A stretch of 64,000 nucleotides of DNA from Candidatus Spongiisociaceae bacterium (GTDB taxonomy: Bacteria; Actinomycetota; Acidimicrobiia; Spongiisociales; Spongiisociaceae): positions 1,088,001 to 1,152,000 of the forward strand of contig CBDCOH010000002.1 of NCBI GenBank assembly GCA_965219685.1, in the 5' to 3' direction. Positions within the stretch are counted from its first letter, which is position 1; each line of letters begins with the position of its first letter. Made by a program: the position numbers and the translations under genes. Under the pieces are notes generated by a model, which did no database searches, was not told the origin of the DNA, and was given only the letters and a program-made list of their open reading frames with translations. Below are positions 1 through 64,000 of this stretch, piece by piece.

Positions 1-1317
1 GCCGCGTTCCTCGGAGAGAAACCGTTCGAACGGCAGGCCCAGGCGGATGGGGTCGACCCGGGTGAGGTCAAGGCAGCGGCAGACGGCCGAGTCGGCGCCC
101 GAACCCCGTATCTGGCACATGATGTCCTGATCCCGGGCGAAGTTGACGATATCCCATACCACGAGGAAGTAGCCGGGGAAGCCGAGGCGGTGTATGACGT
201 CCAGTTCGTACGTCAGGCGGGCGACAGCTCCCGCCTCGACTCCCCCTCCCCCGTCGGGGTATACCTTCCGGGCGCCCTGGAAGGTGAGATGGCGCAGGTA
301 GTCCATTTCGGAGCGGAACCGGTCGGGCATGGGGAAGTCGGGCAGCCGGGGTGCTACCAGTCGCAGGTCGAAGGCCATTTCCCTGCCCAGCGAGGCGGCC
401 TGTTCCACCGCTCCCGGATACTTGCGGAACCGGGCCGCCATCTCGTCGGGTGATTTGAGGTAACGCTCGTCGGTAGCAGGCCGGAACCCGTCGTGCTCGG
501 TGAGGGAACGGCGCCCTCCGATGGCTGCCAGCACCTCGGACAGATCCGCGTCGCGCCGGTCGGCGTAGTGGACGTTGTTGGTGGCCACCGCGGGCAGGTT
601 CAGCCGGGCGGCTATCTCCCATAGAAGGTCGTTGCGGCGGTCGTCCTCCGGCATGCGGTGATCCCAGAGCTCGATGTGGAGACGTTGCCCGAAGATCTCC
701 CGCAGGCGGGAAGCAGCCCGGAGAGCCGCCACCTCGTCACCCCGCTGCGCTGCCCGCGGGACCGCTCCCATTCCGCATCCGGTGAGCGCCACCAGACCAC
801 CCTTGGCGGCGGCATTGGCCAGGTCCTCCCATCGGTAGACGGGGCGGTCCTTCTCCCCCCGTAGCTGGGCCAGGGAGACCAGACGGCTCAACCGGGCGTA
901 CCCCTCCGGAGAGGGTGCCAGTACCACCAGGTGTTCGGCTCTGCTGCTGTCCGCTAACGGCTTGGTCCGGTGGGTCCGACGGGTTCTCAGACCGTTGCGC
1001 CGGGCACGTTCGTCCGTCGGGATCGGGATACGGGTGGCGTCGCGCCGGGCCGCCTCCTCGAAGGGCGATGCAACTCCCTCGTCGGGTGAACCGATGGGCG
1101 GGAGCGAGAGTTCCACCCCGTACGCAGACGGCAATCCGATCTCCCTGGCGGCCTGCCAGAACCGCACCAAACCGTAGAAACCGTCATGGTCGGTGATCGC
1201 CAGAGCCTCGTACCCGAGTTTCGCGGCCCGTTCCACCATCCGTTCGGGCTGCGAAGCCCCGTCCAGGAACGAGAAGTTGGAATGGGCATGCAGTTCGGCA
1301 TAACGCGGACCCTTCAT
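1..1317 (-). CDS. dnaE2: Error-prone DNA polymerase III alpha subunit DnaE2 (5' part; runs off the left edge)
   Basis: Read manually from ATG at 1317: MKGPRYAELHAHSNFSFLDGAS...AITDHDGFYG (PHP domain) ... LGFPGYFLVVWDIV...RGSGADSAVC...LPFERFLSEERG. Lies next to imuA/imuB and has a LexA box upstream. Not in the ORF track because no stop falls in the window. Confidence 0.93.
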   Translation of the reverse strand, partial: MKGPRYAELHAHSNFSFLDGASQPERMVERAAKLGYEALAITDHDGFYGLVRFWQAAREIGLPSAYGVELSLPPIGSPDEGVASPFEEAARRDATRIPIPTDERARRNGLRTRRTHRTKPLADSSRAEHLVVLAPSPEGYARLSRLVSLAQLRGEKDRPVYRWEDLANAAAKGGLVALTGCGMGAVPRAAQRGDEVAALRAASRLREIFGQRLHIELWDHRMPEDDRRNDLLWEIAARLNLPAVATNNVHYADRRDADLSEVLAAIGGRRSLTEHDGFRPATDERYLKSPDEMAARFRKYPGAVEQAASLGREMAFDLRLVAPRLPDFPMPDRFRSEMDYLRHLTFQGARKVYPDGGGGVEAGAVARLTYELDVIHRLGFPGYFLVVWDIVNFARDQDIMCQIRGSGADSAVCRCLDLTRVDPIRLGLPFERFLSEERG

Positions 1318-1339
1318 TCCCCCAGGCTAGTCAATCTAC

Positions 1340-1353
1340 CGAACACATGTTCG
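1340..1353. promoter_or_regulatory. LexA (SOS) box upstream of dnaE2
   Basis: CGAAC-ACAT-GTTCG matches the Gram-positive/actinobacterial LexA consensus CGAAC-N4-GTTCG, 22 nt upstream of the dnaE2 start. Confidence 0.9.
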
Positions 1354-1436
1354 ATCAATCCAAAGCCTTCTGTAGTGGGTATGGGGGAGGATCCAAGCCC
1401 GTAGCCCTCACCGTAAAGGCCTTCATTGGGCTAATG

Positions 1437-1480
1437 GGCCTATAATACACTTAATATTTATGCTAATATGAATATAGGCC
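1437..1480. promoter_or_regulatory. AT-rich promoter bracketed by an 8-bp inverted repeat, upstream of the AAA_14 ATPase
   Basis: GGCCTATA(1437-1444)...TATAGGCC(1473-1480) encloses an AT-rich core containing TATAAT (1441-1446). Confidence 0.5.
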
Positions 1481-1499
1481 ACAGAGGTATGGGGAGCTG

Positions 1500-2936
1500 A
1501 TGGTTATGTGGGAACCGGCGCCCGAGGATCTGATCAGGGTTGTCAGCGAGCAGAACCCTTGGCGCTTGCTGGGTCGTGTGCCGTCGTCACTGGCTCCCCC
1601 GACGGAACGACCACTGGCATCCTCGCTATGGAAGCGGCTCCTCAGTGACCGGCCGAGACGCTACCAGTTGATACTGGGACCGCGCCGGGTTGGCAAGACT
1701 ACGGTTCTCTACCAGACGGTCCGCCACCTCCTAAACGAAGGTGTCAACCCTGGGCACATTTGGTGGCTGCGGATGGACCACCCGCTATTGATGCCGTTCG
1801 CCCTCGGTTCGATCGTACGTTCAGCGATGGATGTCCTGGATGCCGATGACGCGGCGCCGCTGTATCTGATGCTCGACGAGTTGGTGTACGCCAAGGACTG
1901 GGATCTGTGGCTTAAGACGTTCTACGACGAGCGATGGCCGGTACGGGTGGCCGCCACTTCCAGTGCTACCGCCGCGCTACGCGAGCGCCGATCAGAAAGC
2001 GGTGTGGGTAGGTGGTCAGAACGGTATCTAACTCCCTACCAATTCCCCGAATACCTTGACCTGGTGGGTCAGCGCTACGAAATCGACCCCGGTCGGACCC
2101 TCGCCGAGACGCTCCGATCCTTGCGGCAAGGCCGGTACGCCAATCTCGACCTTGTTGCGGCGCGCCGCAGGTTCATGCTGGTAGGAGGATTTCCCGAACT
2201 GCTCGCTGCCGACCGTGCAAGGGAACGCCCCGATGAGGATATCGTCCTCGAGTCTCAGCAGATCCTACGAAGCGACGCGGTAGAACGGGCTGTATACAAA
2301 GATATCCCCCAATCGTTCGGTGTCGACAACCCGATCCTGTTGGAGAGACTGTTGTACGTGCTGGCAGCACAGATGGTCGGGATACTGTCTCCTTCCAAGA
2401 TCAGCCGCGAGTTGGGTATGTCACAGCCCACCTTCGATCGGTACCTGTCGTACCTTGAACGTGCTTTCTTGGTGTTTACTCTCCCTAACTACTCGGGGCG
2501 GGAGGCAACCGTCCAGAAGAGGGGGCGTAAGCTGTACTTCTACGACGGTGCGGTCCGCAACGCTGCCCTCCAGCGGGGCCTAGCCGTGCTTGACAATCCC
2601 ACCGAACTCGGATTCCTGATCGAGAACCTCGTTGCCGCCTCGCTGCAGGCACACGCCCTACGCTCAGGAGTCCGTCTGCACCATTGGCGCGAAGGCAACA
2701 ACGAAGTTGACCTGATATACGCCCACCCGACGCAGCCGCTCGCGTTCGAGATAGCGTCCTCCCCTGGCCACAGCCGTTCAGGACTTCACCATCTCATCCA
2801 AAGGCACCATCGATTTAGGGGAGGTTGCTATCTGGTAGCACCCCAAGCCTCCGTCATCCATCCGGACGAGACCGGGATCGGCACCTTACCCCTCGACATC
2901 TTCCTGCTCGCCATCGGTACCCAATCCAATCCATAA
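1500..2936 (+). CDS. AAA_14 / DUF4143 family ATP-binding protein (ATPase, wHTH, C-terminal nuclease-like fold)
   Basis: QNPW motif, Walker A GPRRVGKTT, Walker B LMLDE, GGFPE, KLYFYDGAVRN, ENLV and EVDLI...FEI. The usual E-x-K reads EIA here. Confidence 0.85.
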   Translation: MVMWEPAPEDLIRVVSEQNPWRLLGRVPSSLAPPTERPLASSLWKRLLSDRPRRYQLILGPRRVGKTTVLYQTVRHLLNEGVNPGHIWWLRMDHPLLMPFALGSIVRSAMDVLDADDAAPLYLMLDELVYAKDWDLWLKTFYDERWPVRVAATSSATAALRERRSESGVGRWSERYLTPYQFPEYLDLVGQRYEIDPGRTLAETLRSLRQGRYANLDLVAARRRFMLVGGFPELLAADRARERPDEDIVLESQQILRSDAVERAVYKDIPQSFGVDNPILLERLLYVLAAQMVGILSPSKISRELGMSQPTFDRYLSYLERAFLVFTLPNYSGREATVQKRGRKLYFYDGAVRNAALQRGLAVLDNPTELGFLIENLVAASLQAHALRSGVRLHHWREGNNEVDLIYAHPTQPLAFEIASSPGHSRSGLHHLIQRHHRFRGGCYLVAPQASVIHPDETGIGTLPLDIFLLAIGTQSNP

Positions 2937-2955
2937 GCAGGCACCTGGCACCTGA

Positions 2956-4422
2956 TCAGTCGTAGAGGCCGACTATGGAGACCTGTTCGCCGGTTACGCG
3001 GCATAGCATGGCGCCTGCCGAGGTGACGATCTGGTAGAGGTCGCTCGGCTCCTCCTCGGCCCACCACCGGCCCATCCTTCGCCACGGACCCGCCCAGGCC
3101 ACCACCGGTTCCCACCGGCTGGCCAGGCGTACCCGGGTCGGGATGCCGGCGTCCCATTCCACATCCAGGTGTTGGGGACGGGGTGGCACCAGGCTCGGCG
3201 ACGGTTTGGGAACCTTTCCCGGCCATGGGGAACCGGGGTTACGTGCCGGTTCGGGGAACTCCTCCCCCCAGCGTGTCCACTGCACCCGCTCGGCGGGATC
3301 CCGCCCGCCCTGGGGCCGCGCCTCCAGCACCGAGTCCGGACCCAGGATGGTCCGGGTTCTCTCCAGCGCCCGTTCCGCCTCGATCCGCGCCGCGGTCGCC
3401 TCGAACAGTCCCGGCTGGTATCCCTCGTCGGACAGGTCGGCCGGGGCGAGCTTCAGGCGGGCCAGACCGCCCGGCACCCCGCCGGTCTCGGTCCATGCGC
3501 GGAGTTGCCACCAGACCCGTTCGGCCAGCGCCCGGTCGTCGAACGGTTCGGCACTCCTCCATATCCGCGATCGTGTGACCCCTTCGGCTGCTTCCGCTTC
3601 CACCTCCACCCGATGGGGCGCGATCCGGTGCTGTTCCAGCAAGCTCATTAGAACCCCGGCCAGGTGGCGGGCGGCGAATCCCACCTGCTCGAGTAGGAGG
3701 AGCGGCTCCTCGAATACCCGCTCGACCACCAGGTCGGGTGGGATGGGCCGCGGCGCGACCATCCGGTCCTCGCCGCTCGCCAGCCGGTGTGCCTTCAAGC
3801 CAGGAACGCCGAATCGGGAGGCCACTGCGTCGCGCGGAAGGGCTGCCAGGCCGCCGAGAGTGGTGACCCCCAGCCACCGGAAGGTGGCGATCAGTTCGTC
3901 GGTGGCCAAAGCGGATATGTCCAGCCCGGCCAGGAAGGCCCGGTCATCCTCCACGATCAGCTTCGATCGGGCGGATCGGGCGGCCCAGTACGCCGCGAAG
4001 GGACCTCCTGCCACCCCGAACCGGCCTCCGTCCGCCAGACGACCCACAGCCCCGGCTACCCGGTCCACCACAGCCTTCTCCCCGCCGTAGTAACGGATCG
4101 CTCCGTCGATCCGGATGAAGATCCAACCGGGTTCTATCACCTCGACTCGGGGAATCAGGTCCTCGACGGCAGCCAGTAGCGGTTCGAAGCGGCGTGTCTC
4201 ATCGGCCGGGTCGCGATCTAGGGACAGAGCCGTCGGGCAGAGCGCCTCGGCGGTACGACGCGCCATACCGGCCTTCACCCCCGCCTCCCGCGCCGGGGCG
4301 TTGACGGCCGCCACCAGGGAGCGGCCGTCCCGGGTTCCTACTACGAAGGCCGGTCTACCCGGCGGCGCGTCCGGCCTGCGGAGCACCCAGTCCGGAAACC
4401 ATACGCACAGGATGCGAGCCAT
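2956..4422 (-). CDS. imuB: ImuB, Y-family polymerase-like mutasome subunit
   Basis: LCVWFPDW, AREAGVKAGM..RTAEALCP, RYYGGE, LGVTTLGGLAALP, WPG..P.PSP, WAGPW...RWW; downstream of an imuA-like gene. Confidence 0.9.
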   Translation of the reverse strand: MARILCVWFPDWVLRRPDAPPGRPAFVVGTRDGRSLVAAVNAPAREAGVKAGMARRTAEALCPTALSLDRDPADETRRFEPLLAAVEDLIPRVEVIEPGWIFIRIDGAIRYYGGEKAVVDRVAGAVGRLADGGRFGVAGGPFAAYWAARSARSKLIVEDDRAFLAGLDISALATDELIATFRWLGVTTLGGLAALPRDAVASRFGVPGLKAHRLASGEDRMVAPRPIPPDLVVERVFEEPLLLLEQVGFAARHLAGVLMSLLEQHRIAPHRVEVEAEAAEGVTRSRIWRSAEPFDDRALAERVWWQLRAWTETGGVPGGLARLKLAPADLSDEGYQPGLFEATAARIEAERALERTRTILGPDSVLEARPQGGRDPAERVQWTRWGEEFPEPARNPGSPWPGKVPKPSPSLVPPRPQHLDVEWDAGIPTRVRLASRWEPVVAWAGPWRRMGRWWAEEEPSDLYQIVTSAGAMLCRVTGEQVSIVGLYD

Positions 4423-5002
4423 CGTCCTCCACCTCCACCACGACCCGCCGACCCGCGGCGCCCTTCCCGGATAGCTCGAGGATCAGGGTGCGGCGGTCCA
4501 AGCGTCCATGTCCCCTCCCGGCGCCTTCCCATACCTCCTGGGCCACCTGCACACGCAGGTAGGCCAACCCGGGGGGGAGCCGGCCCGCCAGCGGGCGCAG
4601 GATCACCATTGCGTCTCGGGTCCGTGTCTTGGCGCCGAGGCGTCGCAACACCGAGTCCCGGATGCCACCGGGAACTTCGGCATAGATCGCCTTGACCCCG
4701 TCGAGCAGGGCGGCGACGGCACGTGGCCACCGGGCCGGGTCGTCGCATCGCACGACCGTCAGCCCGTCGGGCGGGATACCCACCTCCCACGCCGACAGGG
4801 GGCATATCCACCCCCGGGCGTCCACCACCACCCGATGCGGATGCGGCGTCCCGGCCAGCATCGAGAAGCCGACCCGGGTAAGACCCGAGCCCGTGGATCC
4901 TTCCAACCCGACGACGCGCCCGGGTTGGATAGCCAGCAGGTCGGTGTTTCCCCGTACCGGCATGGCCGGCACCGTCACTACCGCCGCCGCACTACGAGCC
5001 AT
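4355..5002 (-). CDS. imuA: ImuA'-like RecA-fold protein
   Basis: Degenerate P-loop GSTGSGLT, AVAALLDG, GAGRGHGRL as in actinobacterial ImuA'; overlaps the imuB start; LexA box upstream. Confidence 0.8.
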   Translation of the reverse strand: MARSAAAVVTVPAMPVRGNTDLLAIQPGRVVGLEGSTGSGLTRVGFSMLAGTPHPHRVVVDARGWICPLSAWEVGIPPDGLTVVRCDDPARWPRAVAALLDGVKAIYAEVPGGIRDSVLRRLGAKTRTRDAMVILRPLAGRLPPGLAYLRVQVAQEVWEGAGRGHGRLDRRTLILELSGKGAAGRRVVVEVEDDGSHPVRMVSGLGAPQAGRAAG

Positions 5003-5066
5003 TGTCTACCTGTTTCTCCTGGTGGCGCCTACTCCCCCGCCATCCGACAGGACCGCACAGTATAGA

Positions 5067-5080
5067 CGAACATATGTTCG
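5067..5080. promoter_or_regulatory. LexA (SOS) box upstream of imuA'
   Basis: Perfect palindrome CGAACATATGTTCG, followed on the minus strand by a -10 hexamer TATACT. Confidence 0.92.
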
Positions 5081-5131
5081 GTGAATGGTGAATGGTGAAT
5101 GGTGAATGGTGTGCCGATCGCCACCAATTCA
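5081..5131. repeat. Heptamer tandem repeat (GTGAATG)x4 with a partial inverted copy (possible hairpin after ccdA)
   Basis: gtgaatg x4 at 5081-5108, then ...caccaattcac, which can pair with gtgaatggtg. Confidence 0.75.
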
Positions 5132-5884
5132 CTAAATCTCAGCTAGGCGCTCCAGTCCCAGGCGGATCATCCATTCGCTGATGAGGCTTGACAGGTCGGT
5201 GATCCTCCCGGTGATGAACAGCCATCCGAACACGATCATGAGAAGTCCCGAGACCACGTTGATCTTGCGGAGGTGACGCTGGAGCAGCCGGATACCGGAG
5301 TAGACCTTGGTCACCCCTATGCCGGCCGCGATGAACGGTATCCCCATGCCCATCGAGAAGAGGAACAGCAGGAACATTCCTCTCACGACCGTCTCCTGGG
5401 TTGCGGCCTGGGTGAGGATGGCGGCGAGGACAGGGCCGATGCACGGCGTCCATCCGAACCCGAACGCCATACCCATAACGAGAGGTGCCCATCCTCCAAG
5501 ACGGGATGGACGGACCTCGAGCCGGCGTTCCCTCGCCAGAAAGGCCAAGCGTGGCGAGTTGCCCAGTGCCATCACCAAGATGACCAACCCGAACAGCACG
5601 ATGAGCCATCCCGCCACCTGCGTGATGAGGGTCTTGTTCCGGAGCAACAGGCCTGCGATCGAGGTGGCCCCGGCACCGAGCAGTACGAACACCACGGTCA
5701 GGCCTGCTACGAACAGCGCGGTGACCCGCAGCATCCGGACGGTCGAGGCTTTCCCTTGCTGGAGTTCGGCCACCGAATACCCGGACATGAGGCCCAGGTA
5801 GCCCGGAAGCAGGGGAAGGACGCAGGGTGATACGAATGAGAGAGCCCCGAACACGAAGGCACTCAGGAAACTGGCTGGTTCCAC
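5132..5884 (-). CDS. ccdA: Cytochrome c biogenesis protein CcdA (DsbD transmembrane domain)
   Basis: SFVSPCVLPLLPGY and FGFGWTPCIGPVL motifs; about 6 TM helices. Confidence 0.93.
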   Translation of the reverse strand: MEPASFLSAFVFGALSFVSPCVLPLLPGYLGLMSGYSVAELQQGKASTVRMLRVTALFVAGLTVVFVLLGAGATSIAGLLLRNKTLITQVAGWLIVLFGLVILVMALGNSPRLAFLARERRLEVRPSRLGGWAPLVMGMAFGFGWTPCIGPVLAAILTQAATQETVVRGMFLLFLFSMGMGIPFIAAGIGVTKVYSGIRLLQRHLRKINVVSGLLMIVFGWLFITGRITDLSSLISEWMIRLGLERLAEI

Positions 5885-6095
5885 ATTCCTCTCCGAAGGC
5901 TGGCCGGGTTTGTTGCCATGCTCTCATCTTTGCAGGTGGGACGATCAACCGGTGAATGCCGGGCCGCCGGCGGCGGGCTCCGCGGGAGTGTAAGCCTCAC
6001 TAACCTACGTACATGGCCCAAGCCATACCGACGCGCCTCGGCACCCGGGCCGATCCCACCCCCCGCGATCCGGCGGAACCCCGGCAGATGACACC

Positions 6096-7328
6096 ATGAT
6101 CGGTCGCCTGATCCGGCTGTTCGGCCCGGTATCCGGGTACCGGCGCCAGGATCGTCGCCTGCTCGGTCTGATGTACCTGGTCGGCCTCTTCCAGGGCTAC
6201 GCGCAGACCCAGGCCGTGAACACCCTCCCGTTCGTCCGGATCGCCTTCGGGTTGAGCGGGGCGGAGATGAGCCGCCTGTTCGCCATCGCTCGGATCGGCG
6301 CCCTGGTCGCCGTGGTGTACGCGGTGCTGGGTGATCGGTGGGGACGCCGCGGCCCCTTCCTGCTCTCCTACCTGATGCTGCTCCTGGCGACGGGCGCCAC
6401 CGCCTTCGCCGTTGCGCCTTCCCTCTACGCCGCTCTCCAGATCTTGGCCAGGATGGGATCGGCTGCGATGGCGATGCTGGCCACCGTCCTGCTGGCCGAG
6501 CAGGTTCGCTGGGACAACCGGGCATGGGCGATCAGTTTCTACGCCACCGCGGTCGCCCTCGGATCGGGTGCCGGCCTTCTGGCGCTCCCGCTGGCGCAGA
6601 TGAACGAGAATGGCTGGCGGTTGCTCTTCGGTGCGTCGGTTCTCGGCCTGCCGTGCTACTTCCTCTTGAGCATGCGGTTGGGAGAGAGCCAGATCTTCCG
6701 GTACACGGAACGTCACACCCTCTTCATATACCCGCTGATCGGCCGCTACGCCGGACGGTTCTGGCTGGCTGCCCTCTACGGCCTGTCCATCAGCGCTTTC
6801 TCGGCGGTAGCTGTCACGTTCGCATTCGAACGGCTGGTCAACGAGTTGGGCCTCGCGAGTGCGGAGGCGGCACGGATCATGCTGATCGGAGGTACTGCCG
6901 GCGGCGCCGGCTACTTCCTGGGAGCCAGGATGGCGGACGCACTCGGCCGCAAGCCGACCATCATCGCGGCCCTCCTCACCGGTCTGGCGGGCGGGGTGGG
7001 TTTCTACTGGTGGACCAGTCCCAACCTGCTGCTGGTGTTCACGGCGCTCTCGGCATTCGGCAGTTCGGCCGCGATACCCGTCAGTGCCGCCCAGCGCACC
7101 GAACTGTTCCCCACCGAGATACGCGCCACCGCCAACCAGTGGCTCCACTCGGTGGCTGTGCTGGGATCGATCCTAGGCCTTTCGATCGCCGCCTACACGA
7201 TCGATCTGTGGAACCTGTCCCTCACGGTCACCGCGCTCGGGTCGGGTGTGGTGCTGGCTGTCATCCTCCAGACGTTGATTCCCGAGACGCTCGGAAACGA
7301 GATGGGTCAGGTGACCACCCGAACGTAG
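6096..7328 (+). CDS. MFS transporter
   Basis: Motif A-like GDRWGRR and ADALGRK, ELFPTEIRAT, C-terminal PET; about 12 TM. Confidence 0.85.
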   Translation: MIGRLIRLFGPVSGYRRQDRRLLGLMYLVGLFQGYAQTQAVNTLPFVRIAFGLSGAEMSRLFAIARIGALVAVVYAVLGDRWGRRGPFLLSYLMLLLATGATAFAVAPSLYAALQILARMGSAAMAMLATVLLAEQVRWDNRAWAISFYATAVALGSGAGLLALPLAQMNENGWRLLFGASVLGLPCYFLLSMRLGESQIFRYTERHTLFIYPLIGRYAGRFWLAALYGLSISAFSAVAVTFAFERLVNELGLASAEAARIMLIGGTAGGAGYFLGARMADALGRKPTIIAALLTGLAGGVGFYWWTSPNLLLVFTALSAFGSSAAIPVSAAQRTELFPTEIRATANQWLHSVAVLGSILGLSIAAYTIDLWNLSLTVTALGSGVVLAVILQTLIPETLGNEMGQVTTRT

Positions 7329-8632
7329 CGCCAAGCCAGCGGTAGGAGCCGCGCCAGCATGAATACCACCAGCGCCATCCAGATCCCGCCGATGGATGTC
7401 GCGGTGACCAGCAGGACGCAGGTGAGGGCGGAAGCTCCTGTCATTGCCACCGCGAGGAACCTGAAGTCGGCGGCGCCGATCATGATGCCGTCGAGGACGA
7501 ACACCACGCTGTTCAGGGGCTGGCTGATGGCCACGATGGGCATCAGCGAGGCAACCATGATGATGACCGACCGGTCGGAGGTGAACCAGCCTGGGAGGAG
7601 GTCGCGCAGCAGCCAGAAGGACACCGCCAGCACGACTCCCCACACGACACCCCACACCAGCATCCGTCTGGACAGTCGCCGGGTTGAGTTCCGATCTCTC
7701 GCCAGATGAGCTGCGACGAGGTTCTGGGCGGCGATGGCGACGGAGTCGACCACCAGGGATAGGAAGAACCAGATCTGCGCTGCCACCTGGTGGGCAGCCA
7801 CCTGGCTGACCCCGAGACGGGCAGCAGAAGCGGTTGCAACGGTGAGGGTCGCCACGAGCAGCAGGGTCCGGATCAAGAGGGACGATCCGGCGCTGACCAA
7901 CTCCCTCATATCCTCCCAGCGCGGGCGGATCCAGCGGATCGGCAGACCGGTGTGACCCGTGACGAACAGGTAGGAGAATGCTGCCGCACCGGCGGACTGG
8001 GCTACGACGGATGCGTAGCCGGCGCCGACCAGACCCCATCCGAGCCCGAATATCAGGATCGGGTCCAGTACCACGTTGATCAGGCTCAATCCGAGGCTGA
8101 CGAACATCGGGGTCCGGGTGTCTCCGAGCCCGCGGTACACCGCGTGACCGACCGTTAGCGCAAGCAGGGCCGGAAGGCCGAGCCCGCGGATACGTAGGTA
8201 CGTCACGGCCGCCCGTTCCACCTGCGGGGCCGCGCCCATCAGCCGTACCAGTTGCGGCGCGGTGGTCTCGATCACCAGCAGGCCCGCGACGACCAGCAGG
8301 GCCGCGATCAGGATCGACTGGCCCGCCAACACCGCGGCCCGATCCCGGTGCCCGGCCCCGACGGCTGCGGCGATCAGTGGAGTGCTTGCGTAAGCCAGCG
8401 CGATGAACACGAAGAAGGCAAGGTTGAGCAACCCGGTGACGACTCCGAGTGCTGCTAGAGGCTCCTGTCCCAAGCGCCCGACGAAGGCGGTGTCCACCAG
8501 CGAGACGAGCGGCTCAGCGGCCAGCGCGCCCAACGCCGGAACCGCCAGCCGGAAGATGGCCCTGTCGTCATCGTTCACCGGGAACATCGTGCGGGAGCTT
8601 ATGGTGTCGCGGCGGAAAGCCCGAGTCGACAT
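7307..8632 (-). CDS. MATE family efflux transporter (DinF-like)
   Basis: LAVPALGALAAEPLVSLVDTAFVGRLG, RGLGDTRTP, NVVLDPILIFG, AAHQV; true start may be a few codons downstream. Confidence 0.9.
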   Translation of the reverse strand: MSTRAFRRDTISSRTMFPVNDDDRAIFRLAVPALGALAAEPLVSLVDTAFVGRLGQEPLAALGVVTGLLNLAFFVFIALAYASTPLIAAAVGAGHRDRAAVLAGQSILIAALLVVAGLLVIETTAPQLVRLMGAAPQVERAAVTYLRIRGLGLPALLALTVGHAVYRGLGDTRTPMFVSLGLSLINVVLDPILIFGLGWGLVGAGYASVVAQSAGAAAFSYLFVTGHTGLPIRWIRPRWEDMRELVSAGSSLLIRTLLLVATLTVATASAARLGVSQVAAHQVAAQIWFFLSLVVDSVAIAAQNLVAAHLARDRNSTRRLSRRMLVWGVVWGVVLAVSFWLLRDLLPGWFTSDRSVIIMVASLMPIVAISQPLNSVVFVLDGIMIGAADFRFLAVAMTGASALTCVLLVTATSIGGIWMALVVFMLARLLPLAWRYVRVVT

Positions 8633-8737
8633 GATCCCCGGCCGGTCGGGTTGCTGTGGGAGGGGCCGCTGCGTTCCTCGGCTCAGGGTGTCTCAGGAGC
8701 ATCTGTGCGCCCAAACGCGCTCTAACCTTGCACCCGT

Positions 8738-9430
8738 ATGGCGGCAGGCGAGAAGCGGGCGGACGGGACCGTTCCCAGCCCGAAGGAACGGGGCTTTGCT
8801 CGGCGTATCGTGAACCGGCTGGCGATTCGATACCCCGAGATCGGCACCGCGCTGCGCTACGCGAACCCCTTCGAGTTGCTGGTCTCCACAGTGATATCGG
8901 CTCAGACCACGGACGAGAACGTGAACCGCGCCACCCCCCGATTGTTCGCACGGTGGCCGACCCCGGATGACCTGGCTGTGGCCGACCCGGATGAGGTGGA
9001 GCAGGTGATCTTCTCGACCGGTTTCTACAGGCAGAAGACCCGGTCGATCATCGCACTGTCCCAAGACCTCGTGGACCGCTACCACGGAGTGGTCCCGGAC
9101 GACATCGACGAGCTGGTGACCCTCAAGGGGGTGGGCCGCAAGACCGCCTCCGTGGTCCTGGCGGAGGCCTTCGGGCAGCCGGCGATCGCCGTCGACACCC
9201 ATGTGAGGCGGATCACCAACCGGACCGGGCTGACCCGCCACCAGGATCCCACCAAGATCGAGCAGGATCTGAAAGCGCTGGTCCCCAAGCACGAGTGGCA
9301 ACGCCTGTCCATGCGCATCATCCAATTCGGCCGGGACATATGCGAAGCTCGCCGGCCCAAGTGCTGGCGGTGCGACATCCGGAGGCTCTGTCCCTACGAG
9401 CCCAAGACACCGGTTCCGGACTCTTCCTGA
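8738..9430 (+). CDS. nth: Endonuclease III
   Basis: SAQTTD, HhH LKGVGRKTA, AVDTHV, 4Fe-4S motif CEARRPKCWRCDIRRLC. Confidence 0.96.
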   Translation: MAAGEKRADGTVPSPKERGFARRIVNRLAIRYPEIGTALRYANPFELLVSTVISAQTTDENVNRATPRLFARWPTPDDLAVADPDEVEQVIFSTGFYRQKTRSIIALSQDLVDRYHGVVPDDIDELVTLKGVGRKTASVVLAEAFGQPAIAVDTHVRRITNRTGLTRHQDPTKIEQDLKALVPKHEWQRLSMRIIQFGRDICEARRPKCWRCDIRRLCPYEPKTPVPDSS

Positions 9431-9491
9431 ATTCCCCGGAGCCCGGGACCGGGGGTCCGTGACGGCTCCACGACAGGGTAACGTTCGGCGT

Positions 9492-10052
9492 ATGGACCTG
9501 GAACGGTATGTCGCCGAACGATCGAGCGTGAACGGTGACATCGTCAACGTCGACACGTTCGTAAACCACCGGGTCGATGCCCGGGTGATGGCGGAGATCG
9601 CCGAGCGGATCGTCGCGATAGCCGATCCGCTCCGGCCCGACGTGATCGTCACCGCCGAGGCGAGCGGGATTCCGCCCGCCCTGCTGACCGCGGCAGAGTT
9701 GGGATTGCCCATGATCTATGCCAAGAAATACGTCCTCCCCGGGCCGAGGGAGGCGGTGAGCAGGGAGGTCGGGTCCGCTACCAAGGGTTTCGAGTACACG
9801 ATCGAGATCCGGCGCCGGGTGATGGAGCCCGGTCTCCGGGTCTTGGTCGTCGACGACTTCCTGGCTCAGGGAAGGACCGCGCTGGCCCTGGGCGAGATCG
9901 TCGAGGAGCTCGGATGCCGGATGCTGGGAGCGGTGTTCGCGATCGAGAAGTCCTGGGTGAGGGGACGACGGTTGCTGGAGGACCGCGGCTGGCCGGTCTG
10001 GTCGGTGATCGAGATCATGTCCGTGGACGGGGGCGTGATCCGGTTTGCCTGA
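9492..10052 (+). CDS. xpt: Xanthine phosphoribosyltransferase
   Basis: VDTFVNHRVD, TAEASGI, YAKK, PRPP motif VLVVDDFLAQG, IEKS. Start taken at ATG 9492 (ORF track begins 9459). Confidence 0.85.
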   Translation: MDLERYVAERSSVNGDIVNVDTFVNHRVDARVMAEIAERIVAIADPLRPDVIVTAEASGIPPALLTAAELGLPMIYAKKYVLPGPREAVSREVGSATKGFEYTIEIRRRVMEPGLRVLVVDDFLAQGRTALALGEIVEELGCRMLGAVFAIEKSWVRGRRLLEDRGWPVWSVIEIMSVDGGVIRFA

Positions 10053-10515
10053 AGGGGCGATATCGCTGGCCCGGATCGTCGACCTGCTCCGGGCACATAC
10101 AGGCAACGGTTGCTTCGCCTGCGGCCTTGCCAATCCGATCGGGCTCCATGTCGACGGATTCGTGGAACAGGGCGGGGACATCATGGCGCGTTTCACGGCA
10201 CGTACCGACCTTCAGGGAGTGATAGGGGTTCTCCACGGTGGGATCGCCGCCACGGCTCTGGACGAGATACTGGTCTGGGCGGGGATCATCCAGGAGAAGG
10301 TACTGACAGTCACGGCCAAACTTGATCTGCGCTACCGGCGTCCCGTGAGGAATCTGGACGGACCCATCGAGTTGCGGGCGCGGGTCGACGAGCGCCGCGG
10401 CAGGCGGTTGCGTATGAGCGGAGAGTTGGACGCGGGCGACGGGAGGGTGGCCGTGTCCGCCTCGGGGCTCTACCTGGTGAGCCACAACGTGGCAGACCTG
10501 ATGGAGTCCGCCTGA
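10045..10515 (+). CDS. PaaI family hot-dog thioesterase
   Basis: CFACG..NP.GL, GVLHGGIAATALDE, TAKLDLRYRRP. Confidence 0.88.
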   Translation: MPEGAISLARIVDLLRAHTGNGCFACGLANPIGLHVDGFVEQGGDIMARFTARTDLQGVIGVLHGGIAATALDEILVWAGIIQEKVLTVTAKLDLRYRRPVRNLDGPIELRARVDERRGRRLRMSGELDAGDGRVAVSASGLYLVSHNVADLMESA

Positions 10516-10567
10516 GGGTCGTGCAGCGGGGAGGGGGCGGAGTGGCGGTGGGTTCCGGCCTCGGGTG

Positions 10568-10888
10568 CTACCGGAGTCCTTCCCCGCCTTCCCGGGAGTC
10601 TCCGTAGTAGGCGAACACATCCGCCCACCGCCGGCGTCGCTCGATGCGGTCGACGAGCCGGGACACCAGCCGGATGCATAGGGTGACCACCAGCAGGCCG
10701 AGGAAGATCCGGCCCGCCAGGGTAGGACCGGTCATGTATGCCGCGTCACACTCGTTGAGACCCCCCTCGCAAAGGCCGTATCCGGTGCCTCCGGTCAGGA
10801 GGTCGACCAGTATGGCCGGGGGGATAACGGCCAGGATAAGGGCGCCGAGGATCAGGAACCCGCGCAGGGCCTTGAGGAAACCGACCAC
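10568..10888 (-). CDS. Small membrane protein (2 TM, Cys pair in the loop)
   Basis: Two hydrophobic helices flanking GGTGYGLCEGGLNEC. Confidence 0.6.
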   Translation of the reverse strand: MVGFLKALRGFLILGALILAVIPPAILVDLLTGGTGYGLCEGGLNECDAAYMTGPTLAGRIFLGLLVVTLCIRLVSRLVDRIERRRRWADVFAYYGDSREGGEGLR

Positions 10889-11101
10889 GTCACCAGTCTA
10901 GAAGGGTGTCGAAAGCGAAACTCGCAGGGGGTCGACGGGTTGGTGGGCGACATGGCCCGAGGTTGTGGGATCGTACACGCACCTTTCTACAGGATCTCAA
11001 GCCTCGTCCGGGCGTCGCGAGCCGGGAAACACACCGCAGAGCGAGTGTCCATATCCGGGGCCGGTGGTGCTCTTGCGCTACCAGCCGCCAGACACCGCGA
11101 C

Positions 11102-11983
11102 TCAGCCCTCCTCGTCCTGGGCTGCGAAGATCGAGTCGTACCCGCCCGACCAGTCCGGAGGGATAAGGCACGGCCGGGGGTCATGATGAGCCCACCGGGC
11201 CGGCTGTCCCCTAATGACCTTGCCGGTGTTGGCGGTCGGCTGAGGATGGGCGGTGTAGGGGAAGGCATCGGCCGAGGCGTAGGCGTTGAGCAGGAGCGGC
11301 CTGCCGCTCGGCCGGCTGGTAGGGGGCGAGCCGTGGACGGTGCGGCAGTTGTGGACCGTTATCGAACCGGCCGGGCCCGTCAGGTAGTCGACGCTGCCGG
11401 CGTCCACGGTGGAGGCGTCCTCCGCCGACAGGCACCCCACCCAGCCCCCGTCCTCGTCGTACTGGTCGAACAGGGGGCCGTTGTGGCTGCCGGGGACCAC
11501 CATGAGAGGTCCGTCGTCCATGCCGGTGTCGGCCAGGTAGGTTCCAATCGTGAGCGGGCTGTAGTTGGTGTGGGGGTAGAACTGGATGTCCTGATGCCAC
11601 TTGACATCGTCGGAGCCGGCGTCCCACTTGAAGTTCAGCTTGGAGTGGTGGAAGACCACGTCCGGTCCCACGAGGTCGGCGGCCACATCCGCGATGAGGC
11701 CCGTGGCGAACCCCCAGTACTCCTCGTGGAGCCGGTCCGGCATCTTGAGCCGCCTGATCTTGGGAGAGTCGGCGCTGTGATCGTCGGCAACGTCGTAGTC
11801 CTCACCGGACCCCGTGATCGAACGGCTCTGCTCCACGAAGTCGTTGGTGACCTCGTTGAGCCGTTTGATCGTTGCGTCCGGGACCAGCGACTCGACGGTG
11901 ACGTACCCGCGCTCGAAGTACGACTCCCTTTGGTCCTGGGTCAGCGCTCTCGGAGGCTCGGCAAGAATCTGTTCCGGTGTCAT
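11102..11983 (-). CDS. Phytanoyl-CoA dioxygenase (PhyH) family Fe(II)/2OG dioxygenase
   Basis: KLNFK, WHQD (HxD), GPLMVVPGSH, HNCRTVHGS..R. Confidence 0.9.
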   Translation of the reverse strand: MTPEQILAEPPRALTQDQRESYFERGYVTVESLVPDATIKRLNEVTNDFVEQSRSITGSGEDYDVADDHSADSPKIRRLKMPDRLHEEYWGFATGLIADVAADLVGPDVVFHHSKLNFKWDAGSDDVKWHQDIQFYPHTNYSPLTIGTYLADTGMDDGPLMVVPGSHNGPLFDQYDEDGGWVGCLSAEDASTVDAGSVDYLTGPAGSITVHNCRTVHGSPPTSRPSGRPLLLNAYASADAFPYTAHPQPTANTGKVIRGQPARWAHHDPRPCLIPPDWSGGYDSIFAAQDEEG

Positions 11984-12015
11984 GACGGCAGGTCCCTAGA
12001 TCGCGTGGTTCGTGC

Positions 12016-12813
12016 TCATACGGCTACCGGGGCTCGGATCGCCGGATAGGGGTCGTAGCCGCGCACCCGGAAGTCATCGTAGGAGAACGAGTATAGGTCT
12101 CTGGGCTCAACCGGCAGGTCCACGCGAGGCAGCGGACGCGGCCTCCTGGCCAGCTGTCGGGTGGCCTGCTCGAGATGGTTCGTGTAGAGGTGCACATCCC
12201 CGAACGTGTGGATGAACTCGCCTGGCCGCAGACCGGTGACCCCGGCCACCATCATCAGCAGAAGCGCGTAGGAGGCGATGTTGAAGGGAACGCCGAGGAA
12301 GATGTCGGCGCTGCGTTGGTAGAGCTGCAGGCTGAGACGGCCGTCCGACACGTAGAACTGGAACAGCACGTGGCAGGGGGGAAGGGCCATGCGGGGAAGG
12401 TCTGACACGTTCCAGGCGGAGACGAGCAGCCGGCGACAGCCGGGGTCGGTCCTGATCCTCTGCACGACGTCGGTCAGTTGGTCGATGGTCTCGCCGTCAG
12501 CGCCGGTCCACGAGCGCCACTGGACTCCATAGATCGGTCCGAGATCCCCGGAGAAGGGATCGGCCCACTCGTTCCAGATCGTCACCCCGTGATCGTTCAG
12601 ATAGGCGACGTTGGAGTCCCCGTTGAGGAACCAGAGCAACTCGTGTATGACCGAGCGGACGTGCACCTTCTTGGTGGTGAGCAGGGGGAACCCGTCGTCG
12701 AGGTCGAAACGGAGTTGCCTTCCGAAAAGGCTGTACGTGCCGACGCCCGTGCGGTCCTCCTTCCTGATCCCGTTGTCCCTGACCTCTCTGAGCAAGTCCA
12801 GGTACTGCTGCAT
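12016..12813 (-). CDS. thyA: Thymidylate synthase
   Basis: [52 protein letters not shown]. Confidence 0.98.
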
Positions 12814-12917
12814 CGTGCCTCCGAATCACAACCTTGTAATAAAGATAGCCGATCAAGCTAGCGCCTCGACCACGCACGTCGGTGGCGATGGCCTCCATGC
12901 CTTCGCCTGGAGGTCGT

Positions 12918-13658
12918 TCAGAACGCGCTCGACTCTCTCCACTGTTCGAGCACCGCCGGATCACCTTCGACCTGAAGGTTCCCGAGAGGGGTCCGGCTCC
13001 AGAGATACGGGTACAGGTCGGATGCCGTACCGGATACCGTGCAGTCTGCCTTGCCAGGTTCCCGACGACCATGGGCAGTCTCCGGTCCGAACACGGCGGT
13101 CCAGCCTCGATCCACGTCCGTGGCGAACACGCCCAGGGTCATCTCGGTGGACGCGCTCGGGCTCCGGCCCGGGCGGCCGATGAACCATACGAGCAACTCG
13201 TCGATCCCGTCGGCCGCGAGTTCAGGGTCGAAGCCGGTCACGGCGCCGTCCGCAAGTTCCGCGTCGACCCTGTGGATGGAGGTCTCGTGCGTTTGGCGCC
13301 GGGCCCAGAAGTCCCGCGGCGAAGGCGCGTCCATGATGGTCCAGCACCGCAGGTCGGGAGGAGCGCTCGCCAGGGCCGCGACCACGCGCTCGTGTCCTTC
13401 GCGGAACCAGCCGGCAAGACCGGTGTCGGAGGGCCATCCCCCGGGAATGACCTCCTGGCGACTGCTGGGCGGTTCCGTCCGGCCATCCGAGATCATGAGC
13501 CCCGCCCAGCGATGGACCCAGCCGGTGTGTCGCACCAGGTCGCGGACCAGCCAGTCCGGGCAACTGGGCACCGGTACGTCGGGACCGACCCGGCCGACGA
13601 CCTCCGCCATCCGCGCCCCCTCCCTGCGGAGGGCATCCATCCAGGTCCCGAAATCCAT
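12918..13658 (-). CDS. Mycothiol-dependent maleylpyruvate isomerase (MDMPI) family protein
   Basis: VPSCPDW.VRDLVRH, FWARRQTHETSIHRVD, DGIDELL. Confidence 0.88.
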   Translation of the reverse strand: MDFGTWMDALRREGARMAEVVGRVGPDVPVPSCPDWLVRDLVRHTGWVHRWAGLMISDGRTEPPSSRQEVIPGGWPSDTGLAGWFREGHERVVAALASAPPDLRCWTIMDAPSPRDFWARRQTHETSIHRVDAELADGAVTGFDPELAADGIDELLVWFIGRPGRSPSASTEMTLGVFATDVDRGWTAVFGPETAHGRREPGKADCTVSGTASDLYPYLWSRTPLGNLQVEGDPAVLEQWRESSAF

Positions 13659-13663
13659 ACCCG

Positions 13664-13879
13664 CTAGCCGCCCGCCAGCGGGATGCGTAACACCAGATGG
13701 TCGTCCTCCACCGACCAGGCCGCGCTACCGACCAGCATGTAGTCGGTGTGGTCCCGTTCGGCCTGCTCAATGAAGGCCCGGCGTCCCTCCCCCGCAACGG
13801 GCGGCAGGCCGCGCTGGCGGACCGCCTCGGCCCGTGAACGGAACCGCTCGAGCATCGCGTCGACATCGAACTGAGCCAA
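13664..13879 (-). CDS. Small hypothetical protein
   Basis: 71 aa, TTG start with AGGGA RBS, tightly packed upstream of the MDMPI gene. Confidence 0.65.
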   Translation of the reverse strand: MAQFDVDAMLERFRSRAEAVRQRGLPPVAGEGRRAFIEQAERDHTDYMLVGSAAWSVEDDHLVLRIPLAGG

Positions 13880-13971
13880 GTTGTTCCCTCCTACGAATCG
13901 GTGTCAACAGTAGCCGGTGGTCGGTGGGATACGAGGAGGACCGGGATGGCTCCGACCCGGCTGCTCAGGTT

Positions 13972-15087
13972 TCAGGGAACGGGTGTGACCACGACGGGTC
14001 CGAAGGGATCGGGAATACGGGGAGGCTTCCGTTCGGCAAGCGAACGCAGCCCATCGGTGGCTATGTAGTAACGGCCCCTGCGTTCTCCGACGGCCTCCAG
14101 GAAGCCGAGATCCACGAGTCTCCTTAGGTCCGACGTGGCCACCCGTTCGCTGACATCGGCATAGTCCACGTGATCGGCTCGCCGTAGCCGGAATCCCATC
14201 GCCGCGTTGTAGAGGGAGCCCATGTTTCGTTCGTCTAGACGCGCCCGGGAACGCGACTCGGATATCCGGTCCCACACCCGGTCGGCCTCCTCCACCCTCC
14301 AAGCCATCAGGTGGGCTCGGTAGTGATGCGCGGTGAGGACGAAACGGATCCAGGGTCGCGTATCCCGTACCGGGTTCCGGTTATTACCTCCGACATCAGC
14401 CAGGACCTGGTAGTAGGTGGGAGTGTTGTGTCCCAGATACTCCTCGATGCTTGAGAAGCGCGGATCCAGGGCACCTTCGCGTCCAAGGACGAGGGTCTGG
14501 AGAGCACGCGACATCCGGCCGTTCCCGTCCTTGAAGGGGTGGATCATGATCAGGTTGAGATGCGCCATCGCAGCCCTTATCAGCAGTTCACCCGGGTTGG
14601 TTTCATCGTTCAAGTGGTCCATCAACTCGTCGGCCAGAACGGGCACAACCTCAGGGTCGGGCCCCTGGTACTCGCCGACGAAGATGTCCCCACGCCGGTA
14701 CCGGCCGGGTTCACACTCCGGATCGTGCTTCATCATCAGGTAGTGGATGCTCCGGACAAGCGAGGTGTTGTAGGAGAAGTGAGGATCGCCGGCGAGCTGG
14801 ATGATGAACGTCATCGCTTCTTGATAGCCACTCACGGCCTCCCAGTCGGTCCGGGTTGCCTCGAACGGGTCGGATTGATCCACCGCGGCTTTGGCATCGT
14901 CCCGGCTCACGTGGTGTCCTTCGATGCCGGTGGAGGCGCGGATGTTCCCGGCCGCGACCAACCTACGGAGCAGGCCGTGCCAACGGCGCGGTTCGTGCAG
15001 CAGGTACTGGAGACGGCGCCGGACTTCCTCGATCGAGTCGATCACCTCGCATTCCCGCTCGTCGAGCATGGGCGCTTGGAACAACAC
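13972..15087 (-). CDS. Fic family protein (class II) with C-terminal winged helix
   Basis: Canonical Fic motif HPFKDGNGRMSR, inhibitory motif STGIEG, C-terminal SERVATSDLRRLVDLGFL..GERRGRYY. Start taken at GTG 15087. Confidence 0.9.
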   Translation of the reverse strand: MLFQAPMLDERECEVIDSIEEVRRRLQYLLHEPRRWHGLLRRLVAAGNIRASTGIEGHHVSRDDAKAAVDQSDPFEATRTDWEAVSGYQEAMTFIIQLAGDPHFSYNTSLVRSIHYLMMKHDPECEPGRYRRGDIFVGEYQGPDPEVVPVLADELMDHLNDETNPGELLIRAAMAHLNLIMIHPFKDGNGRMSRALQTLVLGREGALDPRFSSIEEYLGHNTPTYYQVLADVGGNNRNPVRDTRPWIRFVLTAHHYRAHLMAWRVEEADRVWDRISESRSRARLDERNMGSLYNAAMGFRLRRADHVDYADVSERVATSDLRRLVDLGFLEAVGERRGRYYIATDGLRSLAERKPPRIPDPFGPVVVTPVP

Positions 15088-15217
15088 TTCCGTAATTCCT
15101 TGATAAAGAGAAGTTCTTCCTATAATAAAGGAAGGTATCGACGAGGCCAAGCCCGCCCAGGGTTCAGAATCCCGAGTCGGTTGCCTGCTCCTCCCGGTGG
15201 CCGGGAGGGAGATTCAT

Positions 15218-16348
15218 CTACTTGGGTTCCTCAGCTTCCCCGGCGGTCGGCGTGGAATCCTCGGGCTGCCGCTGGCCGATGCCCTCGTCGTATACGTCGT
15301 ACCGCTGGAGGTATGTGGACACGAAGGCCTGGATAATGGCGGCTGCGGGCAGAGCCACCAGCGCTCCAAGGGCTCCGAGCAGGGCGGCGCCGACCAGCAC
15401 GGATCCGAATGCCACCGCGGCGTGCAAGGACATCGTGCGGGCGGTAATCCGGGGGGCGAGCACTATGTTCTCTATCTGCTGGTACACAACCAGCACCGCT
15501 ACAACTACGAGAGCGGTCACCGGGCTCACCGTGAGCGCGACCACCACGGGAACCACCGCGGCAAGGTAGGTTCCTACGGCCGGGATGAACTGGGACACCA
15601 CCCCGACCCAGATGGCCAGGGCAAGCGCGAAAGGGACACCGATTATGAGCAGAGCGATGTAGGTGAAGGCCGCTGAGACGAGTGCGAGGAGAGCTCGCGA
15701 GTAGACGTACCCGCCGGTCTTCTGGATGGCGATTTCCCAGATACGGACGACTTCCGCCTGGCGCTCAGGACGGAAGAGCGACAGGATCAGGCGACGGAAC
15801 CGGGGTCCCTCCGCCAGCATGTAGAACGTGAACAGGGTGATCGTGAACAGCTGCACCACCAATCCGAGCACCTTGCTGCCGATCCCCAGGATTCCGCTGG
15901 CAAGAGAGGCAGCGTAGGTTTGGAGAGCACCCTGCAGGTCGATCATGTCAGCCGAGAGGTTCGAGAGGTTCAGGTCGATGTTGAAACGATCGGAGAGGAA
16001 GCTGCTCACGCTCCCGAGCCACTCAGGCACGTTGGATGCCAGCGACGCCATCTCGATGACGAGTGGTGGCAGGGTGACGGCGACGAACAGGAGGACGAGT
16101 ACTACCGACAAGGAGAAGACCAGCCCGGTCGCCAGGCCCCTCTTCCAGCCGCGCCTGGCCAGGAAGTTGACCGCGGGTTCGAGGGCGAACGAGATGAAGA
16201 ACGAGAGCAGCAGGCTCAGGAGCAGGCTTCGGAGCCGTCCTAGAGACCAGACGAGGGCCATGGTGCCGAGCACTGTGATGACCAGCAGGCCGAGCAAGCG
16301 GGGGATCCAGGGCGGCATTCCGTCGGGGCGACGGGCGGTGTCCTCCAT
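15218..16348 (-). CDS. AI-2E family transporter
   Basis: LEPAVNFL..RG..RGLA, FIPAVG, YQQIEN..LAPRI, GALVALPAAA. Confidence 0.9.
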   Translation of the reverse strand: MEDTARRPDGMPPWIPRLLGLLVITVLGTMALVWSLGRLRSLLLSLLLSFFISFALEPAVNFLARRGWKRGLATGLVFSLSVVLVLLFVAVTLPPLVIEMASLASNVPEWLGSVSSFLSDRFNIDLNLSNLSADMIDLQGALQTYAASLASGILGIGSKVLGLVVQLFTITLFTFYMLAEGPRFRRLILSLFRPERQAEVVRIWEIAIQKTGGYVYSRALLALVSAAFTYIALLIIGVPFALALAIWVGVVSQFIPAVGTYLAAVVPVVVALTVSPVTALVVVAVLVVYQQIENIVLAPRITARTMSLHAAVAFGSVLVGAALLGALGALVALPAAAIIQAFVSTYLQRYDVYDEGIGQRQPEDSTPTAGEAEEPK

Positions 16349-16461
16349 TCCGGCGAGCCTAGTAGGGCCCAATGAGTTCGTGCGGTTGCTCGGGGCGCCG
16401 GCTCGGAGGGCGTCGATAGAGTAGAACCGAAACCGGCGCCGAGACTGGGAATCCCTTCACT

Positions 16462-18405
16462 ATGGAAGCACAAGGAGTTGTCTGGCGGGCAAGCGAAGAG
16501 GACGTAGCCCGCTCGCGTACTGCGGAGTTCATGGCCCTACACGGAATCGATAGCTTCGAGGAGTTGGTCTGCCGTTCCACCGACGACATCGAGTGGTTCT
16601 GGGAAGCGGCCGTCGCGTACCTCGGGATTCCTTTCCCGACTCCCTACCACACCCTCGTCGATGCCTCAGAGGGGCCTGCTTTCCCCCGCTGGTTCCTGGG
16701 CGGGCGTGTCAACGTCTCGGAGGCCTGCGTGGACCGATGGGCCGCTCAGGACCCGGATCGGGTGGCGTTGCTTGCCGAGCGGGAGGACGGTGTCCAGCGT
16801 TCCTACAGCTTCGGGGAGTTGCTCGAGATGGTGGAGCGGGCGGCCGGCGCTCTAGCCCAGGCCGGTGTCTCCAAGGGCGACACCGTGGCGGTGTACCTGT
16901 CGATGGTGCCGGAGGCGGTGGTGGCGATGCTGGCTGCCGCTCGCATAGGAGCCGTCTACGTGCCGATCTTCTCCGGTTTCGGCGCTGAGGCGGTTGCCTC
17001 CCGCATCGAGGCCTGCGCCCCGTCGGTGGTTGTCACGGCCGACGGCTACACCCGGCGCGGCAGACCCATCGCCATGAAGGAGGTAGCGGACAGGGCCCTG
17101 GAGATGGCGGGCGTGACACCGTCGGTGCTCGTTGTCTCCAACTCGGGACGAACCGACACGCCCATGACCCGGGGCCGCGACCGATGGTGGGACGAGGCAC
17201 TCGAGAGCGCCGAGCGATTGCCGGCGATGGCCACATCCAGCGAGGATCCCGTCCTGCTCGCCTACACGTCCGGCACCACCGGCAAGCCCAAGGGAGTGGT
17301 CCATGTGCAGGGCGGGCTCACTGCGAAGCTGGCGGTCGAAGGCGCGTTCCAGTTCGAGATGCAGCCCGAGGACCGGGTGATGTGGATGACCGACATGGGC
17401 TGGATCATGGGACCCTGGACGGTGATGGCCGGCATGGGCAACGGGGCCTCGGTGGTCTGCTACGACGGAGCTCCCGACTACCCGACGCCCGGTAGGCCGT
17501 GGGACCTGGTCGGATCGCTCGGCATCACCATCCTGGGTATCTCGCCCACCCTGGTGCGGGCCCTGCAACCCCACGGCTCCCATCACGCGGCCGACGCCGA
17601 CTTCTCCACGCTGCGTGCGTTCGGCTCCACCGGCGAACCGTGGAACCCGGCCCCGTGGTGGTGGCTGTTCCGCGACGTGGGCGGCGAGAGGTACCCGATC
17701 ATCAACATCTCGGGGGGGACCGAGGTCGGCGCGTGCCTGCTGTCGGTCAACATCCTCCAGGGGATCAAGCCTGTCTCGTTGGGCGGTCCCTCCCTCGGGA
17801 TGGCTGTGGACGTCTACGACCAGGAAGGCCGCCCGATCCGGGAAGAGGTGGGCGAGTTGGTATGCACCAAGACATGGCCGGCCGTCACGCGGGGTTTCTG
17901 GGGAGACGACGACCGCTACTTCGGCACCTACTGGGACCGCTGGCCCGACGTATGGGTGCACGGAGACTGGGCGACGATCGACGCCGACGGCTTCTGGTTC
18001 CTCCACGGACGGTCGGATGACACGCTCAACATCGCAGGAAAGCGGATCGGTCCGGCGGAGGTCGAGTCTGCGGTGGTGGCCCATCCCGATGTGGTCGTGG
18101 CGGCGGCGATCGGTGTTCCCGATCCGGTCAAGGGCGAGGTGATCGCGGTCTTCGTGGTGCCCGCACGCGAGGGAGACGGCGACCGGCTAGCGGCCGAACT
18201 GTCCGATATGGTCGTTAGGACTCTCGGCAAGCCGTTCCGACCCGCCGCCATCAGGTTCGTGGACGACCTACCCCGCACGCGGTCGGCCAAGATCATGCGC
18301 CGCGTGGTCCGGGCCAGGGCGCTGGGCAAGGACACGGGCGACCTAACCAGCCTTGAGAACCCGGCCGCGGTAGAAGCGATCAGCCGCCTTGACATCGGCG
18401 GTTAG
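16462..18405 (+). CDS. Acetate--CoA ligase-like AMP-binding enzyme
   Basis: YTSGTTGKPKG, DMGWIMG, STGEPWN, HGRSDDTLNIAGKRIGPAEVE, LPRTRSAKIMRR. Confidence 0.9.
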   Translation: MEAQGVVWRASEEDVARSRTAEFMALHGIDSFEELVCRSTDDIEWFWEAAVAYLGIPFPTPYHTLVDASEGPAFPRWFLGGRVNVSEACVDRWAAQDPDRVALLAEREDGVQRSYSFGELLEMVERAAGALAQAGVSKGDTVAVYLSMVPEAVVAMLAAARIGAVYVPIFSGFGAEAVASRIEACAPSVVVTADGYTRRGRPIAMKEVADRALEMAGVTPSVLVVSNSGRTDTPMTRGRDRWWDEALESAERLPAMATSSEDPVLLAYTSGTTGKPKGVVHVQGGLTAKLAVEGAFQFEMQPEDRVMWMTDMGWIMGPWTVMAGMGNGASVVCYDGAPDYPTPGRPWDLVGSLGITILGISPTLVRALQPHGSHHAADADFSTLRAFGSTGEPWNPAPWWWLFRDVGGERYPIINISGGTEVGACLLSVNILQGIKPVSLGGPSLGMAVDVYDQEGRPIREEVGELVCTKTWPAVTRGFWGDDDRYFGTYWDRWPDVWVHGDWATIDADGFWFLHGRSDDTLNIAGKRIGPAEVESAVVAHPDVVVAAAIGVPDPVKGEVIAVFVVPAREGDGDRLAAELSDMVVRTLGKPFRPAAIRFVDDLPRTRSAKIMRRVVRARALGKDTGDLTSLENPAAVEAISRLDIGG

Positions 18406-18431
18406 CGGTCTGCCTTCGGAGAACCGCTAAC
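18401..18431. terminator. Stem-loop at the end of the acyl-CoA ligase gene
   Basis: GTTAGCGGT...ACCGCTAAC 9-bp inverted repeat between convergent genes. Confidence 0.5.
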
Positions 18432-18465
18432 TCGTTCGCATCACCGGCGGAGGAGACCGCAGTGG

Positions 18466-18557
18466 TCAGTCCTCATCTCCTTGGACCAAGAGGGCATCGA
18501 CTGCAGCCCGGCGGCTCTGCGGATATCGTAGAGGTACTTCTTGGACTCAAGCTTCAT
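18466..18557 (-). pseudogene. Internally deleted HEPN/DUF86 (HepT-like) toxin gene
   Basis: ATG 18557 overlaps the MNT 3' end and reads MKLESKKYLYDIRRAAGL (DUF86-like N-terminus). It is joined out of frame to VDALLVQGDED* (C-terminus-like). Only 92 nt remain. Confidence 0.7.
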
Positions 18558-18855
18558 AGATGGGAGTCCTGGTCCGTTTTACTGATCGGAGGAAGTAGGG
18601 ATTCCTTACGGCAGACTCCACCACCAGATCAACGGGTCGCCCGAAGAGCCGTCCGAGAGCTTCCAGTAGGCCGAAGTAGCTGTCCGCATAGTTAGCGCGA
18701 GCCGCTGGCTGGAACTCGACCAGAAAGTCCAGATCCCTCGCGTCCGGATCGTGTCGGCCGGTCGAGCCGGACCCGAACAGGTCAAGTCGGCGGACCCCGT
18801 AATGAAGGCACAAACGCCGCAGCTCGCCGGTTCGTTTCTCAACAGCGGGGATCAT
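18547..18855 (-). CDS. Minimal nucleotidyltransferase (MNT/MntA-type antitoxin)
   Basis: LDLFGS......DLDFLVEF, LFGRPVDLV, NPYF. Start taken at ATG 18855. Confidence 0.88.
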   Translation of the reverse strand: MIPAVEKRTGELRRLCLHYGVRRLDLFGSGSTGRHDPDARDLDFLVEFQPAARANYADSYFGLLEALGRLFGRPVDLVVESAVRNPYFLRSVKRTRTPIYEA

Positions 18856-19004
18856 CTCGTGCTCCTCCGTCCTCATCCGCTCCGCCCACCTGCCCATGCC
18901 ATCTCTGCGTTCCTTGCGTCCGGTCTACTTTCGCCATCCCACGGGCATGATACGAGACCACGTTGGAGCGGACATCTCGACGACTGGTGGCGGATCGGTG
19001 TTGC

Positions 19005-19328
19005 TCAGCGGCCCTGCCGTTCCATCACATAGCGTGTCACGCGCAGGATCTGTTCCTCGTTCAGGGTTCCCCGGAAGGACGGCATCCGGCCGATCCCGGC
19101 GGAGATCGACTGGACGAAGTAGCGCTCGGGCTTGTCGATGGAGCGGGCGTCCTCCCCCACCAGGGCGAGCCCGGTCCCGCCCTGCAGATCCTCGCCGTGA
19201 CAGCGGGCGCACACCTGCACGTAGATCTCCTGCCCGGTTGCGTCCTCGGGCACTCCCCCGCCGCCGCACGCATAGATCAGGAGCGTCATGGCGGCGACGA
19301 TCCCCACTCTCAGAACACGGACAATCAC
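19005..19328 (-). CDS. Monoheme cytochrome c lipoprotein
   Basis: Signal peptide ending LIYAC, heme motif CARCH, axial GRMPSF; GTGA overlap with the upstream gene. Confidence 0.85.
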   Translation of the reverse strand: MIVRVLRVGIVAAMTLLIYACGGGGVPEDATGQEIYVQVCARCHGEDLQGGTGLALVGEDARSIDKPERYFVQSISAGIGRMPSFRGTLNEEQILRVTRYVMERQGR

Positions 19329-19696
19329 GACGCCCTGTTGCCCCGGATCGAGTTGAGGTAGTTGTAGATCGTGATGCGGCTGACGCCCATCAGGTCGGCG
19401 ACCTCCTCTATGGACTTGCGCAGCCGGAAGGCTCCCCGCTCGTCCAGGAGGCGGACCGCCACCTGTTTCTGCACCCGTCCCAGGTCGGTCAGCTTGCCGC
19501 CCAACTCCGTCTCCACCTGGCCGACCATGCGATCGAGGACGTTGTGGAGGGACAGGATCCTTACTCCCGCCACCACCCGTCCCTCCCACTCCAGCGGGAC
19601 CGAGTTCCCGTCCATGCTGGTCGGCTCCACTATCTCCGCGCCCAGCGCGTCGGTCAGCGGCCGGATGGCCTCGATCAGCGGGTGCTCGCCACTCAT
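19325..19696 (-). CDS. HTH transcriptional regulator (HTH_22/YheO-DauR-like C-terminal domain)
   Basis: KQVAVRLLDERGAFRLRKSIEEVADLMGVSRITIYNYLN; ATG at 19696 overlaps the upstream stop. Confidence 0.85.
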   Translation of the reverse strand: MSGEHPLIEAIRPLTDALGAEIVEPTSMDGNSVPLEWEGRVVAGVRILSLHNVLDRMVGQVETELGGKLTDLGRVQKQVAVRLLDERGAFRLRKSIEEVADLMGVSRITIYNYLNSIRGNRAS

Positions 19697-19923
19697 GGTG
19701 TGACGGTCATGTTGACCGACACCCGGCTTGCGCCGGCGTCCATCGCCGCCCGGACGCAGTCGACGGCGGCGTGGAACACGATCTCGAGCGAGCCCTCTAT
19801 GGCGGTGCCGAACGGACCGATGTCCGGCCCGTAGGGCGAGAGGACGTCGATGGCTGCTTGGACATGGGGACCCGGGTTCCCCTCCTCGAACGGTTCTACG
19901 GTGAACTCGGCACGGGCCGGCAA
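19693..19923 (-). CDS. Small ferredoxin-fold protein, thiamine-binding/YkoF-like
   Basis: TTG start after GGAGAAGGA; AEFTVEPF..G.PGPHV, DIGPFGT, AMDAGASRVSV. Confidence 0.7.
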   Translation of the reverse strand: MPARAEFTVEPFEEGNPGPHVQAAIDVLSPYGPDIGPFGTAIEGSLEIVFHAAVDCVRAAMDAGASRVSVNMTVTP

Positions 19924-20000
19924 TCCTTCTCCTTGATCGCCCGGCAAGGGTATACGGATAGATGATTCTACCGAAGTAACGTTGCGCACTCCGCAGTTTT

Positions 20001-20015
20001 TTGACAAAATGTAAA
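20001..20015. promoter_or_regulatory. Palindromic operator candidate TTGACA-AAA-TGTAAA in the divergent HTH/xdh promoter
   Basis: 13/15 identical to the reverse complement of the site at 35689-35703; its left half is also a consensus -35 TTGACA. Confidence 0.65.
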
Positions 20016-20098
20016 GCGAGTGGTCGCAGACCGACCACCACACCGAGCTTCCGGCTGATGTTCGATCAGTAGGGAGCCTGATTCGGTTGGAGGACGCC

Positions 20099-22681
20099 AT
20101 GACCCTGATCGCCCACAGGACGATAGGTTTCAGGCTCAACGGACGTGATGTCTCTGTTCGGGCCGACCACCCCCACCTGCTGTCAGCGCTCCGCGAGGAA
20201 CTCGACATCACCTCGGCCAAGGACGGCTGTGCTCCGTCAGGTCAGTGCGGATGCTGCACGGTCCTGGTCAACGGCCGGGCTTTCGTGGCCTGCGTCCTGG
20301 CCCTTGAGAAGGTGGCGGGCAAGGAGGTCGTCACCCTCGAAGGATTCGACCCGGTCGAACGTGACCGTCTGGCCTCCGCCTTCGCAGTCACCGGCGCACT
20401 CCAGTGCGGCTTCTGCACGCCGGGGATCCTCGTCAGGACCAAGGCGCTGATCGACCAGAAGGGTTCCCGGCTCAACAAGCGGGTCACAGCCGGGAGGTTG
20501 GGAGCGCACCTCTGCCGCTGCACCGGTTACACGAAGATCTTCGACGCGATCGACATGCTGGCCTCCGGCGAGATCCCGCCGCTGGAGACGTCGGGCGGGA
20601 TCGGCAAGTCGGGTATCAAGTACGAGGCGTTGGAGCTGGCCCTGGGAGACCGCGACTACATCGACGACATCCGCTTCGACGGCATACTCCACGGGGCATT
20701 GCGGCTCACCGACCACGCCCGAGCCGACGTGGTGAGGATCGACACCGGTCCGGCGGAGGCCATTCCGGGCGTGCATGCCGTGTTCACCGCGGCCGATGTG
20801 CCCGGGGAGTTGCGGGTGGGCCTCATCCACAAGGACTGGCCGGTGCTGATTCCGGAGGGTGGGCGTACCTCCTACTACGGGGACGTTCTGGCCATCGTCG
20901 TCGCCGACGACAGGCTGGCGGCCCGCGAGGCGGCCGCGGCCATCGAGATCGAGTACCGCGTGCTGAAGCCGTTCACCGATCCGGCCGAGGCGGTGGCCTC
21001 CTCGGAGGACGCGGTGTGGGGCCTGGAAGGAAACGTCCTGTCCGTTTCCAAGTACCGGCGGGGGGACTTCGAGTCCGCATACGAGGCGTCGCCCCACAAG
21101 CTGCATGAGACGTTCGTCACCCAGCGGGTCGAGCACGCCTTCCTGGAGCCCGAGTCGACGCTGGTGGTTCCGGCGGGGAATGGGCGGTTGATGCTCTACT
21201 CCGGTGGCCAGGGGGTATGGGACGACCGCGACCAGGTGGCCTCGGTGCTGGGAGTCGAACCCTCGCAGATCACCGTGGAGCTCATCTCGAACGGGGGCGC
21301 CTTCGGCGGCAAGGAGGACATGGCCAACCAGGCGCAGACGGCCCTCGCCGCCCACCTGCTCGGTCGCCCCGTCAAGTGCACACTGTCGAGGGAGGAGTCC
21401 CTCCGCATCCACTCCAAGCGCCACCCCATCCGCATCGAGCTGTGGGCGGGCTGCGACAGCGACGGCAAGTTCACCGCCCTCAAGGCCCGCATGCTGGGCG
21501 ACTCGGGTCCCTACGCCTCTGTGGGTATGAAGGTCCTCGAGCGGGCCGCGGGGCATGCCAGCGGTCCCTACGTGGTGCCCAACATCGACGTGAAGGCCGT
21601 TGCGGCCCGCACCAACAACCCGGTGTGCGGCGCGTTCCGGGGCTTCGGCGCCAACCAGGCCCAGTTCGCCATGGAGGGAGTGATAGACCGCCTTGCAGAG
21701 CAGGTCGGGATCTCGGGCTGGGAGATGCGGAGTCGCAACGTCATCGAACCCGGGGTCGTCTGGGGTCCGGGCCAGGTGATGGACGAAGGCTGCCGGGGCG
21801 CCCGCGAGTCGCTCAACGCGGTCAAGCCTCATTACGACGCGGCCCGGGCCGCGGGCAAGGCCGTAGGGGTCGGACTGGGTCTCAAGAACAGCGGTCTGGG
21901 GAACGGCTTCAAGGAGGTGGCGCGCGCGGTGGTCCGCTTCACACGGGACGGGGCCGTCGAGGTGCGGCACTGCTGGACCGAGATGGGTCAGGGCATCCAT
22001 ACCGTGGCCCAACAGGTGGCGGCCGAGGAGTTGGGCATCGATCCCAAGCGGATCAGGGTGATCGTCGACACCAGCCGCGAACTCGGGGCCGGGCAGACCA
22101 CCGGCTCCCGGGGCACGCTGATGGGGGCGGGAGCGGTACAGGCCGCCAGCCGCGCCGCTGACGCCGGCGGGAGACTTCCCGATGTCGACTACCACGGCGA
22201 ATACCGGATCGACTGGACCAACTCGCTCAAGGAGGGTCTGGCGAACCCGACGATCCACTCCGCCTTCGGCTATGCGTCCCAGCTGGTCATAGCCGACAAG
22301 GCGACCGGGAAGATCGAGCGGGTGGTGGCCGCCCACGACGTGGGCCGGGCCATGCACCCGGTGTTGTGCGAGGGCCAGATCGAAGGCTCGGTCCACATGG
22401 GCCTCGGCTATGCACTGACCGAGGACTTCCCGGCCGACGACCAAGCCCGCCCCACCAACATGACGCTGCGCAGCCTGGGGATCATCCGCCCCAAGGACAT
22501 GCCGTACGTGGACGTGATCCTGGTCGAGGTCCCCCAGCCTCGCGCCCCCTACGGCATCAAGGGGGTCGGTGAGATTGGGCTGGTCCCGACCGCCGGGGCG
22601 GTGGCGGCTGCACTGCACGAGGTGGACGGGCAATGGCGGAATCGCCTTCCCATGGGTGTCCACCAGCCGGTCACCAAGTGA
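20099..22681 (+). CDS. Xanthine dehydrogenase-family molybdo-hydroxylase with fused 2x[2Fe-2S] domain (selenium-dependent XDH-like architecture)
   Basis: KDGCAPSGQCGCC, QCGFCTPG, CRCTGY, HAFLEPE, GGAFGGKE, AFRGFG..Q, EMGQG, TTGSR, GQIEG, KGVGE; about 860 aa. Confidence 0.9.
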   Translation: MTLIAHRTIGFRLNGRDVSVRADHPHLLSALREELDITSAKDGCAPSGQCGCCTVLVNGRAFVACVLALEKVAGKEVVTLEGFDPVERDRLASAFAVTGALQCGFCTPGILVRTKALIDQKGSRLNKRVTAGRLGAHLCRCTGYTKIFDAIDMLASGEIPPLETSGGIGKSGIKYEALELALGDRDYIDDIRFDGILHGALRLTDHARADVVRIDTGPAEAIPGVHAVFTAADVPGELRVGLIHKDWPVLIPEGGRTSYYGDVLAIVVADDRLAAREAAAAIEIEYRVLKPFTDPAEAVASSEDAVWGLEGNVLSVSKYRRGDFESAYEASPHKLHETFVTQRVEHAFLEPESTLVVPAGNGRLMLYSGGQGVWDDRDQVASVLGVEPSQITVELISNGGAFGGKEDMANQAQTALAAHLLGRPVKCTLSREESLRIHSKRHPIRIELWAGCDSDGKFTALKARMLGDSGPYASVGMKVLERAAGHASGPYVVPNIDVKAVAARTNNPVCGAFRGFGANQAQFAMEGVIDRLAEQVGISGWEMRSRNVIEPGVVWGPGQVMDEGCRGARESLNAVKPHYDAARAAGKAVGVGLGLKNSGLGNGFKEVARAVVRFTRDGAVEVRHCWTEMGQGIHTVAQQVAAEELGIDPKRIRVIVDTSRELGAGQTTGSRGTLMGAGAVQAASRAADAGGRLPDVDYHGEYRIDWTNSLKEGLANPTIHSAFGYASQLVIADKATGKIERVVAAHDVGRAMHPVLCEGQIEGSVHMGLGYALTEDFPADDQARPTNMTLRSLGIIRPKDMPYVDVILVEVPQPRAPYGIKGVGEIGLVPTAGAVAAALHEVDGQWRNRLPMGVHQPVTK

Positions 22682-23697
22682 ACACCACAGCTGGTCTCGT
22701 CTGTGCCCATCATCACCTCTACTCCGCGCTGGCGCGCGGGATGCCCGCTCCCCCTCAGGTGCCCACCACATTCCAGGGCATCCTCGACCAGGTCTGGTGG
22801 CGGCTCGACACCGCCCTCGACCTCGAGATGATCCGCTGGTCGGCCATGCTGGGCGCCCTCGAGGCGCTCGAGTCGGGCACCACCGGGATCGTGGACCACC
22901 ACGAGTCACCCAACGCCATCGAAGGCAGCCTGTCGGTGATCGCCGACGCCTGCGCCGAGGTGGGCGTCCGGGTACGGCCTTGCTATGGCGTGACCGACCG
23001 GCACGGACCGGACGGGGCCCGCCGCGGTCTCGAGGAGAACCGCCGCTTCCTGTCGGAGGGCGGGGAGGGAATGGTGGGGATCCACGCTGCGTTCACATGC
23101 GAGCAGGGGACCCTCGAGGAAGCCGCGGCCCTCGCCGATGAACTCGACGCCGGCGTGCATGTCCATGTCGCCGAGGGACCGGAGGATGAGGCGGGACCCG
23201 AGCGACTCGACGGTCTCACGCGGGACGAGTGGCTGCTCGCCCACGGAGTTCACCTCGCCACGGACCACGGTCTGAGTGGGACCATTCTCCACAATCCGCG
23301 GTCCAACCTCAACAACTCGGTCGGGTACGCCGACCCGGCCCGCTTCTCCAACCGGATCGCGCTCGGAACCGACGGGATCGGCGCCAACATGATCGAGTCC
23401 TTCCGCCTCGCCTACGTGATGCACCGGTCGGTCGACGTGGCCGCTACCCCCGAGACTGCATGGAGTTGGATGGAGAACGGATGGGATCTGATCCCCGAAT
23501 GCCGTAACGACCTGGTCACGTGGAGCTACGACCCGATGGATCCCTGGCACGTGGCGTTCACGTCCGGGATCCGGCCCCTGGGGGTAGAGGTGGACGGTGA
23601 GGTGATGTTCAAAAACGGCTCACCCACCAGGGTGGACGCCGCCGAGGTTCGCGCCAAGGCGCGCGAGCAGGCGACCCGGCTGCATGCCAGGCTTTGA
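22678..23697 (+). CDS. ssnA: SsnA-like amidohydrolase
   Basis: CAHHHLYSALARGM, WWRLD.ALD, GTT...DHHESP, HAAFT, HVHVAEG, HNPRSN.NN.VGY, LGTDG; GTGA overlap with xdh. Confidence 0.8.
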   Translation: MNTTAGLVCAHHHLYSALARGMPAPPQVPTTFQGILDQVWWRLDTALDLEMIRWSAMLGALEALESGTTGIVDHHESPNAIEGSLSVIADACAEVGVRVRPCYGVTDRHGPDGARRGLEENRRFLSEGGEGMVGIHAAFTCEQGTLEEAAALADELDAGVHVHVAEGPEDEAGPERLDGLTRDEWLLAHGVHLATDHGLSGTILHNPRSNLNNSVGYADPARFSNRIALGTDGIGANMIESFRLAYVMHRSVDVAATPETAWSWMENGWDLIPECRNDLVTWSYDPMDPWHVAFTSGIRPLGVEVDGEVMFKNGSPTRVDAAEVRAKAREQATRLHARL

Positions 23698-23719
23698 CTA
23701 CGTGGTTTAGGAGGGTGCG

Positions 23720-25510
23720 ATGACAGCTCCGAATGGAGTCCACGAACCGCTCACGCCTTTCGGTCTCTCCGACCTGCTCGACCGGATCGCCTACGAATGG
23801 GACTCGCGTCGCCGCATCTTCGACCTGCCCATCGCCCGCTTCTTCAACGTGTCCGAGGGTCCCGACATCTCGATCGACTTCCTGGGACGACCCGCCGCCA
23901 CGCCGGTGGGGCCGGCTGCCGGACCGCACAGCCAGATGGCGCAGAACATCATCCTGTCGTGGCTCGGCGGGGGCCGGCTGATGGAACTCAAGACGGTGCA
24001 GATCCTCGACGAACTGGAGATCGGGCGACCCTGCATCGACATGGAGACCATCGGCTACAACATCGAGTGGAGCCAGGAACTGAAGATCCCCCAGTCGCTC
24101 GAGGAATATGTCAAGGCCTGGATGATGCTCGAGATCATGCGCAACTGGGAGGAACTCACCCCTTACATCGGCAGCGATCCGGGTCCGTGCATCTTCGACC
24201 TGTCGGTCGGGTACGACCTGGCGGGAATCTCGACCGACCAGGTGGCCTGGTTCATCGACTCGATGATGGACGCCACCGAGGAGATCGAGCGTCTCCGGCC
24301 CGAGATTGACGGGAAGTTCACCCGGTTCCGCGACCTGGAGTTCCCGTCCCGCATCGCCGACACCGTGACCCTGTCGACGTTCCACGGCTGCCCACCCGAT
24401 GAGATCGAGTCGATCACAAAGCACCTGATCACCCGCCACGGGCTGGACGTGATCGTGAAGCTCAACCCCACCCTGCTCGGGTTCGAGCGGGTCAAGGAGA
24501 TCGTGCAGCAGACCCTGGGGTACGAGTCCACGGTGCTGCGCCGAGCGGACTTCGACAACGACCTCCAGTTCGACAGAGGCCTCGAGTTGATCGGCGAACT
24601 GCAGCGCTTTGCCGAAGACCACGGGCGCCGGTTCGGTGTCAAGCTCACCAACACCCTGGTCGTCGAGAACACCAAGGGGTTCATGCCCGATGAGACCATG
24701 TACCTGTCGGGGCCGCCGCTGCATGTCGTGTCCACCACGCTCTTGGGCGAGTTGCACAAGGCCCTGCCGGGGAGGCTGCGGATCGACGGTCAGGACGGCC
24801 CGGTGCAGGTGTCGTTCTCGGCAGGTATCACCAAGGAGAACCTCCCGGATGCAGCCGCGCTCGGGCTGGCACCGTTGACGATCTGCTCGGACCTCCTGAA
24901 GCCGGGCGGGTACGGGCGCATCAAGCCGATGCTGAAGGCACTGCAGAAGGTGATGGTCGGTGCAGGTTCGGGATCCCTGTCCGATTGGCAGGCCCATCGG
25001 GGCGCGCTGTCGAACGGGAGAGGAGCGGTGGCCGCCTACATAGCCCGGCTCCACGACCCGGCCACCAACGGGCGCTACACCCTGGAGGGCAACTCGAAGC
25101 TGCCCAGGGCCGTGGACCACGACCTGCAGATGTGGGGATGCGTGGCATGCAACTTCTGCGTCACCGTCTGTCCCAACGACGCCTTCTTCCGGATACCCAC
25201 CCCGCCCGAACTCGACGCGGTGGGCCTGCAGCAGTACCTGGTGTTGGCCGAGTTGTGCAACGAGTGCGGCAACTGCATGGTGTTCTGCCCCGAAGCGGGC
25301 GACCCGGCCGTCATCAAGCCCCGGCTCTACATGACCGAGCACCGCTTCCAGCAGGAGACCGAGCAGGCATTCCTGGTCCACCAGGATCCGGACGGCTACT
25401 GGGTACAGCCCAACGCCGAGGGCGCCCAGTGGACCGGCGACCTGCTCCTCCTGCTGAACGGCGCCGAGGGCTTCGTGCTGCCCCCGTCCACAAAGCCGGT
25501 CAGGAAGTAG
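23720..25510 (+). CDS. ygfK: YgfK-like oxidoreductase, short form (N-terminal barrel plus C-terminal 2x[4Fe-4S]; no FAD/NAD(P)H module)
   Basis: PVGPAAGPHSQMAQNI...ELKTVQILDEL, YNIEWSQEL, TLSTFHGCPPDEIE, KLNPTLLG, GVKLTNT, MYLSG, CSDLLKPGGYGR, then directly CVACNFCVTVCP and CNECGNCMVFCP. Confidence 0.8.
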   Translation: MTAPNGVHEPLTPFGLSDLLDRIAYEWDSRRRIFDLPIARFFNVSEGPDISIDFLGRPAATPVGPAAGPHSQMAQNIILSWLGGGRLMELKTVQILDELEIGRPCIDMETIGYNIEWSQELKIPQSLEEYVKAWMMLEIMRNWEELTPYIGSDPGPCIFDLSVGYDLAGISTDQVAWFIDSMMDATEEIERLRPEIDGKFTRFRDLEFPSRIADTVTLSTFHGCPPDEIESITKHLITRHGLDVIVKLNPTLLGFERVKEIVQQTLGYESTVLRRADFDNDLQFDRGLELIGELQRFAEDHGRRFGVKLTNTLVVENTKGFMPDETMYLSGPPLHVVSTTLLGELHKALPGRLRIDGQDGPVQVSFSAGITKENLPDAAALGLAPLTICSDLLKPGGYGRIKPMLKALQKVMVGAGSGSLSDWQAHRGALSNGRGAVAAYIARLHDPATNGRYTLEGNSKLPRAVDHDLQMWGCVACNFCVTVCPNDAFFRIPTPPELDAVGLQQYLVLAELCNECGNCMVFCPEAGDPAVIKPRLYMTEHRFQQETEQAFLVHQDPDGYWVQPNAEGAQWTGDLLLLLNGAEGFVLPPSTKPVRK

Positions 25511-25548
25511 GAACCCGTCCCGGTTCGTAGCGGCAGAGGGAGTGACCG

Positions 25549-26001
25549 ATGAGCCACACGATGGAGGATGTACGCCGCTTCGTCGGCGCTGACCACGGCC
25601 TGTCGGTGGTCTCTTTCGGGCGTCCTGACCAGTCCGTCCATTCCACCGTTGTCAACGCAGGTGTGATGGACCACCCGGTGACCTGCGAGGAAGTGGTGGC
25701 CCTGGTGGTGAGGGGTAACACCGTCAAGCTCCGCCACTGGCGCCACACGCCGCGGGCCGGCATCGTCTTCCGGTCCGGTTGGTTCTGGGCGGGCGTAGAG
25801 GGAACTACCAGCATCATCGGCCCGGATGATCCGTTCGAAGGGTTCGAGCCGTCAGCAGTGCCGCAGTTGCTCCGCGACGTGTTCACGGCCGCCGGGGGGA
25901 CCCACGAGGACTGGGACGAGTACGACCGCGTCATGGCGGCCGAGCGCCGGGCCGCGGTCTTCATCCACCCGACCCGCATCACCGGAGTCGGCCGACCCTG
26001 A
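25549..26001 (+). CDS. Pyridoxamine-5'-phosphate-oxidase-like (PPOX class, probably F420-dependent) oxidoreductase
   Basis: STVVNAGV..HP, K.R..R..P, W..VEG, LLRDVFTAAGGTHEDWDEYDRVMAAERR. Confidence 0.8.
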   Translation: MSHTMEDVRRFVGADHGLSVVSFGRPDQSVHSTVVNAGVMDHPVTCEEVVALVVRGNTVKLRHWRHTPRAGIVFRSGWFWAGVEGTTSIIGPDDPFEGFEPSAVPQLLRDVFTAAGGTHEDWDEYDRVMAAERRAAVFIHPTRITGVGRP

Positions 26002-26053
26002 ACCAAAGACCGGGAGTAGGCCAGGCGCTCACGAGGCTGTCGACCAACCGCGG

Positions 26054-26857
26054 CTAGGGCGGTGTTTCTCCGAATCTCTCGAACCGCCCCATGGCATCGG
26101 CATGGGCTGCAAGCGCCGCCTCATCGAAGTCGGCCCGGGGTCGGGGCTCGAGGTCGAAGTTCCCGTACTCGTCGATTCCTCGCACGAGCATGGCCGACTC
26201 GCGGACCCCCTCGGTCTGCCGCACATGGGTCGGTAGGTACCTGAATGCGATGCCGATGCGGCGGTCCGATGATGCGTTCGGCCGGGATCCGTGGACTACC
26301 AGGACATGGTGGAGCGAGGCTTCCCCGGCGGACAGCCTGAGATCGACTCCCTCGCTCTCGTCGACTTCGACCATCACCTCCTGTCCTCGAGAGAGCAGGT
26401 TGTCTTCTCCGAAGGTGTCGTGATGTGAAACCTGGCCCTGCAGGTGGCTCTCGGGCACGACGCGGACACACCCGTTCTGGTCGGTGCTGTCGGTAAGTCC
26501 CAGCCAGGCTGTGACGACCTCCGGAGGTTCGAGCCCCCAGTAGGTCGAGTCCTGGTGCCACGACACGAAGCCCGGGTCGTGAGGTTCCTTGATGAAGAAG
26601 TCGGTCGACCAGCACAGGATGTTGGGTCCGATGACTGCTTCGACAGCATCCAGGATCCGCGGATGTCGGATCAGCCCGTCGAGCCAGGTCCAAACCAGGT
26701 AGGTCTTGAAGCGGTATCTATCGGGCAACCCCTGGTGCTCGGCCTCGAAGGCCTCCAGGCGCCGGCGGCACTCTCGGGCTTCATCGGCCGAAAGGACCGG
26801 GACCGGGAAGTAGTAGCCATCGCGCCGGTAGGACTCGCTTATGCTGCTGTCGGACAT
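26054..26857 (-). CDS. Phytanoyl-CoA dioxygenase (PhyH) family protein
   Basis: FFIKEP, SWHQDSTYWGL, NGC.RVVPESH, NLLSRGQE, HGS.PN.S..RRIG. Confidence 0.9.
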   Translation of the reverse strand: MSDSSISESYRRDGYYFPVPVLSADEARECRRRLEAFEAEHQGLPDRYRFKTYLVWTWLDGLIRHPRILDAVEAVIGPNILCWSTDFFIKEPHDPGFVSWHQDSTYWGLEPPEVVTAWLGLTDSTDQNGCVRVVPESHLQGQVSHHDTFGEDNLLSRGQEVMVEVDESEGVDLRLSAGEASLHHVLVVHGSRPNASSDRRIGIAFRYLPTHVRQTEGVRESAMLVRGIDEYGNFDLEPRPRADFDEAALAAHADAMGRFERFGETPP

Positions 26858-27028
26858 GGTCGATGCTCTCCCCTGTCGAACCCTAGCCGGGTGAGCAGGC
26901 TGCTCCGATCGTCCGCAGGCGGATGTGGCCGCGCTGATGAACCGGTTCGCCCGGGAGCCGGGAAGTGCCGATCCGCGTTCATATCTGTCGTGGAGGACTT
27001 CGGCGTTTCCGGGCCGATGCCTAGAAGG

Positions 27029-27895
27029 TCAGACTTCGAGAGTGAGGGCAAGCTCTGCCCGCGCCTCCTCGGTGGTCGGCAACAGCGGGGCTCGGGCGCG
27101 TCCGGCGCGCAGTCCTGCCATCTCCGCAGCCGCCTTGACGCCCGGGATCCCGTGGCGCGCCACCCCGTCATTCGCGGCCGTCAGGCGATGCTGCATCCCC
27201 ATGTCGCCCGGAGGATTCTCCAGCGCGGCTGCCACCACCTCCAGGCTCAGCCGGGGCACGTAGTTGACGGCTGCCAGGATGGCGCCATGGGCTCCCGCGG
27301 CAAGGCTGAGGGTCACCGCCGGGGCCGCTCCGTTGTAGAGGGCGAAGTCGTCCGGTAGCCCGGCCAGCATCCGCTGGACGCGGATGGTGTCTCCACTCGA
27401 GTCCTTCATCCCCACCACGTTCGGGTGTTGGGCCAGTTCCCACACCGTCTCGAGCGGCATGGAGTAGGCGGTCACTATCGGCACTGAATAGAGGAAGACC
27501 TGAAGCGGCGACTCATCCGCGACCTCCCGGAAGAAGGCAGTCACGAAGTTGGTGCGGTTGCGGGAGAGGGTGGTGGGGGTCAGCACGAGTACTGCGTCGG
27601 CACCGCCCTCGGCCGCTTCCGCGATCTGGCTTGCAGCGATCCGGTTTGTCTCTGCATTGATCCCGCACAGTAGGAAGGCGTCATCGCCCCCAGCCTCTCG
27701 TGAGGCCGCAGCCAGCCGCCGGCGTTCTCCCGGCTCTAACAGGGGACCCTCACCGGTGGAACCGGCCAGCACGAATCCCTCGTATCCCAGTTCGCCCAGG
27801 AAGGCCACGTTGTGGCGGTGGGCATTGAGATCGAGGTCCTGGCGGTCGTCGAAGGGTGTGATGATGGCGGGCATAGCCCTTGGGAATGGCTTCAT
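27029..27895 (-). CDS. Dihydrodipicolinate synthase (DapA/NAL) family aldolase
   Basis: ITPF, GSTGE, LYSVP, Schiff-base motif GMKDSSG. Confidence 0.88.
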   Translation of the reverse strand: MKPFPRAMPAIITPFDDRQDLDLNAHRHNVAFLGELGYEGFVLAGSTGEGPLLEPGERRRLAAASREAGGDDAFLLCGINAETNRIAASQIAEAAEGGADAVLVLTPTTLSRNRTNFVTAFFREVADESPLQVFLYSVPIVTAYSMPLETVWELAQHPNVVGMKDSSGDTIRVQRMLAGLPDDFALYNGAAPAVTLSLAAGAHGAILAAVNYVPRLSLEVVAAALENPPGDMGMQHRLTAANDGVARHGIPGVKAAAEMAGLRAGRARAPLLPTTEEARAELALTLEV

Positions 27896-28168
27896 GAGGC
27901 CCGGATCATAGTTCCCCGATAGCGGTGGCCGTTGCTGGCCCGGTCGATGATCGGGGGAGCAAGCGGGATGGCTCTCCCGGGAGCCTTACCATCCTCGGCT
28001 GGCGGTACCACCACGCAGCCCACCAAGGCAAGCGCATCGACCCCGACTCCCGCAGCGCCTACGATTCCCACGAACCAGGCGAACCATTTCGAGACCGAGC
28101 GCTGGCGAGCCCATAGCCCCGTTAGTTATTCTCTCGCGCTTTGGATTGCCCTCGCCTGGAAAGTTCTT

Positions 28169-28194
28169 CTTTAGATTATCATGATAATCTAAAG
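28169..28194. promoter_or_regulatory. Perfect 26-bp palindrome directly upstream of the second AAA_14 gene
   Basis: CTTTAGATTATCA|TGATAATCTAAAG, ending 3 nt before ATG 28198. Confidence 0.8.
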
Positions 28195-28197
28195 CTA

Positions 28198-29349
28198 ATG
28201 TTTCGACGGTTACTATCGTTACCGCTGGCCGGCAGGGAGACCTTCTTCCTCTGGGGTCCGCGTCAGGTGGGCAAGACCACGCTGCTCAGGGAGTGTTATC
28301 CCGACGGCGTTTGGGTCGACCTGCTCAAGGCCGACGAGTTCCGCCGCTATACGGCGCGTCCCGAACTGCTGCGCCAGGAACTCGAGGCGGTGGGTCCGGA
28401 CCCGTCCCGGCAGGTGGTCATCGACGAGGTCCAGAAGGTCCCCGCACTACTCGACGAGGTGCACTGGCTGATCGAGAACCGGGGGCTGTGCTTCGCGCTG
28501 TGCGGTTCGAGCGCGCGCAAGGTGCGGCGCGGCGGCGCCAACCTGTTGGGCGGGCGCGCCCTGCGCTACGACCTGCGGGGCCTCACCTCAGGGGAGATCG
28601 GGGAGGCATTCGACCTCGACCGGGCGCTCAACCACGGCTACCTGCCCAGGATGTACCAGTCCGCCCGGCCCAGGCATCTGCTCGATGCCTATATCGGCGA
28701 CTACCTTCGTCAGGAGATCGCCGCCGAGGGCCTGGTGCGGAACCTGCCCGCCTTCTCGGACTTCCTCGACGCCGCCGCCCTGAGCGACGGTGACCCCGTC
28801 AACTACTCGAACATCGCCCGCGACTGCGGTGTGTCCGGACCCACGGCCAAGGCGTACTTCGGCATTCTTGAGGACACGTTGCTGGCCCGCCGGCTGCCGC
28901 GGTGGCGGAAGCGGGCGAAGCGCCGCCTCGCGGGGGCGCCGAAGCTCTACTTCGCGGATGTGGGTATCGTCAACCGTCTGGCCCGCCGTGGCCGGCTCGA
29001 ACGGGGCTCGGACCGGTACGGCAAAGCGTTCGAGAACTGGGTCTTCCACGAACTCTTCTCGTACGTCGCATACCGCGACCTCGACGAGGAACTGTCTTAC
29101 TGGAGGCTTCCCAGCGGCATCGAGGTCGACTTCGTGATCGGCGACATGCGGCTGGCGATCGAGGCGAAGGCGAGTGCCCGGATCAGCAGCCATCACCTCA
29201 AAGGGCTCCGCATCCTGGCGGAGGAGCATCCCGGCGTCCGCAGGATCATGGTTTGCCTCGAACCCCGCCCGCGCCGCACCGACGACGGCATCGACATCAT
29301 CCCGGCAACCGACTTCGCCCACCGCCTCTGGCAAGACGACCTCGCCTGA
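28198..29349 (+). CDS. AAA_14 / DUF4143 family ATP-binding protein
   Basis: Walker A GPRQVGKTT, IDEVQK, CGSSARK, LLGGRA, KLYFAD.G, EVDFV...IEAK. Start taken at ATG 28198. Confidence 0.9.
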   Translation: MFRRLLSLPLAGRETFFLWGPRQVGKTTLLRECYPDGVWVDLLKADEFRRYTARPELLRQELEAVGPDPSRQVVIDEVQKVPALLDEVHWLIENRGLCFALCGSSARKVRRGGANLLGGRALRYDLRGLTSGEIGEAFDLDRALNHGYLPRMYQSARPRHLLDAYIGDYLRQEIAAEGLVRNLPAFSDFLDAAALSDGDPVNYSNIARDCGVSGPTAKAYFGILEDTLLARRLPRWRKRAKRRLAGAPKLYFADVGIVNRLARRGRLERGSDRYGKAFENWVFHELFSYVAYRDLDEELSYWRLPSGIEVDFVIGDMRLAIEAKASARISSHHLKGLRILAEEHPGVRRIMVCLEPRPRRTDDGIDIIPATDFAHRLWQDDLA

Positions 29350-29403
29350 GACACGCCGAAACGAACCGGGAGCGGCAACCGCGATGTCTCGGCATTGCGA
29401 ACG

Positions 29404-29780
29404 TTACGGCCAGCGGTGAACTCTCGGGCCAACCGGCGCGAGCACGGCAGGCAGCTTCGCGAGATCGTCTGGATCGCCCGTCAGAGTGTTGCCGTCCCGC
29501 AGCCGGAGGGCGAGTTGGACGAGATGACCGTCTGCGACATCCGATGAATGAGAGAGAGCCAGGAGCCGATCGACCGACGGACCGTCATCAAGCGAGTGCA
29601 CCGTCACTGTCTTGAGCAGCGCGGTCAGGCGGCCCTGCCGGGACCCATCCCGCCACACCTGGGGCTACTACCGGATGGCTGGCATGCAGCCCAGTACCTG
29701 AGCGAGCGACCGCGGTGAGATGAAGCGTATGGATTCGTCGCCGCGGCCGACCGATGTCAACACCCAGCGTCGAGGATCAC
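29404..29780 (-). pseudogene. Frameshifted PIN-domain toxin gene
   Basis: Segments in different frames: VILDAG / VLTSVGRGDES / LTAVARSGTGLHASHPVVA / QVWRDGSRQGRL...DVADGHLV...LTGDPDDL. Confidence 0.7.
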
Positions 29781-29925
29781 AGTCCGTACGCCGCGCCATT
29801 GCTGCTAGCGCTTCCTCCTTCACCGGACCAGCTTCGGCGTGCGAAGCCTCGAGAAGGACTCGAGGGGCGACGCGTCGCGGCCGGTCAGCCGCCAGTGATC
29901 TCAGAGCCTGGCGGATGGCGTGCGA
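29777..29925 (-). pseudogene. Remnant of the cognate antitoxin of the PIN toxin
   Basis: AIRQALRSLAADR...LLEASHAEAGPVKEEALAAMARR ends in a GTGA overlap with the PIN start; 5' end missing. Confidence 0.45.
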
Positions 29926-29954
29926 CTTGCCCCCGAACAGCGGTGCGAACCCGT

Positions 29955-30079
29955 CGAGGATCTACTTGTTGTGGGCATCGAGCCGGACGGTCGTAGTGGA
30001 GGGAGCCCGTTTACATGTTGTGGTCTCCGTAGGCGCTCGACCGAGCATCGTCATCACCGTCTATTGGGTTGCTCCTTGA
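29955..30079 (+). pseudogene. 3' remnant of a DUF4258-like toxin
   Basis: ...GARLHVVVSVGARPSIVITVYW* directly upstream of a DUF2283-like gene. Confidence 0.45.
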
Positions 30080-30090
30080 AGGAGAACCGG

Positions 30091-30331
30091 ATGCAGGTTC
30101 GCTATGACTCGGAAGCCGATGCGATCTTTCCTCTTGCTGCACGCCGCCCACGGCGAGGAAGCCGGCGGGAGGCGGCTCGACGATACCCGCATCGCCCACC
30201 TCGACCGCTCGGGCCGTGTCTTCGCGTGCGAGTTCCGGTCCGTGAGCCAAGGGGTTTCCCTCGACGGAAGCGACGACGCAACCCTGATCCGTGAAACGCT
30301 CCGGCCCGTGAACCAGATCGCAGTCGCCTGA
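30091..30331 (+). pseudogene. Frameshifted DUF2283-family protein
   Basis: RBS AAGGAG, MQVRYDSEADAIF, then continues in another frame as ...RLDDTRIAHLDRSGRVFACEF. Confidence 0.65.
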
Positions 30332-30466
30332 CGGCAGGTTGTCGAGTTGCCTCGCTCCGAACCAGGCCTTGGGTCTGCGTCGAGAAGGCCACCGTCGCAG
30401 GACAACACCTGACAACCCACCGAACGGAGCCCTGCCAACCGGATGCCGGGCACGGCGTAGGCGGCC

Positions 30467-31027
30467 TCACTCGCCGAAGAGGGCGCTTACCTCGCATGAG
30501 AACCCGGGTAGGACGTCCGCTCCGTCGAGGGTGGCGTCCTCGCCGAGTGTCGACACTGGGAGACCGGGACGGTACACGTCAACGGTGCGCGTAGCCGGAT
30601 CCACCACCCAGACCAGACGGACGCCGTGGTTCAGCCACATCCATGCCTTGTTTCGGACCTCCCGCCTGCTGTCATTGGGCGACACCACCTCCGCCACCAG
30701 GTCGGGAACCGTCTCCGAGTACCCGGTCACCCGCATCCCCGCCGGTACCTTCTTCACCGAGAAAAACGCGACATCGGGCTCCCGCACGGTGTCGGGATCG
30801 CGTTCCAGCCAGACACCCGCATCCGAGCCCGTCAACCGTCCCAACCGCCGGGGCTTGACGAAACCACCCAGCTCAGCGCCAAGGTTCATCACTATCTCGC
30901 CGTGTTCCTGTCCGGTCGGCCTGGTCTCGTGTAGTACCCCCCGGATGAGCTCGCCGCGCACGCCACTGCTGTCGAGACGGAGCAACTCACCTGCGGTCAA
31001 TAGCTTGGCGTCGGTGGCCGTTGTCAT
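30467..31027 (-). CDS. Uma2 family restriction-endonuclease-like protein
   Basis: ELIRG, VREPDVAF, PDLVAEVVSPND, GVRLVWVVDP, VLPGF. Confidence 0.92.
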   Translation of the reverse strand: MTTATDAKLLTAGELLRLDSSGVRGELIRGVLHETRPTGQEHGEIVMNLGAELGGFVKPRRLGRLTGSDAGVWLERDPDTVREPDVAFFSVKKVPAGMRVTGYSETVPDLVAEVVSPNDSRREVRNKAWMWLNHGVRLVWVVDPATRTVDVYRPGLPVSTLGEDATLDGADVLPGFSCEVSALFGE

Positions 31028-31094
31028 GTCCGTTCAATTCCTGATCGCGTCATTGTAGACAATACGATAGTTTACGTAAGGGCCGTCCCACATT

Positions 31095-32555
31095 TCATCC
31101 GAGTCCGGTGAGGCTGTTGAACTCCTCTATGAGTCGGTCGATGGGGTCGGCCAAGGTCTGGATGCTGGTCCAGTAGTCGTCGTCGTACCACTGGGCCTGG
31201 ATCTCCTCGTATGTCTTGCCCTGTTGCTCCACCCAGGTGTAGTACTTGAGGTTGTGGATGCGCTTGCGGTCGTAGTAGCCGAGTTCGTGGACGTGTTCGG
31301 TGGAGGCCCCCAGCAGGTGGCGGTGGTAGGCGGCCACCGCGTCGTGGGTGGTGAACGTGCCGCGGTCCTCGCTGAGTTCGTGGAGCCGGCTCCGGTACAT
31401 GTCCATCGAGTCGGTGGCGATGGTGACCACTATGTCCCGGCTGGTCATCTCGTAGTACTTGGCGAGTTTGACGGCGGACAGCAGGTTGGCGGCGCCGGAG
31501 ATGCCGAGCAGGGGAAGGCTTCCTAGGACATCGGGATCTACTCCTTGCGATGCCAGGTACTCCCGGCCTGGCGCCTCGTTGAACAGCCGGGTGAGGGACA
31601 TGGCGGCCTCGTCGTCGAGCCCGATGGCGAGGTCGGTGTTCTTGACGTTGTGGACCCAGGGGATGTGCTTGTCGCCGATTCCCTCGATGCGGTGCTCCCC
31701 GAAGCCGTTCAGCAGCATGGTGGGACACTGGATGGCCTCACCCCCGGCGATCACCGAGCCGGGGAATCGCTGCTTCAGGTAGTCGCCGGCGGCGATGGTT
31801 CCGGCCGAGCCGGTGGTGACCGCGAACCCCCGGAACCGGTCGCGCTCGCCCATCACGTCGTCCAACACCTCCTCGACGGCGGGGCCGGTGACCGACACGT
31901 GCCACAGGTAGTTTCCGAACTCGTCGAACTGGTTGAAGATCATCAGGTCCTCGCCGGAGGCGGCCAACTCGTTGCACTTGTCGAAGATCTCCTTGACGTT
32001 CGACTCCGAACCGGGAGTCTTGATGATCTCCCCGGCCACCGTCTGCAACCACTCGAAGCGCTCGCGGCTCATCCCCTCCGGGAGGATCGCCACCGACTCG
32101 CAGCCCAGCAGGTTGGAGTCGTAGGCGCCGCCGCGGCAGTAGTTCCCCGTGGAAGGCCACACCGCCTTCTGGGTTGACGGGTCGAACTGTCCGGTGACCA
32201 GGCGGGGAACCAGGCAGCCGAAAGCCGCTCCCACCTTGTGGGCGCCGGTCGGGAACCACTTGCCGATCAGGGAGATGATCCGGGCCTCGACACCGGTCAG
32301 TTCGGACGGCCACTCGACGTAGTTGACTGGTCCGAACCCGCCCCCTTGGGCGACCGGTTCGTTGTGCCAGGTGATCCGGTACAGGTTGAGGGGGTGGAGA
32401 TCCCACAGACCGATGCCCGCGAGGCCTGACCGGACCTCGGATGGGATCAGGTTCGGGTCCCGCATCTGGGCGAGGGTCGGGATGCGCACCCGGCGCTCCC
32501 TGGTGTGGGCCGCCACCGACTCGAGGGCGGCCGCGTCAACGGTCAGATCGATCAT
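31095..32555 (-). CDS. Fold-type II PLP-dependent enzyme (cysteine synthase/beta-subunit-like, function unknown)
   Basis: GKWFPTGAHKVGA (PLP Lys), WPSTGNYCRGG, GSAGT, HRIEGIGDKHIPW, GISG.AN. Confidence 0.85.
   Translation of the reverse strand: MIDLTVDAAALESVAAHTRERRVRIPTLAQMRDPNLIPSEVRSGLAGIGLWDLHPLNLYRITWHNEPVAQGGGFGPVNYVEWPSELTGVEARIISLIGKWFPTGAHKVGAAFGCLVPRLVTGQFDPSTQKAVWPSTGNYCRGGAYDSNLLGCESVAILPEGMSRERFEWLQTVAGEIIKTPGSESNVKEIFDKCNELAASGEDLMIFNQFDEFGNYLWHVSVTGPAVEEVLDDVMGERDRFRGFAVTTGSAGTIAAGDYLKQRFPGSVIAGGEAIQCPTMLLNGFGEHRIEGIGDKHIPWVHNVKNTDLAIGLDDEAAMSLTRLFNEAPGREYLASQGVDPDVLGSLPLLGISGAANLLSAVKLAKYYEMTSRDIVVTIATDSMDMYRSRLHELSEDRGTFTTHDAVAAYHRHLLGASTEHVHELGYYDRKRIHNLKYYTWVEQQGKTYEEIQAQWYDDDYWTSIQTLADPIDRLIEEFNSLTGLG
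32542..32555. repeat. 14-bp direct repeat, copy 1 (GTCAGATCGATCAT; first 14 nt of the PLP gene)
   Basis: Identical to 33398-33411. Confidence 0.85.
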
Positions 32556-32698
32556 ATTCAGGCGTCCTTCGGCCCTGTTGGGCCGGGTAGTGGTCCATTA
32601 CGGTCGATCCTCCTGCCTGTGCAGGGTGATCTGCTCTCCACAGTTCCGATCGGGCCAGGGCCGGTGCGGATCATCGAACAAGGTCGCAGTAGGACGGT

Positions 32699-32917
32699 TT
32701 ACGACCATACCCTCTCGTTGACCACGATCGCGCCAACATCGGTCTCGTCTATGTCGAGCGAACAGGCGATCAGGTCGCGTGCGGCATTCTCCACCTCGTC
32801 GAAGTGCGCCGCCTGCGTGTAGCCGAACTTCAACCCGAGCACCCTGACTGCCCACCAGCCATCGGCCGTGTTGAACGCTTCAACCTGGTACATATCGGTC
32901 GTACCTAGGGTTGTCAC
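32699..32917 (-). CDS. Short HicB-like antitoxin
   Basis: YQVEA....GWWAVRV......TQA..FDEVE..ARDLIA; GTGA overlap with hicA; no C-terminal DNA-binding domain. Confidence 0.7.
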   Translation of the reverse strand: MTTLGTTDMYQVEAFNTADGWWAVRVLGLKFGYTQAAHFDEVENAARDLIACSLDIDETDVGAIVVNERVWS

Positions 32918-33111
32918 CGGACGGCCTCCCTGGCTTCTCTGAGGATTGCTCTGGCAGTATGTTCGTTGACCTCGCGGTGACGGGGGATGTAGACCCGCTC
33001 GCCGCCAAACGTCCATATCTGATGGCTGCGACCCTCACGGAGGAAGCGGAACTCCACGTCGGCCGACTTGGCGATGATCCGGAGTTGCCTCACGAGGTTC
33101 CGCCTTTTCAT
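32914..33111 (-). CDS. HicA-like toxin
   Basis: MKRRNLVRQL...REGRSHQIW...IPRHREVNEHTARAILR. Confidence 0.8.
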   Translation of the reverse strand: MKRRNLVRQLRIIAKSADVEFRFLREGRSHQIWTFGGERVYIPRHREVNEHTARAILREAREAVR

Positions 33112-33397
33112 AAGAGGTTAACAGTCGTTATGTGCCGTGCGAGCCTGGCCACCCTGCCATGTGGCAGTGCTGGCTTCAATACCTACGCGGTGCGGGTGCC
33201 GGCCGGTCATACAGATGTTGTATCAACGACACATGGCCCCATCAACCCCTTCGTGTTGTGCCGAACCGGACTGGGCACGGTGCGGGTGCGACCTCCGAGT
33301 GGCAGTTCCTCCATATAAGTCGAGAGTGCCAAACAAGAGCGATCGCCTTTGGCTCCGCCAACGCCCGGCGCCCGATGCGAACTCGTTGTCGCCAATA

Positions 33398-33411
33398 GTC
33401 AGATCGATCAT
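33398..33411. repeat. 14-bp direct repeat, copy 2; begins a dead MIDLT... start overlapping the thrC-like stop
   Basis: Identical to 32542-32555; the ATG overlaps the TGA of the upstream gene (ATGA). Confidence 0.85.
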
Positions 33412-34715
33412 GTCTGCTTCCTTAGCTTCCGGATCCACTGTTCCATTCTGGTGGCTATCTCGTCGGGGTCCAGCCCGTCCGGACCCGGACGGACCGGCAG
33501 GGGTACCGCGCCTGTCCTGTCGATCCCGCGCATCACCCCGCGGATGTCCTTCAGACCAGATCCGGTGGAGATGACCACCACCCGGTCGAGGGTCCCCTCC
33601 CCCCGCGGGTCTCCCTGCGATCCGTCCGCCACTTCGGCCAGCCCGGCGAAGGCGGCCGCCGCGGCCGGTTCGGGAAAGATGCCGGAGTCGGCCGACACAG
33701 TCGGGATCATCTCCAGGATGGCCTCGTCATCGACCGTCACCCATGCACCCCCGGTCTCGACTACCGCGGCCATCGCCTTGACTCGATCGCGGGGCAGGTC
33801 GGCGCTGATGGAGTCGGCGGCGGTGTCGGCGGCGACGGGCTGTTTGGTGACCACATCCTCCTCCTCCAGCCAGGCCTCGGCCAGATAGGAGCTGCCTTCG
33901 GCCTGCACTCCGTAGATGCGGGGCATGCGGTCGATCCATCCCAGTTTCAAGGCGTCCTTGAAGCCCTTGTGCACCCCTCCGATGATCGACCCGTCGCCCA
34001 CGCTTACGAACACCGCGTCCGGCGCCTCCCAGCCCAGTTGCTCGGCGATCTCCAGGGCCACGGTCTTCTTGCCTTCTCCCACGTAGGGATTGATCCCGGT
34101 GTTCCGGTTGTACCAACCGAAGCGTGCCACCGTTTCCTGGCATAACCGGAAGGCGTCGTCGTAGGTGCCCTCCACGAGCATCACGAACGCCCCGAAGGCG
34201 AGGAGTTGGGCGACCTTCGCCTCCGGTGCGGTGTCGGGGACGAAGATCACCGCGGTCTGGCCGGTTCCTGCCGCGAGACCGGCCAGGGCGGCGGCGGCGT
34301 TTCCCGTGGACGCGGTGGTGACCGTCTCGGCCCCTTCCTGGGCAGCTCTGGCCAGTGCGACCGCCGAGGCCCGGTCCTTGAGGGAAGCGGTCGGCTGGCG
34401 CCCCTCGTCCTTGATCCAGAGTCGCCCTACGCCCCAGCGCCGGGCCAGTCTCTCCGCCTCGACGAGCGGGGTCCCGCCCACTCCGAGAGCGGAGACAACC
34501 GTGGAGGACCCGACAGGAAGCAGGGGGCGGTAGCGCCACATGGACCGGTCCGGGTCTGCCGCCAGGCTCTCGCGTGTCAGCGTTTCGTTGATGGCGGCGT
34601 AGTCGTAGCGGGCGTCGAGGGTGCCCGCATCGCCGCAGCGGTCGCATACGTAGCGGCCCGGAGAGGGTTGGTACGACGCGGCGCAGACGGTGCATCGCAG
34701 CCCGGTCAGGTACAT
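33408..34715 (-). CDS. Threonine synthase-like fold-II PLP enzyme with N-terminal Zn ribbon
   Basis: CTVC/CDRC, SMWRY..LLP, GGTPL, PTASLKDR, ASTGNA, EGKKT, VGDG, EPAAA, TGSGLKD. Confidence 0.85.
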   Translation of the reverse strand: MYLTGLRCTVCAASYQPSPGRYVCDRCGDAGTLDARYDYAAINETLTRESLAADPDRSMWRYRPLLPVGSSTVVSALGVGGTPLVEAERLARRWGVGRLWIKDEGRQPTASLKDRASAVALARAAQEGAETVTTASTGNAAAALAGLAAGTGQTAVIFVPDTAPEAKVAQLLAFGAFVMLVEGTYDDAFRLCQETVARFGWYNRNTGINPYVGEGKKTVALEIAEQLGWEAPDAVFVSVGDGSIIGGVHKGFKDALKLGWIDRMPRIYGVQAEGSSYLAEAWLEEEDVVTKQPVAADTAADSISADLPRDRVKAMAAVVETGGAWVTVDDEAILEMIPTVSADSGIFPEPAAAAAFAGLAEVADGSQGDPRGEGTLDRVVVISTGSGLKDIRGVMRGIDRTGAVPLPVRPGPDGLDPDEIATRMEQWIRKLRKQT

Positions 34716-34718
34716 CCG

Positions 34719-35657
34719 CTAGGCAGGTGGTACGGCGCCACGCCGCTCGGTGATCAGCCCGTAGTGCTCGTGCATCCGGTAGTAGTCGAAGTCGAACAAT
34801 GTCTGCTTGTAGGTGTCGCAGAAGTCGAGGTCGATGGTGGTCGAGATCACCTCGTCCTCGGTGGTGACCGCTTGGGCGATGATCTGCCCGGACGGGGCGA
34901 TGATGACGCTCTGGGCGAGGCTGTCCACCCCCTCCTCGATTCCCCCCTTGGCGACCCCGACCACGAAGGCGCCGTTCTGGTAGGCGCCGGCCTGCATCAC
35001 GAGGTGGTTGTGGAATCCGGACAGCGCGTTCTGGGTGGGGTCGGGCGCGTAGTGGAGCGGGGTGTTGTAACCGATCAGGATCAGCTCGGCTCCCTGCAGG
35101 CCGAGCACCCGGTAGGTCTCCGGCCAGCGGCGGTCGTTGCAGATCGCCATCCCTACGATCCCGCCGAAGGCGTTCCAGGCTCCGAACCCGTCCGGCCCCG
35201 GCTCGAAGTAGTGCCGCTCGGCGTGCTGGAACTCCCGCCACGGCTCGTATTGGGCGTGGCCGGGTATGTGTATCTTGCGGAACTTGGATACCACGGTCCC
35301 GTCGCGTTCCACCAGTATGTAGGTGTTGTAACGATGCTCGACGCCCTGGTCGTCGGTGGCGATCTCCGCGTACCCGAGCGCGAACCCGATCCCAAGGCGG
35401 CGCGCCTCGTCGAACAGCGGCTTGGTGTCGCGGTCGGGCATCTCCCGGTGGTAGTAGTGCTCGAACTCGGCGGGGTCCGCGACGAACCATCGCGGGAAGA
35501 AGGTCGTCATGGCCAGCTCCGGGTAAACCAGCAGGTCGACCCCTTGGTCGTGTGCATCGTGCAGCATCGTCATCAGGCGGTCCACCACTTCGCTCTTCGA
35601 CTCTTCCCGGGCGATGGGGCCCATCTGGCCCGCGCCGACGGTGATCCGTCTCGACAT
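34719..35657 (-). CDS. N-carbamoyl-D-amino-acid amidohydrolase (nitrilase superfamily)
   Basis: QMGPI, PELAMTTFFPRW, RKIHIPGH, ICNDRRWPE, GYNTP, QAGAYQN. Confidence 0.9.
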   Translation of the reverse strand: MSRRITVGAGQMGPIAREESKSEVVDRLMTMLHDAHDQGVDLLVYPELAMTTFFPRWFVADPAEFEHYYHREMPDRDTKPLFDEARRLGIGFALGYAEIATDDQGVEHRYNTYILVERDGTVVSKFRKIHIPGHAQYEPWREFQHAERHYFEPGPDGFGAWNAFGGIVGMAICNDRRWPETYRVLGLQGAELILIGYNTPLHYAPDPTQNALSGFHNHLVMQAGAYQNGAFVVGVAKGGIEEGVDSLAQSVIIAPSGQIIAQAVTTEDEVISTTIDLDFCDTYKQTLFDFDYYRMHEHYGLITERRGAVPPA

Positions 35658-35688
35658 CTGAGAATCCTCCTCGGTCTATCGCTGTTAT

Positions 35689-35703
35689 TTTACAGTTTGT
35701 AAA
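35689..35703. promoter_or_regulatory. Palindromic operator candidate TTTACA-GTT-TGTAAA between the divergent carbamoylase genes
   Basis: Perfect 6-3-6 palindrome; matches 20001-20015. Confidence 0.7.
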
Positions 35704-35750
35704 CTGCGGTGCGGTCCCGAGGGTGGCCGTGTCGAGGCAAGGAGGTCAGG

Positions 35751-36593
35751 ATGGCGAATGTGGTGCGGGCGGCGCTGGTCCAGAGCGAGTGGACGGGCGA
35801 CAAGGAGTCCATGATCGAGAAGAACATCGGGTACGCCCGCGAGGCCGCCGCGCAGGGGGCGCAGATCCTGTGCTTCCAGGAGATCTTCAACACCCCGTAC
35901 TTCTGCACGCACCAGGAGAACGAGCACTTCGCAACCGCCGAACCCATCCCCGAGGGTCCCACCGTCTCCAGGATGATCGAGTTGTCTCGCGAGACCGGAA
36001 TGGTGCTGATCGTCCCGATCTTCGAGGTGGAGGACACCGGCCACTACTACAACGCCGCGGCGGTCATCGACGGCGACGGCACCTACCTCGGCAAGTACCG
36101 CAAGACCCACATTCCCCAGGTGGCCGGCTTCTGGGAGAAGTTCTACTTCCGGCCCGGCAATCTCGGCTATCCGGTCTTCGACACCACCGTGGGCCGCATC
36201 GGCATCTATATCTGCTACGACCGCCACTTTCCCGAGGGCTGGCGGGAGCTGGGTCTGGCCGGCGCAAAAATCGTCTTCAACCCCTCCGCCACCACCCGGG
36301 GCCACTCCAAGTATCTGTGGGAGTTGGAACAACCGGCCGCCGCGGTGGCCAACGAGTACTTCGTGGGCGCCATCAACCGGGTCGGAAGCGAGAACCTGGA
36401 GGGTACCGACTACTACGGCAGTTCCTACTTCGCCTCGCCCCGGGGGCAGATCATCGGGGGTACCGCCTCGGACACCGCCGACGAGGTGGTGGTGAGGGAT
36501 CTTGACCTCGACCTGATCGAGGAGGTTCGCCACCATTGGGCTTTCTACCGGGATCGCCGCCCCGAGATCTACGACCGGATCGCGACTCCCTGA
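35751..36593 (+). CDS. Nitrilase-family hydrolase, beta-ureidopropionase-like
   Basis: RBS AAGGAGG; FQEIFNTPYFC, GKYRKTHIP, FWEKFYFRPG, ICYDRHFPEG, FNPSAT, FYRDRRPE. Confidence 0.9.
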   Translation: MANVVRAALVQSEWTGDKESMIEKNIGYAREAAAQGAQILCFQEIFNTPYFCTHQENEHFATAEPIPEGPTVSRMIELSRETGMVLIVPIFEVEDTGHYYNAAAVIDGDGTYLGKYRKTHIPQVAGFWEKFYFRPGNLGYPVFDTTVGRIGIYICYDRHFPEGWRELGLAGAKIVFNPSATTRGHSKYLWELEQPAAAVANEYFVGAINRVGSENLEGTDYYGSSYFASPRGQIIGGTASDTADEVVVRDLDLDLIEEVRHHWAFYRDRRPEIYDRIATP

Positions 36594-36615
36594 GGCCGGT
36601 GTCGGTGGCCGGTCG

Positions 36616-37542
36616 TCAGCCGTCCTGGTTCCTGGCGGCCGACCCCTCTGCCCAAGTAGCGAAGCCGACCACCACCAGGCAGGACCCGAGGGCGAGGGTA
36701 ACCGGGACCACTATGTCGGGTCCCGGAGTTCCGAGCATCGTGGCGCCGATCCCGTCCTCATCGCCGAGTCCGTTCGGCCAGGGCCACAGGATGCGGAAGG
36801 ATCCGGCCATCAGGCCAATCATGGTCGCCACCACCAGGTCGTGGTAGCGCTCCAGGAGCCACTCCAGGAGCCGGGAGAACAGGCCCAGGCCTGCCGCCGC
36901 GCCGGCGGCGAGACTCAAGAGCGCGCCGATCCGCAGGTCGGTCACCGCTCCGAGGGCGTGCTGGTACATGCCGATCGCCAGCAGCAGGAAGGATCCGCTC
37001 ACGCCGGGGAGTATGAAAGCACAGATGGCGAGGGCCCCGGCGGCCGCGAACACGTACCAGCCGGGGTCGTGGACGGCCGCACCACGCAAGCCGAAAAGGA
37101 CGAAGGCGGCGGCGCCGACGATGGCCGCCATGGCTCCGTGCACCACTCCGGGTGTCCGGATCTGCCACCAGGCGACCACGATCGCGCCGGCGATGAGCCC
37201 GAAGAAGACGGCTGCGATCCGGACGGGGTGATCCCGCAGCAGGTCCTCCACGACCCGCGCCAGGGCTGCAACCGAAACGACGGCGCCGGCCACCACCGCA
37301 AGCAGGAAGCGCCAGTCGATGCGTCGGAAGGCCCGGACGGCTCCACCCGGGTCGCCTCTGATGAGGCGTCCCGCACTCAGGGCTCCCGTACCGATCGCTG
37401 TGACGAGGCGTCCGTAGATGCCGGTGACGAGCGCCACCGTGCCGCCGGAGACACCCGGCACCAGGTCGGCCGTGCCTATGGCCAGCCCACGAACGACCAG
37501 CCCAGCGGTCTCCCGGGCCCCATAGATGCTGGATTTGTCCAT
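36616..37542 (-). CDS. DUF368 family membrane protein
   Basis: G.AD.VPGVSGGT.A...GIY and ILPGVSGSF.LL..G.Y repeats, LWPW. Confidence 0.9.
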   Translation of the reverse strand: MDKSSIYGARETAGLVVRGLAIGTADLVPGVSGGTVALVTGIYGRLVTAIGTGALSAGRLIRGDPGGAVRAFRRIDWRFLLAVVAGAVVSVAALARVVEDLLRDHPVRIAAVFFGLIAGAIVVAWWQIRTPGVVHGAMAAIVGAAAFVLFGLRGAAVHDPGWYVFAAAGALAICAFILPGVSGSFLLLAIGMYQHALGAVTDLRIGALLSLAAGAAAGLGLFSRLLEWLLERYHDLVVATMIGLMAGSFRILWPWPNGLGDEDGIGATMLGTPGPDIVVPVTLALGSCLVVVGFATWAEGSAARNQDG

Positions 37543-37704
37543 TCAGCGTGCACGCTACCGCCGGTTGCCGGACACCCGGTCATTTGCGCCTGCGAGGGAT
37601 TCGCACTCGTGCCGAACCGCACCCGGCCGCCAATCTCACCAACAGGAACCCTGATAGCACCCTCCCATGCTCACCGTCGCGGTCAACCGGCGACCGGAGA
37701 CCGG

Positions 37705-38769
37705 TCACACCGAGAACCTCACCAGCATCACGTCGCCATCTCGAAGCGGGTACTCCTGTCCCTCCACCCGCACCACGCCGGTGGCTTTCCGCGCCGCGTC
37801 CCACCCACCTCGACTGATCACGTCGTCGATGGTCGCCACCTCGGCCCGGATGAATCCCCTCTCCATGTCGGAGTGGACCTTCCCGGCCGCCGCCCGGGCG
37901 GTCGTGCCTGCCGGGACCGTCCAGGCACGGCACTCCCTCGGGCTGATCGTGTAGAAGGTGACCAGTCCGAGGGCGTCGTAGGCGGCCCGGGCGACGACCG
38001 CGGCAGCCCCCTCCCCCAGGCCCAGCCCCTCGTACAACTCCTCCCGCTCGGGCGGGTCCAGCCGGATGACCTCCTCCTCCAGCAGGGCGGACACGGCCAC
38101 AACCGGATCGGTCCCCGGCACCACCTTCCTCAACCTGTCCACGGGGGTTTCCCGGTCGAGGTCGTCCTCCGACAGGTTGATCACCCAGACGCACGGAACC
38201 AGGCTCACAGGCGCCAGATCCCGGAAGACTCTCAGTTCGGCTCCGGACCACGGCGCGACCCTCAAGGGGAGTCCATCGGCTAACTGGTCCGCAGCCCGGG
38301 AGATCGCTGCGGCGGTAGGGCGCAGGGCCGGATCGGCGGACGCCTCCTTGAGGATCCGCTCGCGCCGGCGGTCGAACACTTCGAAGTCGGCCACGGCCAA
38401 CTCGATCAGCAACTCCTCGGCCTGGGCAACCGGATCGGTCCCATGCGATCCCTCGGGCACCCAATCCGCTTCGTGGCCGCGGAGCACCATCAAAAGCAGA
38501 TCCGGCTCCCGTCTCGGACCGAGGCCCCTGACCGATCCGGGGCGGACGGCCGAAAGGTCGTGGATGTCCAAGGTCGCGTGGGTGGTCTTGCGGGACTTCT
38601 CCAATCCTGCGACCACGTCCAGGCGCCGGTCTGCGATCCTGACGACCCCGAGATTGGGCTCGACGGTGGTGTAGGGATGGGGGGCTGTGGGGGCCTCGAG
38701 ACCGGTGAGCGCGTTGAAGACCGTCGTTTTTCCGGAGTTGGCGAATCCGACGAGGCCGACACGAGTCAT
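37705..38769 (-). CDS. ychF: YchF/OLA1-family ATPase (divergent) with C-terminal TGS/DUF933 domain
   Basis: GFANSGKTTVFNALT, YTTVEPN, ECRAWT, AAGKVHSDMERGFIRAEV, EGQEY...DGDV. Confidence 0.8.
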   Translation of the reverse strand: MTRVGLVGFANSGKTTVFNALTGLEAPTAPHPYTTVEPNLGVVRIADRRLDVVAGLEKSRKTTHATLDIHDLSAVRPGSVRGLGPRREPDLLLMVLRGHEADWVPEGSHGTDPVAQAEELLIELAVADFEVFDRRRERILKEASADPALRPTAAAISRAADQLADGLPLRVAPWSGAELRVFRDLAPVSLVPCVWVINLSEDDLDRETPVDRLRKVVPGTDPVVAVSALLEEEVIRLDPPEREELYEGLGLGEGAAAVVARAAYDALGLVTFYTISPRECRAWTVPAGTTARAAAGKVHSDMERGFIRAEVATIDDVISRGGWDAARKATGVVRVEGQEYPLRDGDVMLVRFSV

Positions 38770-38788
38770 GCGACTCGCAGGCTAGTCA

Positions 38789-38816
38789 GTGAGTGGTGAA
38801 TGGTGAATGGTGAATG
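38789..38816. repeat. Second heptamer array GTGAGTG(GTGAATG)x3
   Basis: Same unit as 5081-5108, in the ychF/gpsA divergent intergenic region. Confidence 0.75.
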
Positions 38817-38938
38817 GTGGTAACTCTTGAGGGTATCCGACTGCTGAGCTGGTACCGGGCCACGACGAGCCGGGCGTGGCTGGTGGCTGCACGCGTTCCC
38901 GACACCCGACGCCCGATACCGGGTCTACGATCCCGGTC

Positions 38939-39949
38939 ATGAGAGTGGCAGTCATCGGAGCCGGTTCGTGGGGGACGACCATCGCGGCGATCGCCTCCGC
39001 CAACGCCGATGTGATTATCTGGGCGCGCCGGCGCGAACTGGCCGACCGGATCAACACCGACCGTGCCAATCCCGACTACCTGCCCGGTTTCTTCCTGTCC
39101 GAGGATCTGGTCGCCACCTCGGACCTGGAGCGGGCTTTGGGCAACGCCGACCTGGTGGTGGTGGGGGTTCCTTCGCACGGATACCGGGCGGTCATGGAGC
39201 AGGCCAGGGGGTTGATCGCTCCCTCCACCCCGGTGATCAGCCTCACCAAGGGGATCGAGACGGACACGGGTCTGCGTATGTCGGAGCTGACCTTGGAAGT
39301 GCTGGAGGAGCACGAGCCGGCGGCGGTGGGAGTCCTGTCGGGCCCCAATCTCGCAGTGGAGATTATGGAGGGCCAACCGGCCGCGACCGTGGTCGCGATG
39401 GGCGACACGGATGCCGCCGCCAGGATCCAACCTGTGTTCAACACGCCGAGGTTCCGTGTCTATACCAACCCCGACATGGTGGGGGTGGAGTTGGCGGGCG
39501 CCATCAAGAACGTGATAGCCATCGCGGCGGGTGTCTCTACCGGGCTTGGTTTCGGCATGAACACGATGGCCACACTCGTGACGAGGGGTCTGGCCGAGAT
39601 GACCAGGCTCGGTATAGCGTTGGGGGGGCAGGCGTTGACGTTCGGGGGTCTGGCCGGGGTGGGCGACGTAATGGCGACCTGTGGGAGCCCGCGCAGCCGT
39701 AACAACCGGGTCGGTTACCAACTGGGCCGCGGTCGGACCATCGATGAGATCCTGGCGGATATGACCATGGTTGCCGAGGGAGTCAAGACGACACGACCGG
39801 TTCTCGACCTCGCCGCCCGGCACGGGGTGGAGATGCCCATCGCCGAGGCGGTGGGGAGGATCCTCCACGAGGGCGACACCGTCCAGCAGGCCATGGCCGC
39901 CCTGATGGGCCGGGCGCCGAAGTCGGAGGGACACGGAATCGTCCCTTGA
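38939..39949 (+). CDS. gpsA: NAD(P)H-dependent glycerol-3-phosphate dehydrogenase
   Basis: GAGSWGT, SLTKGIE, LSGPNLA, KNVIAIAAG, GD..ATC.S..SRN, VAEGV. Confidence 0.96.
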   Translation: MRVAVIGAGSWGTTIAAIASANADVIIWARRRELADRINTDRANPDYLPGFFLSEDLVATSDLERALGNADLVVVGVPSHGYRAVMEQARGLIAPSTPVISLTKGIETDTGLRMSELTLEVLEEHEPAAVGVLSGPNLAVEIMEGQPAATVVAMGDTDAAARIQPVFNTPRFRVYTNPDMVGVELAGAIKNVIAIAAGVSTGLGFGMNTMATLVTRGLAEMTRLGIALGGQALTFGGLAGVGDVMATCGSPRSRNNRVGYQLGRGRTIDEILADMTMVAEGVKTTRPVLDLAARHGVEMPIAEAVGRILHEGDTVQQAMAALMGRAPKSEGHGIVP

Positions 39950-40015
39950 TCTCGCTCGGGTGGGTGTTGTGGCGGCACCCGCGTGTCGGAACCAGCCCCG
40001 AGGTACGATGTCGGT

Positions 40016-40306
40016 ATGTCTGCTCAACTCCGCATCTATGACATCAAGCCGGGAACGATGGAAGAGTTCGCCTCCAAGGTCGACGAGGAGCTCATCCCGA
40101 TACGCCTCGATCACGGATTCCGCCGGAGCGGTCCTTGGATCGTCGAGGAGAACTACCAGTACGTCTGGATCGTCCACTACGACGGCGACGAACCGTTCGA
40201 AGAGGTCGACAGGCGCTACTACGCAGATCCGCGCCGCGGCGAGATGTCGTTCAATCCCATGGACTACATCGACAAGGTCGACGCCAGGATGCTTACTAGT
40301 CTATAG
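40016..40306 (+). CDS. NIPSNAP-like small protein
   Basis: QLRIYDIKPG.MEEF, HGF, YVWIV, YYADP.R. Confidence 0.7.
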   Translation: MSAQLRIYDIKPGTMEEFASKVDEELIPIRLDHGFRRSGPWIVEENYQYVWIVHYDGDEPFEEVDRRYYADPRRGEMSFNPMDYIDKVDARMLTSL

Positions 40307-40510
40307 CCGGTGGTTTGTAGTTGGTGATGGTTGGTTAGCTCGTCCAGTTCGTGGTCCAGATGCGAGGTATGTAGTCGCTTGCCATCGAGTTACTACTAGA
40401 CCGACGCTAGATACACAACAAGATCGACGGAGCCAAGGCTACAGTTACGACGCTATCGGAGCCTCCCCACTTTGCGAGGACTTGCTCGGCTCCCTCCCGG
40501 TTCTGGGCGA

Positions 40511-41542
40511 TCACCGAACCCGGCGGATCCGGGTGCCCGACCGTTTCTTGACCGCGAGGGCCGAGAGTGCCTCCATCACCACACGGTTGGCGGCCATCGA
40601 CGTCAGATCTGCATGGTCGAACGGAGGGGACACCTCGACGACATCCATACCCGCGAGGTCGACGGCGGACACTATCCGCCGGACTCCACGCAGCAGTTCC
40701 CTGCTGCTCATCCCGCCCGGCTCGGCCGTCCCGGTCCCCGGGGCGTGCGCGGGATCGAGAACGTCGATGTCGACGCTGAGATAGATAGCGTCGGCGCCGT
40801 CGAGCGCTTCGTCGATCGCCACGTCCACGACCGCCTCGGCGCCGTGCTCCTCGATCTCGGTGATGAAGTGCGACCGGATTCCCTTCTCCTTCATCCAGGC
40901 GAGGGTCTTCGCGCCGGGCCAGTAACCCCGGAGGCCGACCTGCACGAAGTTCGGTCCCGCTATCGCACCTGACTCCAGCAGCTTCCGCATCGGCGATCCG
41001 TGGCCCGCGATCGGTCCGGTTACCTCACCCGTGTCGGCGTGGGCGTCGAAGTGGACCATCCCGATCCTGGCCGGGTCGTTGACCTCGGCGATGGCGGTGG
41101 CCGACGGCCAGGTGATGCCGTGGTCGCCTCCGAGAACGATCGGGACGGCGCCGGTGCCCGCCAGGTCGCGGACCTTCCGGTAGATCATCGCGTAGCCCCG
41201 TTCCAGCCATACGGGTTCGATGTTGGCGTCGCCGGCGTCCACTACGTCGAGAACCTCGAAGACGTCGACCCCCAACTGGAGGGAGTGGAAGCCGCCGTAA
41301 TTGTTGTTGGCCGTCCGTATCGCCCTCGGCCCGAACCTGGCGCCCGGCCGGTACGTGGTGCCGTCATCGAGCGGCGCCCCGACGATGATCGCATCCGGGG
41401 CCCGGGCGGCGACCTCCCCGATGTCCGAGACGAGGGGCAGCTTGGCGAATGTGGTCGCGCCCATGTATGCGGGGAGATCGAAGTCCGGTCGCTCTACGAA
41501 CTCGCGGCTATCCCATCCGTGCATACCGGCGTAATCGGTCAT
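40511..41542 (-). CDS. Agmatinase/ureohydrolase family protein
   Basis: RPGARFGPRAIR, GGDH, HFDAHAD, HGSP, SVDIDVLDP..APGTGT.EPGG, EVSP. Confidence 0.92.
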   Translation of the reverse strand: MTDYAGMHGWDSREFVERPDFDLPAYMGATTFAKLPLVSDIGEVAARAPDAIIVGAPLDDGTTYRPGARFGPRAIRTANNNYGGFHSLQLGVDVFEVLDVVDAGDANIEPVWLERGYAMIYRKVRDLAGTGAVPIVLGGDHGITWPSATAIAEVNDPARIGMVHFDAHADTGEVTGPIAGHGSPMRKLLESGAIAGPNFVQVGLRGYWPGAKTLAWMKEKGIRSHFITEIEEHGAEAVVDVAIDEALDGADAIYLSVDIDVLDPAHAPGTGTAEPGGMSSRELLRGVRRIVSAVDLAGMDVVEVSPPFDHADLTSMAANRVVMEALSALAVKKRSGTRIRRVR

Positions 41543-41579
41543 CGCATGCCCACGGGAGACCGGCCCGCCCTAGTCACAA

Positions 41580-42527
41580 CTATCTCGAGATCTCGTTGAG
41601 CGCGGCCATCTCGTCATCGCTGAGTGTCATTCCGCAGGAGTCGATCAGCGCCTCGAGTTGCTCGGGGTTGCGGGCGCTCGCCATCGCCGCCCCCACCCCC
41701 GGCCGGTTGGCCACCCATGCCAGGGCCACCGACGCCAGCGCCACGCCGTGAGCCGCCGCAACCTCCTCCATCGCGGCGAGGATACGCCTCCCCTTGTCGT
41801 TGAGGAAGGCGGAGGCGGCGCCCGCCCGGGGGCTGTCGACCGGATCCCCTGACGAGTACTTGCCGGTGAGGAAACCGAGTCCCAGCGCGTAGTAGGGCAG
41901 GAAGGACCATCCCTCGCGGCGGGAGACGGGGAGGGTGGTCCCTTCAACCTCTCTATCCACGAGGCTGTACTTTTGCTGCAGCGCGATCGGCGGATGGAAC
42001 CCGCCAGACCGGGTGACCCGCGCCCACTCCTCCAAGCGTTCCGCCGAGTAGTTGGAGACGCCCAGGTACCGGACCTTGCCCTCGTCCACCAGCCCCGACA
42101 GGGTTCCGATGCTGTCCTCGAGCGGCGTGTCGGGATCGTCGAAGTGGGCGTAGTAGAGGTCGATCACGTCTACGCCCAGACGCCCGAGCGAGGCTTCGAC
42201 CGCGGCTCTGATGGTGGCCGGCGCCAGCCCCTTGAACTCGGGATGGTGGCTCACCTTGGTGGCGATCACCATGTCGTCGCGGTTGCCCCGCCTCTTCATC
42301 CAGCGGCCGATGATGGTCTCGCACTCCCCTCCCTCGTTTCCGGGTGCCCAGAACGGGTACGAGTCGGCGGTGTCCAAGAAGTTGCCGCCGGCCTCGAAGT
42401 AGGCGTCGAGGACCGCCCAGGAGGTGGGCTCGTCGGCCGTCCAACTGAACGGATTCGTCCCCAGAGCCAGCGGATATACGTCCAGATCGGAGCCGTCGAG
42501 CCTTCGTCGCGGTGGTGTCGTCGCCAT
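41580..42527 (-). CDS. Aldo/keto reductase
   Basis: GNFLDTADSY, IATK, SL.RL..D.IDLYYAH, GKVRYLGVSN, GFLTGKY. Confidence 0.93.
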   Translation of the reverse strand: MATTPPRRRLDGSDLDVYPLALGTNPFSWTADEPTSWAVLDAYFEAGGNFLDTADSYPFWAPGNEGGECETIIGRWMKRRGNRDDMVIATKVSHHPEFKGLAPATIRAAVEASLGRLGVDVIDLYYAHFDDPDTPLEDSIGTLSGLVDEGKVRYLGVSNYSAERLEEWARVTRSGGFHPPIALQQKYSLVDREVEGTTLPVSRREGWSFLPYYALGLGFLTGKYSSGDPVDSPRAGAASAFLNDKGRRILAAMEEVAAAHGVALASVALAWVANRPGVGAAMASARNPEQLEALIDSCGMTLSDDEMAALNEISR

Positions 42528-42666
42528 GGCATCCTCCTGTAGTGATCATGGGCATTCAAGCAATGCCCTGCCCGACGTGGCAACAGTTGGGGGTGCGATG
42601 CCGGATCGGAACTCCCGGCTTCGATGGCAGCCATGCTCGACAGCTTGTGCGCCGGCCGTCGATCCG

Positions 42667-42688
42667 CGTCACAGGCGCATGTCATAAT
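42667..42688 (+). promoter_or_regulatory. PafBC/RecA-NDp-like promoter (CGTCAC-N10-CATAAT), probably leaderless, for the herA operon
   Basis: Spacing matches TGTCRG-N10-TANNNT; the -10 ends 6 nt before GTG 42695. Confidence 0.5.
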
Positions 42689-42694
42689 CGGCAG

Positions 42695-44422
42695 GTGGTG
42701 ACTCAGACTGTTGGAAGGGTGCTCGGCACCGAGGATTCGACACCGCTCGAGTTCTGGGTTGCGGTCGCGAGCGGCCACCATCTACAACTCGACGACATCG
42801 TCGCGCTCGACCGGATCTTGCCGACCGGGGAGACCGTCTCGATCTACGGAATCGTCGGACAGGTTCGGGCTCGCTTCGAAGGGGCGCGGTTCGACTCCGA
42901 TGTCTTCCTAATCGTTGATGGCGTCCTACCGGCAGAGGTCTCAGAGGCAGCACAGGTTCAGGTCACGCGGGTGGTCCCGGAGACCTTCGTGCCGCCGCTG
43001 CCGGGCTCCGAGGTGCGTAAGGCGGTGGGCGCGGAGCGCGACGAGGCGCTCGATATGGCCGAGGTCGAGCGCAGGTTGCCCGCCGGCCTCACACGGGACG
43101 GCCAACCGGTGATGCTCGATCTCGAGTTCATCGACGGCACCAAGGGGGCCCATGTCAACATCTCGGGTATCTCCGGTGTCGCCACCAAGACCAGTTATGC
43201 GACCTTCCTGCTCTACTCGCTGTTCAATTCGGGTGCACTCGGCGCGGCCGCGGCCAACACCAAGGGGCTCGTATTCAACGTCAAAGGAGAGGACCTGCTC
43301 TTCCTCGACTATGCCAATACCCGCTTGGACGAAACGGAGGCGGCCCGCTACCGCACGCTCGGACTCGAAGCGGGGCCGTTCCGGTCACTTCGGGTCCTTG
43401 CTCCACCCCGCAAAGGTGATCCCAGCGGAACACCGGCCACCGGTGCGCGTACCACCGGCGTCCGCCCCTTGTACTGGACGGTCGCACAGTTCTGCAAACA
43501 AGGGCTGTTGCCGTTCCTCTTCGCCGATGCCGAGGACGAACGCCAGCAGTACACGATCGTCGTGCAGTCGGTCACGGCGCAATTGCAGCGTTGCGCCAGG
43601 CAGTTCAAGACCTCTGACGGCGCCGTGCGGATCGACGGGAGGACGGCGCGTACATTCTCCCAACTCGTCAGGATCATCTGCGACAAACTGCTCCCGGAAG
43701 ATCCGGACGAGGACGCCGACCCGCAGTGGACCGGCCGAGCCATATACACAGGGACGATCAACGCGTTCGTCCGCCGCCTCTCGTCAGCGGAGCGGCACGT
43801 CGAGCATCTGATACGGGCTGACATCGACGACGCCGAAACATACGCTATCGATCTCGACTCCCAGCAGGTGACGGTGGTCGACCTGCACATGCTCCATGAC
43901 CGCGCGAAGCGCTTCGTGGTGGGCGTCGTGCTCAGGCAGGCATTCGAGGCGAAGGAAGCCGCGGGCACTGCCGAGCCGCTGCAGTTCGTGGTCCTGGACG
44001 AGTTGAACAAGTACGCGCCCCGTGATTCGTCGAGCCCGATCAAGGAAATCCTGCTCGACGTGGCGGAGCGGGGTCGCAGTCTCGGGATGATTCTCATCGG
44101 CGCCCAGCAGACGGCCAGCGAGGTAGAACGGCGGGTCGTCTCGAACTCCGCAGTGCGGGTGGTCGGCCGGCTTGACGCTGCGGAGGCCGGGCGCGAGCAG
44201 TACGGGTTCCTACCGGCGGTCCAGCGGCAGCGGGCCACGATACTCAAGCCCGGCTCGATGTTCGTTTCCCAACCGCGGCTGCCGGTGCCGGTACTGCTCG
44301 AGTTCCCGTTCCCGGCGTGGGCCACCCGGGTGGCCGAGGCCGACCTGAGCCGTGGAGCCGGCGATGGGCCGACAGGCGGACCGGCGGACCAGCCCGCCGA
44401 CCCGTTCGACGGGCTGGTCTGA
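42695..44422 (+). CDS. herA: HerA-family helicase/ATPase
   Basis: N-terminal HAS-barrel-like VGRVLGTEDSTPLEFWV, Walker A variant GISGVATKTS, FNVKGEDL, Walker B VLDELNKYAP, ERGRSLG..LIGAQQ. Confidence 0.85.
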   Translation: MVTQTVGRVLGTEDSTPLEFWVAVASGHHLQLDDIVALDRILPTGETVSIYGIVGQVRARFEGARFDSDVFLIVDGVLPAEVSEAAQVQVTRVVPETFVPPLPGSEVRKAVGAERDEALDMAEVERRLPAGLTRDGQPVMLDLEFIDGTKGAHVNISGISGVATKTSYATFLLYSLFNSGALGAAAANTKGLVFNVKGEDLLFLDYANTRLDETEAARYRTLGLEAGPFRSLRVLAPPRKGDPSGTPATGARTTGVRPLYWTVAQFCKQGLLPFLFADAEDERQQYTIVVQSVTAQLQRCARQFKTSDGAVRIDGRTARTFSQLVRIICDKLLPEDPDEDADPQWTGRAIYTGTINAFVRRLSSAERHVEHLIRADIDDAETYAIDLDSQQVTVVDLHMLHDRAKRFVVGVVLRQAFEAKEAAGTAEPLQFVVLDELNKYAPRDSSSPIKEILLDVAERGRSLGMILIGAQQTASEVERRVVSNSAVRVVGRLDAAEAGREQYGFLPAVQRQRATILKPGSMFVSQPRLPVPVLLEFPFPAWATRVAEADLSRGAGDGPTGGPADQPADPFDGLV

Positions 44423-44430
44423 GACCGGCA

Positions 44431-45588
44431 TTGAAGCTCCTCCACACTTCTGACTGGCACGTGGGGAAGACGATCCGGGGTGCGTCCCGGGCGGATGAAC
44501 ACACCGCAGTCCTGGCCGAGATCGCGCAAATCGCAGCCCGTGAGGAGGTCGATCTGGTCATTGTGGCCGGTGATCTGTTCGACTCGGCCGCCCCGTCCGC
44601 CGAGGCGGAGAGGATCGTATACCGGGCCCTTCTCGACCTGGCGGACACCGGGGCTCAGGTGGCCGTGATCGCCGGAAACCACGACAACCCGCGCCGGCTC
44701 CGCGCGGTCGCTCCGCTTCTACGGCTCGGGCAGATACACGTGGTTGCCGAGCCGGCCCGGCCCGATGACGGGGGCGTGATCGGGTTACGTACCCGCGACA
44801 GTACGGACGTAAGGGTGTCGATGCTTCCGTTCGTATCCAAGCGCGGCATCGTGCGAGCCAGACATCTCATGGCCGACCAGGCCTTCGAGAACGCCCAGAA
44901 CTACAGCCAACGGCTGCGCCTCTTGATCCAGCAACTGTGCGAACCGTTCCATGGCGACACGGTGAACATATTCACAACCCATGCCTTCGTGCTAGGCGGC
45001 CAAACCGGTGGCGGTGAGCGGCCGGCTCACCTGGTCGAGGAATACGCGGTCACGGCACAGTCCTTCCCCGTGTCCATCGGCTACGGGGCGTTGGGCCACC
45101 TCCACCGCCCCCAACGTGTCCTGGCACGACTCCACTACTGCGGTTCGCCGCTCCAGCTGGACTTCGGTGAGGCCGAACAGGCCAAGCAGGTGAACATCGT
45201 CAAGCTGGAACCGCGGGTACCCGCGGATGTCAGTGCGGTGCAGCTAACGGCCGGACGCCCCCTGCGGACGCTGACCGGCACCATCGAGGAACTGAGCTCC
45301 GTGAGCGTCGAAGACGACGCCTGGCTGAAAGTGGTCGTACAAGGCCCTGGCCGGGCCGGGCTTGCGCAGACCGTGCGGGAACTACTCGGACCTGGCGTGG
45401 TCGACGTCCGGGTCGAGTCGCCGGGATCGGCTGCCAGAAGGCGGAGACTCGATCATCGCAGCCGGTCGCCGCACGAGGTCTTCGGCGAGTACCTCAAACA
45501 CGAGAGCATCGAGGACACCCGCGTCCTCGACCTGTTCGGCGAACTCCTTGATGAGCAGAGCGACGTTTCAGCCGGGGTCGGTCCATGA
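44431..45588 (+). CDS. sbcD: SbcD/Mre11 nuclease
   Basis: TTG start; HTSDWHVG, AGDLFD, GNHD, ALGHLH, Y.GSP...DFGE. Confidence 0.93.
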   Translation: MKLLHTSDWHVGKTIRGASRADEHTAVLAEIAQIAAREEVDLVIVAGDLFDSAAPSAEAERIVYRALLDLADTGAQVAVIAGNHDNPRRLRAVAPLLRLGQIHVVAEPARPDDGGVIGLRTRDSTDVRVSMLPFVSKRGIVRARHLMADQAFENAQNYSQRLRLLIQQLCEPFHGDTVNIFTTHAFVLGGQTGGGERPAHLVEEYAVTAQSFPVSIGYGALGHLHRPQRVLARLHYCGSPLQLDFGEAEQAKQVNIVKLEPRVPADVSAVQLTAGRPLRTLTGTIEELSSVSVEDDAWLKVVVQGPGRAGLAQTVRELLGPGVVDVRVESPGSAARRRRLDHRSRSPHEVFGEYLKHESIEDTRVLDLFGELLDEQSDVSAGVGP

Positions 45589-48449
45589 GACCGTTGCGGG
45601 TCTCGATGAAGGGCTTCGGGGCGTTCCGCAAGCTGACAGACATCGATCTTGCCGACGACGACCTCGTGGCCCTCGTAGGGCCGACCGGATCGGGCAAGTC
45701 GACGATCATCGACGCCATCACCTTCGCACTCTACGGTGCGGTCGCTCGCTACGAGGACAACCGGCTGGTAGCTCCCGTGATCAACCAGACCAGCAACGAG
45801 GCTCGGGTAGCCCTCGACTTCGAGCTCGGTGGGCAGGTCTTCACTGCTGCCCGCGTCGTGCGCCGGACCAAGGGCGGCGGAGCGACCACAAGAGAAGCCC
45901 GCTTCGAGCGGGGCGACGAGATCCTCGCCGGTGACGCCCGGTCCATGTCACAAGAAGTCGAGGGACTTCTCGGGCTGGACGTGGCGCAGTTCAACCGGAC
46001 GGTCGTGCTCCCGCAGGGCAAGTTCGCCACCTTCCTCCATGACAAGCCAGGCGACCGTCAATCCACCCTCGTCCGGCTACTCGGGATGGATCTGTACCGG
46101 CGGATAGGCCGGTCCGCCCGGCAGCGTGCAGCGCGGGCCAGGAACCAGATCGACGCCTTGCAGCCGGACCTCGAGAGGGAGGCCGGACAGCTGACCGGCG
46201 AGAGACGGGCCGCACTCGTGAACCGCATCGAGTCGCTCGATGCAGTACTTTCCCGGTTCAGGGCCGACCGCGGGATGATCGCCACCCTCGACGTCGAACT
46301 CCGCACGCTCGATGGCGACATCGAACGGCTCGACGATCAACTCGACCGGATGGACGGGGTCACGGCGCCGCCCGGCCTCGCCGAATTGGCCGGCCGGATC
46401 ACCGCGGCGACCACGGCCCGGATCGAGGCGGCGGATCACCGCAGGGAAACAAGCGCGAAGAGACGACTTGCCAAGGAGGCCCTTGAGAACGGTCCTGATA
46501 TCGCCGCCGTTCGCCTCGGATTGAAAGCACACGCCGAACTTGCCCAGCGAAGACAGGAACACGATGCCGTGGTCAGCCGGCTCGACACGGCGGCAAAAGC
46601 GTACGAGTCGGCCAAGCTCGCCGCCGACCGGGTCCGGGAGGGGCAAGACCAACTGGACCGGCGCGTTGGAGAAGCCCGTAGAGCCGAGACAGGCGCACGC
46701 GCCACCCGTGATGCCGGCGTAACAGTTGCCCAGGTCGCCACCTGGTCAGCGGCACACGCCCGCTATGAGGCCGCCTCCGAGGAGGCCGGTGCCACCGCGG
46801 CGGCCGCTCGGTCGGCCGAGACCGCGATCCGTCCGCTGCAGGAGGCACTCCAGGCCGCCGACTCCGGGGCGGCGGAGCGTTCGGTACGGGTTACGGAGCT
46901 CCGGCGCCGTGCGGGCGTGCTCGGTCACGCCGACCTGCTCGAGGTGGGTTCGGACTGCCCCTTGTGTTTGCAAGAGGTCCACGAACTCCCCGTTCATGAC
47001 CTCGACGCCGGCCTCCGGCAAGCCGTGGCGGACCACGAGACCGGACTCGCCGTCCTCGCTGACGCCAGGCAGGCATTCGACGACGCCGAAAAAACCCGGA
47101 TAACGCGGAGCGCCGAGCACGAGTCCGCGCTGAAGACCTTGGCCGGATACGAGTCCGACGTCGCTTCGATCCCGCCATCCGACCGGCTCGGAGCGCTGGC
47201 AACGAGGGCCGCGGAGTTGGCCGCGGCGGTTCGTGACGCAGAGAAGGCAACCCGGCAGGCCGAGGCCGTTGCCAACCAGCACCTGGAGTCCAGGTCCAAC
47301 ATCCAGGTGCTCGATGCCGAGCAGATCGCGGACCGGAGCGTCACCCGGCTAACCGAGTCGGTGAACATCCTCCGGGGACAGGTCACGGATCTCCGTGCCA
47401 CTGTCGCCGATCTGCCAGACGAGGACGAGCTGCGTGCTCAACTTGCCGAATGCGGGCGTTTGCATGCGGAAATGGCGCAGGCGGATTCCGGTTTCAACGA
47501 CGCCGAAGCGCGCTACGAAATGGCCACCGCCGAACTGAAGGCAGTGAACGAGCGGCACGCACAAGCCACCAAGCACCTGCAGGCCGGCCGCGACCGTGTC
47601 GCCGCCTTCGGCCCGCCCGCCATCGACCCGACCGACCTGGTGGCGGCCTGGGCCGTCCTGGCCGGCTGGATCCAGGACCAGTTGGAGGCGGCCACGACCA
47701 GCCGCGATGCTGCCATCGAGCAGCGGGCCGCCAAGGCGAACAGCCGATCTGCGACCGTGTCTGCCCTCAGAGACCTGTGCATCGATACCATCGACGGTGC
47801 CGATCCAGACGCGTCCGTGACGGAACTCGGCGAGCTACTCACCACACAGCGAGCAGCCTCCGCCGCAGGCCTCGAGCACTTCGACAAGCGCCGCACCGCA
47901 CTCAAGATCCTGCGGGAACGCGTCAGCGCCCTGACCGAACACGCCCAGGTGGCCGACCATCTCGGGCGGCTGCTACGCACCGACGGATTCGAGAGTTGGC
48001 TCATGGAAGCGGCGCTCGACCAGTTGGCCGAACGAGCAACCACGCGCCTTTTCGAACTATCCGAAGGCCAGTACTCGCTGGCGGTTGACAACCGTGACTT
48101 CGTCGTCCGTGATCACACCAACGCCGATGAGCTACGCAGCGCGCGGACACTGTCGGGGGGCGAGACGTTCCTGGCGTCTCTCTCGCTCGCTCTGGCCGTT
48201 GCCGACGCCACCGCGGAGATGGCTTCCGAGGATGCACCGAGAATGGAATCGGTCTTCCTCGACGAAGGATTCGGAACCCTTGATCCGTATACCCTCGACA
48301 CCGTGGCAACTGCGGTCGAAGAACTCGGAGCCACCGGGCGTTTCGTTGGGATTGTCACCCATATCCGGGAACTCGCTGATCGCATGCCGGTGCGGCTGGA
48401 AGTGACGAAGACAGGGGGAGCCGCCACCGTTGAACGGGTCGAGATCTGA
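45585..48449 (+). CDS. sbcC: SbcC/Rad50 SMC-like ATPase
   Basis: Walker A GPTGSGKS, LPQG.F, coiled coils with zinc hook CPLC, signature LSGGE, Walker B FLDEGFGTLD, VTH. Confidence 0.93.
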   Translation: MRPLRVSMKGFGAFRKLTDIDLADDDLVALVGPTGSGKSTIIDAITFALYGAVARYEDNRLVAPVINQTSNEARVALDFELGGQVFTAARVVRRTKGGGATTREARFERGDEILAGDARSMSQEVEGLLGLDVAQFNRTVVLPQGKFATFLHDKPGDRQSTLVRLLGMDLYRRIGRSARQRAARARNQIDALQPDLEREAGQLTGERRAALVNRIESLDAVLSRFRADRGMIATLDVELRTLDGDIERLDDQLDRMDGVTAPPGLAELAGRITAATTARIEAADHRRETSAKRRLAKEALENGPDIAAVRLGLKAHAELAQRRQEHDAVVSRLDTAAKAYESAKLAADRVREGQDQLDRRVGEARRAETGARATRDAGVTVAQVATWSAAHARYEAASEEAGATAAAARSAETAIRPLQEALQAADSGAAERSVRVTELRRRAGVLGHADLLEVGSDCPLCLQEVHELPVHDLDAGLRQAVADHETGLAVLADARQAFDDAEKTRITRSAEHESALKTLAGYESDVASIPPSDRLGALATRAAELAAAVRDAEKATRQAEAVANQHLESRSNIQVLDAEQIADRSVTRLTESVNILRGQVTDLRATVADLPDEDELRAQLAECGRLHAEMAQADSGFNDAEARYEMATAELKAVNERHAQATKHLQAGRDRVAAFGPPAIDPTDLVAAWAVLAGWIQDQLEAATTSRDAAIEQRAAKANSRSATVSALRDLCIDTIDGADPDASVTELGELLTTQRAASAAGLEHFDKRRTALKILRERVSALTEHAQVADHLGRLLRTDGFESWLMEAALDQLAERATTRLFELSEGQYSLAVDNRDFVVRDHTNADELRSARTLSGGETFLASLSLALAVADATAEMASEDAPRMESVFLDEGFGTLDPYTLDTVATAVEELGATGRFVGIVTHIRELADRMPVRLEVTKTGGAATVERVEI

Positions 48450-49375
48450 TGGACTTCAGCGTCGAGTCATGGGCGCCCGAATACGGCTCGTCCATCAACC
48501 TGCCATCCACCGACGAGACCGAGGAGTTGGCCGATGCCACCGTAGAGCGCGCCCTCGGCGAGTGGGCTCCCATAGATCCGGCACCGTCGAGTCAACCCGG
48601 CGAGATAGCGTTCATCGACGGCATCCAGCGTATAGATGCAAGAATCTGGATTCACAGGAGCGGTATCTCCACACCCGCCGTCTGCGTGTCGCTGGCCGCC
48701 GGAGCAACCGTCTGCACGCACGGGGCCGCTACTACCCGAGGCGTGCAGGTCGCCCGTTCGCTCGTCGCTCCTGCCTCGGCTACTGCGGGCCCGATCATCA
48801 CTCGTCACGCTACCTACGAGTTCGTTCCGGCGCAGGATACGACACCCGAAGCCACCTACCTGGCCATTCACGGGCGGCGTACCGAACTCGAGGTCAGCGT
48901 CGCACGCGCGGTCGCCGCCGACCTCATCGTGTTCGACGGCCCGCTACGAGGGCACACAGACCACCAAGGCGTCGGCTACATCAAGACCCATCACAAGATC
49001 TACCTTCCACATGACGTACAGGCAATACTCGGTAGCCTCGGTGACGGACAGCGAACACCCCTCTTCTTCCTTGGCGGAGGCCCGGGCGGCGGCCGGTGGT
49101 CCTGGTACCTGCGACTACAAGGACCACGGGTTCACCCAATGTCAGGGATTGTCCGGCTCGAACTGCCCGGGACAGGTACAACAGCTGAGGCCATCGCGAG
49201 GGCCGAGTTTGTCAGCGCTTGCCTGCCGCGCTTCGCCAGCGAAACTCACAAGGAGGCGCGGGCACCGCAGAACCTGTATCCGATAAGCGGTGTCGAGAGG
49301 GAACTTCGTCGACGGCTCGGCGATGCTCCGTTGCTGGAGCGCGCGCTGCGCTTGGCCGCAGGCCGCCCGGTCTGA
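48449..49375 (+). CDS. nurA: NurA-like nuclease
   Basis: AFIDGIQRID, ELE, FDGPL, GYIKTH, RTP.F, SWYLRL, GIVRLE, RAPQNLYPI..E..LRRRLG (bacterial NurA-type motifs); overlaps the sbcC stop. Confidence 0.75.
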   Translation: MDFSVESWAPEYGSSINLPSTDETEELADATVERALGEWAPIDPAPSSQPGEIAFIDGIQRIDARIWIHRSGISTPAVCVSLAAGATVCTHGAATTRGVQVARSLVAPASATAGPIITRHATYEFVPAQDTTPEATYLAIHGRRTELEVSVARAVAADLIVFDGPLRGHTDHQGVGYIKTHHKIYLPHDVQAILGSLGDGQRTPLFFLGGGPGGGRWSWYLRLQGPRVHPMSGIVRLELPGTGTTAEAIARAEFVSACLPRFASETHKEARAPQNLYPISGVERELRRRLGDAPLLERALRLAAGRPV

Positions 49376-49544
49376 GTTGCGATCCAGGGATCGGCGAGGG
49401 AGCCCGCGAAGCTTTCGGCAGAGTGGGCGGCGGGCTGTGTCAGAGGGCGTGCGGTTCAGATGGATCGACGGTGTTCCCGCCGAACATGCCGCCGGACGGG
49501 TGCTACGCGGCTTTGCGCGTTTCGACTCGCCGTTGCCCTCCGCG

Positions 49545-49733
49545 TCACTTGAGAAGGGCGATCATCAGACCGGCGACGCCGATACCGGTTCCGACTACGA
49601 ACCCGACGATCCGCCATGCTATCTGGTTGGTGCGCTTCTCGAACGAGTGCAGCGCCCCGGCGATATCGGTACGGACCTCGGCCTGCCGTGCCTCGTCTTT
49701 GGCGTCCACGAGCGACTCGGTGATGGTGGCCAT
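49545..49733 (-). CDS. Small coiled-coil protein with C-terminal TM helix (DUF1640-like; may be a remnant)
   Basis: MATITESL...EVRTDI..LHSFEKR...WRIVGFVVGTGIGVAGLMIALLK. Confidence 0.4.
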   Translation of the reverse strand: MATITESLVDAKDEARQAEVRTDIAGALHSFEKRTNQIAWRIVGFVVGTGIGVAGLMIALLK

Positions 49734-49891
49734 CTGTTCGGCCTTTCGTTCTCCGTGATTAGATGCACGCTCAGTGTACCGGAACCTACCGTATAGTTGG
49801 TAACGATCGGATGGATTTGTCTGAAGTGCACCGGACTCTCCCACCACCCTGAACGAGGAGGCTCAAGGAGTTGGGCTCCGAGGTGTGGGAG

Positions 49892-51103
49892 CTACCAGAC
49901 ACGTTCCATGATCAGAGAGATGCCCTGACCCACGCCTATGCACATGGTGGCGAGTCCATATCGTCCCTCCCGCCTCTGGAGTTCGTGGACGAGGGTGGTG
50001 AGGATCCGCGCGCCCGAGCAGCCGAGCGGGTGCCCGAGGGCGATGGCTCCACCGTTGACGTTGATCGTCTCCGGGTCGAGGTCCAGTTCGTTGCGGCATG
50101 CCACTGCCTGGGCGGCGAAGGCCTCGTTGAGTTCCACCAGGTCGAGGTCGGCAACACGCAGTCCGGCGCGGTCCAAGGCCTTCTGCGTCGAGGGTACGGG
50201 GCCGATACCCATCAGGTCGGGATGGACTCCCGCGACGGCCGAGGAGATGAGGCGAGCCGTCGGGGTGAGACCGGCCTTCTCCAAGCCTTCAGACGTGGCG
50301 AGGATCACCCCGGCCGCGCCGTCGTTCATGGGCGACGAGTTCCCCGCTGTGACCGTCCCGCCCTTCCTGAACACGGGGCGGAGTCCGGCCAGGGCCTCCA
50401 TGGAGGTGTCCGGCCGGGGTCCTTGGTCGGATTTGATCAGGGCGGTGACACGTCCCCTTGGGCCGGATGGCGCCTCGATGGGGACGATCTCGGTGTCAAA
50501 CCTGCCTGCGGACTGGGCGGCGACCGCCCGGCGGTGGCTGGTCAGGGCGAATTCGTCCTGGTCGGTCCGCGAGACGCCGTACTTGGCCGCCACCTCCTCC
50601 GCGGTCTCCCCCAGCGTGATGGGCGGGTACATCATCTGCATCCGGGGGTTGGTGAGCCGCCAGCCCAGCACGGTGTCCACCATCCGGGGCGCCCCCACGC
50701 CGTAGGCCCGCTCCGGCTTGGTGACCACGAACGGGGCGCGGCTCATGGACTCCGAGCCCCCTGCGATCATCACGTCGCCCCAGCCGGACGCCAGCGCCTG
50801 GGCGGCAGTGACGACCGCTTGGAGACCTGATCCGCAGAGGCGGTTCACGGTCTGGCCGGTCGTCTCGATCCCCAGACCGGCCAGGAGCCCCGCCATGCGC
50901 GCAACGTTGCGGTTGTCCTCGCCTGCCTGATTCGCCGCGCCCCACACCACGTCCTCGATGTCCGATGGGTGCAGGCCGGGGTTGCGTTCCATTAGAGCCC
51001 CGACCACGTGGGCTGCCAGATCGTCGGGTCGGAGCGCTGCCAACTGACCGCCTATGCGGCCCATCGGGGTACGGCAGGCGTCGGCTACGTAGATGTCGGT
51101 CAC
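49892..51103 (-). CDS. Acetyl-CoA C-acyltransferase (thiolase, PcaF/PaaJ-like)
   Basis: RPDDL, ANQAGEDNRNVARM, NRLCGSG, NEAFA, GHPLGCSG, MCIGVGQG. Start taken at GTG 51103. Confidence 0.93.
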   Translation of the reverse strand: MTDIYVADACRTPMGRIGGQLAALRPDDLAAHVVGALMERNPGLHPSDIEDVVWGAANQAGEDNRNVARMAGLLAGLGIETTGQTVNRLCGSGLQAVVTAAQALASGWGDVMIAGGSESMSRAPFVVTKPERAYGVGAPRMVDTVLGWRLTNPRMQMMYPPITLGETAEEVAAKYGVSRTDQDEFALTSHRRAVAAQSAGRFDTEIVPIEAPSGPRGRVTALIKSDQGPRPDTSMEALAGLRPVFRKGGTVTAGNSSPMNDGAAGVILATSEGLEKAGLTPTARLISSAVAGVHPDLMGIGPVPSTQKALDRAGLRVADLDLVELNEAFAAQAVACRNELDLDPETINVNGGAIALGHPLGCSGARILTTLVHELQRREGRYGLATMCIGVGQGISLIMERVW

Positions 51104-51263
51104 TGTTGACGGCGGGCAGGCATGCCCGTACCGTACTCGCCCTTGAAGGTCTGACACAGTCCCGCACGATCGGATCGAGCTCCCCAAGACGCTTCGGGAG
51201 AGCGTTCTCAGCCTTCATCGCCTTACTGATCGGCACCGTAGGCATGCCGGGCGGCCCGGCGGT

Positions 51264-51830
51264 TCAGGAGAGGCTTTCCATCAACCGGTCCATCACGGCG
51301 GGTAGCTTGCGGAGAAAGAAGTCATCTGCCTGTGCGGTTCTGCATCTCGATTCGATCAGTGTCCAGTCGATTCGTTCCCTGGCCGCTCTTGCGAGCGAGA
51401 GTGCCTCCTCCCAAGTGATGGCCGTTCCGTCGGTTGCCTGTATAAGGCGATCCATCATGAGATCGTTGACCGAGATGACCCTCACGACGCTTCCCTCGAC
51501 AGCTACCAACTCCGGCGGATCCTCCCCTAACAGTGTGCTTCCGGGCACCTCAATGGCGACCTCGCGGTTGCCCGAGCCCCATACCCAATGACGTCCATCA
51601 CGGACGAATCCCACGCGGGCAAGTGCTGCCCTGTCTCCAGACTCGATCTGACCGACCATGTTGATGTCCGTTGGACGTTCGATGCCCGTGTGGATCACCT
51701 GAGCTGCGCCGCCGACCAGCACCAAGGGCGCCCGTAAGACAGCATCAAAGGCAGCCGCCGCCAAGAGCAACTGGTCAACGCTGTCGGGTGGCGCCCGCCG
51801 GGCCAGGGCGAGAAGTTCGGACGGTTTCAC
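51264..51830 (-). CDS. Nucleotidyltransferase-fold protein (AbiEii/DUF6036-like)
   Basis: LVLVGGAA..IHT....TDIN, LARVGF, ISVNDLMMDRL, IDW; GTGA overlap with the XRE gene. Confidence 0.6.
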   Translation of the reverse strand: MKPSELLALARRAPPDSVDQLLLAAAAFDAVLRAPLVLVGGAAQVIHTGIERPTDINMVGQIESGDRAALARVGFVRDGRHWVWGSGNREVAIEVPGSTLLGEDPPELVAVEGSVVRVISVNDLMMDRLIQATDGTAITWEEALSLARAARERIDWTLIESRCRTAQADDFFLRKLPAVMDRLMESLS

Positions 51831-52165
51831 CCCAGGAGCCGCCGCTCCACCCTCGTATCTATTCCCCGTGACTCCTTCCACGCCAGCCTCCGCTCGACAT
51901 CACGGGAATGGACTCCGTGCTCGGCGAGGCGTTGCCGACCCTCGTCCATCCGGGCCCTCACGTCGGCCATAGTAATGACAACCGGCTCAGACAGCACGAG
52001 TTTCACGCCCAGCGCACGGGCGATGCGCGCCAGCGTGGAGTACCTGGCATCCACCTTCCCCGACTCGATTCTCGACAGGTTGGGCTGCGCGATACCGGTC
52101 ATCGCCGACAACTGCGAGAGTGTGATCCCCTGCTCTGTGCGGAGCTTCCGCAATTCCCGGTACAT
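51827..52165 (-). CDS. XRE-family HTH regulator / antitoxin
   Basis: LRKLRTEQGITLSQLSAMTGIAQPNLSRIESG....STLARIARALG; inverted repeat CTATA-N10-TATAG at 52176-52195. Confidence 0.88.
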   Translation of the reverse strand: MYRELRKLRTEQGITLSQLSAMTGIAQPNLSRIESGKVDARYSTLARIARALGVKLVLSEPVVITMADVRARMDEGRQRLAEHGVHSRDVERRLAWKESRGIDTRVERRLLG

Positions 52166-52291
52166 GGTGATCAGACTATAGCGAATGTGATATAGGCAGT
52201 CGACCGTCGGACCGATCTCGACCCGGTCGGGCACGCATTGCCGAGCAGGACCGCGATCCGGCGGTGGTCGCCCGGGCGATGAAGATGGGGG

Positions 52292-53644
52292 TCACCCGCG
52301 TTCGGCAATGAGGCGCAGGACCGGGCCGGCGGCGGTCAGCACGTAGACCTCTCCGGCCGCGTCGGTACCGAAAGCCACCACCTGGCCGGCGTTGCCCACC
52401 TGATCGGTCCAGTCGAACGGTTCCTCGGAGAGATCGTCGAGCGGGAAGCTGCGCAGGTACCCGCCGCAGTAGTCGGAGAACAGGTAGTGCCCGTACAGTT
52501 CCGGGATCTCCGCTCCCCTGTACACGACTCCACCGGTGATCGAGCAGGTGCCCCCGTCCCCGTGCTCCACCTCCACGACCGGCAGGGTGATGCCCTCCGC
52601 GTCGCATCCGGATCGAGGCTGGAAACAGTGCAGCCCCTCGGTGACGGGCCAGCCGTAATTGAGGCCTGCCGCTTCGATCGGCGCCACCGACACCTCCTCG
52701 AAGAGGTTCTGGCCGACGTCGGCGATGACGACAAGGCCGGAAGGCTGGTCGATCACGAACCGCCAGGGGTTGCGAAGGCCGATCGCCCACACCTCCGGGG
52801 CCGGGAACGGATTGCCGGGCGCGGGTGAAGCCACACCAGGAGTCGAGACATCGAACCTTAGGAGGGCGGCAAGCGGGCTCCGGTCGTTCTGGCCGTGGCC
52901 GAACATGTCGTTCGCCCCACCACCGTCGCCGAGCCCCATGTACAGGTATCCGTCCGGGCCGAAGGTGATCGTGCCACCGTTGTGGTTGGGGGCGGGTTGA
53001 GGGAGCCTGAACAGCACGATCTCCCCATCCGGGTCCACGTGGCCCTCCGAGAGCGTGTACTCCGCCAGCACCGTGTCCCCGTCGAGGGCTGTGTAGTGGA
53101 CGAACAGCCGCCCAGGATCCGGATAGTCGGGGTGGAAGGCGAATCCCAGCAGGCCCTGCTCGCCCCGGTTGCGCACCCGATCCCTGATGTCGAGAAACGG
53201 CACGTCATGCAGTCCGTCGTCCCCGAGCAGCCACATTCGACCTTCCTTCGATGCGATGGCAAGCAGGGAGGTTCCGGGAATCGGTGCCAGGTCTATCGGA
53301 AATGCCAGGTCCGCAACCTCGCGATAGGCCAGCGAGCGAAGAGGGGCCAGCGTCGTGGTCGTGGTCATGGTCGTCGTCGTGGTCGTGGTGGTGCTCGAAG
53401 TCTCCGAGGGTGGCGCCACGGTCGTTGCGGGCGGCTCCTCCCCCGTCGCCGCTTTGGTCTCCACTGTCGTGACCGGCGTGGATGTGGTCGGCGCCGTCGT
53501 GGACGCCAGGTCCGGGGGTGCCGTGGTCGTTGTGGACAGGGATGTGGTCGCCGGCGGCGCGGTGACGGCCGCCGGCTCGTCGGGAGCGCTGCAGGCCGCG
53601 GCCGCCAACATGAGCACGGTCGCCAGGGTCGTCCATCGATGCAT
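52292..53644 (-). CDS. PQQ-dependent glucose/sorbosone dehydrogenase-family lipoprotein with Thr-rich linker
   Basis: Lipobox AAAC, GEQGLLG.AFHP, NHNGG.I.FGPDG.LY..GDGG, GLRNPWR, DVGQ..EE, NYGWP, SITGG.VY.G. Confidence 0.9.
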   Translation of the reverse strand: MHRWTTLATVLMLAAAACSAPDEPAAVTAPPATTSLSTTTTAPPDLASTTAPTTSTPVTTVETKAATGEEPPATTVAPPSETSSTTTTTTTTMTTTTTLAPLRSLAYREVADLAFPIDLAPIPGTSLLAIASKEGRMWLLGDDGLHDVPFLDIRDRVRNRGEQGLLGFAFHPDYPDPGRLFVHYTALDGDTVLAEYTLSEGHVDPDGEIVLFRLPQPAPNHNGGTITFGPDGYLYMGLGDGGGANDMFGHGQNDRSPLAALLRFDVSTPGVASPAPGNPFPAPEVWAIGLRNPWRFVIDQPSGLVVIADVGQNLFEEVSVAPIEAAGLNYGWPVTEGLHCFQPRSGCDAEGITLPVVEVEHGDGGTCSITGGVVYRGAEIPELYGHYLFSDYCGGYLRSFPLDDLSEEPFDWTDQVGNAGQVVAFGTDAAGEVYVLTAAGPVLRLIAERG

Positions 53645-53779
53645 GCCGGGAGAGTATCTCCCCTCGGCTGCTATCGCGGGTCCTGGTCGCCTCCTGGCCC
53701 GGCGGCCCGGTGCCGATGCACCGGCGAGTGACCCTGGCGGTGCTACCGTCGGAGGGTCCCCGACCTGGGTATATGGACT

Positions 53780-55111
53780 TTGACCGATCTGCTACGTAAC
53801 GATCGCAAGACGATCTTCGGCTGGGCCATGTACGACTGGGCCAACTCTGCCTTCGCGGTCACGCTGGGAGCGCTGATTGCCCCGTTCTTCGCCGAGGCGA
53901 TCGTTCCGGAAGGGGGCTGGAACGGCTGGTCGGCGGAGACCATCTGGGCGGGTGTGGTGTCCATCGGCTCGACGATCCTGTTCCTGCTGATGCCGGTGCT
54001 CGGAGCCATCGCCGACTTCAACTCGGCGAGGCGGAGGTTCCTGCGCTACTGCGCCACGGGTGGCGGCCTCATGGTGCTGGCGCTGCCCTTCGTGCCCGAC
54101 GGGATGGTGCCGTGGTTCCTGGTGGTTGCCGTGACTGCTCACATAGGATTCGTGGCGGCCAACGTCTTCTACGACGCCTTCCTCCCCGGCCTGACCACCG
54201 ACGACTCCGTCGACCGCGTGTCGTCCAAGGGGTACGCCTTCGGCTACGTGGGCGGCGGACTGTACCTGCTGCTGGGCTTGGCGCTGCTGCTGTCCAGCGG
54301 GGACGACGGTTTCACGGGTCTGTCGGTCAGCGGCGCGACCCGGGTCGTCATCTTCGGTTCCGGTCTGTGGTGGATGGGGTTCACCTTCTACGCGCTGCGC
54401 TACCTCCCGGAGATCGGAGAGGCATCCCCGGTTCCTCCGGGTTACCGGCACATGCGACCGTGGCGAGCGTACGCGACCATCGGCTTCGGCCGCACCCTCG
54501 GAACAGCGAGGAAGCTCGTCGGGTACCCGCAACTGATGCTCTTCGTGCTGGCCTTCATCTTCTACAACGACGGGGCCGTAACGGTCATCAACATCTCAGG
54601 GTCTTACGCTTCCGAGACCCTCGGTCTGGGGATCGCCCAGATATCCACGGCCTTCCTGATCGTGCAGTTCGTGGCGTTCGGGGGCGCTCTCTTCTTCGGG
54701 ATGCTGGCAGACAGGATCGGCGCGAAGCAGGCGATCCTCTGGTCGCTCGCGGTGTGGTCACTCATCGCGGTGGCGGCCTACTTCATGCCTGCCGGAGAAG
54801 CGCTCCCGTTCTATCTCATCGCCGTGGTGGTCGGCTGGGTCATGGGCGGTGTGCAAGCCCTGAGCCGCAGCCTGTACGCGACTATGATCCCGGAGGAGGC
54901 GTCCGCCGAGTTCTTCGGGTTCTTCAGCGTGTTCTCGAAGTTCTCGGCAATCTGGGGGCCCCTGGTGTTCAGCATCGTCAGTCACCGGACCGGCTCGGGC
55001 CGGCCGGCCATCCTCTCGATCGTCGCGTTCTTCGTGATCGGAGGGTTCTTGTTGGCCCGCGTGGATGTGGACGAAGCGAGGGCCGCACGCAGTCGATGGG
55101 AAGGCCACTGA
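53780..55111 (+). CDS. MFS transporter, UMF1/ATG22 family
   Basis: WAMYDWANSAF, VFYDAFLP, D.VSS.GY..GY.GG, QALSRS.Y, EFFGF. Confidence 0.9.
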   Translation: MTDLLRNDRKTIFGWAMYDWANSAFAVTLGALIAPFFAEAIVPEGGWNGWSAETIWAGVVSIGSTILFLLMPVLGAIADFNSARRRFLRYCATGGGLMVLALPFVPDGMVPWFLVVAVTAHIGFVAANVFYDAFLPGLTTDDSVDRVSSKGYAFGYVGGGLYLLLGLALLLSSGDDGFTGLSVSGATRVVIFGSGLWWMGFTFYALRYLPEIGEASPVPPGYRHMRPWRAYATIGFGRTLGTARKLVGYPQLMLFVLAFIFYNDGAVTVINISGSYASETLGLGIAQISTAFLIVQFVAFGGALFFGMLADRIGAKQAILWSLAVWSLIAVAAYFMPAGEALPFYLIAVVVGWVMGGVQALSRSLYATMIPEEASAEFFGFFSVFSKFSAIWGPLVFSIVSHRTGSGRPAILSIVAFFVIGGFLLARVDVDEARAARSRWEGH

Positions 55112-55112
55112 G

Positions 55113-55460
55113 ATGAGCGAGGAGCCGACCAAGCCCCAAGAGGATGGCAGGAGTCCCCCGGCGACTCCGGTCACCGAATCCCCCGAGCGGCTGAGATCGC
55201 GTATCAGGTGGGGCCTGGTGGCCCTTGCTCTGCTGGCTGCGGCCACAGTGTTTCTCGCCTACCAGAACATCGAGGACGTGCCGGTCCGGGCGTTCTGGTG
55301 GGAGTTCAGTATCCCCTTACTGGTCGTCATCGTCGCGACGGCCGTGCTCACGCTGGTGATCCAAAGGCTCGCGGCATGGGTGTTCTGGTGGAGAAGGCGC
55401 AGGACGCGTCCCTATGACGGTCCCCTGCCACGGAGACGCAAGGGCAGGCGATGGAGGTGA
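55113..55460 (+). CDS. LapA/DUF1049-family membrane protein
   Basis: TM-QN...VPV..FWW.F..P-TM with a basic tail. Confidence 0.7.
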   Translation: MSEEPTKPQEDGRSPPATPVTESPERLRSRIRWGLVALALLAAATVFLAYQNIEDVPVRAFWWEFSIPLLVVIVATAVLTLVIQRLAAWVFWWRRRRTRPYDGPLPRRRKGRRWR

Positions 55461-55565
55461 CGATCCGCAGTTGCGGACGGGAGTCGATACCCGCGGCCTG
55501 AGTCCGGAAACCCGGCATCCAGGGGGAAACACCAACTACGATGCTGACCGCATCGGGAGGTTCAG

Positions 55566-56117
55566 ATGAAGATCACGCAAGAGTTCGAGGTAGCCAGCAG
55601 CGCAGAGGCCGTGTTCCGGTTCTTCCAGGATGTGCCGGCGGTGGTTCAGTGCATGCCCGGGGCAGAGTTGACGGAAGACCGGGGAGACGGGGAGTACACG
55701 GGCAAGATCTCGGTCCGCCTAGGCCCGATGACGGCGGGTTTCGAAGGTCAGGCCACGGTGACTTCCGATGCAACGAATCACACCGGGCACATCGCCGGCA
55801 AGGGGGTTGATCGGCGCGGGGGTTCCCGCGGGCAGGTGGCTGTCGACTACGCCGTGTCGGCCACCGACGGCGGGTCTGCAGTGTCGGTGGACGCCGACAT
55901 CAAGATCTCGGGGGCTGCCGCCCAGTTCGGCCGCACCGGGCTGCTCAACCAGATCTCCCAGCGCCTCATCCAGGACTTCGTCAACTGCCTCGAGGCCAAA
56001 CTGGAGGCCGAGGACCAGGCGGCCGCGGCCGAGATCGAGGCAGAGGACGTCAAGGGGATCTCCCTGGTCGCCTCCACCGTTGCCTCGGGGGTCAAGAAGC
56101 TGTTCAGCCGGGGCTGA
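55566..56117 (+). CDS. CoxG/SRPBCC family protein
   Basis: CMPGAEL, V.LGP....F.G, G.AAQFGR.G. Confidence 0.88.
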   Translation: MKITQEFEVASSAEAVFRFFQDVPAVVQCMPGAELTEDRGDGEYTGKISVRLGPMTAGFEGQATVTSDATNHTGHIAGKGVDRRGGSRGQVAVDYAVSATDGGSAVSVDADIKISGAAAQFGRTGLLNQISQRLIQDFVNCLEAKLEAEDQAAAAEIEAEDVKGISLVASTVASGVKKLFSRG

Positions 56118-56190
56118 AGAGGAGTCCGCTCCGCCCCTGCCGGGGCGGGACGACGAGACCCGTCGCCAACGAGACACCGGCACGAAGGGG

Positions 56191-56219
56191 TTGACCGTGT
56201 CACAGGCGTGACGCACACT
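56191..56219 (+). promoter_or_regulatory. Orphan promoter: TTGACC-N17-CACACT with internal TGTCAC-N10 spacing and GTCAC-N4-GTGAC palindrome
   Basis: Shares GTCACAGGCG with the herA promoter at the same distance from the -10. Confidence 0.5.
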
Positions 56220-56469
56220 GGGAGCAGCCGCAAACACCGGCGGTCCGGAATCGGCCGATCAGGACCGCTATCGGGATCACTCAGTGGAAGCCGAACTCAC
56301 GGTGACGGAGAGACGCGTCCAAGCCTCGGAGGTGGTGGTCGGGGGAGGGCCCTTGGACGGGGCCGGTCGACTCGGATTTCGCGTTCTCGTACCCGATGCC
56401 CCGGCCGGTTCGATGCTCGGAAGGCGTCCACTGTGTCGGACCGGGTTCAGTGGCCGGCGCAACGGGGGC

Positions 56470-57594
56470 TCAACTCGATGTGGCTTCGATCACGTAGTCG
56501 AGGCAGGCCGTCAGGGCTTCCACATCCGAAGGCGGGATGGTCGGCCACAGTCCTATCCGCAGTTGGTTCCGTCCCAGCTTGCGGTAGGACTCCGTGTCCA
56601 CGACGCCGTTGGCCCGCAGCGTGGCGGCCAAATGGTCACCGGACACCGGTTGCTCGAAGTCGATGGTGGCGTTGACCCGTGAGCGTATGGAGGGATCCGC
56701 GACGAACGGATAGGCCATCGGATGGGCTTCCGCCCAGTCGTAGAGGATCGCCGCGTTCTCCGCGCAGCGCGAGGCTGACCAGGCAAGCCCGCCGCGGCTG
56801 TTGATCCACTCGACCGTGTCGGCCAGCATGAAGATGGTGGCCAGAGCCGGTGTGTTGTAGGTCTGGTCCTTGCGGGAGTTGGAAACCGCCGACGCCAGGG
56901 AGAGGAACGGAGGAATCCACCGATCGGAGGCGGCTATCCGCTCTATCCGTTCGATCGCCCGCGGCGAGCACAACGCAACGAACAGGCCCCCATCCCCGCC
57001 GAAGGCCTTCTGGGGAGAGAAGTAGTAGACATCCAGCTCCTCCGGATCCACGGGCGTGCCGCCGGCCGCGGACGTGGCGTCGACCACGGTCAGCCCCTCC
57101 CCGGACACTCGCTTGATCGGCATGGTCACGCCGGTGGAGGTCTCGTTGTGGGTAAGCCCGTAGAGGTCGATGCGGTCCGAAGGCACCGGCACGGGATGCG
57201 TCCCCGGAGGCGCTTCGATGAGTTCGGGAGCGTCGAGGTGCGGAGCCCCGTTCACAGCCCGCGCGAACTTGGACGAGAACTCACCGAAGCAGAGATGCTG
57301 GCTCCTGCGTTCGATCAGGCCGAAGGTGGCGGCATCCCAGAAACCGGTCGCGCCCCCGTTGCCGAGCACCACCTCGTAGCGGTCAGGAAGCCCGAACAGG
57401 GCTGCCAAGCCTTCCCGGACTCGCCCCACCATGGCCCGGACGGTCGGCCGGCGGTGAGAGGTCCCCATGTACGTGCGCCCTGCGTCGGCCAAGGCCGCGA
57501 GCGTCTCGGCCCGTACCTTCGTGGGGCCGCTTCCGAACCGGCCGTCGGCGGGCAGCAGTTCGGGCGGTATCCGGATCGAGGTGTGTTCTGGCAT
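56470..57594 (-). CDS. serC: Phosphoserine aminotransferase (actinobacterial type)
   Basis: [54 protein letters not shown]. Confidence 0.93.
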
Positions 57595-57634
57595 GTCTAT
57601 CGTTCCCTCTCCAGGACCCGATACGGAGAACGTG

Positions 57635-58831
57635 ATGTCAGGAGTATCGCAGCGAATCGAATCGATGGCCGAATCGGCCACCATGGCGATCACCGCCAAG
57701 GCGAGGGCCTTGCGGGCGGCCGGCCACGACGTGATCGGCTACGGCGCGGGCGAGCCCGACTTCCCGACTCCCGAACCGATAGTGGCCGCGGCCAGGGCCG
57801 CTGCCGCCGACCCTGCCATGCACAAGTACACGCCGGCGCCCGGGCTCCCGGCGCTGCGGGAGGCGGTGGCCGCCAAGACCCGGCGGGACTCGGGCTACGA
57901 GGTGACACCGTCGCAGGTGATCATCACCAACGGCGGCAAGCAAGGTGTCTACACGGGGATCCACTGCCTGGTCGATCCTGGCGACGAGGTACTGCTGCCG
58001 GCCCCCTACTGGGTCACCTACCCGGCGGTGGTGGAGTTGGCCGGTGGGACCACCATCCCCATCGAGACCGACGAGAGCAGCGGGTTCAAGGTGACGGTTG
58101 ACCAACTGGAGGCCGCCAGCACGCCTCGCACCAAGCTGCTGATCTTCGTCTCACCCTCGAATCCGACCGGGGCGGTCTACAGCGCGGCCGAGGTGGCCGA
58201 GATCGGCCGTTGGGCGGTGGATCGCGGTGTCTGGGTCCTCACCGACGAGATCTACGAACATCTGGTGTATGGCGGAGCATCGTTCGCGTCGCTGCCGGTG
58301 GAAGTTCCGGAACTGGCCGAACGGTGCCTGATCGTCAACGGAGTGGCCAAGACCTACGCGATGACCGGATGGAGGGTGGGCTGGATGATCGGGCCGGCCC
58401 ATGTGATCGCCGGGGCGACCAAGCTCCAGGGCCACCTGACATCCAACGTGTCGAACATCGCACAGGCGGGCGCGATCGAGGCCGTGTCAGGACCCCTCGA
58501 CGACGTCTACATGATGCGGGAGGCGTTCGACCGCCGCAGGCGGATGATGCACCGGATGCTCAACGAGACGAGAGGCATCGACTGCATCGAGCCACTAGGA
58601 GCCTTCTATTGCTTCGCGTCGGTACGCGGAGCGCTCGGGAGCCGGATCGGCGATGCCCGGCCCGCCACCGCCCTGGAACTGGCCGATGTCTGCATCGACC
58701 AGGCCGGGGTGGCCTTCGTTCCCGGCGAGGCCTTCGGAGCACCCGGCTACGCCCGGTTCTCCTACGCCCTGGGCGACGAGGACCTCGTGACCGGTCTGAC
58801 CAGACTCCAGGACCTACTGGGACCCTCTTGA
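57635..58831 (+). CDS. Class I PLP aminotransferase (aspartate aminotransferase-like)
   Basis: [57 protein letters not shown]. Confidence 0.93.
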
Positions 58832-59021
58832 GGCCACTGGGTTACGTTTTGCTCGTCAGACTGAGTAAAACTACTCACCGTCCTGAGTAAATCGCACGGG
58901 TCGTGGCGGTGGTGGTCAAGAGCGGCCGGGCTCCCACGAGCAGGCGAGGGATGAGCGCCCTCGTCGCCGCCCACGGACCGGCGCGAACCCTGCTTCTGGG
59001 CAGCGGTGGCTTCGACATCGG

Positions 59022-60791
59022 ATGGTTCCTCTCGACACCCGTGATGGAGTGGTTGTGATCCCGCCGGCGGGCTCCTCGCGTGCGTTGAGGAAGGAACGGC
59101 GGAACCTGTGTTCCCGCTTACCGGCTGCGTGCTCTGCCGCGCTCGTTCTCCTGGTTTTGGCCGGCTGCGGGGACGACCGGGGGTACACACCACCGCTGAC
59201 CACCGTGACCTCCCCCACACATGTCGAGCCGGGCACCGAGTCCTCCCCGGAGTCCGGACCGACCACGGCCGGTTCCAGCACGGTGCCCGTCCCGTCGTCG
59301 GCGCCTGCCGAAACAACGGTCGCTACAACACGCGCCACCACGACTTCGTTGGTCGGTAGCACCTCGAGTTCGGTGCCGGTGGGTTCGACCACTACGCCAC
59401 CCCCGCCTTCGACCACTTCGCTACCTCCGCCTCCCACCACCGCCGAGCAGACAGATACGGGACTCCTGATCGAGGGAGTGTTCGTCTCGGTGATCGTTTC
59501 GGCAACCACCGAGGCAGGAGCGAGAGCCGCGCTCGCGGATCTCGAAGACAGATTCGGTAACGAGTTCGGCATCCTACGAAGCGATGAATTCAAGAGCCTC
59601 AATCCCGGCTACTGGGTGGTGTATGCCGGACCGTTCGCCACCGCAGCGGAGTCTCAGATCGCTTGCTGGTCCGCCTTGGACATGCGGACCGCCTCGCTCT
59701 GTTACGGCCGGCGTCTCTCCCAGGATCCCGACGACGTGGCGGTCGTCTACCCGCCTGCGTCTGCCGGTCGCGAGCCGGCGCCCACTGTTACATCGAGCAC
59801 CAACTCCACTCTCGCATCGAGCCCCGACAGGGTGTCGTCAGCGCAAGACGTGTACGAGATCGTTGCGCCATCGCTCGCCCACATAGTCAATGGGGATCGC
59901 ACGGGAGCGGGCAGCGGCATCTTGATCGACGGGGGCTACATCATCACCAACTACCACGTCGTCGAGCCATACAGCGTGGTCGCGAGGGTTGTGTTCCCGG
60001 ACGGAACCGAATTGTGGAACGTGCCGGTAGTGGGATGGGAACCTTGGGCAGACCTCGCGGTGCTGGGGCCGGTGAGCGTCCCGATCCCACCGCTGACTCT
60101 CCGGGACGGGGAGCGCATGGTCGCCGGGAGCGATCTGTTCCTGGTCGGCTACCCCGCCGAACCCGAGTTCTATCCGCAACCATCGATCACGCAGGGAGTC
60201 CTGTCCCGTTCCTACGAAGAATCGACTACAGGCCTGACGGTACTGCGTACCGACGCAGCAGCTATGGGTGGACAGAGCGGAGGAGCGATGGTCGATGCTC
60301 GGGGTCAGCTAGTCGGTGTGACAATGCGGGGTATCGCTCAGAGCGGAATTGGTGTCGTTTTCACCGAGGCGTATTCCGCGGTTGACTACCAGGAACTCGT
60401 CGACTGGATCATCCGAGCCGCGGGTCCTCGTCCGGATGGAGGTACCGGCACGCCGGGCGAACCGCGGACGCAGCCCGAATCTCCAGCGCTGTTGGAGGGC
60501 AGGTTCGTGTCCGTGGTGGTGTCGGCCACGTCCGCAGCGGCTGCCGAGGAGAGACGGGAGGAGCTGGAGCGCCGGTTCGGCGTGCGGTTCGGGATACTCG
60601 TGAGTACTGACTTCGCGAGTCTTAATCCGGGGTATTGGGTGGTCTATGCGGGACCGTTCGTTACCGCTGCGGAGGCTCAGGACGCTTGCTGGTCGGTGCT
60701 GGGGATGCGGACCGCCTCCCTCTGTTACGGCCGGCGCCTCTCACAGGATCTGGCTGATAGGGAGATCGTGTATCCACCAGCGCCTGGTTGA
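59022..60791 (+). CDS. Lipoprotein: trypsin-like serine protease flanked by two copies of a SPOR-like domain
   Basis: Lipobox LAGC, Thr/Pro/Ser-rich linker, catalytic motifs TNYHVV / DLAVL / GQSGG, duplicated domain of about 95 aa containing SLNPGYWVVYAGPF. Exact start uncertain. Confidence 0.8.
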   Translation: MVPLDTRDGVVVIPPAGSSRALRKERRNLCSRLPAACSAALVLLVLAGCGDDRGYTPPLTTVTSPTHVEPGTESSPESGPTTAGSSTVPVPSSAPAETTVATTRATTTSLVGSTSSSVPVGSTTTPPPPSTTSLPPPPTTAEQTDTGLLIEGVFVSVIVSATTEAGARAALADLEDRFGNEFGILRSDEFKSLNPGYWVVYAGPFATAAESQIACWSALDMRTASLCYGRRLSQDPDDVAVVYPPASAGREPAPTVTSSTNSTLASSPDRVSSAQDVYEIVAPSLAHIVNGDRTGAGSGILIDGGYIITNYHVVEPYSVVARVVFPDGTELWNVPVVGWEPWADLAVLGPVSVPIPPLTLRDGERMVAGSDLFLVGYPAEPEFYPQPSITQGVLSRSYEESTTGLTVLRTDAAAMGGQSGGAMVDARGQLVGVTMRGIAQSGIGVVFTEAYSAVDYQELVDWIIRAAGPRPDGGTGTPGEPRTQPESPALLEGRFVSVVVSATSAAAAEERREELERRFGVRFGILVSTDFASLNPGYWVVYAGPFVTAAEAQDACWSVLGMRTASLCYGRRLSQDLADREIVYPPAPG

Positions 60792-60875
60792 GTCGAGCCA
60801 GCGCTGCCGGAGCCTTCCGTGGGCGGCCCATCAGACATCGGATTCGGTGCACGTGGACCATGACGTCGGACCGGC

Positions 60876-62039
60876 TCACGGCTCCGGTGGGCGTCGGGTG
60901 CTCAGGTCGAGGCGGCGGCGGAGCCAGAGAGCTCCTCCAAGGGCCAGGGTGCCCAGGCCCGCCCACACCATCTCCAGGACTCGTCCGGATCGGCCACCAG
61001 GAGGATCGGTGTTCGGATCCACGGGACCGGGGGCTCGAGCAGCGGCTTCGGCAACGGGCTCGGTTGCGGGGACAGTCTTTGATGGAGTTGGCGGGTCATC
61101 GGGTTCTATCGGTGCAAACGACGGCTGGCTGGAGGGCGGGACCGTCGCGAGGGTGGTTCCTGCGGATACCTCGCTGGTCGTCACCGGAGTTCCCGTCGGC
61201 TGGGTCTGAACCGGTGCTGCGACTGTTGTCGTGGATGCCAGGGATGTGGTGGACGCAGTCGACGGCGGGCGGGAATCCGATCCGGTCGATGAGAGGGCCG
61301 TTACCTGCCGGGGAAAGCTGTTCTCCACGAGGTCGAATTCTCTGTCGCCCGGACACGTGGTCCGCGACATGGTCCTGTGGCCCGTGATGGTCGGGGTCAC
61401 CACCACCTTTCCCTCCGGATGGAGGTTCGAACCGCGGGAGACGAACTCGGCGGTTGACCCGGGGCTTGGGTCAATGCCGTATCCGACTGCCAGCCAGGTG
61501 AGGAGCGCGACCATGGCCGACTGAGCAGCCTTGGTGGGGGCGACATCCTGGTGATCGCCAATGAAACACGTCAGGAGAGCGAACCCCTGACTTCCGCCGG
61601 TGGCGTCACCCCGGACCGGTGACTCGAGGCTGCCATGCCGTCCCTCGAAGATCTTCCCGTGCCTGTCCACCAGGAAGTTGTAGGCGATGTCGGGCCAGCC
61701 TTTTTCGGTGGATGTGTGGTAGTGGTAGAAGGACCTGAGGTACCGGATCGATTGTTCGGGCGAGTAGTCGTTGGGAGAGGCGCTGTGATGTACGAGGAGG
61801 AACCGTACGTCGTCGACTGCTTCCGAATCCATCGGTCCTGTCGGTGGTAGGTCCGCTCCCCAGACGTCGCGGCGGAGGATGACGTGGCTCCCTCCGATGG
61901 GGAGACCGTCGGTCTGAGCGGCGGCCCGGATCGAGAGAGTTCTGGGCAGGAGTAGTCCGGCCGCCGTCCCCAGTCCACCCAACGCAAGGAACCCACGGCG
62001 CGTGAGTGGGGCTCCGGACTGCGGGTGATCCACTTCCAT
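60876..62039 (-). CDS. Tat-exported N-acetylmuramoyl-L-alanine amidase (PGRP/Amidase_2) with C-terminal membrane anchor
   Basis: TRRGFL signal, VHHSA, GWPDIAYNFLVD..G.IFEGR, GHR....TCPG, S/T/P-rich stalk, TM helix followed by RRR. Confidence 0.88.
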   Translation of the reverse strand: MEVDHPQSGAPLTRRGFLALGGLGTAAGLLLPRTLSIRAAAQTDGLPIGGSHVILRRDVWGADLPPTGPMDSEAVDDVRFLLVHHSASPNDYSPEQSIRYLRSFYHYHTSTEKGWPDIAYNFLVDRHGKIFEGRHGSLESPVRGDATGGSQGFALLTCFIGDHQDVAPTKAAQSAMVALLTWLAVGYGIDPSPGSTAEFVSRGSNLHPEGKVVVTPTITGHRTMSRTTCPGDREFDLVENSFPRQVTALSSTGSDSRPPSTASTTSLASTTTVAAPVQTQPTGTPVTTSEVSAGTTLATVPPSSQPSFAPIEPDDPPTPSKTVPATEPVAEAAARAPGPVDPNTDPPGGRSGRVLEMVWAGLGTLALGGALWLRRRLDLSTRRPPEP

Positions 62040-62115
62040 CGATCTCACCTTCCTACTGTGCGTGGACCGGGAGCTCGCACCGGCAGCCACGTAACACCAG
62101 CAGGCCGGTTATCCG

Positions 62116-64000
62116 TCAGCGAGAACTGAGTGCCACGTGCTCGGGCCTGACCGGGGTGCGGCCTAATTCGAGGCCGGTGGCCTCGCGGATGGCAGCCACT
62201 ACCGCTGCCGTGGAGGATACGGTGGGTGGTTCTCCGACGCCTTTGGCGCCGAACGGGCCGAAGGAGCTGGGTTCCTCGATCACCTCTATGTCGATGGGCG
62301 GGGCGTCCAGGAAGGTGGGCAGCAGGTAGTCGGTGAAGGTGGGGTTCTTGATCACCCCGTCCTCGACGACGACCTCCTCGAGGGTGGCGAGACCGATCCC
62401 CTGCATGGTCCCGCCCTCTATCTGGCCGACCACCGAGCGGGGGTTGATCATGAAGCCGACATCCTGGACCGTGTCGACCTGCACCACCCGGAACAGTCCC
62501 AACTCCTGGTCCACATCGACGACAGCCCGGTGGGCGGCGAAGGCGAAGTCCACGTGGAGGTCGCCCTGGCCTCTCTCGTCCGGCTCCTCGGTCTGCGGGT
62601 GGTGGAACCGGGTGTGGTACTCGATGTTCTCCCGGCCGACCAGGTCCCGCATCGGGGTCACCAGGACGCCGTCCTTCCAGACCCCCTCCCCGTCCAACCG
62701 GTCGCCGCCGCCTCTCTGCAGCGCGATCTCGCGCGCCATCCGGGCAGCCTCCATGACCGCTCCCCCGGTCATCTGCGTCTGGCGGGACGCCGAAGTGGAA
62801 CCGGCCGACCCGATCTTGGACGTGTCGTCGTAGTAGACGACCACATCCTCGATCCCCAGGACGGTCCGGGCGATCTGGGCGCACGCCATTCCGAGTCCCT
62901 GGCCCACCTCGACCGCGGCGGTGTGCACCTCCACGCCGAACGGCGTGATGACCACCCGGGCCTCCGAGTAGTCGTCGAAGCCGGCGGAGAAGCACAGGTT
63001 CTTGATACCGACGGCGTAGCCGACCCCGCGTCTCACCACCGGTCGGGAGGTGGTGAGGCCGGTGCCGCCCGGGAGGAGGCGCGGGTCGTCGCTATGGTTC
63101 TGCGGCGGCAGGGGCACCCGGCGCAGCCGCTCGAGGATCTCCACCACCGGCGCCGATGTGTCGATCACCTGGCCGGACGTGGCGAGCGGGTCCCCCCGGC
63201 GCAACGCGTTACTGATCCGGAGTTCCACGCGGTCCATTCCCAGGGCGTCGGCCAGCTTGTCCATCTGCGCCTCGTGGCCGAAGCAGGCCTGCACCGCTCC
63301 GAAACCGCGCATCGCCCCGCACGGGGGGTTGTTGGTCTTGACGGCAACTCCGTCGACGGCCACCGAGTCGCAGCGGTACGGTCCGGCGGCGTGATAGACG
63401 GCGTTGCCGATCACAGAGTTGCTCGTGGACTGGAAGGCGCCCCCGTCGATGATGATCCTCGCCTCGATACGGCGCAGCGTTCCGTCCGGGTCCGCCTCGT
63501 GGCGCATCCACAACTGCGCCGGGTGGCGGTGGACATGGCCGACGAAGCTCTCGGCCCGGCTGTAGACCATCTTCACGGGCCTCCCCGTGTACAGGGCCAG
63601 CAGGCAGAGATGGATCTGGAGGCTCACGTCTTCCCTGGCGCCGAAGGCCCCTCCCACACCGGCGTGATGGACCCGCACCGCGTCGTCGGCCACTCCTAGG
63701 CCCGCCACGATCTGCTCGTGGTCGACGTGCGTCCACTGGGTGGCGATGTGCAGGTCGACCCCGCCCCGGTCGTCGGGGATGGCCAGGCCCGACTCGGTTC
63801 CGAGTGGCGCCTGATCCTGCATCCCGACCTCGTAGTAGCCCTCCACGACTACCGAACCCCCGGCGTCCTGGGGGCCTCTCCGGCAACTGATCCGATGGAA
63901 CACGGAGTCGACGGCGTCGGCCTCCTCGGGATCGGTCAGCGGTGCCAACACGTCGTAGTCGATGTCGATTGCCTCCACCGCGAGGCGGGCCGTCTCGGGA
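62116..64000 (-). CDS. Xanthine dehydrogenase molybdopterin-binding subunit (PucD-like); 5' end beyond the window
   Basis: QDQAPLGTESG, GGAFGARE, AMRGFGAVQ, EVGQG, GSTSASRQT, GQIEGG, GAKGVGE. Confidence 0.92.
   Translation of the reverse strand, partial: PETARLAVEAIDIDYDVLAPLTDPEEADAVDSVFHRISCRRGPQDAGGSVVVEGYYEVGMQDQAPLGTESGLAIPDDRGGVDLHIATQWTHVDHEQIVAGLGVADDAVRVHHAGVGGAFGAREDVSLQIHLCLLALYTGRPVKMVYSRAESFVGHVHRHPAQLWMRHEADPDGTLRRIEARIIIDGGAFQSTSNSVIGNAVYHAAGPYRCDSVAVDGVAVKTNNPPCGAMRGFGAVQACFGHEAQMDKLADALGMDRVELRISNALRRGDPLATSGQVIDTSAPVVEILERLRRVPLPPQNHSDDPRLLPGGTGLTTSRPVVRRGVGYAVGIKNLCFSAGFDDYSEARVVITPFGVEVHTAAVEVGQGLGMACAQIARTVLGIEDVVVYYDDTSKIGSAGSTSASRQTQMTGGAVMEAARMAREIALQRGGGDRLDGEGVWKDGVLVTPMRDLVGRENIEYHTRFHHPQTEEPDERGQGDLHVDFAFAAHRAVVDVDQELGLFRVVQVDTVQDVGFMINPRSVVGQIEGGTMQGIGLATLEEVVVEDGVIKNPTFTDYLLPTFLDAPPIDIEVIEEPSSFGPFGAKGVGEPPTVSSTAAVVAAIREATGLELGRTPVRPEHVALSSR

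Follow-up and report, generated by a model that had tools for sequence, protein, structure and literature searches.

The window analyzed here, a stretch of 64,000 nucleotides from a member of the Acidimicrobiia, carries four closely spaced genes, three of which resemble those that start the reductive (2,8-dioxopurine) breakdown of urate. The question is whether this pathway is encoded in a genome where the later genes of the known route are missing. Our analysis suggests that the window probably holds a two-part, co-regulated gene set for reductive urate catabolism. Uric acid would most likely be broken down along the oxygen-free route that was recently worked out in gut bacteria, with enzymes exchanged, to yield pyruvate and ammonia.

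The xdh-ssnA-ygfK-PPOX operon

The four open reading frames lie on one strand, at the positions given by the first-pass annotation, and the operon that it proposed stands. The xdh gene (20099..22681, + strand, 860 aa) has an ATG start with GGAGG ahead of it, and ssnA (22678..23697, + strand, 339 aa) has a GTG start that overlaps the xdh stop codon. The ygfK gene (23720..25510, + strand, 596 aa) follows after a 22-bp gap containing AGGAGG, and PPOX (25549..26001, + strand) after a 38-bp gap. A scan for sigma-70 promoters and terminators gave results at chance level.

All four proteins score below the NCBIfam cut-offs: Xdh with TIGR03311 (Se-dependent XDH / XdhAC; 808.8 bits over the full length, cut-off 830.45), SsnA with NF005540 (251 of 444 bits) and TIGR03314 (231 of 455.5 bits), YgfK with TIGR03315 (432 of 835 bits), and PPOX with TIGR03618 (62 of 79 bits). 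The earlier assignment of Xdh, SsnA and YgfK to their families is upheld by HMM and tree comparisons (trees by FastTree only), with clade support of 100 for the first two and 39% identity to E. coli YgfK for the third.

Xdh contains Fer2_2, Ald_Xan_dh_C and MoCoBD domains and lacks the FAD domain. It shares 39.7% identity with the Xdh of the E. faecalis urate cluster and only 24% with E. coli XdhD. In a tree of 47 rows, with C. sporogenes XdhAC outside it, Xdh is sister to the urate-cluster enzymes of E. faecalis and Collinsella. The motifs GGKE, R, FRGFG and GVGE are retained. The protein is a fused [2Fe-2S]-Mo hydroxylase of the XdhAC type without an FAD module, and a putative reductase of urate to 2,8-dioxopurine. 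Sites 1078 and 1009 follow bovine numbering. Liu et al. give A1078T/S and F1009V as active-site marks of DOPDH. Xdh has a Thr in the TAAS loop where R. capsulatus XdhB has Ala, which fits the first mark. The residue equivalent to F1009 is Leu or Asn depending on how the sequences are aligned (window GLGN compared to GVGV), leaving the second mark ambiguous.

SsnA is 33% identical to E. coli SsnA, for which it is the best match in the genome. It forms a clade with the E. coli, E. faecalis and Collinsella proteins against 20 other amidohydrolases. The short length reported earlier is confirmed (339 aa, where the family has about 440); about 55 N-terminal residues are missing, and the metal-site motifs HxH, HxxE, H and GTD are intact in the alignment. 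This short amidohydrolase is a predicted candidate for opening the six-membered ring.

There is a large deletion in YgfK, and its half length had been overlooked. It aligns only to residues 5-406 and 898-978 of E. coli YgfK (39% identity in both parts), and the central Fer4_20 and FAD/NAD(P)H module (residues 407-897) has no counterpart. The N-terminal flavin barrel, with its HGCP motif, and the C-terminal 2x[4Fe-4S] domain are kept. CxxCxxCxxxCP motifs are found at residues 474 and 513, and all eight Cys residues are invariant across 52 sequences. The structure model (pLDDT 93) has DPD and DHODH as its top fold matches. The protein combines an FMN-type barrel with a 2x[4Fe-4S] domain and is a putative 2,8-dioxopurine reductase. 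The short form is conserved, and long Acidimicrobiia YgfK proteins retain the central module. Of 109 genomes sampled from the host's order, 68 have a YgfK homolog, and FAD-less clusters number 62 among the top 150 representatives, many of them in other phyla. A GltD-like gene in the genome adjoins a GltB-like gene and is not a detached YgfK module.

Co-occurrence was assessed in a panel of 80 genomes, 62 with ygfK (50 short, 12 long) and 18 without; as 14 of these 18 are from one family, the panel counts overstate independence. The operon's type of Xdh is present in 52 of the 62 ygfK-positive genomes and 0 of the 18 negative ones. Several observations stand against the urate reading, among them the scores below cut-off and the ambiguous Xdh mark given above and, described below, the unlinked and sometimes missing hydantoinases, a PLP enzyme retained in genomes with a true YgeX, the gaps in the operator's distribution and the lack of an electron carrier gene conserved near ygfK. 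In addition, YqeB and YqeC, markers of the selenium cofactor, are missing in a search of the host genome, though the C. sporogenes enzyme requires SelD and that of C. difficile requires YqeB. SelD is present in the host but is near-universal (75 of 80 panel genomes) and thus uninformative. YqeB is found in 12 of the 52 genomes with this type of Xdh.

Candidate downstream enzymes and a shared operator

The first-pass annotation did not find ygeW, ygeY, ygeX or carbamate kinase in the window, and the genome as a whole (96.7% complete, 5.9% contamination) likewise lacks them; YqeB/YqeC and uricase were not found in it either. The best matches are E 1.6e-7 for YgeW, 120 against 321 bits for YgeY and E 2e-9 for YgeX. 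No canonical yge cluster is located elsewhere. Three D-hydantoinases above the cut-off are present, unlinked to the operon. This family does not track ygfK (54/62 positive, 17/18 negative genomes); at E<=1e-100 it is missing from 8 of the 62, and its genes are normally unlinked. A search for urease found none, so a urea-releasing step is weakly disfavoured. Uricase is rarer with ygfK (2/62 compared to 10/18), a contrast given little weight because one family accounts for all 12 matches and uricase occurs in genus g11 both with and without ygfK.

The absence of downstream steps from the window is correct for orthologs only, as non-orthologous candidates are located within it. These genes, at 31095-36593 and 5-10 kb from the operon, were not recognized earlier. 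The first is a PLP enzyme of 486 aa from the cysteine-synthase/CBS branch (31095..32555, - strand), the closest co-occurring partner of YgfK (61/62 positive, 0/18 negative genomes), and it tracks ygfK within three mixed genera (g6, g10, g11). Lys107 is invariant. Its fold matches (20-25% identity) are CBS and beta-cyanoalanine synthase, and no characterised relative was found. Two plasmid homologs (42%) are located in unrelated amino-acid loci. The enzyme is kept in 6 of 7 genomes having a true YgeX and is therefore not a simple YgeX swap. It is also unlikely to substitute for YqeB, being found in 12 of 13 YqeB-positive genomes.

The second PLP enzyme is threonine-synthase-like (33408..34715, - strand) and adjoins the first in nearly all loci seen (37/62 positive, 0/18 negative genomes). 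It is a candidate diaminopropionate ammonia-lyase in place of YgeX. It is the only match to TIGR01747 in the genome (E 2e-9; 36.9 bits, cut-off 274), is above the cut-off for the broad TIGR00260 (186 vs 167) and below that for NF006050 (290 vs 303). The Arg of the NSVNPxR motif, which has a phosphate-binding role in threonine synthase, is substituted. Two further ThrC-like genes are found elsewhere in the genome. A predicted complex of the two PLP enzymes scored 0.00, which carries no weight either way.

The third protein is an N-carbamoyl-D-amino-acid hydrolase (D-carbamoylase; 34719..35657, - strand), a candidate 2-ureido hydrolase in place of YgeW/UacY. It matches solved D-carbamoylases (PDB 8I99, 1FO6) over its full length (E 3e-113, 381 bits), and the next nitrilase class scores 63 bits. 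It is found in 41/62 positive and 0/18 negative genomes, with its gene immediately 5′ of xdh in many relatives. A carbamoyltransferase gene lies within the fetched cluster of 19 of the 21 carbamoylase-negative genomes, and the decarbamoylation slot is therefore conserved. The fourth protein is a nitrilase-family, beta-ureidopropionase-like enzyme (35751..36593, + strand), a candidate 3-ureido hydrolase in place of YgeY. It is 71% identical to a paralog in the separate pyrimidine-type operon of the host, has N-carbamoylputrescine amidase and beta-ureidopropionase as PDB matches, and is encoded at 21 of 101 ygfK loci.

Divergent from xdh is a gene for an HTH_22 (YheO-like) regulator (19325..19696, - strand; PF13309, 65 bits), coupled to a small gene of the thiamine-binding-protein family (19693..19923, - strand; PF01910, 34 bits). 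The two are fused in some relatives, and this regulator cluster, small gene included, is found at 49 of 101 ygfK loci. The small protein is possibly a ligand sensor, and the regulator likely binds a palindromic operator that the earlier reading had missed.

One operator, TTGACA-N3-TGTAAA (20001..20015), lies ahead of xdh, and its left half is the -35 consensus hexamer. The second perfect copy, TTTACA-N3-TGTAAA (35689..35703), lies between the divergent carbamoylase and ureidopropionase genes. The motif was built from 29 intergenic regions that include the first site and exclude the second. The window has 2 matches, compared to 0.04 in shuffles, and the 4.4-Mb genome has 2 perfect sites, one per gene set, compared to 0.05 expected (0.054, contig C2). 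The operator also precedes unlinked PLP-enzyme genes in 4 of 5 genomes of family f14 and unlinked carbamoylase genes in two genomes (G390 and G342). No site was found in 169 kb of control loci. Allowing up to one mismatch, there is none at 20 carbamoyltransferase-type loci, at 33 of 80 ygfK loci (many being short contigs), or in the E. coli and Collinsella clusters, and E. faecalis gives only noise at two mismatches.

Proposed route and alternatives

The idea of a rewired route, put forward in the first-pass annotation, is supported. Xdh would remove the 6-oxo group of urate, giving 2,8-dioxopurine (step 1). The ring would be reduced at the flavin of the short YgfK (step 2), with the two [4Fe-4S] clusters fed from an external carrier, for which ferredoxin or flavodoxin is the most likely choice. 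SsnA would then open the six-membered ring (step 3). An unlinked D-hydantoinase, probably the pyrimidine-operon copy, may produce (R)-2,3-diureidopropionate (step 4). The D-carbamoylase would hydrolyse the 2-ureido group to give D-albizziin (step 5), and the beta-ureidopropionase-like enzyme the 3-ureido group to give 2,3-diaminopropionate (step 6). The two PLP enzymes, acting in sequence or as a pair, may convert this product to pyruvate and ammonia (step 7), and the YheO-like regulator would bind the common palindrome. As carbamoyltransferase and carbamate kinase are absent, the ureido steps would yield no ATP, leaving nitrogen and pyruvate as the gain from the route. Purine deaminase, RidA-family and ABC-transporter genes that recur beside the cluster favour the scheme. 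The genes, their family placement, the domain loss, the co-occurrence and the shared operator are direct observations. We infer every reaction, steps 1-3 from homology to tested enzymes and steps 5-6 from enzyme family and substrate fit; the scheme is weakest at step 4, at step 7 and in its electron donor.

Unlikely, though the best of the alternatives, is an oxidative Xdh (acting on hypoxanthine, xanthine or 2-oxopurine, for example) that passes electrons directly to the FAD-less YgfK. This would be a redox-balanced, NAD(P)H-free system with the back half unchanged. Neither enzyme has an NAD(P)H port, the two adjoin in most loci, the C. sporogenes enzyme works in both directions in vitro, and no electron carrier gene is conserved in the ygfK neighbourhoods. 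However, this Xdh type is missing in 7 of 50 short-YgfK genomes and present in 9 of 12 long-YgfK genomes, so the two are not obligate partners, and its sister clade is the urate-cluster type.

Slightly less probable still is a related N-heterocycle as the substrate of the regulon, such as a modified purine or a 5-substituted pyrimidine (5-ureidouracil, for example). The divergence of the proteins (33-40% to tested or urate-cluster homologs), the remodelled SsnA, the DPD-like fold of YgfK and the two additional PLP enzymes, which hint at other end chemistry, are consistent with it. Purine deaminase and additional Xdh genes beside the cluster in many relatives argue against it, as do the pyrimidine-type operon already in the genome and the D-carbamoylase, which suits an alpha-ureido acid, a product of the purine route.

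The PPOX protein, a putative F420 enzyme that the first-pass annotation counted as a core member, is likely on the same transcript but looks incidental, its ortholog being present in only 13/62 positive genomes (0/18 negative). A supply of F420H2 through PPOX in place of the lost FAD module is very improbable: its position after ygfK, the presence of CofE, the short YgfK in 13 of 13 PPOX-positive genomes and an F420 variant suggested by Li et al. in Chloroflexota would fit, but the ortholog is missing in 37 of 50 short-YgfK genomes, the nine copies fetched from outside the host family are away from purine genes, and FAD-less YgfK forms are numerous in other phyla.

Under the preferred reading, reductive urate catabolism, a fuller picture is offered tentatively. 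In oxygen-respiring environmental Acidimicrobiia, this route may replace uricase, with a DOPDH-type enzyme independent of YqeB/YqeC, two redox enzymes that have no port for NAD(P)H, a D-carbamoylase and a ureidopropionase acting by hydrolysis, and an obligate PLP pair whose reaction on diaminopropionate or albizziin would be new. The cytochrome c and MDMPI (mycothiol-type) genes noted earlier are present in the window.

Comparison with known systems

No published description of this gene set was found in a literature search, and it is a putative new variant of the 2,8-dioxopurine pathway. Its novelty for the lineage, as first claimed, holds in part: Li et al. record SsnA for Actinomycetota, and the canonical cluster is present in Collinsella, but Acidimicrobiia are unmentioned in the published text of Li et al. 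(0 matches). Both 2025 surveys may have overlooked the short SsnA and YgfK because neither protein reaches the types of family cut-off and coverage filter applied there.

A 2025 commentary (PMC12990295) describes the route as limited to anaerobes and lists as open questions the sequence in which the ureido groups are cleaved, the stereochemistry (R/D), what donates electrons to XdhAC, and an ancient origin as opposed to gut adaptation. The variant touches all of them. A carbamoylase specific for D substrates predicts that the configuration is D and that the 2-ureido group is cleaved first, and it is simple to assay; the spread of YgfK homologs in the host's order and of FAD-less clusters speaks against an origin confined to the gut. 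Should Xdh function without YqeB, it would offer a point of comparison for selenium insertion into Mo hydroxylases, and uricolytic probiotics could draw on it as a simpler part.

The C. sporogenes pathway (10.1101/2025.04.24.650524) consists of XdhAC/DOPDH, YgfK/DOPOR, SsnA and HyuA, plus YgeW, YgeY and YgeX. The window shares with it the fused FAD-less XdhAC, the YgfK barrel and C-terminal Fe-S domain, the SsnA clade and the gene clustering. In comparison, the YgfK of the window has no NADPH/FAD module, its SsnA is about 100 aa shorter and the hydantoinase is unlinked, and the host has cytochrome c oxidase and lacks YgeW, YgeY, YgeX, carbamate kinase and YqeB/YqeC.

The E. coli cluster and its C. 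difficile variant (10.1101/2025.05.19.654654 / PMC12507026) contain XdhD-YgfM, YgfK or UacX, and UacY. In them, UacX sets a precedent for an FAD-less redox enzyme, and UacY for taking off the 2-ureido group by hydrolysis. The window reductase, however, is no PydA homolog but a genuine YgfK that carries an internal deletion, and ureido removal would involve nitrilase-family enzymes in place of an M20 peptidase or a D-aminoacylase.

Over its full length, the D-carbamoylase of the window matches those employed in the industrial hydantoinase process. Unlike them, it is encoded within a purine regulon; this would make diureidopropionate a putative natural substrate for this enzyme class. Finally, the reductive pyrimidine pathway (DPD/PydA, hydantoinase, beta-ureidopropionase) has the same logic of reduction, ring opening and carbamoyl removal, whereas the proposed route would also call for a Mo hydroxylase upstream, for ring opening and decarbamoylation twice each, and for a PLP lyase step.

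The operon and the placement of its proteins

The four open reading frames described in the first-pass annotation were all found: xdh (20099–22681), ssnA (22678–23697, its start overlapping the xdh stop), ygfK (23720–25510) and PPOX (25549–26001). The best-matching families are Se-dependent XDH, SsnA, YgfK and F420 PPOX, respectively, each with a score below the cut-off. The operon is real, and it is a new variant of the known 2,8-dioxopurine pathway. The closest named relatives are Acidimicrobiia MAGs, Ca. Spongiisociaceae among them, with YgfK identities of at most 93%.

Phylogenetic placement, which the first-pass annotation had proposed together with HMM searches, agrees with these families. 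Xdh is 39.7% identical to the E. faecalis urate-cluster Xdh and 24% identical to E. coli XdhD. In a FastTree tree of 47 rows, the sister group of its clade consists of the urate-cluster enzymes of E. faecalis and Collinsella, with a support of 100. SsnA clusters with known SsnA proteins, also with a support of 100. About 55 residues are missing from its N terminus, as is a portion of the C-terminal sandwich, while the metal motifs are kept, and the SsnA proteins of relatives are equally short in the locus comparison.

YgfK aligns to residues 5–406 and 898–978 of E. coli YgfK only, and therefore the Fe-S/FAD/NADPH module is deleted. Its predicted structure (pLDDT 93) resembles DPD and DHODH. 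Among the top 150 representatives (50% identity level), 62 share the short layout; proteins of this type with a named source belong to Deltaproteobacteria, Calditrichota and Myxococcales. In a midpoint-rooted tree, one branch (support 91) takes in 67 of the 72 short rows. The short YgfK is thus a subfamily and not a broken gene. A short and a long YgfK occur together in four relatives (G399, G372, G238 and G303); these genomes further contain an XdhD-type enzyme region with YqeB.

The host genome (G000; 96.7% complete) encodes no uricase, urease, YgeW, YgeY, YgeX, carbamate kinase, YqeB or YqeC. The reported absence of ygeW, ygeY, ygeX and carbamate kinase from the window therefore extends genome-wide, but a substitute back half at 31095–36593 had been missed. 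The suggested genome search for hyuA returned three D-hydantoinases away from the operon, the best 41% identical to E. coli HyuA. The genome also encodes cytochrome c oxidase subunit I (score above the cut-off), the F420 ligase CofE, and SelD (contig C2, 2564589–2565512), with an in-frame TGA common to most relatives that is probably selenocysteine. Mo-hydroxylase and amidohydrolase paralogs are numerous across the genome, and a 7,352-aa ORF is located at C2:2993780–3015838.

The back half and its distribution

The neighbors of ygfK were compared in 101 loci, with some genomes present twice: the locus in the window, 20 individually chosen ones and 80 of the 314 that a scan had found. D-carbamoylase is near ygfK in 49 loci, a 486-aa PLP enzyme in 30, a ureidopropionase-like nitrilase in 21, a ThrC-like PLP enzyme, an M20 carbamoylase and PPOX in 17 each, and carbamoyltransferases in 10 each. 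Four of these recurrent neighbors are found at 31095–36593 in the window: the 486-aa PLP enzyme (31095–32555, minus strand), the ThrC-like enzyme (33408–34715, minus), D-carbamoylase (34719–35657, minus) and the ureidopropionase-like enzyme (35751–36593, plus).

The window D-carbamoylase matches solved D-specific enzymes with an E value of 3e-113. (R)-2,3-diureidopropionate, a known pathway intermediate according to Liu et al. (10.1101/2025.04.24.650524), belongs to the N-carbamoyl-D-amino acids, and albizziin is a β-ureidopropionate with an amino substituent. Established chemistry suggests that D-carbamoylase and ureidopropionase would suit diureidopropionate and albizziin as substrates. The catalytic Lys is conserved in both PLP enzymes. 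The 486-aa enzyme has a fold like cysteine synthase/CBS, and therefore β-replacement, racemization or elimination are all possible on this model. The two PLP genes are separated (32556–33407) by an inserted HicA-like/HicB-like pair (32914–33111 and 32699–32893). Both ends of the insert carry the 14 bases with which the downstream gene begins, and the HicA Pfam match is 23 bits, below the cut-off. In relatives the PLP genes overlap directly.

Two other arrangements were observed. Acidimicrobiales-type loci (L051, L100–L121) have an M20 hydantoinase/carbamoylase-family amidase instead of ureidopropionase and another PLP partner instead of the ThrC-like enzyme. A third variant (L122, L147–L156, L170–L183) has ATCase-like and OTCase-like carbamoyltransferases, carbamate kinase and the same PLP pair, and could yield two ATP per urate. 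These loci often have a GntR-UTRA regulator and lack the palindromic operator described below.

In a class-wide search, 78 of 401 genomes proved to have YgfK; within the order of the host the proportion was 68 of 109. A panel of 80 was drawn from 55 short-form matches (50 taken), 22 N-domain-only matches (12; long form in the loci checked) and 20 listed negatives (18). None of the 18 negatives, 14 of them from one family and with 303 unlisted negatives outside the panel, has the 486-aa enzyme (61 of 62 positives), host-type Xdh (52), D-carbamoylase (41), YqeB (13), PPOX (13) or YgeX above the cut-off (7). PPOX was accordingly overrated as a core member of the operon. Uricase shows the reverse distribution (2/62 versus 10/18), and hydantoinase is common in both groups (54/62 versus 17/18). 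Panel relatives are not independent; three mixed genera repeat the pattern.

The ThrC-like ortholog (counted at 56% identity or above, with weaker matches dropped) is present in 37 panel genomes and a second PLP partner in 21, never together. With three exceptions, they track two subtypes of the 486-aa enzyme. Nineteen of the 21 carbamoylase-negative genomes have a carbamoyltransferase inside the fetched cluster.

The shared palindromic operator

The palindrome TTKACA-N3-TGTMAA is common to 29 intergenic regions adjoining a divergent regulator, and an HTH_22 protein is its putative binder. The window contains two matches (0.04 expected by chance), and the genome has no other perfect site (0.054 expected). 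Three further sites, each with one mismatch, are found elsewhere. The site before xdh was part of the motif training set, while that between the carbamoylase and ureidopropionase genes was outside it. In relatives, 100 of 106 distinct sites immediately precede a gene of the pathway, a transporter gene or a regulator gene, in loci chosen around such genes, and there is no site in 169 kb of control loci. The operator also precedes PLP-enzyme genes distant from ygfK in G067, G014, G235 and G099, but not in G024. Carbamoylase genes that are unlinked have it upstream in G390 and G342, but not in G366 or G122. No other independent evidence ties the front and back halves together as strongly as this sharing. 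The first-pass annotation named the right pathway, the reductive urate/2,8-dioxopurine one. Two one-mismatch sites (C2:3046241 and 3046338) are 97 bp apart in a stretch without called genes.

The predicted route and known systems

A seven-step urate route is predicted, and we consider it probable. Xdh would convert urate to 2,8-dioxopurine, the short YgfK would reduce the ring, and SsnA would open the six-membered ring. An unlinked hydantoinase would open the five-membered ring, D-carbamoylase and ureidopropionase would hydrolyze the 2-ureido and 3-ureido groups, and the PLP pair would release pyruvate and ammonia. Ferredoxin is assumed, by analogy with the system of Li et al., to be the electron donor.

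The hydantoinase step is likely supplied by a pyrimidine-type catabolic operon (C2:2787723–2798790). Its genes, named from sequence except for the hydantoinase, are an ABC transporter, ureidopropionase, aminotransferase, dihydropyrimidinase, aldehyde dehydrogenase and a luciferase-like gene. A three-subunit PucD-like xanthine dehydrogenase (62116–64000 and beyond; 594 versus 784 bits for the in-window part) is a candidate supplier of urate. A xanthine phosphoribosyltransferase-like gene is located at 9459–10052.

Three observations count against the route: the sub-cut-off family scores of the operon proteins, the missing hydantoinase in 8 of 62 positives, and the lack of YqeB in the host. YqeB is required in C. 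difficile, according to Johnstone and Self.

Li et al. (PMC12507026) already report that SsnA occurs in Actinomycetota, and they describe UacX without FAD, UacY as a hydrolytic enzyme and an F420 variant; Acidimicrobiia, carbamoylases and nitrilases are not mentioned in their published text. Literature searches found no paper on the variant; Acidimicrobiia could be covered by the supplementary MAG tables of Liu et al. or by the network data of Li et al. Compared with the 2,8-dioxopurine pathway, the formal tests for YgfK, SsnA, Se-dependent XDH and the canonical cluster were negative, whereas the system is alike in its predicted working.

What the first reader, a model, noticed from the sequence alone, without database searches (positions are those of the whole stretch)
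23720..25510. Short YgfK lacking the whole NAD(P)H/FAD diaphorase module
Seen: 596 aa. The YgfK N-terminal barrel motifs run directly into two CxxCxxCxxxCP ferredoxin motifs, with no GltD-like FAD/NAD(P)H region. The ORF is intact, with a good RBS. Known: E. coli YgfK is about 1000 aa and contains that module. Inference: this form takes electrons from another donor (ferredoxin, the neighbouring Mo enzyme, or an F420-linked partner), implying a different redox logic such as coupling purine oxidation to ring reduction.
Basis: partly seen in the sequence, partly recalled or inferred. Interest (0 to 1): 0.75.

Follow-up and report, generated by a model that had tools for sequence, protein, structure and literature searches.

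The report
Purine reductase lacking its NADPH module
This is a real and widespread short form of the bacterial uric-acid-breakdown enzyme YgfK that keeps its catalytic barrel and two iron-sulfur clusters but lacks the part that takes electrons from NADPH, so it most likely runs on ferredoxin and is probably not the 'selenate reductase' that databases call it.

Summary
Confirmed. The 596-aa ORF is a YgfK barrel (residues 9-412) joined by a ~60-residue linker to one 2[4Fe-4S] domain. About 447 residues of E. coli YgfK are missing: the Fer4_20 cluster domain and the FAD/NAD(P)H domain. It is no assembly error: 116 of the 120 nearest homologues and 76 of 80 GTDB loci (14 phylum labels) are short. 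No GltD/PreT-like gene lies in any of these 76 loci or in the window. Neighbours (FAD-less Se-type Mo hydroxylase 43/76, SsnA 42/76) and conserved barrel residues point to 2,8-dioxopurine reduction in reductive urate breakdown. Best model (inferred, 0.6): a soluble ferredoxin- or flavodoxin-type carrier feeds both this enzyme and the Mo enzyme. This has precedent in PydAc (shown) and C. difficile UacX (proposed), which belong to the PydA lineage. The F420 idea has no support (0/76). The Mo neighbour more likely consumes electrons than donates them. An unlinked diaphorase is not excluded. The module was lost more than once, often at the same cysteine junction. Six paper searches found no description of the short YgfK. 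Verdict: new variant of a known kind, interest 0.55.

The parts
23720..25510 (+). Short YgfK (596 aa): FMN barrel + linker + 2[4Fe-4S] domain + beta-rich tail; no Fer4_20 or FAD/NAD(P)H module
23709..23714 (+). Ribosome-binding site AGGAGG, 5 nt before the ATG
23744..24955 (+). Residues 9-412: dihydroorotate/dihydropyrimidine-dehydrogenase-type barrel; includes the S-T-F-H-G-C-P-P loop (candidate catalytic acid C224 or H222, inferred)
   Evidence: (Z 27.7, rmsd 2.6, 290 aligned with pig DPD 529-933)
24956..25138 (+). Residues 413-473: helical linker, homologous to the barrel-to-Fer4_20 linker of long YgfK; ends at the junction cysteine C474
25139..25291 (+). Residues 474-524: 2[4Fe-4S] ferredoxin domain, two CxxCxxCxxxCP motifs; homologous to the C-terminal ferredoxin of long YgfK
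20099..22681 (+). Se-type Mo hydroxylase with fused 2x[2Fe-2S] domain and no FAD domain (DOPDH/XdhAC-like, 860 aa); first gene of the operon
   Evidence: TIGR03311 808.9 bits, cut-off 830.45; best PDB match is the 907-aa aldehyde oxidoreductase 1sij/1vlb; homologue in 43 of 76 short loci
22678..23697 (+). SsnA amidohydrolase (339 aa from the GTG that overlaps the Mo-enzyme stop); lacks the first ~50 residues of E. coli SsnA
   Evidence: SsnA in 42 of 76 short loci
34719..35657 (-). N-carbamoyl-D-amino-acid amidohydrolase (D-carbamoylase); likely replaces YgeW/UacY (inferred)
   Evidence: E 3e-113 to solved D-carbamoylases; in 16 of 27 near-clade loci at 62-78% identity and 0 of 49 others
35709..36593 (+). 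Nitrilase-family ureidohydrolase (beta-ureidopropionase / N-carbamoylputrescine amidase-like); candidate for the second ureido cleavage (inferred)
   Evidence: in 6 of 76 loci
33408..34715 (-). Threonine-synthase-like PLP enzyme recurring in short-YgfK clusters
   Evidence: 15 of 76 loci at >=100 bits, 18 at >=60 bits
31095..32555 (-). Uncharacterised ~486-aa fold-type-II PLP enzyme; candidate substitute for the diaminopropionate ammonia-lyase YgeX (inferred)
   Evidence: PALP; only distant cysteine-synthase structures; 26 of 76 loci at >=36% identity, two weaker hits dropped
19325..19935 (-). Divergent pair: thiamine-binding-protein-like gene and HTH_22 regulator; probable regulator of the operon (inferred)
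   Evidence: HTH_22 homologue in 9 of 27 near-clade loci

Best explanation
The protein is an NAD(P)H-independent 2,8-dioxopurine (yanthine) reductase, the second step of reductive urate breakdown. A soluble low-potential one-electron carrier (ferredoxin or flavodoxin, probably reduced by 2-oxoacid:ferredoxin oxidoreductases) passes electrons to the 2[4Fe-4S] domain, which relays them to FMN in the barrel. Reduced FMN dearomatises 2,8-dioxopurine, and SsnA next door pulls the reaction by opening the ring. The FAD-less Mo enzyme upstream makes 2,8-dioxopurine from urate and probably draws on the same carrier pool. Shown: architecture, fold, spread, gene context, no linked diaphorase. Inferred: FMN binding, substrate, direction, and the identity and source of the carrier.
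For: Architecture and spread. Fold: confident model (pLDDT 94.4); best matches are pig DPD and dihydroorotate dehydrogenases; colinear with E. coli PreA from barrel end through both Cys motifs (91% probability). Same chemistry as long YgfK: 58 barrel columns with an E. coli residue, mostly identical, are >=90% conserved in both 56 short and 54 long rows, including K91, T92, N114, E116, S219, T220, H222, G223, C224, K247, N311, T312, S330, G331 (66 columns listed, 8 gap columns dropped). Context: SsnA or the Se-type Mo enzyme in 49 of 76 short loci, both in 36, some pathway gene in 61. No Fer4_20/GltD-like ORF in 76 of 76 short loci (59 of them >=10 kb) or the window; the three weak Rossmann hits are a carotenoid isomerase-like protein, an HI0933 flavoprotein and GpsA. 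By contrast, 2781 of 3419 bacterial PydA have the module in an adjacent ORF (PMC7332683). [quoted passage not shown] Carrier supply: in UBA5794 Acidimicrobiia 53% of genomes have ygfK, about 85% have 2-oxoglutarate:ferredoxin oxidoreductase and none has 2-oxoglutarate dehydrogenase (PMC12008989); whether this window belongs to that order is not established.
Against: No ferredoxin or flavodoxin gene recurs next to the short gene. By a cysteine-motif screen only L065 has a ferredoxin and PFOR, and L039 an RnfC-like gene; flavodoxins were not screened. The carrier is therefore unidentified. Whole genomes were not available, so an unlinked diaphorase cannot be excluded. 15 of 76 short loci carry an XdhB/YgfM-type FAD subunit gene. 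HyuA is in only 11 of 76 loci (1 of 27 in the near clade) and absent from the window by that screen, so the lower pathway is incomplete within the DNA seen. 15 of 76 loci show no pathway gene at all, several being short contigs. No biochemistry exists for any short YgfK in the papers read; for UacX I saw the viologen assay method but no result.
Confidence: 0.6

Rival explanations
1. A separate, unlinked flavoprotein subunit (PreT/GltD/NfnB-like, or an XdhB-type FAD subunit) docks on the ferredoxin domain and supplies NAD(P)H electrons, as PreT does for PreA.
For: The short protein has the PreA layout. 15 of 76 short loci have an XdhB/YgfM-type FAD gene, in L073 and L077 directly upstream of the Se-type Mo gene and ygfK. 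Whole genomes were not checked.
Against: 0 of 76 loci and the window have a Fer4_20/GltD-like gene, whereas split PydA has it adjacent in 2781 of 3419 cases. The FAD genes mostly come with their own 2Fe-2S and Mo subunits, i.e. a second, conventional xanthine dehydrogenase. A search for stand-alone copies of the middle module returned only generic GltD/NuoF/Hdr-type proteins at 39-45% identity (best 120 listed, of 8000 candidates scored), which is weak evidence.
Confidence: 0.15
2. The neighbouring FAD-less Mo enzyme is wired directly to the short YgfK, which takes the place of the missing FAD subunit, so electrons from purine oxidation at Mo flow to ring reduction at FMN.
For: The two genes co-occur in 43 of 76 loci, often within one or two genes, and both lack an NAD(P)H entry. 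The Mo enzymes carry N at the place where I would expect the DOPDH valine (motif KNxGxGNG in all 42 motif matches; the position mapping is recalled), so their substrate range may differ.
Against: The characterised FAD-less relative reduces urate to 2,8-dioxopurine, so it needs electrons itself, and in C. sporogenes it occurs in a pathway that also includes ygfK. The window enzyme has T at the position aligned with the alanine of R. capsulatus XdhB that I take to be A1078 (numbering recalled), the DOPDH-type change. Oxidising 2,8-dioxopurine back to urate to reduce another molecule gives no net flux from urate.
Confidence: 0.1
3. It is a ferredoxin-dependent dihydropyrimidine dehydrogenase (uracil/thymine), a YgfK-lineage equivalent of PydAc.
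For: Fold and layout of DPD domains IV-V and PreA. A beta-ureidopropionase-like nitrilase is in the window; hydantoinase/carbamoylase-family amidases in 12 and HyuA in 11 of 76 loci.
Against: SsnA (42/76) and the Se-type Mo enzyme (43/76) are the commonest neighbours and have no role in the Pyd pathway; 8-oxoguanine deaminase-like genes, YgeW, YgeY and YgeX also recur. The barrel is 39% identical to E. coli YgfK but about 16-19% to DPD/PreA.
Confidence: 0.07
4. An F420-linked partner, such as the PPOX-class gene right downstream, supplies the electrons.
For: The next gene (25549-26001, same strand, 38 nt gap) matches TIGR03618 at 62.4 bits, below the cut-off of 79.05. Chloroflexota clusters are reported to use a putative F420 enzyme in place of YgfK (PMC12507026).
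Against: Homologue in 0 of 76 short loci. F420H2 is a hydride donor and cannot reduce Fe-S clusters without a flavin (established knowledge, recalled). The short form occurs in many phyla, including Myxococcota, Calditrichota and Elusimicrobiota.
Confidence: 0.04
5. It is a selenate reductase subunit, as its database name says.
For: Names only: JGI 'putative selenate reductase' on many homologues; TIGR03315 title.
Against: Selenate was neither required for nor enhanced E. coli YgfK activity, and YgfK is a 2,8-dioxopurine reductase (PMC12507026). The fold is a flavin ring-reductase barrel and the context is purine catabolism.
Confidence: 0.02
6. Artefact: a deletion, misassembly or pseudogene of this genome.
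For: None found.
Against: 116 of 120 nearest homologues short; 60 of 150 representatives at 50% identity short; 76 of 80 GTDB loci short; all eight cysteines conserved; even GC3 along the ORF.
Confidence: 0.01

Closest known systems
E. coli YgfK / DOPOR (NADPH:2,8-dioxopurine oxidoreductase; TIGR03315)
   Same: Barrel 39% identical; active-site loop and about 58 barrel positions conserved; same C-terminal 2[4Fe-4S] domain; encoded next to SsnA.
   Different: Lacks E. coli residues ~456-902 (Fer4_20 plus FAD/NAD(P)H); two clusters rather than a predicted four; cannot bind NADPH itself; in the near clade the lower pathway uses a D-carbamoylase rather than YgeW/YgeY (16 vs 0 of 27 loci).
Clostridial PydAc (ferredoxin-dependent dihydropyrimidine dehydrogenase, PMC7332683)
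   Same: FMN barrel plus bacterial ferredoxin domain, no FAD/NADPH domain, no linked Pyr_redox_2 gene. This is the mechanistic model.
   Different: PydA lineage, uracil substrate, Pyd gene cluster, two ferredoxin domains (one may be a separate ORF), mostly Clostridiales. The short YgfK is YgfK lineage, has one ferredoxin domain and purine context, and spans many environmental phyla.
C. difficile UacX (PMC12507026)
   Same: Same step of the same pathway; FAD-less; paired with a Mo enzyme without FAD subunit; ferredoxin proposed as donor.
   Different: UacX is a PydA homologue (PF01180) that replaces YgfK; the present protein is YgfK itself without the module, i.e. a convergent solution. UacX could not be aligned directly (sequence not available through the tools).
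E. coli PreA / PydA2, and pig DPD domains IV-V
   Same: Colinear barrel end, linker and two Cys motifs; structural Z 27.7.
   Different: PreA has preT adjacent and uses NADH; no preT-like gene lies near any short ygfK.
C. sporogenes DOPDH (XdhAC) for the upstream gene
   Same: Se-type Mo hydroxylase with fused 2Fe-2S domain, no FAD domain, T at the A1078-like position.
   Different: Just under the TIGR03311 cut-off; N where V is expected at the F1009-like position (mapping recalled, not aligned); selenium use untested; no selD/yqeB/yqeC identified in the window (yqeB/yqeC screened; selD not screened).

Membership tests
YgfK/DOPOR (TIGR03315) | N-terminal YgfK-type FMN barrel with conserved active-site loop | tested here: met
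YgfK/DOPOR (TIGR03315) | Fer4_20 cluster domain after the barrel | tested here: not met
YgfK/DOPOR (TIGR03315) | Pyr_redox_2 FAD/NAD(P)H domain | tested here: not met
YgfK/DOPOR (TIGR03315) | C-terminal 2[4Fe-4S] domain | tested here: met
YgfK/DOPOR (TIGR03315) | Whole-protein score above the equivalog cut-off | tested here: not met
   431.7 vs 835.3
YgfK/DOPOR (TIGR03315) | Encoded with SsnA and a Mo hydroxylase | tested here: met
   window; both in 36 of 76 short loci
YgfK/DOPOR (TIGR03315) | Reduces 2,8-dioxopurine | not testable with these tools
   needs an assay
PydAc / UacX (FAD-less PydA homologues) | DHODH/DPD-type barrel fold plus ferredoxin domain, no FAD domain | tested here: met
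PydAc / UacX (FAD-less PydA homologues) | Sequence membership of the PydA/DHO_dh family (PF01180) | tested here: not met
   PF01180 is in none of the precomputed domain lists of the 120 nearest homologues; the barrel matches the YgfK model instead; only 5 of 10 Pfam rows were shown for the query itself
PydAc / UacX (FAD-less PydA homologues) | Second ferredoxin domain, fused or in a separate ORF | tested here: not met
   one domain only; separate ferredoxin gene in 1 of 76 loci by motif screen
PydAc / UacX (FAD-less PydA homologues) | Activity with reduced viologen or ferredoxin, none with NAD(P)H | not testable with these tools
   needs an assay
PreA / PydA2 (split NAD(P)H-dependent DPD) | Barrel + linker + 2[4Fe-4S] in one ORF | tested here: met
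PreA / PydA2 (split NAD(P)H-dependent DPD) | Adjacent PreT/PydA1 gene | tested here: not met
   0 of 76 loci and the window
PreA / PydA2 (split NAD(P)H-dependent DPD) | A PreT-like partner encoded elsewhere in the genome | not testable with these tools
   only flanks of up to 10 kb and the 64-kb window were available
DOPDH (upstream gene) | Fused 2Fe-2S + Mo domains, no FAD domain | tested here: met
DOPDH (upstream gene) | Active-site changes A1078T/S and F1009V | tested here: inconclusive
   T at the A1078-like place; the F1009 region did not align and appears to be N; numbering transfer recalled
DOPDH (upstream gene) | Selenium dependence; urate to 2,8-dioxopurine activity | not testable with these tools
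   needs an assay

The most novel reading that the evidence does not exclude
Outside the gut, reductive urate breakdown commonly runs with no NAD(P)H entry at all: the short YgfK and the FAD-less Mo enzyme form one electron wire (Mo, 2x[2Fe-2S], 2x[4Fe-4S], FMN) fed by ferredoxin or by oxidation of other purines. In Acidimicrobiia it is followed by an all-hydrolytic lower branch (D-carbamoylase, a second ureidohydrolase and a new PLP lyase family replacing YgeW, YgeY and YgeX). The short, PreA-like form could even be the ancestral YgfK, with the diaphorase inserted later.
Probability: 0.12. Interest if true: 0.8.

Novelty: new variant of a known kind. Interest (0 to 1): 0.55.

Why it matters
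(1) The electron donor of the FAD-less Mo enzyme and the stereochemistry of the pathway are listed as open questions in a 2025 commentary (PMC12990295). Clusters in which both reductases lack FAD are a direct test system for the donor, and a true D-carbamoylase in these clusters argues for D (R) intermediates. (2) It extends a pathway known from gut bacteria to Acidimicrobiia, Myxococcota, Acidobacteriota, Planctomycetota, Gemmatimonadota and others. (3) ygfK is used as a selenium-cycling marker in environmental metagenomics (PMC8857189) and was read as selenate respiration in 53% of UBA5794 genomes (PMC12008989); such hits more likely mark purine catabolism. (4) Screens that define YgfK by Pyr_redox_2 or the TIGR03315 cut-off miss this form. 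(5) It is a clear case of repeated loss of a diaphorase module at one cysteine junction, paralleling PydA/PydAc. The FAD-less design itself is not new, which caps the surprise.

Tried and rejected
Complex prediction of the short YgfK with the 2Fe-2S domain of the upstream Mo enzyme (paired 37-row alignments) gave no verdict, score 0.00; it is not used for or against binding. Sequence search of solved structures gave only ferredoxin-motif and weak DHODH hits. Plasmid search: 7 records, none covering 80% of the query. Search for a stand-alone YgfK-type diaphorase: only generic GltD-like proteins. Motif screen for small ferredoxins: one real hit (L065) besides XdhC subunits. A first IQ-TREE run did not finish; FastTree and a smaller IQ-TREE were used instead. 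Rooting with PreA/DHODH was not attempted because identity is about 16-19%, so gain versus loss for the main clade is unresolved. The promoter/terminator scan was at chance level. The apparent exclusion between YgeX and the 486-aa PLP enzyme (0 shared loci of 5 and 28) is not significant (p 0.09). The supplement of PMC12507026, which may hold a UacX viologen result and the YgfK model, could not be read; bioRxiv supplements were closed. Rejected: artefact, selenate reductase, F420 partner.
Full report
1. The observation. The ORF at 23720-25510 (+) encodes 596 aa without interruption, with AGGAGG 5 nt upstream. The YgfK model TIGR03315 matches residues 11-412 to model positions 4-396 of 1012, at 431.7 bits against a cut-off of 835.3. 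Against E. coli K-12 YgfK (locus) two blocks align, 11-409 with 5-406 and 474-553 with 898-978, both 39% identical. The E. coli segment between them holds Fer4_20 (453-532) and Pyr_redox_2 (552-839). Profiles for those modules built from long homologues do not hit the window protein. The missing part is about E. coli 456-902.

2. It is a family, not an accident. Of the 120 best homologues listed (from 7987 candidates scored; 63-96% identity), 116 are short and 4 are fragments; those with a taxon name are Acidimicrobiia, Actinomycetota or 'bacterium'. Of the best 150 representatives at 50% identity (1776 hits in all), 60 are short, 53 full-length, 13 intermediate (Fer4_20 kept, FAD/NAD(P)H domain partly or wholly gone) and 24 fragments. 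These lists are ranked by likeness to the query and so favour short forms; they do not give true frequencies. Of these 76, 74 show the barrel-ferredoxin join (L072 across frameshifts) and 2 are cut by the contig end and classed by ~60% identity. Their titles carry 14 phylum labels; nearly all are MAGs, and a few labels may be misbinned. The Atlas lists short clusters dominated by Actinomycetota, Myxococcota and Bacillota.

3. Anatomy. The AlphaFold2 model is confident (pLDDT 94.4, pTM 0.94). Foldseek ranks pig dihydropyrimidine dehydrogenase and dihydroorotate dehydrogenases first. VIA-align gives Z 27.7, rmsd 2.6 over 290 residues with DPD 529-933, tied with class 1 DHODH. The profile of 52 short proteins aligns colinearly with E. 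coli PreA from the barrel end through both cysteine motifs (329-526 with 229-391, probability 91%). So the protein is DPD domains IV plus V. Between 56 main-clade short rows and 54 long rows, 58 barrel columns are at least 90% conserved in both (66 listed, 8 gap columns dropped), among them K91, T92, N114, E116, the S219-T-x-H-G-C224-P loop, K247, N311, T312, S330 and G331. That these match the FMN and ring-binding residues of DPD is recalled, not from a call, except for the S330-G331, G369 and T387 regions seen. C224 or H222 as catalytic acid is inference.

4. How the short form arises. The short linker ends in the same R-Y...K...L..(D)C pattern that leads into Fer4_20 in long proteins. The R-C-L-x-C motif before the C-terminal ferredoxin is present in 50 of 54 long, 13 of 13 intermediate and 0 of 61 short rows. 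So the first cysteine of Fer4_20 is spliced onto the C-terminal ferredoxin. A barrel-only FastTree of 134 rows puts the query in a 62-row all-short group (support 86) and five other short rows inside the long clade. Three of the five clearly use the same F-D-C junction, and all five keep long-type R487. A 45-row IQ-TREE rejects one clade for all short forms (p-AU 4e-6; the groups were named after the first tree had been seen). Two long proteins (P0148, L070) sit on the short side of the deepest split (support 100). Loss is therefore the likelier origin of the main clade as well, but the tree is unrooted and an ancestral short form is not excluded.

5. Context. In the window the gene is third in an operon: a Se-type Mo hydroxylase with fused 2Fe-2S domain and no FAD domain (TIGR03311 808.9 vs 830.45; best structure the 907-aa aldehyde oxidoreductase), then SsnA, then short ygfK. 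Six to eleven kb downstream lie a 486-aa PLP enzyme, a threonine-synthase-like enzyme, a true D-carbamoylase (E 3e-113) and a beta-ureidopropionase-like nitrilase. Across the 76 short loci (best-hit screen; refined): Se-type Mo enzyme 43, SsnA 42, either 49, both 36, the 486-aa PLP enzyme 26 (28 before dropping two weak hits), YgeW 18, YgeY 17, D-carbamoylase 16, threonine-synthase-like 15-18, hydantoinase/carbamoylase-family amidase 12, HyuA 11, YgeX 5, 8-oxoguanine-deaminase-like 6, PPOX-F420 0; 15 loci show none. In the 27 nearest loci D-carbamoylase is in 16 and YgeW and YgeY in 0; in the other 49 the numbers are 0, 18 and 17. This split follows lineage, so it is one observation, not many. 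This is the gene set of the 2,8-dioxopurine pathway described for E. coli and C. sporogenes.

6. Is the module supplied by another gene? Searching all six-frame ORFs of 55 aa or more in every locus and the window with the Fer4_20 and FAD/NAD profiles found them only in the long proteins and E. coli YgfT; three hits covering about 10% of the profile are unrelated Rossmann proteins. In split PydA enzymes the module is adjacent in 2781 of 3419 cases (PMC7332683), so 0 of 76 (59 loci of 10 kb or more) is informative. Against this: 15 of 76 loci have an XdhB/YgfM-type FAD gene, mostly with a second Mo enzyme and its own 2Fe-2S subunit, and unlinked genes could not be examined. No small carrier gene recurs either; only L065 has PFOR and a ferredoxin, and L039 an RnfC-like gene.

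7. Mechanism. From the literature: YgfK reduces 2,8-dioxopurine. One group needed SsnA coupling to see product and suggested unfavourable thermodynamics (PMC12507026); the other saw conversion by YgfK with NADPH (bioRxiv 2025.04.24.650524). DOPDH makes the substrate from urate, lacks FAD, did not use NAD(P)H and has no known donor. PydAc lacks FAD and works with reduced viologen or ferredoxin. UacX is FAD-less and proposed to use ferredoxin. Inferred for this protein: carrier to [4Fe-4S] pair to FMN to substrate, pulled by SsnA, with the Mo enzyme drawing on the same pool; confidence 0.6. In one Acidimicrobiia order, ygfK is in 53% of genomes, 2-oxoglutarate:ferredoxin oxidoreductase in about 85% and 2-oxoglutarate dehydrogenase in none (PMC12008989), so reduced ferredoxin is plausible in this class. 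I did not establish that the window belongs to that order, nor that those ygfK genes are short. Rivals: hidden flavoprotein subunit 0.15, direct wire from the Mo enzyme 0.10, pyrimidine substrate 0.07, F420 0.04, selenate 0.02, artefact 0.01.

8. Known or new. It fails membership of YgfK as defined (two domains and the score), of PydAc/UacX (sequence family, second ferredoxin) and of PreA (no adjacent preT), but it probably works like YgfK at the substrate end and like PydAc at the electron end. Six library searches returned no paper whose listing, or whose text where I read it, describes a YgfK lacking the module. The SsnA network paper names three reductase types (YgfK, UacX, F420-dependent) and includes Actinomycetota without noting a short YgfK in the text I read. 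Its supplement could not be read, and most subscription journals are not in the library.

9. Papers seen. bioRxiv 10.1101/2025.05.19.654654: parts 1-3 of 5 of the text. PMC12507026: passages and section 7. bioRxiv 10.1101/2025.04.24.650524: passages. PMC7332683: parts 1-3 of 4. PMC12990295: part 1 of 2. PMC12008989: passages. PMC8857189 and PMC2276186: one passage each. All others: search listing only.

10. Verdict. A real, widespread, apparently undescribed architecture of a recently characterised enzyme, with a good precedent for how it works. New variant of a known kind; interest 0.55. The value lies in a testable route to the open electron-donor question, a variant lower pathway, and a correction to the selenate-reductase reading.

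Noticed in passing
window 31095-32555 (-) and 33408-34715 (-); 26 and 15-18 of 76 short loci: An uncharacterised ~486-aa PLP enzyme family and a threonine-synthase-like enzyme recur in these clusters; the 486-aa family never shared a locus with YgeX (0 of 5; p 0.09). Candidate alternative diaminopropionate lyase or racemase step; large Atlas clusters, no close structure.
   Followed up: partly
window 34719-35657 (-); 16 of 27 near-clade loci: A true D-carbamoylase stands where other phyla have YgeW/YgeY, which suggests D-configured ureido intermediates and a hydrolytic branch without ATP gain.
   Followed up: partly
window 22678-23697; L002-L006, L011, L014, L016, L017, L024, L027, L033: SsnA of this clade is about 340-360 aa and starts at the metal-binding motif, lacking the first ~50 residues of E. 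coli SsnA; the start overlaps the Mo-enzyme stop.
   Followed up: partly
P0180, P0202, P0203, P0208, P0218, P0231, P0232, P0241, P0253, P0254, P0256, P0268, P0270: An intermediate class (818-1055 aa) keeps Fer4_20 but has only pieces of the FAD/NAD(P)H domain, some keeping both FAD-binding halves while missing the middle; it suggests staged loss, several times.
   Followed up: partly
P0161 (1046 aa): A short YgfK fused to a C-terminal DHDPS/aldolase-family domain; the window also has a DHDPS-family gene at 27029-27895 (-), 1.5 kb from ygfK.
   Followed up: no
window 62116-63978 (-), cut at the window edge: A second Mo hydroxylase large subunit, 52% identical to the three-subunit enzyme in cluster L055; may be the xanthine dehydrogenase that feeds urate.
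   Followed up: partly
window 19325-19935 (-): Thiamine-binding-protein-like gene coupled to an HTH_22 regulator, divergent from the operon; the HTH recurs in 9 of 27 near-clade loci.
   Followed up: partly
L065:9887-20847: Short ygfK cluster with pyruvate:ferredoxin oxidoreductase and a YfhL-type ferredoxin within 9 kb, the only such case among 76; a natural donor pair to test.
   Followed up: no
L003, L008, L009, L011, L017, L021, L024: BMP-family (nucleoside-type) ABC transporter genes next to the cluster; 8-oxoguanine-deaminase-like genes in L007, L008 and L012.
   Followed up: no
L062:9980-12073: Rhodoplanes sp. SY1, not labelled as a MAG, carries an orphan short ygfK with no pathway neighbours within 10 kb.
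   Followed up: no
L072:1-11463: A complete Acidimicrobiales cluster with several frameshifts (ygfK, Mo enzyme, SsnA, PLP enzyme), probably sequencing errors.
   Followed up: no
L053 and L054: Near-identical gene order and lengths under different phylum labels (Burkholderiales and Candidatus Xenobia); probably a binning issue.
   Followed up: no

Follow-up and report, generated by a model that had tools for sequence, protein, structure and literature searches.

The closest described system is the reductive uric-acid (2,8-dioxopurine or yanthine) pathway of E. coli and Clostridia, to which the consulted parts of three reports assign XdhD-YgfM, YgfK, SsnA, HyuA, YgeW with YqeA (or UacY), YgeY and YgeX (PMC12507026; bioRxiv 10.1101/2025.04.24.650524; PMC12990295). 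A precedent for hydrolytic replacement is UacY of C. difficile, a D-aminoacylase homologue that, in the part consulted, takes the place of YgeW and YqeA (PMC12507026). Two of these texts, both from 2025, nowhere mention carbamoylase, nitrilase, ureidopropionase, threonine synthase or cysteine synthase (PMC12507026; bioRxiv 10.1101/2025.04.24.650524). The locus considered here spans positions 31095-36593 of the window (the whole 64-kb stretch of DNA that was analysed). With a probability of about two in three, it encodes a hydrolytic lower half of this pathway, acting on predicted substrates, and its genes most likely finish reductive uric-acid breakdown in an uncultured marine actinobacterium. 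The initial annotation had proposed such a hydrolytic alternative, and comparative genomics supports it well through linkage to SsnA, a separate clade of one hydrolase and a shared palindrome, the activities themselves being predictions. Every refuting condition set out there that sequence data can address went in favour of the proposal.

Genes in the window were called with a GC3 ORF filter, with domains assigned by Pfam and families by NCBIfam. The arrangement first described, with three codirectional genes, a divergent fourth and a palindrome in between, was borne out for all four genes:

31095-32555, minus strand: PALP2, 486 aa; Pfam PALP 51.7 bits
32556-33411: insert between the PLP genes, 856 bp
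33408-34715, minus strand: ThrC-like protein (ThrCl), 435 aa; PALP 250.3 bits
34719-35657, minus strand: DCase, 312 aa; CN_hydrolase 161.9 bits
35689-35703: palindrome copy 2, TTTACAGTTTGTAAA, in the gap where DCase and bUP start in opposite directions
35751-36593 (ORF 35709-36593), plus strand: bUP, 280 aa from its likely start; CN_hydrolase 216.7 bits

The likely start of bUP is the ATG at 35751, which is preceded by AAGGAGG. The insert that parts PALP2 from ThrCl, absent from the initial annotation, has a 22-nt direct repeat at its two ends (32534-32555 and 33390-33411, 19/22 identical) and contains a weakly HicA-like ORF on the minus strand (32914-33111; HicA_toxin 23.4 bits, short of the cut-off of 27). 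It was not found in the related loci L028, L029 or L113, and ThrCl and PALP2 abut in L028 and L113; the matching junction in L027 is 79.5% identical to it over 435 nt. The insert is regarded as secondary to the cluster.

A second group of genes lies 5 kb away:

19325-19699, minus strand: short regulator of the HTH_22 (YheO) type, 124 aa; Pfam HTH_22 65 bits
19693-19920, minus strand: small Thiamine_BP/MTH1187-like protein, codirectional with and upstream of the regulator; Pfam PF01910 34.9 bits
20001-20015: palindrome copy 1, TTGACAAAATGTAAA, in the promoter region from which the regulator operon and xdhD diverge
20087-22681, plus strand: molybdenum hydroxylase resembling XdhD, fused to a 2Fe-2S domain; TIGR03311 Se_dep_XDH 808.8 bits (cut-off 830.45); Pfam MoCoBD_1/2 and Fer2_2
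22633-23697, plus strand: SsnA-like amidohydrolase, short form; NF005540 251.1 bits (cut-off 444), profile positions 59-442
23720-25510, plus strand: YgfK-like reductase with 4Fe-4S motifs; TIGR03315 431.7 bits (cut-off 835.3), profile positions 4-396 of 1012
25549-26001, plus strand: F420-type oxidoreductase of the PPOX class, closing the xdhD operon; TIGR03618 62.4 bits (cut-off 79.05)

The XdhD, SsnA and YgfK homologues share one operon, each scoring under its NCBIfam cut-off, and the YgfK-like protein lacks the GltD-type FAD/NAD(P)H part. This operon (20087-26001), encoding XdhD-like, SsnA-like, truncated YgfK-like and F420-type PPOX proteins, would represent the upper half of the pathway. 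In the nearest relatives, L113 and L027, a distance of 2.5-4.3 kb separates the two operons, and the F420-type PPOX gene is kept after YgfK. The palindrome matches twice in the window, against 0.07 matches expected from shuffles, and the whole 4.39-Mb genome contains just those two at up to one mismatch. L113, L027 and L029 have the identical 15-mer between DCase and bUP, and L130-L133 and L136 carry variant forms of it; a like site lies upstream of xdhD in L113 (position 308), and in relatives the palindrome also precedes lone PALP2-like genes, by 45-84 nt. HTH_22 homologues are found between bUP and the PALP2-like gene in L131 and L132, a YheO-PAS+HTH_22 protein in 5/80 PALP2 loci, and a Thiamine_BP/MTH1187-like homologue in the L130 purine cluster. 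The short HTH_22 protein is a candidate for binding the palindrome, and through it (TTTACA-N3-TGTAAA) would probably control both operons.

DCase is most similar to the solved N-carbamoyl-D-amino-acid hydrolase 8i99 (381.6 bits over residues 1-307) and scores 355.4 bits against 1fo6. In the portion of PMC11503299 consulted, the catalytic triad is Glu47/Lys127/Cys172 and the ligand contacts are Asn173, Arg176 and His144; counted on an alignment, the protein in the window keeps E47, K128 and C173, together with N174, R176/R177 and H145. Its nitrilase-superfamily domain, full-length similarity and triad place it, as far as sequence can tell, in the N-carbamoyl-D-amino-acid hydrolase family, and it is proposed to hydrolyse the 2-ureido group.

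bUP scores 196.7 bits against the N-carbamoylputrescine amidase 5h8i and 176-187 bits against solved beta-ureidopropionases, but its identity as AguB is ruled against by a score of 257.6 bits on the equivalog TIGR03381 (cut-off 410.25). Its own genome has a pyrimidine-type cluster (C2:2.79 Mb) with a CN hydrolase, to which bUP is 71% identical, next to a hydantoinase, a class-III aminotransferase and an aldehyde dehydrogenase. In a tree from a quick search, with SH-aLRT as the sole support measure, one clade (SH-aLRT 100) holds 20/20 DCase-linked bUP copies and is nested among pyrimidine-type copies. Three substitutions define this clade (E166, H185 and T219, where others have A, L and N), and a copy of this kind was seen in no genome that lacks DCase. 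By its closeness to the pyrimidine-cluster copy, bUP appears to be kin to the nitrilase-type beta-ureidopropionases, yet its separate clade marks it as a dedicated paralogue of that type, and it is the proposed hydrolase of the 3-ureido group.

The best NCBIfam match of PALP2 is cysK (TIGR01139), at 84.5 bits where the cut-off is 350.95, and the NCBIfam search listed no match to the diaminopropionate ammonia-lyase YgeX (TIGR01747 / NF006058). Its AF2 model (pLDDT 90.7) finds CBS, CysK and beta-cyanoalanine synthase as best Foldseek matches (20-25% identity, E 5.5e-14, target TM-score about 0.8), with O-ureidoserine synthase also among the matches. PALP2 is a divergent PLP enzyme with helical parts added at the N- and C-terminus; the modelled catalytic core appears to have the CysK/CBS fold, yet the protein falls short of the cysteine synthase family cut-off. 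ThrCl passes the thrC cut-off of TIGR00260 (186.4 against 167.1 bits), scores 290.4 bits on NF006050 (cut-off 303) and reaches 63.9 bits on the YgeX family (TIGR01747 / NF006058, cut-off 276). It carries an N-terminal CxxC...CxxC zinc ribbon, its AF2 model (pLDDT 91.2) is closest in Foldseek to threonine synthases (31-37% identity), and K113 aligns with the PLP lysine K61 of T. thermophilus ThrC. The solved threonine synthases 2zsj, 6cgq and 1uim have T, S and R (T88, S155 and R160, T. thermophilus numbering) where ThrCl has A140, G207 and V212, and A140 is invariant across 26 ThrCl sequences. These three positions we take to be substrate-phosphate binding residues. ThrCl adjoins PALP2 in 42/80 loci and in 17/17 orthologue loci of the class sample.

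In the proposed route, the SsnA product would be converted to (R)-2,3-diureidopropionate by a D-hydantoinase encoded elsewhere. DCase would hydrolyse the alpha (2-) ureido group of this N-carbamoyl-D-alpha-amino acid, and bUP would hydrolyse the beta (3-) ureido group, either before or after. PALP2, as terminal enzyme, would break 2,3-diaminopropionate down to pyruvate and ammonia with the help of its presumed partner ThrCl, the pair standing where YgeX stands in E. coli. If this route is true, no carbamoyl phosphate is made, and therefore the ATP of the YgeW/YqeA route is forgone and all nitrogen is released as ammonia. Several points weigh against the urate reading, among them the scores of the XdhD, SsnA and YgfK homologues under their NCBIfam cut-offs. 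Neither this cluster nor that of most Acidimicrobiia relatives contains a hydantoinase; the three hydantoinases over cut-off in the genome lie 0.7-1.7 Mb away, each clustered with a CN hydrolase. The substrates known for CysK/CBS and ThrC enzymes have the L-configuration, whereas DCase would be expected to release a D-amino acid. Loci with a PALP2-like form of 43-50% have no ThrCl alongside, so that a need for ThrCl is not apparent.

The replacement of ygeW, ygeY and ygeX, postulated at the outset, agrees with the content of the 4.39-Mb genome, where none exceeds its family cut-off (best 31.5 bits against 500 for ygeW, 120.2 against 321.5 for ygeY, and 36.9 against 274 for a diaminopropionate lyase). 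The slot upstream of ThrCl-PALP2 is variable. It holds DCase and bUP in the window, L027-L029, L113, L122 and L124, one or more carbamoyltransferases in 12 loci of the class sample (with carbamate kinase in 11/12, and a second carbamoyltransferase confirmed in L116 and L128), DCase and an M20 amidase in L094, and a carbamoyltransferase with YgeY in, for example, L073, L075 and L089. The swap is not strictly one for one: L134 and L135 each combine DCase and bUP with a carbamate kinase and a carbamoyltransferase. Each variant pairs ThrCl-PALP2 with two decarbamoylating enzymes, so that the PLP step seems to follow the loss of both ureido groups. This argues against a rather improbable alternative, in which the cluster serves urate breakdown but the PLP enzymes take a ureido intermediate (e.g., by beta-elimination of urea from albizziin) or salvage diaminopropionate to another amino acid by beta-replacement. 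Such chemistry would suit the modelled fold of PALP2, that of CBS, CysK, beta-cyanoalanine synthase and O-ureidoserine synthase, and would be in keeping with the retention of two PLP enzymes where one lyase would do.

The mutual exclusivity with ygeX that was to be checked for the PLP genes holds in large part but not strictly. Among the 60 SsnA-positive genomes of the class sample, 47 have only the PALP2-like gene and 7 only a YgeX-like gene, so that the two are complementary in 54/60; 6 have both and none has neither. The six amount to 6/53 class genomes with PALP2-like genes; YgeX exceeds its cut-off in 9/43 PALP2-holding genomes of many phyla, and it directly adjoins PALP2 in L046, L047 and L052, an arrangement that favours a ureido-intermediate or beta-replacement role. 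The betaproteobacterial L094 and Cupriavidus L215 speak for replacement of YgeX: these operons are homologous (RpiR 49%, M20 amidase 71% and DCase 72% identical), but L094 carries ThrCl-PALP2 and L215 instead a genuine diaminopropionate ammonia-lyase (527 bits, cut-off 276) and YgeY. This exchange and the complementarity in 54/60 genomes both count against the ureido-intermediate or beta-replacement alternative.

A further reading, judged improbable, is that of a general D-hydantoin or reductive pyrimidine module, in which DCase and bUP would take N-carbamoyl-D-amino acids and beta-ureidopropionate from a hydantoinase or dihydropyrimidinase, and the PLP genes would encode unrelated amino-acid enzymes. 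The identity between bUP and the pyrimidine-cluster CN hydrolase and the distant hydantoinases noted above are consistent with it, as is the company of hydantoinase, racemase or transporter genes in which DCase homologues occur on plasmids of Aminobacter, Sulfitobacter, Agrobacterium, Martelella and Roseomonas; the alphaproteobacterial plasmid homologues sit in such generic surroundings with no diaminopropionate lyase, a further point against the urate reading. However, the pyrimidine-type cluster already owns a beta-ureidopropionase copy, an aminotransferase and an aldehyde dehydrogenase, which also weighs against the pyrimidine reading that the initial annotation had left as its alternative, and the DCase-linked bUP copies stand apart from it. 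The palindrome common to the cluster and xdhD, and the genomic neighbours of DCase, likewise point to the urate pathway. When gene tables were cross-tabulated for the class sample of 201 Acidimicrobiia genomes, SsnA was present in 60, DCase in 47 and PALP2-like genes in 53, and the anticipated co-occurrence with ssnA/ygfK was seen as SsnA in 46/47 DCase holders and 53/53 PALP2-like holders, although the genomes are kin and the counts overstate their independence. In 35/47 holders no more than 10 kb separates DCase from SsnA (the two abut in 5 of these), the usual arrangement being a DCase-XdhD-SsnA operon. In seven loci of other families (L130-L136), bUP is divergent from a DCase-XdhD-SsnA(-YgfK) operon, and L137 has the DCase-XdhD-SsnA operon with bUP not in view. 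That ThrCl and PALP2 are housekeeping threonine and cysteine synthases merely near catabolic hydrolases is scarcely credible: ThrCl does pass TIGR00260 and relatives of PALP2 are publicly named 'cysteine synthase', but a second thrC (C2:1485406, 252.4 bits) means that ThrCl is not the sole threonine synthase, a point the initial annotation had singled out, ThrCl departs from the three solved threonine synthases at A140, G207 and V212, PALP2 is far below the cysK cut-off, and the two genes are limited to SsnA-positive genomes of the class sample while also occurring in purine clusters of many phyla.

Among known systems, bUP shares fold and branch with nitrilase-type beta-ureidopropionases and AguB, but falls below the AguB cut-off and into its own DCase-linked clade with E166, H185 and T219. 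The DCases of the hydantoinase process (Agrobacterium, Pseudomonas and Nitratireductor; PDB 1fo6, 1uf4, 6lcg and 8i99) resemble the window's DCase over the full length (344-382 bits), with the catalytic triad and ligand-contact residues conserved. However, the industrial enzymes pair with D-hydantoinase or hydantoinase/racemase, whereas DCase here is tied to XdhD/SsnA and genes predicted to process diaminopropionate, and in nature it would act on a C3 acid with one or two ureido groups. The variant with two carbamoyltransferases, carbamate kinase, ThrC-like protein and PALP2 (L030, L031, L116-L129) matches the window in its ThrCl-PALP2 pair, its position relative to SsnA, YgfK and XdhD, and its bacterial class; it would make carbamoyl phosphate and ATP, whereas the window has DCase and bUP there and no carbamate kinase. 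With the E. coli and Clostridia pathway, the window has in common an operon of putative XdhD and SsnA homologues, together with a counterpart of the substrate-reducing part of YgfK, each under its NCBIfam cut-off. The logic would be common as well: a C3 diamino acid loses its two ureido groups before a fold-type II PLP step. In contrast to that pathway, the window's genome is without YgeW, the YqeA-linked transferase, YgeY and YgeX, its YgfK is without the FAD/NAD(P)H half, and the cluster is without HyuA. The two predicted decarbamoylases are instead nitrilase-superfamily enzymes, the PLP step would fall to a ThrC-like and a CysK/CBS-like protein, and regulation would rest with a short HTH_22 protein and an operator of its own. 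If the reading is true, two hydrolases and two PLP (vitamin-B6) enzymes do the work of three quite different E. coli proteins.

Genes of the window cluster probably make up the lower half of reductive urate breakdown in a hydrolytic form, a reading to which we give about two chances in three on the basis of predicted protein families and gene order. The window, positions 1088001-1152000 of contig C2, has a G+C content of 62-69% within a genome of 4.42 Mb, and its gene layout was derived from a GC3 ORF filter and family scans:

20087-22681, XdhD-like protein (TIGR03311, 808.8 bits, below the cut-off of 830.45)
22633-23697, SsnA-like protein (251.1 bits, below the cut-off of 444)
23720-25510, YgfK-like protein (match limited to profile positions 4-396 of 1012, plus 4Fe-4S motifs)
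25549-26001, PPOX-class F420-type protein (family scan)
31095-32555, minus strand, PALP2, a CysK/CBS-like PLP enzyme
32699-32893, minus strand, possible partner ORF of the HicA-like ORF (no family match)
32914-33111, minus strand, weak HicA-like ORF
33408-34715, minus strand, ThrCl, a threonine-synthase-like PLP enzyme
34719-35657, minus strand, DCase, a D-carbamoylase-like protein
ORF from 35709, plus strand, bUP, a divergent beta-ureidopropionase-like nitrilase (likely start the ATG at 35751, preceded by AAGGAGG)

The first four genes form an upper-pathway operon 5 kb from the lower-pathway genes. The YgfK-like protein is without the GltD-type FAD/NAD(P)H half and has the F420-type PPOX-class protein next to it (region 23720-26001), as it does in the compared loci L027 and L113; the ring reduction may draw its electrons from another donor than in E. 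coli. The two operons are separated by genes for a PhyH dioxygenase, a DHDPS-family protein, a DUF4143 ATPase and a Uma2 nuclease. The PhyH-family Fe/2-oxoglutarate dioxygenase (26054-26857, minus strand), between the xdhD operon and PALP2, is 90% identical and in the same place in L113; the window has another PhyH gene at 11102-11983. The DUF4143 AAA ATPase and Uma2 genes (28141-31027) look like later additions, and the DHDPS gene has no tblastn match in L113, whose two operons are only 2.5 kb apart. Close PALP2 relatives are labelled Acidimicrobiia or Candidatus Poriferisocius in their source records; sponge and coral metagenomes contain just small parts of the window stretch, and no habitat is claimed.

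The chemistry fits the hydrolytic reading because 2,3-diureidopropionate, if made by a D-hydantoinase, would be an N-carbamoyl-D-alpha-amino acid that also bears a beta-ureido group (pathway as in the available text of PMC12507026). DCase aligns over its full length with solved D-carbamoylases (381.6 bits), and the residues counted in the alignment (E47/K128/C173, N174, R176-R177 and H145) correspond to the catalytic triad and to the ligand-contacting residues given in the available text of PMC11503299. For bUP, scores are 196.7 bits to N-carbamoylputrescine amidase, under the AguB cut-off, and 176-187 bits to beta-ureidopropionases. Within the same order, genomes with DCase carry a pair of bUP-like copies, and in 17 genomes one of the pair lies at most 10 kb from DCase. 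In a tree of 76 sequences (IQ-TREE quick search, LG+G4, rooted on a more distant CN hydrolase type), all 20 DCase-linked copies form one clade (SH-aLRT 100), nested among the second copies and the copies from SsnA-negative genomes, which have one each. This clade is marked by E166, H185 and T219, which are A, L and N in the other copies; on this phylogeny, bUP is a dedicated paralogue.

ThrCl has a CxxC...CxxC ribbon at its N-terminus, scores above the TIGR00260 cut-off and is predicted to share the fold of threonine synthases (model pLDDT 91.2; Foldseek matches at 31-37% identity). It carries A140, G207 and V212 where three aligned solved enzymes have T, S and R, positions that we take to bind the substrate phosphate; a literature search found no paper on their roles. 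PALP2 is a distant CysK/CBS-fold protein with extra helical ends (model pLDDT 90.7; Foldseek 20-25% identity). The two genes are split by an 856-bp insert (32556-33411), single-copy in the genome and placed exactly at the overlap of the ThrCl stop and the PALP2 start; a direct repeat of 22 nt, duplicated from the PALP2 start, borders it on both sides. The insert is absent from L028 and L113, where ThrCl and PALP2 abut. A related stretch, 79.5% identical, sits at the same junction in L027, with none in L028, L029 or L113. From neighbourhood and the complementarity counts given below, we infer that ThrCl and PALP2 may replace YgeX.

A profile search of the genome found no ygeW, ygeY or ygeX above cut-off, and the best diaminopropionate-lyase match was ThrCl itself (36.9 bits). 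The concern in the initial annotation that ThrCl might be the only threonine synthase is answered by a second thrC of the E. coli type (252.4 bits). Three hydantoinases score above cut-off, all far from the window cluster. One belongs to a pyrimidine-type cluster with an ABC transporter, a CN hydrolase, a class-III aminotransferase and an aldehyde dehydrogenase; this CN hydrolase is 71% identical to bUP and groups in the bUP tree with copies that are not DCase-linked. A second N-heterocycle cluster (L149, positions 2273001-2291000 of the same contig) encodes a three-subunit enzyme of the XDH/CO-dehydrogenase type, a hydantoinase, a CN hydrolase 51% identical to bUP, an SDR and a luciferase-like protein. 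The L149 hydantoinase could be the enzyme of the missing HyuA step.

Distribution was examined in 201 Acidimicrobiia genomes, including the present one, with the identical sample for every query; because these genomes are kin, the counts and their cross-tabulations are not independent. PALP2-like proteins occur in 53 genomes (18 at at least 63% identity, including the present genome and a split copy in G121, and 35 at 43-50%), DCase in 47, SsnA in 60, bUP-like proteins in 63 and YgeX-like proteins (E <= 1e-40) in 19, three of them above cut-off. Co-occurrence with ssnA, on which the initial annotation had made its proposal depend, is close to complete: all 53 PALP2-like holders and 46 of the 47 DCase holders are SsnA-positive, the exception being a 400-contig genome with a partial DCase. 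The pattern also holds within families of patchy distribution (f2, f3, f4 and f17). DCase lies within 10 kb of SsnA on the same contig in 35/47 genomes, mostly 2.6 kb apart, the length of xdhD, and abuts it in five; it is on another contig in six and more than 10 kb away in five, including the present genome (11 kb). Mutual exclusivity with ygeX, put forward at the outset as a check, holds in large part. Among the 60 SsnA-positive genomes, 47 have only PALP2-like and seven only YgeX-like proteins, and none has neither; six have both, which speaks against strict exclusion. Weak YgeX-like matches were also given by six SsnA-negative genomes. In family f14, all 21 sampled genomes have a PALP2-like protein (43-48% identity), DCase and SsnA, with the PALP2-like gene alone and far from DCase.

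The palindrome TTTACA-N3-TGTAAA occurs at only two sites in the genome with at most one mismatch, both at divergent promoters, one between DCase and bUP and the other before xdhD. Only this 15-mer core is common to the two sites: the 18-mer around it has no second copy in the window, and an apparent common flank, CGCAGTTT, was dropped as out of register. Allowing two mismatches gives eight sites, the two strong ones and six weaker. Four of the weaker sites were fetched, and these show no tie to purine genes; two lie in stretches nearly free of typical ORFs. One weaker site is 22 nt before a pyridine-nucleotide disulfide oxidoreductase gene. The bUP-DCase intergenic regions of L113, L027 and L029 contain the identical 15-mer with different flanks, and those of L130-L133 and L136 carry variants; L028, L122, L124, L134 and L135 gave no site even with two mismatches allowed. 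L113 has a further site upstream of xdhD. Across 41 Acidimicrobiia loci (757 kb), 13 sites with at most one mismatch fall in 11 loci. Lone PALP2-like genes in L139 and L141 (family f14) and in L142 and L144 (other families) also have the palindrome, at 45-84 nt upstream. Upstream of xdhD in the window, and divergent from it, are a Thiamine_BP-like ORF and a gene for a 124-aa HTH_22 regulator. Such regulators recur across these clusters, and we infer that the HTH_22 regulator binds the palindrome.

Within the class sample, ThrCl-PALP2 is present in 17/17 orthologue loci, and what lies upstream varies. It is DCase and bUP in L113, L122 and L124, and a carbamoyltransferase in 12/17 loci, 11 of them with carbamate kinase; a second carbamoyltransferase was confirmed in L116 and L128, and L114 and L115 have no recognised gene upstream. 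The loci L130-L136 have a PALP2-like gene at a distance of a few kb from bUP, which is divergent from a DCase-XdhD-SsnA(-YgfK) operon, and L137 has DCase-XdhD-SsnA. The replacement is not strictly one for one, because L134 and L135 hold carbamate kinase and carbamoyltransferase genes, located between DCase and bUP, besides these two.

PALP2 has 591 relatives in species-representative genomes of many phyla. Neighbours were counted by tblastn, with the window proteins and cluster representatives, in the best 80 of these loci, many on short contigs. ThrCl was found near PALP2 in 42/80, hydantoinase in 28, an OTC/YgeW-like carbamoyltransferase in 27, carbamate kinase in 23, XDH in 15, YgeY in 11, YgfK in 10, SsnA in nine, DCase in four, and bUP and YgeX in three each; at least one of these purine-pathway markers is present in 53/80. 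YgeX scores above cut-off in 9/43 PALP2-holding genomes of this set, and three related Bacillota loci have YgeX directly after PALP2, with ThrCl not found there. The ThrCl-PALP2 gap was measured in the 36 loci with both ORFs called on one strand: ThrCl is upstream at -4 to 30 nt in nine, and in 18 Chloroflexota loci a gap of ~1 kb is occupied by a glycosyltransferase-like gene. A polyprenyl-phosphate glycosyltransferase-like gene lies between ThrCl and PALP2 in 22/80 loci (Chloroflexota, e.g., L058 and L060). In the window, and likewise in L027-L029, bUP is flanked by a polyprenyl-phosphate transporter gene (PopT/VCA0040-like; 36616-37542, minus strand), so two unrelated polyprenyl-phosphate genes adjoin the same PLP module. 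A ~188-aa protein with no Pfam/NCBIfam match follows PALP2 in 27/80 loci (L053, L056, L058 and 24 others), mostly Chloroflexota, and is often trailed by a hydantoinase and a family-less ~535-aa protein.

Two betaproteobacterial operons, independent cases outside the class, bear on the PLP pair. In L094 (a Methyloversatilis MAG), genes for RpiR, a TRAP transporter, an M20 hydantoinase/carbamoylase-family amidase, DCase, ThrCl and PALP2 run in one direction. L215 (Cupriavidus oxalaticus plasmid NZ_CP038636.1, 205658-212687) encodes RpiR, a diaminopropionate ammonia-lyase (527 bits; cut-off 276), an M20 amidase, DCase, an MFS transporter and a YgeY-family hydrolase (393 bits; cut-off 321). The M20 amidases of the two loci are 71% identical and the DCases 72%; operons of one kind thus hold ThrCl-PALP2 in one case and the known lyase in the other. 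XDH and SsnA are absent from the L215 stretch in view, which looks like a stand-alone module for uptake and breakdown of carbamoylated diaminopropionate. Five other plasmid DCases have generic hydantoinase, racemase or transporter contexts, which counts against generalising.

The first accounts of the reductive urate pathway date from 2025 and concern gut bacteria only. Two points are listed as open in the available text of a commentary (PMC12990295): the sequence of ureido-group cleavage and the stereochemistry (R/D) of the intermediates. A putative variant that pairs a strictly D-specific alpha-N-carbamoyl hydrolase with a beta-ureido hydrolase is relevant to both and makes them testable with four soluble enzymes; a D-specific carbamoylase at this position favours the D form. 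The cluster suggests a natural role for D-carbamoylase, and candidate functions for two large PLP families widely labelled threonine synthase and cysteine synthase. In the literature searched, exclusive of the supplements of two 2025 papers, which could list such neighbours, no text linked the reductive urate pathway with a carbamoylase or nitrilase. More tentatively, at somewhat less than even odds, a large "D-carbamoylase" clade may be natively purine-catabolic, and ThrCl and PALP2 may jointly convert D-2,3-diaminopropionate to pyruvate by a new route. The native task of the carbamoylase would then be removal of the alpha-ureido group from (R)-2,3-diureidopropionate or 3-amino-2-ureidopropanoate, and one PLP enzyme could, for example, invert or activate the D-isomer while the other eliminates ammonia. 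If true, industrial D-carbamoylases would gain a physiological substrate, and natural variation would support the D (R) configuration.

Set against the known systems, the ThrCl/PALP2 route would be analogous to YgeX and not homologous in function. The predicted cluster shows that the three lower-pathway enzymes of E. coli may all be replaceable by unrelated families, so that surveys scoring ygeW, ygeX and ygeY would miss such urate degraders, here marine Acidimicrobiia. For the hydrolytic step itself, the available text of PMC12507026 provides a precedent in UacY of C. difficile.
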